A DNA stretch of 28,449 nucleotides from assembly GCA_048882485.1 (NCBI GenBank), contig JBHLRP010000041.1, positions 1 to 28,449 on the forward strand, written 5' to 3'. The DNA comes from Candidatus Thorarchaeota archaeon. Its GTDB lineage: Archaea > Asgardarchaeota > Thorarchaeia > Thorarchaeales > Thorarchaeaceae. Each line of letters begins with the position of its first letter. Within the stretch, counting starts at the first letter, position 1. This document shows, in pieces, positions 1-28,449 of this stretch. The notes below the pieces were generated by a model that saw only the letters and a list, made by a program, of their open reading frames with translations, ran no database searches and was not told where the DNA came from. The position numbers and the translations under genes are program-made.

Positions 1-848
1 CTCTCAAGAGGAGATACAAGAATTCCTTCATTGGTCACTTTCAGAACAACCCTTTTTCTGATTCCAGCAAGTTTCCTAACTGTATCTGGAATCACCATCC
101 GCCCTTTGGCGTCGACCTCGGTTATATCTCCGTATAAAGTATGACGCTGGCCCTCTATTAGCCCATCACGAATTCTGATTACGCGGCTCGCGTATTCTGC
201 TACTCTGGGATTATGAGTAACATTCACAATGCATGTGCCAAAATCCTTGTTTATCTTTTTCAGAGCCTCCATCACCATCACGGCAGTCTCTGAATCTAGC
301 TCACCTGTTACCTCATCTGCAAGAAGTAATTCTGGTTTGTTCGCCAGGGCAACACAGATGGCAACTCTCTGATTCTCCCCTCCACTCAGCTGGCTTGGCT
401 TGTGGGTCACCCTGTCTGACAAACCCATTGTATCCAGAAGCATATTCGCTCTCTCATTCGCAGCAGCCTTTGGCGCACCAGCAAGTCGCATTGGAAGAGT
501 GACATTCTTGAATGCTGTGAGACCAGGCACCAGGTTGCCAATCTGCCAGACAAATCCAACCTTGGCTCTTCTGAATAGCATCGAACGTCTGTCATCCAGA
601 AGAGTGACACTATTACCGTCGAAGAGAATCGTGCCTGCTGTGGGCTTGTCAAGAGCTCCAAGCATTTTCAATAATGTCGATTTTCCTGACCCGCTTGGCC
701 CCACGATGCTCAGGAACTCACCATGCCCAACCTCAAAATCCAGACCTCGAAGGGCTATTACTTCCTTCAGTCCACGGCGATAGACCTTCATTAGGTCTCT
801 CACGACTACTTTGTTTTCGTGTGCAACTTTTTCCAAGTCTTCTGACAT
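1..848 (-). CDS. ABC transporter ATP-binding protein (LolD/MacB-like) with C-terminal AbrB/MazE-like tail; runs off the window edge
   Basis: Not in the ORF track; translated manually from ATG 848 (MSEDLEKVAHENKVVVRDLMKVY). Walker A GPSGSGKST, signature LSGGENQRVAI, Walker B/D-loop LLLADEVTGELD, H-loop VTHN, then TEVDAKGRMVIPDTVRKLAGIRKKVVLKVTNEGILVSPLE. No stop before base 1. Confidence 0.92.
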   Translation of the reverse strand, partial: MSEDLEKVAHENKVVVRDLMKVYRRGLKEVIALRGLDFEVGHGEFLSIVGPSGSGKSTLLKMLGALDKPTAGTILFDGNSVTLLDDRRSMLFRRAKVGFVWQIGNLVPGLTAFKNVTLPMRLAGAPKAAANERANMLLDTMGLSDRVTHKPSQLSGGENQRVAICVALANKPELLLADEVTGELDSETAVMVMEALKKINKDFGTCIVNVTHNPRVAEYASRVIRIRDGLIEGQRHTLYGDITEVDAKGRMVIPDTVRKLAGIRKRVVLKVTNEGILVSPLE

Positions 849-854
849 GATTCA

Positions 855-3671
855 TCATTCCACATATTGAATTTCCATTGCGATGTTTCGTCCAAGATTT
901 CGGGCGACAACAAAATAGGTCGCCGCTAGACTGGAGAGCACTGCGGCTCCCAGAATCGTCACAAGTAAAGCTGTCGGCACAGCAAGAATTACCGGGAGTC
1001 TATTCCACAGCTGGATTGTCATACTACCCATGTACGTAAGAGGTAGTTGAATCACGAAGCTTGTCAACAGGAGACCTACCAATCCTCCAATCATCGCTGC
1101 AAGGACTACTCCAGTCAGTGACTCTATGAGCACTGCAACAAGGATAGATCTTGGTTCAGCACCCAGTGCCCGCATGACAGAAAATTGCCTCCGCAGTTTG
1201 CCGAATCTAACCATGGCAACGATGAGAACTCCTGCAGTCAAGTAAATGAAAGCGAATACAACATTCAACGTGTAGGCTCCATAAATCGATTGCCCGGCTC
1301 TTGATTCAAGTGCAGAATCAATTCGAGCTTGAGCTGATTCAAGTGTTTGAAAGCTGTTTGGAGCAATCTCGTGGAGGTCACGAAGAACCCGAGTGTAGTT
1401 TGTTCCATCCACAATGTCGACATAGATTCTTTCAATTTGCGAAGTGTTTAGGCAAGCCTGAACGTAGTCTATATTCATAACCAGAAAGTTGTTGGCGGAA
1501 GATTCGCCAGGGAGGTATTTGTTGCCACCATAGGAATCATAGGTTGATGCCATCACATCTATGATTGTGCATTCACTAATGTTCTCCCAGTATAGCCCAC
1601 TCAAAGTTAGAGTTAGCAAATCGCCGTAAATTGGCGTATACTGCATGCCACTAATCTGATAGCGTTCTATTGGCTTGAACGAGCTAAGAATAGTTGAGTT
1701 GTCGTAGGCCAGTTGAGGTATTGAGTCTTGAGGGAGTGTATCCTTTGTGAAATAGTCTAGCCAGAAAGCCGAATCTAACCACTCATTCGGTTGAACTCCA
1801 TAGACTGTGACGGGCTGCGTGACGTTTACTCTCGTTCCCCATTCGGAGGTCCAATAGTTTACTTCGGCTTCAGTTTTAATCATACCACTCGCATGAGCCA
1901 CACCCTCAACCGCAGTTATATTCTCTAATATATCAAGTGTCACATTCTGCAATCCTGGGGCCACTTCAATGCTGATATCAGCTCCCACCTCAAACATCAG
2001 GACCTGGTTCATATGTGTCGTGCCAGTGGTAGCTGAAAGAGAAGAGAAGATGCCTGCCGCGAAAACCATTGCTACGAACATCACGCCCATGGCTTCACTC
2101 TTCTTGAATAGTCGAATGTTGCCTGAGATAACACGGGTGCCAGCGTGCAGAGATTTTCGGTCTATTCGGCCAAGAACTTTGGATTTCACTGACGATGTAG
2201 GACGAGACAGTAGTCTTGTGAGCGCGACAGTGAAAATGCCTAGAAGCGGAATTACGATTGCAGCAAATAGCATTGCACTATAGGTGTTCATTGTCATGTA
2301 GGTCATTGCAAACAAGATTGGGGTGAGTAGATACCCCGAGATACCTAATGCAAGGAGATCAATCCCCGGACTACTCATTTTCTCTACTTCAACAAGGACC
2401 TCCCTCTCAATAATGCTGTGAGCCTCTGTTGGTGTCATCAGCAATGCTCTAACCGCGGAAGGCAGCGCTACAATCAATCCTACGATGAATGCAAAGAGGA
2501 AGACTGCTATTGTTGCCTCAGGAGTGAGAAGGAGCGAAAACTCAGCTAGCATATCCAGCCTGAATGAAAGGAATTCCCGAACAGTTGCTGAAACTAGGGC
2601 TGATATAGCTCCAGTGACAATAGCACCAAAACTGCCCAAGATTCCTGTTGTCAGTGCTATGCTTAAAATCCATCTAAACGCCTGCCCCCCTGATGCTCCC
2701 CGGGTCTTTAGTGTGCCAACATCTTTTCTTCTCTCATCAGCGAGCAAGTTCGAGTTATAATAGACGAGCATCACTGCCATTACAAGGGTTGGAATTGAGA
2801 ATGCTAATGCTACAGCGCGCATACTCGTTCCCCATGTCATATATTCATAGACGGCCCAAAGGAGAGCGAAATCGCTGACTCTTGCATATGGTAATGCTTG
2901 CTGCTCTATTCTATGCTCTATTTCTTGCATAGCTGAAACAGGGTCAGTAGTCTCTACAATATCATGGTCCACGGTTGACCAAATCTCGTCTTGTAGTCCT
3001 CCATAATATCCCGGATCAAGATCCTCAAAGGTTTGAGTGAGACCTTCTCTTGTCGTTACCATAAGAAGGGATGTGCCTATGGTGTCTTCCCAGTAGTAAT
3101 ACTGTATGAACAAGGCTGTGGTGAATGTACCTACGATTGTAAAATTGTAATCAATAGTATACCAGGATCCCGAAGTTTCATTGTAGGTTTCCATCCATAC
3201 TGTGAGGTTATCGCCAATCGAGAGACCTAGTCTCCCGAGCTTAGCTTCTTCAACAACACATGTGGTATCAGTAATGGTGGATGAGTCTATATCAAGATCA
3301 AGAGCATTGGGGAAAGTATCATAGAAGGTGTCATTAATACCGAGAAGTATGTTGAACGCATCCCGATGGTCTTCCTGGCGCCAATCATAGTATTCAAGTT
3401 TCGACACGGTTTCAGTGTCTTCAATCCATTCTTGTGACGTCACAATTTGCTCTATATCAGCCATAGTGGTTTCATTCTGTTGATAGAAAGAATAGCTGAA
3501 GGTAAGGTGCATGTCAACGGGTATATCTTCTGTCATCTCCGCGAGGACATGAGGTCCTGCACTGTCCATATAGAATAGAATACCACCTAGCACTCCTGCT
3601 GAGATTGAGAACACGATTAGTGTTGCAGCAACTTGAGGCGCACGTGACACCATGCGTGCCGCTAGGAACAT
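855..3671 (-). CDS. FtsX/MacB-like ABC transporter permease (two-repeat, about 938 aa)
   Basis: N-terminal TM, large extracytoplasmic domain, ERRKDVGTLKTRGAS and RRQFSVMRALGA FtsX-type motifs, two TM clusters, many N-x-S/T sequons; flanked by ABC ATPases. Confidence 0.88.
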   Translation of the reverse strand: MFLAARMVSRAPQVAATLIVFSISAGVLGGILFYMDSAGPHVLAEMTEDIPVDMHLTFSYSFYQQNETTMADIEQIVTSQEWIEDTETVSKLEYYDWRQEDHRDAFNILLGINDTFYDTFPNALDLDIDSSTITDTTCVVEEAKLGRLGLSIGDNLTVWMETYNETSGSWYTIDYNFTIVGTFTTALFIQYYYWEDTIGTSLLMVTTREGLTQTFEDLDPGYYGGLQDEIWSTVDHDIVETTDPVSAMQEIEHRIEQQALPYARVSDFALLWAVYEYMTWGTSMRAVALAFSIPTLVMAVMLVYYNSNLLADERRKDVGTLKTRGASGGQAFRWILSIALTTGILGSFGAIVTGAISALVSATVREFLSFRLDMLAEFSLLLTPEATIAVFLFAFIVGLIVALPSAVRALLMTPTEAHSIIEREVLVEVEKMSSPGIDLLALGISGYLLTPILFAMTYMTMNTYSAMLFAAIVIPLLGIFTVALTRLLSRPTSSVKSKVLGRIDRKSLHAGTRVISGNIRLFKKSEAMGVMFVAMVFAAGIFSSLSATTGTTHMNQVLMFEVGADISIEVAPGLQNVTLDILENITAVEGVAHASGMIKTEAEVNYWTSEWGTRVNVTQPVTVYGVQPNEWLDSAFWLDYFTKDTLPQDSIPQLAYDNSTILSSFKPIERYQISGMQYTPIYGDLLTLTLSGLYWENISECTIIDVMASTYDSYGGNKYLPGESSANNFLVMNIDYVQACLNTSQIERIYVDIVDGTNYTRVLRDLHEIAPNSFQTLESAQARIDSALESRAGQSIYGAYTLNVVFAFIYLTAGVLIVAMVRFGKLRRQFSVMRALGAEPRSILVAVLIESLTGVVLAAMIGGLVGLLLTSFVIQLPLTYMGSMTIQLWNRLPVILAVPTALLVTILGAAVLSSLAATYFVVARNLGRNIAMEIQYVE

Positions 3672-6508
3672 TATAGATCTCCTCCATATGGCCCTGCTTC
3701 AGCCCATGCAGCATTTAGAGCTGCTGCGATATTGACTCTAGAACCCAGCAGAGCTATCGCAGCGATGAACAATATTGTTGACACAATGAAGAACATCAAG
3801 ACAATGACAAGTGTGAACCAAGGAATTACTGGGAATACCGCCACTGGAAACAGGAAAGACCACGTACTGTATGACCCTAGCGACGAGATTAGGGAATTGG
3901 CTATGAAAAGCGGGCCATATCCCAAAAGCAGGAAGAGGCTGACAAGAGTCAATACCAGGAGTTCAGCACCTTGTGCCCCTACTACTAGGCTGTTTCTTGC
4001 GCCAATGGATCTGAGGAGCGCAATCTCTCTTTTCCTTGAAGTGATTCCTTCAACGGCATAGATTCCAAATGCTCCTAGGATTACTCCTACAGTAAACGTA
4101 GTGAGCATTGTGTCAACGGCACGGTCCATTTGGTAGACTACTTGCCCCAAGTAATATGCCACTTCAAAATCCACTGTACCCCATTGCTCGAACATTATGA
4201 CTCCAGAACCACCAGAATCAAGAACATCGGCAGCCATCGCAGTGCCGTTGGCATTTCTCCTGGCAGATGCCACGCAGAAATGTTGTGTTTCGGAAGTTTC
4301 GTTCAACAACGTTTCCGCAAAAGCTCTATGAATCCATGCGCGACGAGTTCCATATGACTCGTAATAATAATAATATGGTGGTGGTGGAACGATCTGTGCT
4401 GCTGAATAGCCATACTCCATGTAATAGACACCTCCACCAGAGCGGTAATTTGAGTATTTCACTAGTACTTCCGGAATGGCAGGAGCGATACCAATTATGG
4501 TGAACTCAAAGACTTGCGGAACCTCGCCTTGTTCAAATGCTCGAAGAATGTCTCCTACATCGAAGCTATATGTGTCTGCAATGTCCTGTGTTAGGATAAT
4601 TCCTGTTGGATTGTCTTCTAGCTCCATAAGTAGTGGGCTTAAGCTGGATTCATTTAGTCGGACTCCCGACTGGTCATATCCAATCTGACTATACTCTTGT
4701 GGGTCAATAGCAGCAAAATACGCTCGACTATACCAATCATCAGCCAAATACAGAGTTGTGACATCAATCTGTGTCACCGCTTCTGTTGCTGCATGGCTCG
4801 AGATATTCTGAAGGAATCCATCCCACTGGGATTCCTGAAGTGGGTCTAGCTGAAAAGCCACATCTGCGCCCATTGCAAATCTTGAATGATTTAGATGAGT
4901 TGCAGGAAGCGTGCTGTCAACCAGTGCATTGTTCCATGCCAGACTTATTGCCAACACCAGCACCATGACCGCAGGTCCCGCTGAGGAGGCTTCTTTTCCA
5001 ATCCGGCGCACTCCCACTGACGAGGAAACCTCTCCTACTATTCTGACGAATCGTTTCGACAACATGACGGATCCTCGTCTTAGACCTTTGATCACTAAGC
5101 TAGCAACTCCCAGGAAGAGTGGTAACGGAGTTATCGACGCTATGAAACCTAGAAGGAAATTGGATTGAATCTCCGGACCTCCGGCATAGAGCGCAAGCAT
5201 CAGGAGTGAAGTCAATACAACAATCAAAGCATCCCAGCGGATTAATGTGAGACCTCTGGAAACTTTCGCCAATCTTCCAGTGCTTTCTTCAACGGTCTTC
5301 TTTGTGGAGTAAATTGCTCTATATCCAACGAGCGTGAACAAAGGCAACAGGAAGCCTATGACCAGAGCCATCAGCAAAGACTCCAATGAGATGAGGAAGG
5401 GCTCTGTTATCATCAATGTGAAGTCAAACTGGAAGAACCCTGTAGACGCAATCGCGATTCGACTTCCAAGCAAGCCAAAAATCGGTCCTAGTAGGCAAGA
5501 TGCAAGAGCGATGAGTCCTATCTCTCTATTGATAATCCCATTTACGTCTCCTTCTGAAGCACCTCTCGCCATAAGCATATTAGCTTCATATCGTCTTTCA
5601 TTCACGTTGAAGCGAATCGCCAGAAAGCTGACCATTATCACAAGAACGATGATGGCCCCCGCACGCATCAGCTGTGACATTCTTGTTGTAGTTTGCCAGA
5701 CAATGTACGACCTGACGCCGTTCTCTAATAAGTTGCTTGTGGAGTATCTAGAGTATTGAAAGGTTCCATATGATGGGTCTAGTTCCAAAATCTGTTGATT
5801 GATGCCACTCAGAAAGAAGAGTGCGCCATTAGCATCAAAGGGGCCGATCCTGGACCTATCAATGTCAGCATGAATTGCATCTCTTTGATCCAATTGTCCA
5901 ATTAGTGATTCGACTACAATCAGATCAGCATAGAAGTAGTAGTCACTGAACCAATCACTTCCTCCTGAATCACCGATAGTGAAGACTCCGACGACTCTGA
6001 CTTCTTCAGCATCATACTCATCATCTGTGATTGAGAAATTCACAGTAGAACCATAGGTGATGTTAATCCATTCATATTGAAGCAAGTAATCTGCGATGGC
6101 GATCTCAGACTCATTCTGAGGCAGTCTGCCTTGGACTATATTATAGATATTGGGAAATTCTTCGAGATATTCCTCCGATAACGCCTTGGTCTGCATCCAA
6201 TCTCCCTGGTATCCCCACTCATTATAGGTATATATCACGCCAGCTGAGCCCTCGAGAAGTATTGCCTTTGTGACGCCATCGATCTGCCTGATTCTGGGCA
6301 GTGCATTGGCAAGATTCAGTTCCCATGATTCGATGATGAGGGAAACATCTCCAACATCGACAGACTCGTCCCAATAATGTACCGAATAGGAATCGACATA
6401 GACACTCATACCCATGACTATTGTAGACACCAGGAGGAAGCTGAGCAGAGTCACTCCTCTTCGCCGCTTGCTCTGGAACGCTTCGTACCCCGCAGGAACA
6501 GCCGCCAA
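3671..6508 (-). CDS. FtsX/MacB-like ABC transporter permease (second paralog, about 945 aa)
   Basis: ERRYEANMLMARGAS and RKREIALLRSIGA motifs, same architecture as its neighbour; its stop overlaps the next start (TAATG at 3671), indicating translational coupling. Confidence 0.88.
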   Translation of the reverse strand: MAAVPAGYEAFQSKRRRGVTLLSFLLVSTIVMGMSVYVDSYSVHYWDESVDVGDVSLIIESWELNLANALPRIRQIDGVTKAILLEGSAGVIYTYNEWGYQGDWMQTKALSEEYLEEFPNIYNIVQGRLPQNESEIAIADYLLQYEWINITYGSTVNFSITDDEYDAEEVRVVGVFTIGDSGGSDWFSDYYFYADLIVVESLIGQLDQRDAIHADIDRSRIGPFDANGALFFLSGINQQILELDPSYGTFQYSRYSTSNLLENGVRSYIVWQTTTRMSQLMRAGAIIVLVIMVSFLAIRFNVNERRYEANMLMARGASEGDVNGIINREIGLIALASCLLGPIFGLLGSRIAIASTGFFQFDFTLMITEPFLISLESLLMALVIGFLLPLFTLVGYRAIYSTKKTVEESTGRLAKVSRGLTLIRWDALIVVLTSLLMLALYAGGPEIQSNFLLGFIASITPLPLFLGVASLVIKGLRRGSVMLSKRFVRIVGEVSSSVGVRRIGKEASSAGPAVMVLVLAISLAWNNALVDSTLPATHLNHSRFAMGADVAFQLDPLQESQWDGFLQNISSHAATEAVTQIDVTTLYLADDWYSRAYFAAIDPQEYSQIGYDQSGVRLNESSLSPLLMELEDNPTGIILTQDIADTYSFDVGDILRAFEQGEVPQVFEFTIIGIAPAIPEVLVKYSNYRSGGGVYYMEYGYSAAQIVPPPPYYYYYESYGTRRAWIHRAFAETLLNETSETQHFCVASARRNANGTAMAADVLDSGGSGVIMFEQWGTVDFEVAYYLGQVVYQMDRAVDTMLTTFTVGVILGAFGIYAVEGITSRKREIALLRSIGARNSLVVGAQGAELLVLTLVSLFLLLGYGPLFIANSLISSLGSYSTWSFLFPVAVFPVIPWFTLVIVLMFFIVSTILFIAAIALLGSRVNIAAALNAAWAEAGPYGGDL

Positions 6509-6517
6509 CTACAACCC

Positions 6518-7204
6518 TCACGCGTTTGTTATCAGTCCATCTCTCATCATGAGCACACGGTCCATCTTCTGGCCAACATCCGGATCGTGAGTGACACAGA
6601 TCAATGTGCCACCTTCACCTTTAGTCAGTTCGATAAGTACTTTCATGATCTCTTCGCCTGTTGTTGAATCAAGGTCTCCTGTCGGTTCATCGGCAAGTAC
6701 GACAATCGAGCTCGCTGAGCCTGGAGGCTTCGCTAGGGCGCGGGCAATTGCCACACGTTGCTGTTCTCCACCGCTGAGTTCATCCGGGCGGTGCTCTGCT
6801 CTTTCTTCCAAGCCGACAAGATTGATCAAATGGTCGACCCTTGCCTTTCTGGTTTCTTCATCAACACCACTGATGAGAAGTGGGAGCTCAACGTTCTCAT
6901 ATGCAGAAAGCACGGGCAAGAGGTTGAAGAATTGAAAAACAAAAGAGATCTTTTCTCGTCTAACATTGGTCAGATCTGTTTCGCTCATGTCTGTGATATC
7001 TACTCCGTCAACGTGGACCCTTCCGCCAGTAGGCCTATCAAGTGCTCCAATCAGATTGAGAAGAGTTGTCTTGCCCGATCCACTTGGGCCCATGATAGCT
7101 ACAGATTCTCCTCTTTTGATGGAGAGCGACACATCTGTCAGAGCATGCACCTGTATCTCTCCCATCGTATATGTTCTTGAAACATCATCTAGGCGCACAA
7201 TCAC
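6518..7204 (-). CDS. ABC transporter ATP-binding protein (LolD/MacB-like)
   Basis: [45 protein letters not shown]. The true start may be a few codons upstream (in-frame CTG after a GGAGTGG RBS-like sequence). Confidence 0.95.
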
Positions 7205-7487
7205 ATCATCATTCAGCTGAAACCACTCCTATTTAGAGCAAGCCCGCTTCTCTATGAAACCCATTCCCCGATTCTAATAAATTGCTCCTTTCTCTTTGCG
7301 AAAAGAGATATGGATTTGAGTAAATTGAGAAGCTTCCGGCTATAAAGTCAACTATCTGAGAAAGATTGTACCCTATTATTCATAATGACGTTGCGCTAAT
7401 GCAATCCCTTCTTATTTCAATCATCTCCTGCTATCATACGAAGCTTTATCAGAAATCAAGGTATTATCTGATTGTAGAATAGTTTAG

Positions 7488-8144
7488 GTGCAACAAGGAT
7501 TGTCTGATGAGATCATGGAAATGCGGTATGAATTCTTCAGCTGGAGAGGATTCTTTGTAGGTGCCGTTACAATCTGTGTTGCTCTTGCTATTCAGTCTCT
7601 TCTTGGATTCCCTGCCATTTGGGCTGAGATGGGAACTGAGTTTGCAGTTCTGATTGCCCTGACAGGGCTGGTTGTAGGCATTGCCTCTGGAAGTATACTG
7701 GTCTTTTTGTATCCGCCAAATCAGGACATAATAGGTGTGGTTGGTCTCGGCAGTGATGATACACCTCAGTATCTATCCTTGGCGCTTGTGATCATCGCTC
7801 TAGTCGATCCAATTCTGAGCGGCTTCATCTTCTTCTTTGATTATTTCACGAATGACCCATTCATTGTTATTTGGGTAATGGCTAGTTTTGCGGCTCCCAG
7901 TATCGGGCTTACTGCGGCGATGTTTGACCGTACGAATGCCATCTCGGCAGACCTCAGGCTATATTTCGCTCATCATGACAAACTGAATCTGACTAGCATA
8001 GACTGGCTTCAGGGAGTAGGCCCTCGAACTGCGATGTATCGTATGGGCATGCTGGAAAGCGCGGCAAGGAAACTTGATGGACTTCGCTTCTCTGGGCATG
8101 TGATAATCAGGGAGAAGGATGTCTTCTCAGTTAAGAATGAATGA
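7488..8144 (+). CDS. Hypothetical membrane protein (about 4 TM plus a soluble C-terminal tail)
   Basis: 218-aa ORF with four hydrophobic segments; fills the gap between the ABC operon and the convergent 8152 gene. Confidence 0.75.
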   Translation: MQQGLSDEIMEMRYEFFSWRGFFVGAVTICVALAIQSLLGFPAIWAEMGTEFAVLIALTGLVVGIASGSILVFLYPPNQDIIGVVGLGSDDTPQYLSLALVIIALVDPILSGFIFFFDYFTNDPFIVIWVMASFAAPSIGLTAAMFDRTNAISADLRLYFAHHDKLNLTSIDWLQGVGPRTAMYRMGMLESAARKLDGLRFSGHVIIREKDVFSVKNE

Positions 8145-8151
8145 AATTCAG

Positions 8152-8472
8152 CTACTTGATATGTTTCTTCTGCATATGGCTTACCAGTCCTTCCTCAGTC
8201 CAAGCAACCCACTCACACTTAAGACAGCTAAGCCTTGAGCTTCCCAGGCCAAATCTGGGTGCGCTCCTTTCTTCTAGCTCATAGATGGTTCCTCCATACC
8301 CACTCCGCTTCTTTGCGTTTACCTTGAACCGCTTCATGAAGCAATCAATACAGATCCACATGCCTTTTCGAGCATCATTTATGAATTGCTCTTCCAAGTC
8401 TCGTGCTATGCCAATGGGATCGACATTCCTCCCGCAGCTTTCGCATTTATCTTCCGTATCGACCACACTCAC
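8152..8472 (-). CDS. Small zinc-finger protein (CxxC...CxxC plus a C-terminal C2H2 finger)
   Basis: CESC ... CIDC, and CLKCEWVAWTEEGLVSHMQKKH (C-x2-C-x12-H-x4-H). Confidence 0.8.
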   Translation of the reverse strand: MSVVDTEDKCESCGRNVDPIGIARDLEEQFINDARKGMWICIDCFMKRFKVNAKKRSGYGGTIYELEERSAPRFGLGSSRLSCLKCEWVAWTEEGLVSHMQKKHIK

Positions 8473-8583
8473 CGAGGATAGTAGGGAGTATCAGCTATGC
8501 ATTGAGTTCATGATGGCAGTGGAGTATAAGGCTATTTCCAATCCTTGGCGAATCTTCTTATGAAATCCTTGCAGAGGCAGGAC

Positions 8584-10152
8584 CTACTCCTCGGGTAAGT
8601 TGCGAGCTGCCAGCTCAGCTGAAGTTACGAAGACATCATTGACTCCTTCCCCTGTCAAACATGATGTCCCAATGAATGCTACAGGATGCAATTTCCCTTC
8701 TGTTCCAAATCTTTTTGCTAGTTCCTCGGCAAGAGCAAATCCCTCTTCGGAAGTCACAGGCTGGTCGCCAGAATCCTCCTCGAAGTCTGAAACCAAATCT
8801 GTCTTGTTAGCCACAACGACTATTGGAGGCACTTCATTCGTTGTGATAGTGGCCTCTTTCAACCAGAAATCAATGGACTCGAAGCTCCACCTGTCAGAAG
8901 CGGCATAGACAACTATCAGTGCTTCAGCCTCGTCATAGAAGTCTTTTCTAGAAATCTTAGATTTGACCGCTTCATCAAATGACCAGACATGGACTCTCAC
9001 CCGATGGTTCTCAGTCTCAACCAGCTTGGTGTGTATGTAAGGTTCTCCTATGGGCGCTTCCTCCTCCACAGGCTCGAGCTTAGCTTTTCGCATCAAACTT
9101 TTTTTGCCAACACCTGCTTCCCCTAGAATAAGAATTTTCGATTGGATTAAAGGTTTGACCACATGAGCTGGAGAAGTAGTCTCAAGAGCTGATTTATCCA
9201 GAGAAGATCCGGGTTCAGCTGAAGTTGAAACTTCATCCGCGGCAGCCTCCTCAATCTCATCCATCATTGGAGGTTCAGGCACCTCCTCAATTTCTGGTTC
9301 CTCGTCGTCTTCAATGAATGCTTGAGGTTCTGGTATTATCTCATCTTCTGCGTCAAGGATCTGTGCCTCACGCACTATCTCCTCTGGCTCAATGGCCTGA
9401 GATTCAAGTACCCTTTCTGGCTTAGACTGTGGAACTGAAGCCTCCAATTCGGTTATGGGTTCTGGCTCTTCTTCTGCAATGTCATCTTTTTCCATTTTGG
9501 TTTCTTGCTCAGGAGGTTCCAATTCCTCGGCCTGCAATTCCTTATGTTCTTCAAGGATAGTCGGAGTTGATGCAAAGGTAGTTGGGGCTGCTGTTATTTC
9601 TTCGGAACCAGCCACATTGATTCTAATTCCCGGCACTACAGGCTCCTCTTCCTTCTGTTCGGTGGAAACTTCTCCTTCCATTTTCGGTCTTGCGGCCATG
9701 AAGGAGTCACTCATCGACTCCACGGCATTAAGTGCATCAGCGATGTCTGTGAAATCTTCTCCATCCAAGACAGTGACACCTGGCACATCAAGCTCAGGAT
9801 TCTCGACAAAGGTCGCTGCTTCATCAGTAGACGGTTTCTCACTCATCACCTTCGGTGCTTCTTCTTCAGAAGGCATGGCAATTTTGGGTTCTGGTTTTGG
9901 TGTGGGTGTTTTTTTCTTTACCTCTGGAGGTGCCGCTTCCAAATCCTGTGCTGATACGATCTTCTTTGCAGTTGGCAGTCCAATCCGAACAAGAACATCA
10001 CGCAGGATTCCAGGTGCTAGAATCTTCCTTCGCACGCGGAAGAACATTTCAACCTCTTCAAGCACGCTCTCAAATGATCTGTGCTTTGTTGGTATTTTCT
10101 TTTTGACAACACCTTTGTCTCTTATCTCAACATAGCCTGGAATAAGCGACAC
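8584..10152 (-). CDS. Ras/Rab-superfamily GTPase-fold protein (degenerate G1/G3) with a long acidic low-complexity N-terminal linker
   Basis: C-terminal about 185 aa: KILILGEAGVGKKSL (G1), VHVWSFDE (G3 position), FYDEAEALIVVY, SFESIDFW, VVANKTD (G4), GTSCLTGEGVNDVF (G5). About 270 aa rich in E/P/A precede it. Confidence 0.88.
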   Translation of the reverse strand: MSLIPGYVEIRDKGVVKKKIPTKHRSFESVLEEVEMFFRVRRKILAPGILRDVLVRIGLPTAKKIVSAQDLEAAPPEVKKKTPTPKPEPKIAMPSEEEAPKVMSEKPSTDEAATFVENPELDVPGVTVLDGEDFTDIADALNAVESMSDSFMAARPKMEGEVSTEQKEEEPVVPGIRINVAGSEEITAAPTTFASTPTILEEHKELQAEELEPPEQETKMEKDDIAEEEPEPITELEASVPQSKPERVLESQAIEPEEIVREAQILDAEDEIIPEPQAFIEDDEEPEIEEVPEPPMMDEIEEAAADEVSTSAEPGSSLDKSALETTSPAHVVKPLIQSKILILGEAGVGKKSLMRKAKLEPVEEEAPIGEPYIHTKLVETENHRVRVHVWSFDEAVKSKISRKDFYDEAEALIVVYAASDRWSFESIDFWLKEATITTNEVPPIVVVANKTDLVSDFEEDSGDQPVTSEEGFALAEELAKRFGTEGKLHPVAFIGTSCLTGEGVNDVFVTSAELAARNLPEE

Positions 10153-10260
10153 GCCAATGGTTGTTCCTGGTACTATCAGCTACTCTAACACTCCAAATAG
10201 CAGGATGTGATTCGACTGCCAGATTTATTTCTTAACTGTTTCTCCGACTTTGTGATAGAA

Positions 10261-10413
10261 TCATGCCTTTTTCTTATCACACTTGCAATCCAGACCCAAG
10301 TTTCTCCTCATGTTCCTTTTCTCTTCTTCACTGGACTTCTCAGCCATCTCCCTAATCTGTTGAACAATGAGGTCTGTCAGTGATGTGACGGTGTCGTCGG
10401 AAGGATAATCCAT
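10261..10413 (-). CDS. Putative 50-aa small protein
   Basis: Manual translation MDYPSDDTVTSLTDLIVQQIREMAEKSSEEEKRNMRRNLGLDCKCDKKKA; helical and charged, co-oriented upstream of the GTPase-fold gene, fills an otherwise long gap. Confidence 0.45.
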   Translation of the reverse strand: MDYPSDDTVTSLTDLIVQQIREMAEKSSEEEKRNMRRNLGLDCKCDKKKA

Positions 10414-10534
10414 GGACTATGCAGAGGAGAGTCTTATTTAAAGGTCTACCAATGAAGCAATCTACAAAATCACATGTTCTTGATACAGAAAGAATTATGA
10501 CTACCTTGGAATGTGATTGCCTTGAGGTGTCAGG

Positions 10535-11077
10535 ATGACAGATGTGGACTTTCGTAACTACGTAGACGTCATTAAAGACTGGCCTGACGAGGGACAAGCC
10601 GTCATTGATATCAGCAGACTGCTTGAGAATCCCACAGTTTTTAACAAGGCCGTAGACAGACTCGCAAGACCACTGACAGAGGTTAAGCCAAACAAAGTTA
10701 TTGGCATAGACCTAAGAGGGCTTGCTTTAGGAAGTGCAATTGCATACTACTTGGGTTGTGGCATCGTCCCTGTAAGATCAATAGCCTATTTGCCCGAAGA
10801 TTACAAACGTCCCTTGGAGCTCTTGCCAACAACCAGATTCACAGATGGTCGACTCGCTCTTGTGTCGGATTCTATCGACCAAGGGGATAGAATAGCCATC
10901 GTTGATGACTGGCTGATACATGGGACTACTGTTCTCGCTGTAAAGAAGGCGATTGAGAAACTAGGTGCAACTGTGGTAGGCATAGTATGCGTAATCAATA
11001 ATCTATCCGAAACTAGGAGAAAACTACTTGGCCGTCCCGAAGTCCAATCTCTTATTGAGAATCTCGAAATTGACTGA
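10535..11077 (+). CDS. apt: Adenine phosphoribosyltransferase-like type I PRTase (divergent)
   Basis: DWPDEG..IDISRLL, GIDLRGLALG, VPVR, PRPP-binding loop IAIVDDWLIHGTT; APRT-like length and layout. Confidence 0.75.
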   Translation: MTDVDFRNYVDVIKDWPDEGQAVIDISRLLENPTVFNKAVDRLARPLTEVKPNKVIGIDLRGLALGSAIAYYLGCGIVPVRSIAYLPEDYKRPLELLPTTRFTDGRLALVSDSIDQGDRIAIVDDWLIHGTTVLAVKKAIEKLGATVVGIVCVINNLSETRRKLLGRPEVQSLIENLEID

Positions 11078-11084
11078 GAGAGCT

Positions 11085-11116
11085 ATTGCCGCAGATGTCC
11101 TCAGGGATGCGGCAAT
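11085..11116. terminator. Inverted repeat between convergent genes (putative terminator hairpin)
   Basis: ATTGCCGCA (11085-11093) / TGCGGCAAT (11108-11116), a perfect 9-bp stem in the apt/GGR convergent gap. Confidence 0.5.
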
Positions 11117-11151
11117 GCGCGGCAAAATACATCAGGCTAAATCCTTGTTAA

Positions 11152-12348
11152 TCAACGTGACAGAGCCTCTCGTAGGCAAACATAGAGGAAGCGTCCAAGA
11201 AGCTTGGTGACATCATTCTTCCCTTGCGATGCCTCAGACATCATTTCGGAAACCGTTTCTTGTAGGACAGTATCCCGAGATCCAATCTCGAATAGGACAC
11301 TGGCAAAGGAGCCTGTGAATATCCTTTGCACAAGCAGCTGAGATTCTATTTCATTCCCAAATAGCTCCATCCACAGCATTTGGTAGGTCCTCAGGGTGGC
11401 TTCATCAAGCATGTCATCATCAAGACACTTCCCCAAGACAGCCGCTGCCAGCTTTCCCGCTTTCATTGCATATGCTATGCCTCCTCCCGTGATTGGGTTC
11501 ACCATGCCTGCAGAGTCACCAACCAGCAAGCAGCGCTTTGCAAAAGACTTTGAGATGGTCCCCCCAGTAGGGAGCAGAGCGCCTTTCACATTTCTCAAAT
11601 CGGCATCTTCATTCAGATATCTCTTTTTCATTAGGAAATTGGTGAAAGAACGGAAGTGCTCGGGAAGCCCCTTGGCATAATCTGCAACAATCCCCAGACC
11701 GACATTTATGGTTTCAAATTTTGGGAAGATCCAACCGTATCCCGGCAATCCCCCCAAATTTGCGAAGAAGTGGTATTCCCTGTCTGCAGTGTATAACTCT
11801 TCTACAGTATCTGGATCGACTGGTACCTCTGCAACCCTACAGGCCGTTACATCCCTTGATGACCACTTGGTGTTCAATCCGGTTGATCTTGCAACCATGC
11901 TAACAACACCATCTGCACCCACTATCACCCTTGTAAGGACATCTCTTCCATCGTCGAGCGAAACTGTAGCAAAGTCATTTGAAATGCCAATAGACTTTAC
12001 TCTATGTCCAGTAATCGAATAAGTGCCAGCATCTATCGCGGACTCGAGTAATGCGTTATCGAAGTCAGTTCGAAGAGCAACAGCCATATCAACACGGCCG
12101 CGCATCACCGACTTCCGGTTGGGAGAATGTAGCACACCGACATGACAGACTCCTTTGAGGAATTCTTTCTCTCTCTTCTTGAGATAAGGAAAGTCGTCAA
12201 CAAGTTGGGTCGAGAAGCCACCTCCACAGGGTTTGTCTCTCGGAAATTCATCCTTGTCAATCAGACAGACAGCAAATCCCTGCTTCGCAATATATCTGGC
12301 TGTTGTTGATCCACCAGGTCCGGCTCCTATCACTGCTACATCATACAC
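11152..12348 (-). CDS. Geranylgeranyl reductase family FAD-dependent oxidoreductase (DGGR-like)
   Basis: YDVAVIGAGPGG, FPRDKPCGGG, GADG, GYGWIFPK, NVGLG, LVGDSAGMVNPITGGGIAYAM. Confidence 0.92.
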   Translation of the reverse strand: MYDVAVIGAGPGGSTTARYIAKQGFAVCLIDKDEFPRDKPCGGGFSTQLVDDFPYLKKREKEFLKGVCHVGVLHSPNRKSVMRGRVDMAVALRTDFDNALLESAIDAGTYSITGHRVKSIGISNDFATVSLDDGRDVLTRVIVGADGVVSMVARSTGLNTKWSSRDVTACRVAEVPVDPDTVEELYTADREYHFFANLGGLPGYGWIFPKFETINVGLGIVADYAKGLPEHFRSFTNFLMKKRYLNEDADLRNVKGALLPTGGTISKSFAKRCLLVGDSAGMVNPITGGGIAYAMKAGKLAAAVLGKCLDDDMLDEATLRTYQMLWMELFGNEIESQLLVQRIFTGSFASVLFEIGSRDTVLQETVSEMMSEASQGKNDVTKLLGRFLYVCLREALSR

Positions 12349-12447
12349 ATCGGAAACCTGGATACTTTGGCGTCTAGCAGCCTATTTTGCCTTGCGCTTC
12401 AGCATGAAGGTTTATGTGCCTGATAGCGCATCCAAAGGAGACAATTA

Positions 12448-14037
12448 ATGAGCGGCTTCATCAGTAGGCGTCGAGCCTTAAGAGCTAAAGTCAAATCGAA
12501 TACAAAACTAGATAGTTGGCTTCATCTCTATGCGACCGGAGTTCTAGTCCTCAATATCTCCTTGATTCTCTATACTATGTTGTCAGTGACAGTTCGCATG
12601 ACCATAGCTGGTATCGGATTCCTTGATTCTTTGCCGATTGTACTCTATATACTACCGCTAATGGTTATTTTGCCACTTATGGTAAGAGCATATTACAGCG
12701 ACAGATTTGCGGCCATTAATTTTATCATCCTGCTTATTGCATCTGGATTCTTTGGAGTGCTCTCGCTTCTGGTTCATGGTTTCGTAATCTTCCTAATTCT
12801 GAATGCTGCAACCTTGTGCATCATCTTCGTGATGGGCCGCTTTCGTTTTAAAACCAAGATTCGGCAAATCGGAAGGAAGACTTGCGTCTCAATGATTATC
12901 CTCAACGTACTAGGATTGAGTTTTCCCGTAACGACTCTTGCACTGGGTCAAACATCTATTGCACTGATAGAACCCGTAGGCGAAATGAATCTAAAACTTG
13001 AAGTCCCTCTAGCTGATTTTGATTTTGGGTACATGGATATATCGCCTAGTGATTCTCTCCTTCTGAATCTTAGTTCTTCTGGGGTTGGCGTGGATCTTCA
13101 CTTACTAGAGGGCAATATGGAATCAATGAATCGTTTGAGAAACTGGCTAGACATGCTCAATAATTCGGCAGTCCAGTATACTATAACGATGACTTCCCCC
13201 AGGGCTTCATTCTTTGATGGCGTTCCAAACTCTCTTGGCACAACATCTGTGATTCAGGAAGTATATCAAAGCCACCTCAATTCACTACAACAGGTCGATT
13301 CTGAGTTGGAAACACTCAATATGACGCAAATGCCCAACTGCATCTACTTCGATATGACCTTGTCAGCGCCAGAGTGGGAGATTCTTTTGGCACGAACTAG
13401 GAGTCTTGATTTGCCTGGATTCTCAGCCCTCATTCGGTCCTCAATTGATTCTATCGATTCGAGTGCAATAGAAACGGGCGCCGCCCTCCTTGCAAGCGAA
13501 TCTGATTCATTGGACTTGAGCACTGGCGTATTGGTTGAATCTTTTATTCTTGATGACCTACAGGACACGGATACTGTAGCAATGAAGGTTTGTGGCCAGA
13601 CTGTACAGACACTCATTCAATGGGATAAGGTTCAAGTCGACTGTTCTCGATCAGGGTTCTCATACGAGATGAATGGTGACGTTGGAGAATATCTCTCTCA
13701 CTCATTTTCTAGAACAGTTTCACAATATGGGCCAGCTTGGTCAATGCGTCTTGGAGTTGCCGGCAATGAATCAGACATACAGTCAAGACCTAATCTAGTA
13801 TACAACTCTTTGGACAGTATTGCCTCCGATTTGGTGATAGCCGAGGGAAATGGTGTGACTTCTTTGACATTAGAGTCACTTCCCTATCTGTATAGCACAT
13901 TCGGATCTGATGCCGTGAACGAACTGACAACATCAATTGAAGGCATCACTCAAGTTGCAGTCACCTACACATTCAGAATCTATGCCTTTCGAGCAGTCTT
14001 CATCGCAATAGATTCCTTCGATCCACTCATGATTTGA
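12448..14037 (+). CDS. Hypothetical membrane protein: about 5 N-terminal TMs plus a large, probably extracytoplasmic alpha/beta domain
   Basis: 529-aa ORF with a hydrophobic first 170 aa, then alternating beta/alpha segments with several N-x-S/T sequons. Confidence 0.8.
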   Translation: MSGFISRRRALRAKVKSNTKLDSWLHLYATGVLVLNISLILYTMLSVTVRMTIAGIGFLDSLPIVLYILPLMVILPLMVRAYYSDRFAAINFIILLIASGFFGVLSLLVHGFVIFLILNAATLCIIFVMGRFRFKTKIRQIGRKTCVSMIILNVLGLSFPVTTLALGQTSIALIEPVGEMNLKLEVPLADFDFGYMDISPSDSLLLNLSSSGVGVDLHLLEGNMESMNRLRNWLDMLNNSAVQYTITMTSPRASFFDGVPNSLGTTSVIQEVYQSHLNSLQQVDSELETLNMTQMPNCIYFDMTLSAPEWEILLARTRSLDLPGFSALIRSSIDSIDSSAIETGAALLASESDSLDLSTGVLVESFILDDLQDTDTVAMKVCGQTVQTLIQWDKVQVDCSRSGFSYEMNGDVGEYLSHSFSRTVSQYGPAWSMRLGVAGNESDIQSRPNLVYNSLDSIASDLVIAEGNGVTSLTLESLPYLYSTFGSDAVNELTTSIEGITQVAVTYTFRIYAFRAVFIAIDSFDPLMI

Positions 14038-14163
14038 GAAATCAGAATCAAAGCGATACTTGATCATTGTCTGACAGAGTCTGAGATTGTTGGTCATTGT
14101 CCTGCTATCTCGAAAAAACTGGAGTCGGTGTGCACGAATCCATAACTGATTTAATTTACCCAT

Positions 14164-14205
14164 AAAAAATGAGGGAAGAGCTACGAGAGAAAGTAACTCC
14201 TCCTC
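14164..14205 (-). terminator. Hairpin plus U-tract terminator of the 107-aa gene
   Basis: Minus strand GAGGAGGAGTTAC-TTTCTCTC-GTAGCTCTTCCCTC followed by ATTTTTT, 8 nt after the stop at 14214. Confidence 0.6.
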
Positions 14206-14213
14206 GAACCATT

Positions 14214-14537
14214 TCACTCTGATGTGCTCATTCCGATAAAAGCTAGAGCTTCTGAAACTGTGTTTTGTACTTCAACTGAAAATTCGTATCCTTCGATATC
14301 GTGATACATTACCATAGATTGTGTAGTTCTTGACAAGGCTTCTTCCAGTTTCCCTTCTTTTACCAGTGATATACCTATCGTAGCAATTCCTCGTTCTGTG
14401 GCCTTGACTGATGCAGGTACTACTTGCTCGCTCAGTGTTTCATCTGGTGGAAATTTCTCCAATACCTCGAGGTATCTCTTGGCTACTTCAGGTATCTTAT
14501 GGGTTGGGTACAATGAATATGTAACAATATATGGCAT
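14214..14537 (-). CDS. Hypothetical protein (107 aa, possible ferredoxin-like alpha/beta fold)
   Basis: Clean ORF with a GAGGCGA RBS-like sequence upstream and its own terminator; alternating beta/alpha pattern. Confidence 0.8.
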   Translation of the reverse strand: MPYIVTYSLYPTHKIPEVAKRYLEVLEKFPPDETLSEQVVPASVKATERGIATIGISLVKEGKLEEALSRTTQSMVMYHDIEGYEFSVEVQNTVSEALAFIGMSTSE

Positions 14538-14906
14538 ATCTCTCGCCTCAAACTCAATTTGATTTCCTTAAAGTGTTGAAATGCAAGAAGTCGTTGTGCT
14601 CTCTCATCTGAGAGAGTCGTAAAGATATGTCATTGATATGGCAACACTGTAGCCTAAACTAGGCCCTTGGCTTTAAGATAAGGTTTCCGATGCTTCTTTC
14701 AAAGAAAATTGCCACTTCTTGGATCTCATTATCCATCAAAGACGATTTTAATCATCTTATAGCCAGAGTCTTCTCTCTTTTGAAACCAACATTCTTCTCT
14801 AGTTCAGGCGACAGATCCAAATATCCCTCGAAGTGAATCGGCCAACTACGGAATTCTGATTTGAGGCTTAGCCTCCTCATCCTTCTGCGACTAAGACTTG
14901 CCTTTG

Positions 14907-15821
14907 CTATGTCTTTGGCGATTTTAGATAGACCTCAAAGACGCCCATCCATATTTCACTTGTTGGCTCTGCCCTGACGAGGATATCACCACCAAAGTTC
15001 ACACTCAGTGGTTTTGCAGGGCTTTTCTTCCACACGTCTGAGAAAATCAGTGAGTGAAGATTGTTCTGAAAGTCCTCTGTCACTTGTGAGATCTTTGTTT
15101 CAATATAGGCCTTGTCAATTCCGAATGGTGAAAGGTCTTCAGTTGTTCTGAAGAGTCGTTCTTCACTAACGGCTCCGAGTGTCTTGTCAAACGTATACCC
15201 TATCCCTCCAACGAAATAGAATACTCCATGAGGAACTGCACTCTCATCACCCATGACAATAATGTCATTCCCAGTCAGAGTGATATAAAGGGGATCTGCA
15301 ACATGAAACGCGATCGATGCAGCCTCGACAGATACATCATCCATTTTGAGTGTCTTCTTCAGAAAGTCATTGAGTGTGCTTACTCTATTGTCAAATTGGA
15401 ATGGCGTGAAGTCGCCCATGTGGACCACATTTCTTGCCTTCCGAACAAGCACATCGACTATTCGTTGACATTTCTTTAGGAAATCCACCCTCTCCTGATA
15501 TGCATCCAGGAGAAAGCCGGCAGAAATGGCGACTTTCAGATATTCGAGAGATCTAATGTCTGACAGAATCGTTCGGCAAAGAAAGGTCTCGTCCTCTGTT
15601 TCAAGGAAACCCTCTTCTTTCGCAACTTCGAATGGGATAGGATTTCCCAAAAACACCTGAGCTGGCTTCCTTCTTTTGGATTTGAAGAAGATGCCTATAT
15701 CAAGGCCCAGGCGTGTTATATCGCTCAGCTGTCTAACAAAGGAGCCTTCTGGCACAATCTCTCTGGCCCGTGTCTTTTGGTAAAGCTGAGTGTATCTCGC
15801 AAATAGGTCTGCTCTCGACAT
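14907..15821 (-). CDS. Hypothetical soluble protein (304 aa)
   Basis: Long ORF with normal composition; no motif recognised. Confidence 0.78.
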   Translation of the reverse strand: MSRADLFARYTQLYQKTRAREIVPEGSFVRQLSDITRLGLDIGIFFKSKRRKPAQVFLGNPIPFEVAKEEGFLETEDETFLCRTILSDIRSLEYLKVAISAGFLLDAYQERVDFLKKCQRIVDVLVRKARNVVHMGDFTPFQFDNRVSTLNDFLKKTLKMDDVSVEAASIAFHVADPLYITLTGNDIIVMGDESAVPHGVFYFVGGIGYTFDKTLGAVSEERLFRTTEDLSPFGIDKAYIETKISQVTEDFQNNLHSLIFSDVWKKSPAKPLSVNFGGDILVRAEPTSEIWMGVFEVYLKSPKT

Positions 15822-15899
15822 GCCAAATCACGCTAGCTGGAAATACACTCCGTCAGCGCTATTATCTCTTGTCCATGCCTACTGAATTAAGCCACAATG

Positions 15900-15905
15900 T
15901 ATAAA
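15900..15905 (+). promoter_or_regulatory. Putative archaeal TATA box
   Basis: TATAAA starting 26 nt before the 15926 ORF start, in the divergent intergenic gap. Confidence 0.4.
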
Positions 15906-15925
15906 GAGGACCTACCGCCCGCATT

Positions 15926-16255
15926 ATGAAGCCTGCAACATCAGATTGGGTGTTTCCAATGGAACGAAAGAAGAGAGGTCTAATGCTTGCTGTAGCTGGT
16001 GTTCTGATATTTGCTGTTTCATTAGTGTTGCTTTATTACTTTGCTGACCTCTATTTCATTGCGCTTGTTAGTTTATTCATCGGAGTTGTGCTAATTGGGA
16101 TGGGGACAGCTCTGGCAAAGGAAATTGATGCTTCCATTGAAATGCCGAGAGACGACTGCTATTACTGCAGAGGAACGGGAAAGATTGGCTCAGAAGAAGA
16201 AGAGGAAACCTGTCCAAGGTGTGGTGGCACTGGACTGGCCCGTCAGGATGATTAG
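15926..16255 (+). CDS. Two-TM membrane protein with a DnaJ-type zinc finger
   Basis: Two hydrophobic helices, then CYYCRGTG and CPRCGGTG (CxxCxGxG x2). The start may be ATG 15959. Confidence 0.8.
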   Translation: MKPATSDWVFPMERKKRGLMLAVAGVLIFAVSLVLLYYFADLYFIALVSLFIGVVLIGMGTALAKEIDASIEMPRDDCYYCRGTGKIGSEEEEETCPRCGGTGLARQDD

Positions 16256-16297
16256 ATAATCAAAGAGCGACACCATGGAACTGAGGACTGATGTGAT

Positions 16298-17017
16298 ATG
16301 AGAGAGATTCTGGTAATGGGGCACCGAGGTGCCCCAAATGCCGCGCCTGAGAATACCCTCAGATCCTATGAAATCGCTATGCAAGCTGGAGTTGATATGA
16401 TTGAGGTGGACGTGTGGGGTACAGCAGATGGCCACCTAGTGTGTATTCATGACCCTGATGTATCATCTACAACTAATGGTGTTGGAATGATAGAAGACCT
16501 AACTCTAGAAGAGATCAAATCATTAGACGCAGGCGAGGGTCAAGAAGTACCTCTCCTCGACGAGGTGTTTGATTTGATTCAGGGCAATATCGGAATCAAT
16601 ATTGACCTGAAATCTATTGGCGTCGAGGAGCAAGTCTTGGAATTGGTAGTTGAAAGAGGAATGTTGGACTCGACAATCATTTCGTCATTCTTTCTTGTTT
16701 CAATCGAGATAGTAAAGGAACTGAACAGAGATGCACAAACTGGAGCTATCTTTCAACTTGGAATGGAAGAAATGGTAAAGCACACGCTAGACGCGGCTGC
16801 AGATGCAATTCATCCAGTACTGCCGGACGTCACTAGAGACCTCTTGATTCAAGCTCATGAAGAAGGACTGAAAGTCAATGTATGGGGTGTCGATGACGAA
16901 CCTGATATGCTATGTATGCTGGAGTGGGGCGTCAACGGGATAATCACTAACTTTCCTGAAGTTGGGGTTCGTGCGGTTGACAATTGGTTGCGAAATCTTG
17001 AGGCTCCTAATTCCTAG
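16298..17017 (+). CDS. ugpQ: Glycerophosphodiester phosphodiesterase (UgpQ/GlpQ family)
   Basis: MGHRGA, PENTL, IEVDV..TADG.LVCIHD, VNVWGVD, GVNGIITNFP. Confidence 0.93.
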   Translation: MREILVMGHRGAPNAAPENTLRSYEIAMQAGVDMIEVDVWGTADGHLVCIHDPDVSSTTNGVGMIEDLTLEEIKSLDAGEGQEVPLLDEVFDLIQGNIGINIDLKSIGVEEQVLELVVERGMLDSTIISSFFLVSIEIVKELNRDAQTGAIFQLGMEEMVKHTLDAAADAIHPVLPDVTRDLLIQAHEEGLKVNVWGVDDEPDMLCMLEWGVNGIITNFPEVGVRAVDNWLRNLEAPNS

Positions 17018-17036
17018 GAGCAATTCAATTCTGTTT

Positions 17037-19007
17037 TCAATCTCCAAGCGAATGTTCGACTCTTGTGAAACTGAACCCCTCACTCAACATACCAAGCCTT
17101 ACACCTGCAACTAGCCATGAGATTATACAGAGTATTTCTAGTCCAACAACTAATGTTACAAGGAGCCTGATGATGAAAGCGATCTCGAGAGCAGATGGGA
17201 ATCCAGAAAACATCGCTAGTACCACAATAGCTACAATTGCACCGAATGCCAGTCCTATCACAGTCGACACCCTGATGTATTGACCTTCAAAGGTGTGTCC
17301 CGTGTCTTCCACCTCAGCCGCGAGGTTCATATTAAGGGAAAGCACCAACACGAAACTGACTCCATAAAGGGCAAGCAAGACTGCTGCAGCAGTACTCGCC
17401 ACATGAGCAATACCCTCGTTGAACGCAATCAACGGAATCACAAGTGCGAAGAGTACACTTACGCCCATCAACATTTGCCCACCTGTATAACCCCTTCCAT
17501 GTGAATAGCCCGCAAGTGACACATTGCGCATAAGAAGTGCAAGAGCTGGGAGCACCACAACTAATGGAGATTGGATTGCTTCAGGGATTCCCGGAAAGAG
17601 TCGAATATTGAACCATTGATTAGTTGGCCAAATCGCAGCGGGGCCCGCACCGAAAGCTCCAAGCATGAACATCGTAAACAGTATGGATGCTACGATACTC
17701 AGTATAACAGACAGTGCTCCTTGTGAGAAGCTCGTGAATCCCCGTATAATTGTTTCAATCATGATTAGGCCTTGTGTGATGATAATCGCAATCCATCCGA
17801 TTATAATAAAATCTGAAAGTATGAATGGATGAACCATTAAGAGGATAGATGTGATTGCAAGTGGGATTCCTGTGATAACATCGGTTGTGGCAGCATAGAG
17901 TGCTCCCATAAGGAACATGACTGCCGCGGGTGCTACTGATAGCCAGAGTCCAAAGCCTTCTGCACCGGCTACCATTACTCCAGCACCAGCCGCTGCCACG
18001 ACACCAAGAGCTGCAAGTATCATCATAAACCACTTGACTGCACCCTTGACAATGTCTTCTCCAATGTGTGCCATTTGTAGCTCTTTTGCTCCTAGACGTG
18101 GTGCTAGCATGACCCAGTAAATCATTGCTGAGCAAAGCGCAAATACAAGCGCAGGATTTGTGACAAACATATAGTTCTGTGAAGGATCAAGGGTACTCCA
18201 TGGCCTCCAGATATTCACAGTCCCAATGCTGGTCAAAGGCCCCATGAACACGGCGGCGGTTCCTATTAGGAATGTCAATAAGCCGCTCATACTAAAGGCG
18301 AGTTTGGCTTTGCTTGGAGACCTCGCAAATTCTCGTATGCTGCCCAAAGGCGACCACCAATATAGGAACGTACCAAGTTGACCGATTAGTAGGATGGCGT
18401 AGGCTACATAGACCATTCCTCCGCCCATTACCTGACCCAATGCAAGCAGAGGAATAAAGAAGGCATTCATTAATCCGGCAAGAAAGCCAAACCATGTCTT
18501 GCTAGTATCCGTATACATGACTGAGATAAGCTGCCACAATACTGCAAATATCGCAAATATAGGGGCGAATCCGTTCATGAACTCGATTTGTCGTGACTCA
18601 TATGATCCCGCTTCAAGGGCACCTGTACGTAGACCGAGAATAATCAATAATCCAGCAAGTGCACAGATATAGAGTAGGTATGGATAATTGGATGCAAGCT
18701 TCAGTCTAAGTCTGCGAGAGCCAAATGCCTGCAGCAACAAGCTAGCTACAAGTAATCCTACAAATATAGTCGAGCCAAGCTGATAGGCGTCAGTTTGGAA
18801 CGCTTGAATGGGAATCGTGGGAATTGGCAACAGAGAATATCCTGCTGTCATAAACATGCCAGTTACTGCGGCTATTATACCCAACAATGCACCAAATCCA
18901 CTGATACGACCTACTGGCTCAATGGCTTCTCCCTCAGGCGTTTTCTGAGTGATTATCGTCTGAATCGATCTCGTATCCTCACTAGTTCCCATCATCCAAT
19001 TCCTCAT
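17037..19007 (-). CDS. Large polytopic membrane protein of unknown function
   Basis: 656 aa, almost continuously hydrophobic (roughly 17-19 candidate TMs by eye); no family motif recognised. Confidence 0.82.
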   Translation of the reverse strand: MRNWMMGTSEDTRSIQTIITQKTPEGEAIEPVGRISGFGALLGIIAAVTGMFMTAGYSLLPIPTIPIQAFQTDAYQLGSTIFVGLLVASLLLQAFGSRRLRLKLASNYPYLLYICALAGLLIILGLRTGALEAGSYESRQIEFMNGFAPIFAIFAVLWQLISVMYTDTSKTWFGFLAGLMNAFFIPLLALGQVMGGGMVYVAYAILLIGQLGTFLYWWSPLGSIREFARSPSKAKLAFSMSGLLTFLIGTAAVFMGPLTSIGTVNIWRPWSTLDPSQNYMFVTNPALVFALCSAMIYWVMLAPRLGAKELQMAHIGEDIVKGAVKWFMMILAALGVVAAAGAGVMVAGAEGFGLWLSVAPAAVMFLMGALYAATTDVITGIPLAITSILLMVHPFILSDFIIIGWIAIIITQGLIMIETIIRGFTSFSQGALSVILSIVASILFTMFMLGAFGAGPAAIWPTNQWFNIRLFPGIPEAIQSPLVVVLPALALLMRNVSLAGYSHGRGYTGGQMLMGVSVLFALVIPLIAFNEGIAHVASTAAAVLLALYGVSFVLVLSLNMNLAAEVEDTGHTFEGQYIRVSTVIGLAFGAIVAIVVLAMFSGFPSALEIAFIIRLLVTLVVGLEILCIISWLVAGVRLGMLSEGFSFTRVEHSLGD

Positions 19008-19114
19008 TCGACTATGGTTGCCTGTTGGCTTCGGCTACACTTGCGTGAGCTACAAAAGTCTATCGGAGCCAGCGAACAGCAGTTGGCATTTTGAATGCAT
19101 GGAGCTTCATTTCA

Positions 19115-19146
19115 TGCTTAGCAATATCTAAAAGGTGCTTAGCAAT
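19115..19146. promoter_or_regulatory. Tandem palindromic operator candidate (TGCTTAGCAAT x2)
   Basis: Identical 11-mers at 19115-19125 and 19136-19146 (21-bp period), each containing the palindrome TGCT-T-AGCA, flanking an AT-rich TATCTAAAA upstream of the AOR operon. Confidence 0.55.
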
Positions 19147-19169
19147 CATCTGGTCTAGAGGTTGGACTC

Positions 19170-19319
19170 ATGGCTTCAAAGCTGAAACTCGTTGTTGGCG
19201 GAGAAGAGGTGCACATGAATGAATTCGTTGCGAATGTCCTTCGCGACGTTGTCCTTGCACTCCTCAATAATCTGCGAAACATCGAATTGGATGAAATCTC
19301 AAAAATCGAGATATCGTAA
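19170..19319 (+). CDS. Small protein resembling the C-terminal extension of archaeal MobB (49 aa)
   Basis: Manual translation MASKLKLVVGGEEVHMNEFVANVLRDVVLALLNNLRNIELDEISKIEIS; GAGGT RBS upstream; lies 40 bp before the AOR gene. The L.V.G..v.mN.FV pattern is recalled from MobB C-termini. Confidence 0.7.
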   Translation: MASKLKLVVGGEEVHMNEFVANVLRDVVLALLNNLRNIELDEISKIEIS

Positions 19320-19359
19320 TATAGGAGTAACTAATCACCGCTTTGGGAAGTGAACAAGA

Positions 19360-21174
19360 ATGACTCTGTTAGGTTGGAATGGGAAGATTCTATGGATTGA
19401 CTTGACTGCTCAGGAAACAAGAGAGGAAAGCCTTGATCCTGAGATATATGAGAAGTTTATAGGAGGTAAGGGACTTGGCGCATACTTGCTCTATCGTGAG
19501 CTTGAACCTGGTACAGACCCCTTGGGTTCTGATAATCTACTTCTGTTCATGACCGGTCCTCTTCAGGGGCTTCCTGCTCCTAATGTTGGGAGATGGACTC
19601 TAGTTACAAAATCACCCCTGACCGGCCTCTATCTAGATACACATTGTGGAGATGCGCTTGGAAGAGAGATAAAGACTTCCGGATATGATGTAGTTGGAAT
19701 AAGGGGAAAAGCGGAGAACCCAACAACTGTTGTCATTGAAGACGAGAATATCAAGTTTGAAGATGCATCATATATCTGGGGAAAGGGCGTCCATGAATCA
19801 ACAAGAGTCTTGAAGAATTCTCAGCAAAAGGATGCTATTGTCTATGTGATTGGCCCTGCTGGCGAGAATATGAGTCTAATCTCCATGGGATGTTGTGAGA
19901 TTGCACATCAGACAGGCCGCGGTGGTGCTGGGGCAGTTATGGGATCAAAGAATCTCAAGGCTGTTGTCGCAAAGGGGACAAAGCGGATAACACCATCAGA
20001 CAGGGACGTGTTGGGAGCAGTTAGACAGGAAGCGCAAAAGCTTTGGGATGAGAAGGGCCCTGAATACGGATTCAAGAAATATGGCACTTCCACGTTGACT
20101 GAAGTTTCGAACAGTAGAGGCCAATTTCCCACCAAGAATTGGCAGAGTGGATATCTTGATGAAAACGAAGACCTGTGGCCAGAGAATTTGACTGAGTGGT
20201 ATGCAGGGAACAATATGTCTTGTCCCCATTGCATAATGCGTTGTACTCATGCATATCAGACCGAAGTGGATGGAGAAATTGTTCTATCAACTCCTGAGTA
20301 TGAAACCTGGGGGATGATGGCTGGAGACCTTGGAATTGCTGACCCACAGACCCTCTTCAAGCTATGTTACCTCGCCGACGATTTAGGACTTGATACCATA
20401 AGTGTTGGATCAGTGATTGCTTTTGCAATGGAAGCTTTTGAGAAGGGTATCCTCACTGAGGATGAGATCGGGTTTCCACTCAGATTTGGCGATGGCGATG
20501 CGGCTATCCGTATACTCCGGATGATTGCTATGAGAGATGGCATCGGGGAGATTCTAGCACTAGGTACAAAGGAAGCTGCTGCAAAGATAGGAAAAGGAAG
20601 TGAAGCGCTAGCAGTACATGTAAAGGGACTTGAAGTTGCTGCTTGGGATCCCCGGGGCAAAAAGGGATTGGGCCTTTCTTATGCAACTGGAGATGTAGGA
20701 GCTAGTCACTTAAGGGGTTGGCCAGCTACAAATGACCCACCAAAAGAATCAGCAATAGATATGGTTGAGTCTATGATAGAAAGCAGGTACATCAAGATTC
20801 TTCGCGACTCTTTGGTAGTATGTCACTTCGTCTGGCATATCCCCCTTGGATTCGAGCCTTTGATTAGACTATTGAACGGAGCTACCGGCTTGGAATATAA
20901 CCGGGACAGCATCAATCTCTTTGGCCAACGTGTCGAAACGCTTACTCGCATGTTCAATCATAGAGAAGGGATTTCCAGAGCTGATGATATTCTACCCCAG
21001 AGATTTTGGGAAGGACAGGTAAGTGGTCCCAATGAAGGACTTCCTGCATATAATACTAAGGCAGACTTCGAGGCTAGTCTTGACAGGTATTACGATCTGA
21101 TGGGTTGGGAAAAAGAAGATGGGCTGCCTACAGCAGCGACATTGGAGAAACTGGGACTTAGTGAAATAGTCTAA
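19360..21174 (+). CDS. aor: Tungsten-dependent aldehyde:ferredoxin oxidoreductase family protein
   Basis: GWNGKILWIDL, KSPLTG, GRGGAGAVMGSKNLKA, CPHCIMRC, PEYET, DDLGLDTIS, HVKGLE..AWDPRG, DSLVVC (fourth Fe-S Cys), YYDLMGW. Confidence 0.95.
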   Translation: MTLLGWNGKILWIDLTAQETREESLDPEIYEKFIGGKGLGAYLLYRELEPGTDPLGSDNLLLFMTGPLQGLPAPNVGRWTLVTKSPLTGLYLDTHCGDALGREIKTSGYDVVGIRGKAENPTTVVIEDENIKFEDASYIWGKGVHESTRVLKNSQQKDAIVYVIGPAGENMSLISMGCCEIAHQTGRGGAGAVMGSKNLKAVVAKGTKRITPSDRDVLGAVRQEAQKLWDEKGPEYGFKKYGTSTLTEVSNSRGQFPTKNWQSGYLDENEDLWPENLTEWYAGNNMSCPHCIMRCTHAYQTEVDGEIVLSTPEYETWGMMAGDLGIADPQTLFKLCYLADDLGLDTISVGSVIAFAMEAFEKGILTEDEIGFPLRFGDGDAAIRILRMIAMRDGIGEILALGTKEAAAKIGKGSEALAVHVKGLEVAAWDPRGKKGLGLSYATGDVGASHLRGWPATNDPPKESAIDMVESMIESRYIKILRDSLVVCHFVWHIPLGFEPLIRLLNGATGLEYNRDSINLFGQRVETLTRMFNHREGISRADDILPQRFWEGQVSGPNEGLPAYNTKADFEASLDRYYDLMGWEKEDGLPTAATLEKLGLSEIV

Positions 21175-21617
21175 AATATGCGTTCTCTGAAATACCGGCG
21201 TAAATTGACCTCTTTCCGTATCTCATTGAATTCGCTCTCCAAAAAGAGTGAGATTACATCTGCTCTTTCCTCACGGACCATAGCATCAAGAGCTCTCAAG
21301 CCCTTTTCTTGAGCAATTTCAATAGTCATATTGAGCATCCTTTGCCCCAAGTCAGTGCGCTCAAGGGCATCCTCGATTTCGAAATGGAATATGTGACCGA
21401 TATCCCCCAGTTCAGGGTCTCTAATGACATCAAGCTTCAAAGCAGCTACAACCATGTCTACTGTAACTGCAATGATGTACATGGTTTCTCTGACTGAACC
21501 GCTCGAAGATATGGAGGGACGATGGGATAATTCCTGGAAGTCAAGACCTTCTCGCTTATAGAATTCCTCTAACGAGGGTTTGTCTTGAGCAGACGCCAGT
21601 CTGACTTGTATATCCAT
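21171..21617 (-). CDS. GNAT family N-acetyltransferase
   Basis: VRLASAQD N-terminus, FEIEDALERTDLGQRML (degenerate motif A), ISLFLESEF; 4-bp overlap with the aor stop. Confidence 0.75.
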   Translation of the reverse strand: MDIQVRLASAQDKPSLEEFYKREGLDFQELSHRPSISSSGSVRETMYIIAVTVDMVVAALKLDVIRDPELGDIGHIFHFEIEDALERTDLGQRMLNMTIEIAQEKGLRALDAMVREERADVISLFLESEFNEIRKEVNLRRYFRERIF

Positions 21618-21741
21618 ATTTTCGTTCTCCGTGAATCTCGAAATCCCAAATCACCTGATAGAAATGTTGTGGTCACGCAATATTGCATTGTTTGTGCACA
21701 TCTTCATATGAATAAATGTCATAGTAGTGCATGAATTCATC

Positions 21742-21873
21742 ATGGAAAGCGTTAATCCATCAATAGACTCGCGAAGCACCTCTGATAGTCTTCTCCTCCT
21801 TATCCTTGCAATTTGCTTCATAATCCTTCTACTGACTGTGGCGATTATCTACTTGCCCCTTTGGTTCAGATAG
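21742..21873 (+). CDS. Putative 43-aa single-TM small membrane protein
   Basis: Manual translation MESVNPSIDSRSTSDSLLLLILAICFIILLLTVAIIYLPLWFR; ends 10 bp before the convergent MinD stop. Confidence 0.55.
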   Translation: MESVNPSIDSRSTSDSLLLLILAICFIILLLTVAIIYLPLWFR

Positions 21874-21883
21874 AGTATCCCAT

Positions 21884-22645
21884 CTACTCGATGGCCTTGT
21901 AGATTTCTTCTATACACTTCGTGAATTCGCTATCTGGATGCCGCATTGTCACGACATAGCGGCTCCCAGCATCAATTAGGAGAGGCAGCATCGGAATGAT
22001 AGTAACCACCGACGACTTGAACTTCTTCTCGACCTCACTTGTGATTACCTTATCTTCGTAGATGTTTGGCCTCTTATTGATGACTATTCTAATCTCTGGA
22101 ACTTGCAGCCTGCGGGCGACATCCAGTGTGGCTGCTGTACCCAACAAGTCTTGCTCGTCAATCCTCGCCACTACAAAGAGGTAATCGGCAGTAACCATTG
22201 AAAGCAGAGTTTCTCTATCAAGTCCGGGATGAGTATCAATGATTAGCAAGTCCAAGCCCTTTGCACGGATGACCTCTGTGAATCCATTTCTGAGATCGCT
22301 GACTTCATAGCCCTCGCGGAGTATTCGTGTGATATCATCGGCAATCATCGAGCTGGGAATAAGGAATAGCTTGCCTGATTTTATGCTTGAATACTCCTTG
22401 CGTCTAGTTAGGTCCATGCATGCATCAGCAATGTCGCACTCTCCTCTTAGGTAGTCGTTGAGTGTGCGCTTGAGCTTCTCACGACCAAGCCCGAAAATGA
22501 CATGGATTCCCGGTGAAGCAATGTCTGTGTCCATTACGGCTACTCGCTTTCCATCAAGAGCTGCAACTGCAGCTAGGTTCGCAGCAATGTTAGATTTACC
22601 AGTGCCCCCTCTGAAACTGTGGATACTGACGATTTTTGGACTCAT
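21884..22645 (-). CDS. MinD/ParA-family (SIMIBI) ATPase
   Basis: KIVSIHSFRGGTGKSN (deviant Walker A with R at the signature-Lys position), MDTDIASPGIH, LIIDTHPG, VINK. ATG 22645 preferred over the ORF-track start at 22672. Confidence 0.9.
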   Translation of the reverse strand: MSPKIVSIHSFRGGTGKSNIAANLAAVAALDGKRVAVMDTDIASPGIHVIFGLGREKLKRTLNDYLRGECDIADACMDLTRRKEYSSIKSGKLFLIPSSMIADDITRILREGYEVSDLRNGFTEVIRAKGLDLLIIDTHPGLDRETLLSMVTADYLFVVARIDEQDLLGTAATLDVARRLQVPEIRIVINKRPNIYEDKVITSEVEKKFKSSVVTIIPMLPLLIDAGSRYVVTMRHPDSEFTKCIEEIYKAIE

Positions 22646-22727
22646 TATCAACCACTTGACTAAGATTTTCAATCACTATTGCAGGACCAGAGTGCATCCA
22701 GCGCCTTATAATATCTCTTGGGAAATC

Positions 22728-23633
22728 CTAGTTTCTCTGGTTGGGAAAATCCGTGACTTTGAGTTTCTTCCACTCGACTTCATCTCCCAGCTTACTCAGG
22801 ACTTCAAAGAGCCGCTCCGATGTAACGCCAAGTTTACTGCTAATTTCAGCCAAGGCCTTTGTACCATTACAAAGAGGCATCGCTCGTTTAAGCAATTGAT
22901 AATCCTTTTGTGGAAGACCAACGAGATCTAGAAATGCATCAAATCTGGCATCTTCCGCCTTTACCTCTGGTGCGATTTTGGAAATCTGCATTACTCCCCA
23001 GATTGATAGATATTCAATTACTTCTTGGACTTGTTGTTCTTCAATCCCAAGAGATTGGCTGATATCATAAATTGAATCATTTCCGTTCACTGCTTCTAGG
23101 ATACGATTCCCGGTGCCTCCAAAATCCCTATGGAACTGATCAAGAAGACCCTGTGAGTCAGCTGCTAGCTGATATGCTTCCTTATTGAGAGCGGGCACAA
23201 CAAAAGAACTCAAACTTGAAGTTATCATGAGGACGCCGTCGTAGTAGCTCAATGCCCGTTCAACATCGTCTTTGAAATCCTTGAAGGCACCCTCAATCGC
23301 GAGATCGAAATCCACGTCGGGCGAATATTTGTTGATGAATTTCCGACTCAGGTCTTTGAGAACTGCTCTTAGAATCTTCTTAGGTGCGTTTGTGTCAGTA
23401 AGAAAGATACAGAGAATATCTGCTTCTGCCTGCTCGTAAAGGAGTTCCGAGCCTTCAAATGATAGGCTCTGGACCGACTTCTCACCAAACTCAGAAGCAA
23501 AGGAAGTGATTGCAGTCAGGAATCCTGAGAGCAATTCATCCAATTTTCTAGATTCATCTGGGGAGTAGTGAAATATGGGGACCCCTCCAGCCGTCAGTAC
23601 CATGAACTCATAAAGCCCGAGTCTTCCTGACAA
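22728..23633 (-). CDS. Longin-domain protein with two C-terminal winged-helix repeats (NPRL2-like architecture)
   Basis: Longin: FMVLTAGGVPIFHY..LLSGFLTAITSFASEF..LKDLSRKFINKY. wH1: ILEAVNGNDSIYDISQSLGIEEQQVQEVIEYLSIWGVM. wH2: PLCNGTKALAEISSKLGVTSERLFEVL. Confidence 0.8.
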   Translation of the reverse strand: MSGRLGLYEFMVLTAGGVPIFHYSPDESRKLDELLSGFLTAITSFASEFGEKSVQSLSFEGSELLYEQAEADILCIFLTDTNAPKKILRAVLKDLSRKFINKYSPDVDFDLAIEGAFKDFKDDVERALSYYDGVLMITSSLSSFVVPALNKEAYQLAADSQGLLDQFHRDFGGTGNRILEAVNGNDSIYDISQSLGIEEQQVQEVIEYLSIWGVMQISKIAPEVKAEDARFDAFLDLVGLPQKDYQLLKRAMPLCNGTKALAEISSKLGVTSERLFEVLSKLGDEVEWKKLKVTDFPNQRN

Positions 23634-23697
23634 TAGGTTTAGCTCTCCTTAGTTATTAGGGCTCTATGCTAGATTCTCTTTAAGATATCGCCTGTAA

Positions 23698-25374
23698 TTG
23701 ATTGTGCCAATTGTACGCGAAAGGTCCATATTCTTATCTTCTCCGGGCCATTCACAGTTGGTGGAAAACACGCTGGAATACAGAAATTTCCCAGGCAAGA
23801 CTGCGGTCTACTATCTTCTTTATTCTCCATTCATAGCCTACTGCATTTACATTATCAGCAGATTATTAGCTGGGGATTACTTCACGGACCCCGGAATCGA
23901 CCACTTACTACTTCTTGGTATGGGTATGGGAATGGCAGCGTTACTCATCATTCCTATAGGTCTGATTATTGATAGGACCCGCAGGGGGAAATTGTTGCTT
24001 GGCATTTCAGCTTTGGTTCCAACTATGATGAGTTTCTGGTTCATAACTCTTGGGTATCCAATAGAGCACTCTCCTACACTGGAAACAGCCTTTATTCTAG
24101 CATTATTCAGCGGACTGGTAAGTGTATTAGTCAGCTGGGGAGTTTCGCTCAACCAGACTGTTGTCGTTAAATTCAGAGGACGAATTGTAGCATCCTTTCT
24201 ATCAGCAAGTATTCTGATTTCAATGATGTTTATGCTCTTCGGAGCCGCAATGACATCAGCAAGTCTTCCACTAATGGAATTCTTGGTCATTGGAAGCGTA
24301 TTTGCTAGTCTCGCACTTAAACCGTGGAATTGGTCAATTCACCCTCTAGCCGTTCAAGCCAATGCGTTAAGATATTTCGTGCCCATGTTCTTCCTGCTTG
24401 CTTCTCACATAACTTGGTACTTCTCCACAGAAATGGCGATCAGAAGTCTGTACGATCTCGTTGGCGAAGCTTTCATCCCTCTTGTTGAAGATGCCGCTAT
24501 TGAATTGGGGGGTATATCCTCCTTTGGTGTCCTTCAGCTATTCTTTATTGTTGCTGGCATAATCATCGCTGGGATGATTGCTGACCTCCGAGGTAGAAAG
24601 ACTGCATTCAGCACAGCTGTTCTTGCATTTGGATTATTAGCGATTTTTGGCCAAACGTTCTATTACGTTGCATCCCCAGGAACACCAAGCGCCTCAGTCG
24701 AAGTATTAGCCCTTCCGCTACTTGGATGGGAGCGCTTCGTAGAGGGCTACATCCTAGGGCTCTGTCTCCTGCCAATCTGGTCTGAACTTGGCTCACCTAA
24801 CCGGAAGGGCCTTCGGCTTTCGCTTGTGATTTGGTTCTACATTGGCTATATGGCTCTCTTTTGGGCTGCTGATCTAGGAGTGCCATTCGGCAATCCCCCT
24901 GACTGGGTCGGAGATATCGGAGGCCCCTTTGCAATCTTCTTCTCATTGCTAGCTCTATGGCAGAATGCACATCTTCCTGAGATTCTTGGTCGAGAGATAG
25001 AGATGGAGGATTTTGCACTTGACTTTGATCAGAAAATGGTCGACAAGACAGTGTCTGCCTACCTTGAGGACGAGGACTTTGAATCAATCAAAACACAGAT
25101 GGCTGTAATCGATGCCTCACAGGAGATGAGCGACAAGGAATTCGATGAGTTCCTTGGTGAAGATTTGAAGAAAATGCTGCCCCTCAAGAGAGTCAAAGGC
25201 ATAGGATCTGCATTAGAACAGAAGCTCAGAAAGGCGGGCTATGATTCAGCAGCTCAACTAGCTGGTGAAACGCCAAGTAGGCTGGCTTTAAAAATAAAAG
25301 GAATGAGCGAGAAGCAGGCTGAACGTATTCTGCTTAACGCTCGCGAAGCAGTGAATAGAATCACGAAGAGATAG
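23698..25374 (+). CDS. MFS-fold membrane protein fused to a C-terminal helix-hairpin-helix (RadA/Rad51 N-terminal-like) domain
   Basis: About 12 TMs; motif-A-like GLIIDRTRRGK and GMIADLRGRK; acidic linker; LPLKRVKGIGSALEQKLRKAGYDSAAQLA..IKGMSEKQAERIL. The start may be GTG 23761. Confidence 0.8.
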   Translation: MIVPIVRERSIFLSSPGHSQLVENTLEYRNFPGKTAVYYLLYSPFIAYCIYIISRLLAGDYFTDPGIDHLLLLGMGMGMAALLIIPIGLIIDRTRRGKLLLGISALVPTMMSFWFITLGYPIEHSPTLETAFILALFSGLVSVLVSWGVSLNQTVVVKFRGRIVASFLSASILISMMFMLFGAAMTSASLPLMEFLVIGSVFASLALKPWNWSIHPLAVQANALRYFVPMFFLLASHITWYFSTEMAIRSLYDLVGEAFIPLVEDAAIELGGISSFGVLQLFFIVAGIIIAGMIADLRGRKTAFSTAVLAFGLLAIFGQTFYYVASPGTPSASVEVLALPLLGWERFVEGYILGLCLLPIWSELGSPNRKGLRLSLVIWFYIGYMALFWAADLGVPFGNPPDWVGDIGGPFAIFFSLLALWQNAHLPEILGREIEMEDFALDFDQKMVDKTVSAYLEDEDFESIKTQMAVIDASQEMSDKEFDEFLGEDLKKMLPLKRVKGIGSALEQKLRKAGYDSAAQLAGETPSRLALKIKGMSEKQAERILLNAREAVNRITKR

Positions 25375-25376
25375 AC

Positions 25377-26243
25377 CTATGTTGGCTTGTCGCCGAGTTT
25401 GGTCTTCCTCTGAAGTGCACCTTTCTTGTTGTGTGGTGTTCGAAGTAGTGTATCCATACTCTTCTCAAGTTCTCTCGCTTCATCTGAGAGTCTTGCAGCA
25501 GCTCGCATCATTTCATGTCCAGCTGCAACTAGGGGTATGTACTTCTCCATCTCCTGCTCTACGAAGCAGCCCTTGACAGTGACATCAGCTACAGCTTCTG
25601 CAATCTTCAGGGCTGCATATGCTTTCGCAGCACCGTATGGATTGGTGAACCCTCCAGCTTCAACTGCTTTCTCAGCTGTGACCTTCCTCGTAGGCATCTT
25701 TGGTTCCTTGCCACCTTTCAGATCATCAATGACTCCATTGATTTGCTCTTGAAGAAGTCGCATAACTCCAGTGTTGGATAGAACTTTGATCATGTCTGCA
25801 TTGAAGAGAGTCATCTCGGTCGGATCCAAGAATTCTCTTCTGGCCCCTATCATAGAGTCAGCATATAGAATGAAGAATCCTTGCTTGTCGAGCACTGATT
25901 TCTTTTTCTTGCCCTCTTCATCCTTCTTGTAGAAGCCTTTCTCAGACGGACCATCTGAGATTGTAATTGTTGGTAATCCTGCCTCATGCAACATCTCTCT
26001 AGACGTAGTAGGTCCTTTAAGAGCCGCATTGGGACTCACGGACAAAACCAGATCTGGTTTGTAATCAATGACCATCTGAGTTGGTCCGACACATGAATCC
26101 GGATCCAGCTTTGCTCCACTCGTAAACACCCTGACTTCGAGATCTTTTCGGTCAGCTCTTTCATCAAATAAGAGGTCGAGCAACGGAGCCGCGCCGATGC
26201 ATCCGAATTTCACAACACCTAGCTTGAAGACATCTCCTGCCAT
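25377..26243 (-). CDS. mtd: F420-dependent methylenetetrahydromethanopterin dehydrogenase
   Basis: KFGCIG, LDLLFDERADR, SGAKL, SPNAALKGP, DSMIGARREFLDPTEMTLFNAD, FTNPY.AAKA, AAGHEMMR, RTPH. Confidence 0.96.
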   Translation of the reverse strand: MAGDVFKLGVVKFGCIGAAPLLDLLFDERADRKDLEVRVFTSGAKLDPDSCVGPTQMVIDYKPDLVLSVSPNAALKGPTTSREMLHEAGLPTITISDGPSEKGFYKKDEEGKKKKSVLDKQGFFILYADSMIGARREFLDPTEMTLFNADMIKVLSNTGVMRLLQEQINGVIDDLKGGKEPKMPTRKVTAEKAVEAGGFTNPYGAAKAYAALKIAEAVADVTVKGCFVEQEMEKYIPLVAAGHEMMRAAARLSDEARELEKSMDTLLRTPHNKKGALQRKTKLGDKPT

Positions 26244-26326
26244 TCATATCCTTCCATTTAGTGAATATTCGGAAAAGCGCCATGTTGACTAGAACATAAC
26301 TGTTGTGGTGAGCTTGAGCAACACCT

Positions 26327-27259
26327 TCAGGCATCTTCTTCGTTTCGTTTTGCATGGTAGTATGCGAGGCCAGTTCCGCCCAATAGGTCAACAGCATCTA
26401 GGTTTTTTCCGCATGTTGCACAGGCAAACGCGATCTTCGGTTCATTGGACGCAGTTCCACAATCTTGACAAAGCGGTTCGACGTGAAGAACATTGAGATC
26501 TGAAACCTCCATGTCTGCTTTGCATTGTACGCACTTCACCACACTACGCTTGTCTTCAATTACTGTGGGGGTCTGCTCTTTGCACCAAGGGCAATGGACT
26601 GTGTAGACTTTATGCAGCTTAGGCGAACTGCAATTTGGACAAAGGAGTGTGATCTCAACATCTTCTCCTCCGCACTGCTTGCATTGAACTCGGCGACCGT
26701 ATGTCTTAGGTACCAGAATGCCTGCATCCGCTAAGTCTGTAAGTATCATTCTTGTTTCTTCTTGATCTAGACCAAAGTAGTCTATCGCTTTCGGGTATTT
26801 GACTGTGCCTTGGAGTATATGTCTTGGAGCAATAGATCCTACTCTTCCCGAATGCATATCTTGTACCATCTTGGACACGCCAGGATTGTCAAGCAAATCT
26901 GGACCTGAAAAATCCCTTATCAAATGCAGCAACTTGCTGAATGCGCTAGTTAGCTCCGCATCCCAATCATCTGCATGCATGTCAATATCCTTGACCAATC
27001 TTTGCAAATTCCTTTCTACAATGCCCGAATCATCGTCAGGTGCGAGCAAGACCGCTATACAGTTTGGAGCCTGCATGTACGAGATAATCAGTCCCCTCCT
27101 CAACTTGGTATAGCCCATCTTGGCTTCTTGGTTGACACCATGTCCCATGAAGATGCTCAGAGCTTCTTCCCCAGTGAGGGGGTCTTCTTCAGGGAAGCTT
27201 CGACCAACCATGGGACCAAGCGTGTCATCCCACCAGATAGAATATATGGCTTCGGGCAT
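26327..27259 (-). CDS. uDENN/longin-like domain + winged helix + six-CxxC zinc-ribbon (TackOD1-like) protein
   Basis: N-terminus AIYSIWWDDTLGPMVGRSFPE; ILTDLADAGILVPK; CKQC, CPNC, CPWC, CVQC, CQDC, CATC. ATG 27259 preferred; the ORF track extends it to 27328. Confidence 0.8.
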   Translation of the reverse strand: MPEAIYSIWWDDTLGPMVGRSFPEEDPLTGEEALSIFMGHGVNQEAKMGYTKLRRGLIISYMQAPNCIAVLLAPDDDSGIVERNLQRLVKDIDMHADDWDAELTSAFSKLLHLIRDFSGPDLLDNPGVSKMVQDMHSGRVGSIAPRHILQGTVKYPKAIDYFGLDQEETRMILTDLADAGILVPKTYGRRVQCKQCGGEDVEITLLCPNCSSPKLHKVYTVHCPWCKEQTPTVIEDKRSVVKCVQCKADMEVSDLNVLHVEPLCQDCGTASNEPKIAFACATCGKNLDAVDLLGGTGLAYYHAKRNEEDA

Positions 27260-27372
27260 ATTGTGCAGTCCTCTATCAAACAACACGGTACGCGCTGCGT
27301 CTACTTTGTAAATCCCTCTTATCAGCATTCGCTTGATGGACTCTCTAGAAATGGGTGCAATCTTCGCCTAGT

Positions 27373-27386
27373 CGCAAAGTATAAAA
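27373..27386 (+). promoter_or_regulatory. Putative BRE-TATA promoter of the surface protein gene
   Basis: CGCAAAG followed by TATAAAA (27380-27386), about 65 nt upstream of ATG 27449. Confidence 0.45.
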
Positions 27387-27448
27387 CCGTGCCTCGAAGT
27401 TCGAGCGGGCACCGAGCACAGACTAGGTCTCTTTAGGAAGTCAACCAA

Positions 27449-28449
27449 ATGGTATCCAAACGTAAGCAAGGAATAATTGTCGCGCTGGTTCTAACTTGGC
27501 TTGTGCTTCAGCCTGCTATTGGCGGAACCCTAGTTAGTGAGTTTGCATCAAGATCTCAGACCTATTCTGTTGCTTCAATATCCATTGACAGCCCGCCTGA
27601 TCTCACCTTTGAAAACGGCTCATTGAATGAACTAATAGTTTGGTTGCCCGAAGCGCCAAATCCCAAGAATTACAGTGTCACTAGAGATGGTGATGTCTAC
27701 CGAGAGGGAATTTGGACTGGTGGTGATATCACGGTCTTTCTGAACCACTTGTACGTAGAAGACCTTCTTGATGAACCGAGTGAAGTGCCATCTGATTTCG
27801 TATTCAATTGCACAGTTTTCAACGAGGATGACGAGTCAGTTTGGGATATCGTGATAGTCCATGTTATTCCTGATGAGGCTGCGCCCATCATTGCACAGCC
27901 TGAGAACATAACATATGAAGAAGGTAGCTTTGGACACGAGATTAGATGGAACATTACTGAAGCCAATCCTGATTTCTTTAACATCACAAGGAAATCAAAT
28001 GAGCCCACCAGCAACGACACAGTGCTATTGAGTGACAAATGGGATGGAGACAATATTACCATCAATGTTGATGGACTCAATGCATCGCGTTGGTATATCT
28101 ACACCCTGTTTGTCAATGATACTTTGGGATACAACTCCACCAGCTCAGTCAATGTAACGGTGGTCATGGACCTAACTGCTCCGACAGTGACTGATCCCGG
28201 AGAAATCGAGTTCGAGTTTGGGTCAGTTGACCAGGAAATACGATGGGAGGCTTATGATAGCAATCCGAAGAACTATTCGATATCCGTATGGATTCGTTAC
28301 AATAACACGTTCTATGGGAATCTCACCGAACCACTACACGCCCCGACGAATGTATCTGCATCTAACTGGACATTCACAGAACCAGAAGGAGGACCGATTA
28401 TCTATAATCTGGACTATTTGTACCTTGGCAACTACACATTCCAGATACT
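27449..28449 (+). CDS. Secreted/cell-surface protein with tandem Ig-like repeats (partial, runs off the window edge)
   Basis: Not in the ORF track; manual translation MVSKRKQGIIVALVLTWLVLQPAIGG (signal peptide), then about 95-100-aa repeats (P.....E.GS....I.W......NP..y..), e.g. IDSPPDLTFENGSLNELIVW, IAQPENITYEEGSFGHEIRW, VTDPGEIEFEFGSVDQEIRW; many N-x-S/T sequons; open to the end. Confidence 0.88.
   Translation, partial: MVSKRKQGIIVALVLTWLVLQPAIGGTLVSEFASRSQTYSVASISIDSPPDLTFENGSLNELIVWLPEAPNPKNYSVTRDGDVYREGIWTGGDITVFLNHLYVEDLLDEPSEVPSDFVFNCTVFNEDDESVWDIVIVHVIPDEAAPIIAQPENITYEEGSFGHEIRWNITEANPDFFNITRKSNEPTSNDTVLLSDKWDGDNITINVDGLNASRWYIYTLFVNDTLGYNSTSSVNVTVVMDLTAPTVTDPGEIEFEFGSVDQEIRWEAYDSNPKNYSISVWIRYNNTFYGNLTEPLHAPTNVSASNWTFTEPEGGPIIYNLDYLYLGNYTFQI

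Follow-up and report, generated by a model that had tools for sequence, protein, structure and literature searches.

A co-inherited three-gene unit encoding a ParA/MinD-type ATPase, a longin-winged helix protein and an MFS-like membrane protein in Thorarchaeia and Hermodarchaeia

Genes at the locus

The window, that is, the entire stretch of DNA analyzed here, is 28,449 nt of contig JBHLRP010000041.1 (assembly GCA_048882485.1; genome 90.5% complete) from a Candidatus Thorarchaeota archaeon (family Thorarchaeaceae). The initial annotation had described five ORFs that encode a ParA/MinD-type ATPase, a longin protein with two winged-helix regions (longin-wH-wH), an MFS-like protein with a helix-hairpin-helix tail (MFS-HhH), Mtd, and a longin zinc protein (longin-TackOD1 below); all five were found where it placed them. 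The first three are the core genes of the module described here; the genes surrounding the module in the window are metabolic and transport genes.

The ATPase gene (21,884–22,645, minus strand) encodes 253 residues from its likely start, ATG 22645, located 82 nt past the stop codon of the longin-wH-wH gene. The Pfam families AAA_31, ParA, and CbiA match the protein with e-values of 1e-13 to 1e-14, and the nearest solved structure is A. fulgidus MinD-1 (PDB 1hyq; E 8e-17); these matches and the coordinates agree with the earlier description of a SIMIBI (MinD/ParA) ATPase directly downstream of the longin-wH-wH gene. The fold, Walker B, and switch residues are shared with 1hyq and with the ATPases of the MinD-MinE, ParA-ParB, and McdA-McdB systems; as in those systems, the partner gene is adjacent and often translationally coupled. 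However, the protein scores far below the cut-off for archaeal MinD (NCBIfam minD_arch, 82 vs 202 bits), has no clear C-terminal membrane-targeting helix, is paired with a longin-wH protein, and has Arg in place of the signature Lys of ParA/MinD ATPases. This variant Walker A motif (HSFRGGTGKSN; 22,589–22,621, minus strand) was identified in an alignment of 17 orthologues from Thorarchaeaceae, a sister family, and Hermodarchaeia, in which the Arg is invariant, as are D39-T40-D41 and the subsequent S44-P45-G46.

The longin-wH-wH gene (22,728–23,633, minus strand; 301 residues) encodes the short member of a paralogue pair. In its AlphaFold2 model (pLDDT 81), the N-terminal domain is a longin that superposes (VIA) on VAMP7 (Z 15.1, rmsd 2.1 Å, 119 residues) and Sec22b (Z 14.8, rmsd 2.5 Å, 120 residues). 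The top Foldseek matches of the model are full-length and collinear (E 1e-8 to 1e-6) and fall on GATOR1 and SEA chains that we take to be NPRL2/NPRL3 and Npr2/Npr3. The domains are ordered as in NPRL2-NPRL3 (yeast Npr2-Npr3, the core of GATOR1/SEACIT), with the longin at the N terminus and the helical and winged-helix domains after it; in fold and domain order the protein is the "NPRL2-like longin" that had been proposed. Unlike NPRL2-NPRL3, it has no family match at the sequence level: Pfam NPR2 and NPR3 do not match (the TrmB wHTH does, with 26.4 bits), no Arg finger is identifiable, and a conserved GP motif was not found (G-x-P is present instead, and the orthologue in the sister family lacks the Pro). 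The protein is acidic (pI 4.6; net charge of the first wH region, −7).

A divergent intergenic region (23,634–23,760) separates this gene from the MFS-HhH gene (23,761–25,374, plus strand; an alternative upstream start, TTG 23698, is possible). The membrane protein contains 11 hydrophobic segments plus a motif-A-type sequence of MFS proteins (D-L-R-G-R-K), and its language-model neighbors are MFS transporters (score 0.97). Only 3 of 21 orthologues have a Pfam MFS_1 match (best E 1.7e-4), so an MFS fold is likely rather than proven. An acidic cytoplasmic linker (24,970–25,167, plus strand; net charge −16), in which Thorarchaeia and Hermodarchaeia share the conserved stretch LPEILGREIEMED...DFD...ED, precedes a helix-hairpin-helix domain (HHH_5; 25,183–25,347, plus strand; Pfam E 2.8e-10) that resembles the N-domain of Rad51/RadA and Topo V (profile matches, E 5e-8). 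Thus, of the MFS-fold protein with an HhH tail in the initial annotation, the tail is confirmed and the fold is likely. The "DNA-binding outputs" also proposed are doubtful for the wH domains, given the charge of the longin protein; the HhH tail alone is basic, with a pI of 10.8.

The adjacent mtd and longin-TackOD1 genes

The mtd gene (25,377–26,243, minus strand), encoding F420-dependent methylene-H4MPT dehydrogenase (Pfam MTD, E 5e-108), is missing from this position in several genera of Thorarchaeia (five loci). Both mtd and the longin-TackOD1 gene (26,327–27,259, minus strand; 310 residues) are mere neighbors of the module; the latter is convergent to the membrane-protein gene and is not co-transcribed with it.

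In the model of the longin-TackOD1 protein (pLDDT 87), residues 1–120 form a longin whose top VIA matches differ by no more than 1 Z: GATOR1 chains that we take to be NPRL2 (Z 10.5, rmsd 3.1 Å over 118 residues), a chain from the FLCN-FNIP2 complex (Z 10.4, rmsd 4.7 Å over 130 residues), an Npr2-type chain of the SEA complex (Z 10.4, rmsd 3.0 Å over 117 residues), and DENND1B (Z 9.5, rmsd 3.7 Å over 110 residues). A GP motif, L-G-P-x2-G-R-x2-P, is located between strands 1 and 2 of this domain (27,191–27,220, minus strand) and is invariant in alignments of 20 and 40 orthologues. The GP motif marks the GAP-type longins (NPRL2, FLCN, SMCR8) and is said to be absent from DENND proteins in the paper that defined it (PMC12290439), so the earlier label "uDENN-type longin" is too specific, although the longin itself is correct; no cDENN or dDENN part follows the domain. 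The predicted fusion to a wH and six CxxC motifs is borne out, with all six CxxC pairs invariant in the same alignments and Pfam TackOD1 matching above its cut-off (E 1.8e-18). Known TackOD1 output proteins have REC-TackOD1 and REC-wHTH-TackOD1 architectures (Galperin et al. 2018, PMC5847659); the protein shares their C-terminal wH and multi-CxxC TackOD1 but has a GP-motif longin in place of the N-terminal receiver domain. This swap agrees with a remark by Liu et al. (bioRxiv 10.1101/2020.10.19.343400) on fusions of NPRL2-like longins to two-component-type domains.

The longin-TackOD1 gene is a neighbor at the level of the family: in the sister family it is located on another contig, in Hermodarchaeia the TackOD1 part alone is found (inside other proteins), and, of the 120 best matches, those with names come almost entirely from Thorarchaeota. 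Its proposed place as the fourth member of a circuit is not supported, because it is adjacent to the module only within Thorarchaeaceae, in which the whole 15-kb block, from a 656-aa membrane protein through a secreted protein, is syntenic.

Conservation of the three-gene unit

The genes encoding the membrane protein, the longin-wH protein, and the ATPase form an old, co-inherited unit. Among 400 Asgard genomes, the phyletic ranges of the three genes nearly coincide. The membrane protein is found in 75/85 Thorarchaeaceae, 1/1 genome of the sister family, 18/19 Hermodarchaeia, and 0 of ~295 genomes elsewhere; the ATPase is found in 69/85, 1/1, and 17/19, respectively, and in four genomes from three other Asgard families; and longin-wH orthologues are found only in Thorarchaeaceae, the sister family, and Hermodarchaeia (those of the short protein, at E<1e-88, only in Thorarchaeaceae). 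Nearly every genome with the ATPase contains a single match at E<=1e-40. In the three other families, the ATPase orthologue adjoins a TPR protein with no longin beside it; thus, the ATPase does not always have a longin partner.

The initial annotation had asked for synteny and co-occurrence beyond very close relatives; both extend to Thorarchaeia and Hermodarchaeia for the MFS-HhH, longin-wH, and ATPase genes, but not for the longin-TackOD1 gene. The layout is common to 15 thorarchaeial loci (genera other than that of the window) and nine hermodarchaeial loci, with the head-to-head orientation of the longin and membrane-protein genes kept in both classes; in the sister family only the longin and ATPase genes are together, the membrane-protein gene being on a separate contig. 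In 18 pairwise comparisons of 13–20-kb regions from Thorarchaeia and Hermodarchaeia, the three module families are the sole shared ORFs (identities of ~50% for the ATPase, ~29% for the longin protein, and ~25% for the membrane protein). Thorarchaeia and Hermodarchaeia are probably sister lineages; therefore, this conservation counts as one or two independent observations. Of the proteins of the neighborhood, the ATPase is the best conserved (72–82% identity across genera of Thorarchaeia), the longin protein diverges at about the rate of AOR or Mtd, and within Hermodarchaeia the locus is syntenic, with longin proteins 74–85% identical.

In every other genus of Thorarchaeaceae examined and in Hermodarchaeia, the gene directly before the ATPase encodes the long paralogue (longin, roadblock-like domain, and wH-wH; about 430 residues), whose tiny family has 16 representatives (E<1e-30) in a set of 1.84 billion. 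In the 11 thorarchaeial loci with both ends placed, its stop codon falls between −20 and +9 nt relative to the start of the ATPase gene, with overlap in eight. The long paralogue was not found in the genome that contains the window or at four other loci from the same genus; the window, then, contains a reduced, genus-specific form of the module.

A proposed membrane-associated ATPase module and its alternatives

We give about an even chance to the reading that the window encodes a reduced form of a three-gene module of Thorarchaeia and Hermodarchaeia composed of an ATPase switch, a longin partner, and a membrane anchor or sensor. Gene order, co-inheritance, folds, and motifs are observed; physical contacts and cellular roles we infer. 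The ATPase, with its Walker A Arg, would be a nucleotide-dependent dimerizing switch, and the acidic longin-wH-wH protein, whose gene lies just upstream, would be dedicated to it as an adaptor or as a regulator of its ATPase cycle. Other ParA/MinD ATPases have such partners in ParB, MinE, and McdB, and small GTPases have them in longin/roadblock platforms. The MFS-like protein may anchor the complex or act as its sensor via the acidic linker and basic HhH tail, and the whole may be a stably inherited cellular positioning or signaling system at the membrane rather than mobile defense. Gene order suggests an ancestral layout of the membrane-protein gene and, divergently, a long longin-roadblock-like-wH-wH gene followed by the ATPase gene; Thorarchaeaceae would then have gained the short paralogue beside the membrane-protein gene, and the genus of the window would have lost the long one, so that the short paralogue is now directly before the ATPase. 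The set gives an orphan "eukaryote-like" protein, built like NPRL2/NPRL3, a testable partner. NPRL2-like proteins of Thorarchaeota (Liu et al. 2020, bioRxiv 10.1101/2020.10.19.343400) and an Arg-Walker-A ParA lineage with wHTH proteins (Li, Burroughs, Aravind, bioRxiv 10.64898/2026.10.19.760177) are already known; the available text of these two preprints mentions neither the membrane partner nor the stable, slowly evolving, single-copy inheritance.

The second of these preprints computationally predicts that the ParA-wHTH system (ConB2 assemblage) is immune, that is, the wHTH recognizes invader DNA, ParA multimers coat or contain it, and a longin-like domain extends the assembly. It names as hallmarks the Arg for Lys in Walker A and a PG soon after the DTD strand, both of which match the ATPase sequence here, and reports ParA genes, most of them archaeal, that are paired with one or more genes encoding long-helix wHTH proteins, some of which carry a profilin/longin-like domain. 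PADLOC also gives a weak match to a candidate defense ParA-like model (PDC-M28B, E 3.6e-7, P-loop region only), and an Eco57I-like DNA methyltransferase gene is a conserved neighbor in Hermodarchaeia, after the membrane-protein gene. Even so, we consider immunity unlikely, and the distribution in Asgard genomes does not support it: inheritance is vertical and essentially single-copy, the syntenic block is stable and contains no effector, toxin, or mobile-element genes, viral contigs yielded no relatives, and the wH protein does not evolve fast relative to the neighboring genes. The charge of the wH regions ranges from acidic to neutral and so does not favor DNA binding, and the conserved HhH-tailed membrane protein is absent from the available ConB2 text.

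The four-gene nutrient circuit of the initial annotation, in which an MFS transceptor and a longin pair (as in NPRL2-NPRL3 or FLCN-FNIP) regulate an NTPase with a TackOD1 output, is decidedly improbable as a proto-GATOR-like system. The NPRL2/3-like fold, the GP motif of the second longin with its NPRL2/FLCN-class matches, the conserved MFS neighbor, and the fusions of NPRL2-like longins to two-component-type domains reported for Asgard archaea by Liu et al. all fit it. However, the longin-TackOD1 protein is not co-conserved with the module beyond one family, the longin-wH protein lacks the conserved GP motif, and the locus contains no Rag-type GTPase; small GTPase genes occur elsewhere in the genome but none in the three-gene unit. 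In most genera of Thorarchaeia the short and long paralogue genes lie next to each other, a resemblance to the NPRL2-NPRL3 pair. In contrast to that pair, the linked NTPase is a SIMIBI ParA/MinD ATPase instead of a Rag GTPase, the locus shows no DEPDC5-like gene, and the paralogues stem from a separate duplication that is absent from Hermodarchaeia and reduced to the short form in the genus of the window. It is most improbable that the genes are functionally unlinked and are neighbors by descent only. Thorarchaeia and Hermodarchaeia are related lineages, and adjacency inside Thorarchaeaceae proves little because the whole block is syntenic there; yet just these three genes stay neighbors across both classes at 25–50% identity, with near-coincident ranges and overlapping stop and start codons at most thorarchaeial loci checked, and the gene pairs persist through rearrangement of the block: at two loci from another genus, the long paralogue is located with the ATPase and the short paralogue with the membrane protein.

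Gene content and conservation of the locus

The five genes described in the initial annotation are present in 21884–27259. The ParA/MinD-type ATPase is encoded on the minus strand (21884–22645), with its ATG at 22645, 82 nt past the stop of the upstream gene; that gene, on the same strand, encodes a 301-aa longin-winged helix-winged helix (longin-wH-wH) protein (22728–23633). A polytopic membrane protein with a C-terminal helix-hairpin-helix (HhH) is encoded divergently on the plus strand (23761–25374; a TTG at 23698 is an alternative start), followed on the minus strand by mtd (25377–26243) and the gene for a 310-aa protein with an N-terminal longin, a wH, and a TackOD1 zinc domain (longin-TackOD1; 26327–27259). 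The remainder of the window contains ordinary metabolic and transport genes (an ABC/FtsX-type transporter, a PRTase, a geranylgeranyl-reductase-like enzyme, GDPD, and AOR). A scan for sigma-70 promoters and terminators is uninformative for an archaeon.

When the longin-wH protein was used to search 400 genomes of the phylum, full-length orthologs were found only in the family of the window, Thorarchaeaceae. In 20 loci from genera of this family the whole block is syntenic, that is, a 656-aa membrane protein, AOR, a small GNAT-like gene, the ATPase, the longin genes, the membrane protein with the HhH tail, mtd (missing from this position in several genera), longin-TackOD1, and a putatively secreted repeat protein; that genes are adjacent within the family is thus of little weight. 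In the sister Thorarchaeota family, a long paralog of the longin-wH protein is followed by the ATPase. In Hermodarchaeota, the full arrangement is the membrane protein, the divergently transcribed long paralog, and then the ATPase, with a gap of 75–99 nt. When the ORFs of the 18 Thorarchaeota–Hermodarchaeota window pairs are all compared with one another, the families of these three genes are the only ones shared; the identities are about 52% (ATPase), 29% (longin protein), and 25% (membrane protein). The phyletic ranges of the membrane protein and the ATPase nearly coincide: the former is found in 75 of 85 Thorarchaeaceae genomes, the single genome of the sister family (on another contig), 18 of 19 Hermodarchaeota, and nowhere else, and the latter in 69/85, 1/1, and 17/19 genomes, respectively, together with four genomes in three other Asgard families.

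In each of these three families (L036:9306–10517, L037:2399–3994, and L038:2802–4277), an ATPase ortholog with Arg in its Walker A motif (46–52% identical) adjoins a TPR protein; at two of the three loci a gene resembling ADP-forming acyl-CoA synthetases is nearby. The TPR proteins, encoded upstream of the ATPase orthologs, are unrelated to the longin-wH profile (hhalign probability <1%), so the link to a longin is not general for the ATPase; the neighbors in these families suggest that its partners vary with the lineage.

The longin-TackOD1 gene has named close homologs almost exclusively in Thorarchaeota, is located on another contig in the sister family, and is convergent to the membrane-protein gene; in Hermodarchaeota the TackOD1 part alone is found, inside other proteins. 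For these reasons we remove it from the module. The earlier interpretation is thus partly supported: three genes (ATPase, longin-wH, and membrane protein) are conserved between Thorarchaeota and Hermodarchaeota, but the fourth is not conserved with them, so the module has three genes, not four. The GATOR-like four-gene circuit that had been proposed is the least supported form of the idea, since the gene proposed as its output is not conserved together with the others and a small GTPase is not part of it.

The long paralog (about 430 aa; longin, an extra middle domain, and wH-wH) is located between the short longin gene and the ATPase in every Thorarchaeaceae genus examined except that of the window; it is absent from the window's genome (90.5% complete) and from four other loci of the same genus. 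In the 11 loci in which both ends can be placed, the distance from its stop to the ATPase start ranges from −20 to +9 nt, and the genes overlap in eight. In another genus of the family, in which the block is rearranged, the long paralog remains beside the ATPase and the short paralog beside the membrane protein. The family of the long paralog is very small, with 16 representatives at E<1e-30 among the 1.84 billion searched. The middle domain of the paralog weakly matches a solved Robl_LC7 chain at an E of about 1, and Pfam Robl_LC7 is found in 4 of 25 members; as a lead, the long paralog would be a longin-roadblock-wH-wH protein if this match holds. The middle domain (L016:8645–9091, minus strand, and its aligned counterparts in 24 other loci in alignment A7) has the pattern L..L....E..PG..R.A.L...DG..I.S.L.

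Domain assignments

The ATPase, the most conserved gene of the neighborhood, has Pfam matches to AAA_31, ParA, and CbiA, and its nearest solved structure is that of A. fulgidus MinD-1 (1hyq; E 8e-17); its score with NCBIfam minD_arch, 81.9 bits, is below the cut-off of 201.75. The Walker A motif, HSFRGGTGKSN, is unchanged in 17 orthologs from three families; the signature Lys of the MinD-type deviant Walker A motif (KGGxGK[ST]) is replaced by Arg. Also invariant in these orthologs are D39-T40-D41, S44-P45-G46 shortly after it, and D137-T-H-P-G, in which H139-P140-G141 follows Walker B. The C-terminus (...EFTKCIEEIYKAIE), inspected for a MinD-type amphipathic membrane-targeting helix, is short and acidic. 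A G4-like NKxD motif was rejected, the invariant positions being N190 and P193 only, and an apparent truncation of the ATPase in one genome of the window's genus (L009) reflects a stretch of N in the assembly, and the gene is not broken.

In the AlphaFold2 model of the longin-wH-wH protein (pLDDT 81), the predicted N-terminal domain (residues 6–134) is clearly a longin: VIA aligns it with VAMP7 (Z 15.1, rmsd 2.1 Å, 119 residues) and Sec22b (Z 14.8, rmsd 2.5 Å, 120 residues). The top Foldseek matches are full-length, collinear alignments with chains of GATOR1 and the SEA complex (E 1e-8 to 1e-6), which we take to be NPRL2/NPRL3 and Npr2/Npr3, respectively. Like NPRL2/NPRL3, the protein has an N-terminal longin and collinear C-terminal helical/winged-helix domains. 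For 7t3b_C, VIA aligns 261 residues across 6–297 (Z 10.6, rmsd 11 Å); the TM-scores with the GATOR1 and SEA chains are low and the rmsd values are 11–14 Å, so the domain order is shared with NPRL2/NPRL3 but the packing is not. No match to the Pfam NPR2/NPR3 families is found at E≤0.1, and the ortholog from the sister family has a sub-threshold match to HTH_NPRL3 (18.5 bits vs a cut-off of 27.2). In place of the GP motif of NPRL2/NPRL3, the loop is G-G-x-P, and the ortholog from the sister family lacks the Pro; an Arg finger cannot be assigned in this protein or in longin-TackOD1. The module contains no small GTPase gene; Gtr1_RagA matches elsewhere in the genome are weak, and the same model also matches E. 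coli controls.

The membrane protein has eleven hydrophobic segments in a simple hydropathy scan and a sequence resembling MFS motif A, DLRGRK, at residue 296. Both observations fit the plan of the MFS, in which twelve helices form two halves and motif A (D-R-x-G-R-K/R) comes after helix 2, helix 8, or both. G-x3-D-x2-G-R-K is nearly invariant among the orthologs, and the language-model neighbors in the ESM Atlas are MFS transporters (0.97). With Pfam MFS_1 the window's protein has no match and only 3 of 21 orthologs do (best E 1.7e-4), so the MFS fold is likely but unproven. In the tail, an acidic linker (net charge −16) precedes a basic HhH domain (pI 10.8).

For longin-TackOD1 (model pLDDT 87), the best VIA matches of the longin are tied: GATOR1 chains (presumably NPRL2; Z 10.5, rmsd 3.1 Å, 118 aligned), a chain of the FLCN–FNIP2 complex (Z 10.4, rmsd 4.7 Å, 130 aligned), and a SEA-complex chain (Z 10.4, rmsd 3.0 Å, 117 aligned). 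DENND1B (Z 9.5, rmsd 3.7 Å, 110 aligned) and DENND1A (Z 9.3, rmsd 3.2 Å, 104 aligned) also match, within model residues 1–119. The longin had been described as being of the uDENN type; the full DENN order (uDENN-cDENN-dDENN) is not found, with a wH and zinc ribbons following the longin instead of the central and downstream DENN parts, so we do not retain that description. An invariant stretch, L-G-P-x2-G-R-x2-P, fits the GP motif reported for GAP-type longins, which DENND proteins are stated not to have (PMC12290439). The C-terminal half is TackOD1 (PF18551; E 1.8e-18, 67.2 bits vs a cut-off of 32), a domain defined by Galperin et al. 2018 (PMC5847659), and is the sole match to it found in the genome; the six CxxC pairs are invariant. 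Among the best 120 homologs, those with names are almost all from Thorarchaeota, and a sequence search of solved structures with the profile yielded nothing meaningful.

An immune or a cellular role

The ConB2 assemblage, as described in a recent preprint (Li, Burroughs, Aravind, bioRxiv 10.64898/2026.10.19.760177), includes a mostly archaeal ‘ParA-wHTH system’ in which some wHTH genes carry a fused profilin/longin-like domain; coating of invader DNA is predicted as its function. An immune reading draws on the hallmarks of the ATPase: the ConB2 Arg is present in Walker A, and for the PG motif that ConB2 proteins have downstream of sensor-1 the ATPase offers two invariant candidates (S44-P45-G46 and H139-P140-G141). 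From the Arg and the invariant PG after the DTD strand, the ATPase probably belongs to ConB2. The layout described there, a ParA gene coupled to a wHTH gene with an optional longin-like fusion, is also that of the module, and in Hermodarchaeota a gene for an Eco57I-like methyltransferase is conserved beside the module.

However, the rapidly evolving sensor and the defense-like, patchy/mobile distribution expected of such a system are not features of the module, which is essentially single-copy, syntenic in its context, and vertically inherited as a stable block without effectors. The ATPase evolves most slowly in its neighborhood, and the longin-wH protein (50–63% identical across Thorarchaeota genera, 74–85% within Hermodarchaeota) evolves no faster than AOR or mtd. 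The wH regions of the longin-wH protein are acidic to neutral. No relatives of the ATPase or the long longin protein were found on viral contigs; the PADLOC matches of the ATPase are weak and at the level of the P-loop, and the other four proteins have none. On this basis a mobile/defense origin was set aside. Given the essentially single-copy vertical inheritance, slow evolution, acidic wH regions, and absence of viral relatives, we consider a cellular role more likely than an immune one. The preprint's text mentions no transporter-like partner, whereas here the membrane protein is a conserved member. NPRL2-like proteins of Thorarchaeota had been noted by Liu et al. 2020 (bioRxiv 10.1101/2020.10.19.343400). 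The components of the module and the ATPase–wHTH link are already in the literature; the additions here are the membrane partner, the housekeeping-like inheritance, and the loss of the long paralog in the window's genus. The stable inheritance bears on the immune role that the preprint predicts for this ParA lineage.

Proposed mechanism and neighboring genes

Alongside the gene order, coupling, co-inheritance, folds, and motifs observed for the module, we propose that the ATPase may be a nucleotide-dependent dimerizing switch with the longin-wH protein(s) as its dedicated partner, and that the acidic linker and basic HhH tail of the membrane protein would dock the complex at the membrane. A far-reaching scenario, which we consider very unlikely, is that longin platforms built like NPRL2/NPRL3 first partnered a nucleotide switch of the SIMIBI class (ParA type) that was attached to a membrane protein resembling transporters; the module of Thorarchaeota and Hermodarchaeota would then be a living pre-eukaryotic ‘permease regulator’ circuit, parts of which were later borrowed by Rag-coupled nutrient sensing.

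To our knowledge, almost none of the numerous ‘eukaryote-like’ longin proteins of Asgard archaea has a known partner. In the cultured Lokiarchaeon MK-D1, small GTPase genes are generally not in operons with roadblock/longin genes (Tran et al. 2024, PMC10933270), so regulators are hard to match to switches. The NPRL2/3-like protein described here has a fixed, often translationally coupled NTPase neighbor and a fixed membrane neighbor, which makes a direct biochemical test possible. The parallel with eukaryotes may not hold, since the linked NTPase is one of the ParA/MinD-type ATPases and not one of the small GTPases, and longin domains may control P-loop switches of a second class.

The Hermodarchaeota methyltransferase (551 aa; Eco57I/N6_Mtase/TaqI_C) is encoded directly after the membrane protein with the HhH tail at L027:12702–14357 (plus strand) and in the same place in six other loci; it is 67–78% identical within Hermodarchaeota, no nuclease domain was detected in it, and an ArsR-type HTH gene is next. 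In the window, a 148-aa protein with weak GNAT similarity is encoded downstream of the ATPase (21171–21617, minus strand), the end of its gene overlapping the AOR stop by 4 nt; this gene and that for the 656-aa polytopic membrane protein, which has no Pfam match (17037–19007, minus strand), share synteny with the module within Thorarchaeaceae alone; Hermodarchaeota lack this arrangement. The gene at 27449–28447 (plus strand), running beyond the window end, adjoins longin-TackOD1 family-wide in divergent orientation; its product has internal repeats, with staggered self-like tblastn matches in every Thorarchaeota locus, and an N-terminal hydrophobic segment that suggests secretion. The 522-aa protein encoded at 8584–10152 (minus strand), a candidate pseudo-GTPase according to the initial annotation, has a long N-terminal part without a Pfam match and a Ras/Rab-like GTPase domain in its C-terminal 180 residues (Pfam Ras, E 7e-16). 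At 855–7204 (minus strand), two paralogs of about 940 aa, each with FtsX/MacB-type permease domains, precede an ABC ATPase; the arrangement resembles a MacB-like exporter whose giant permeases have been duplicated.
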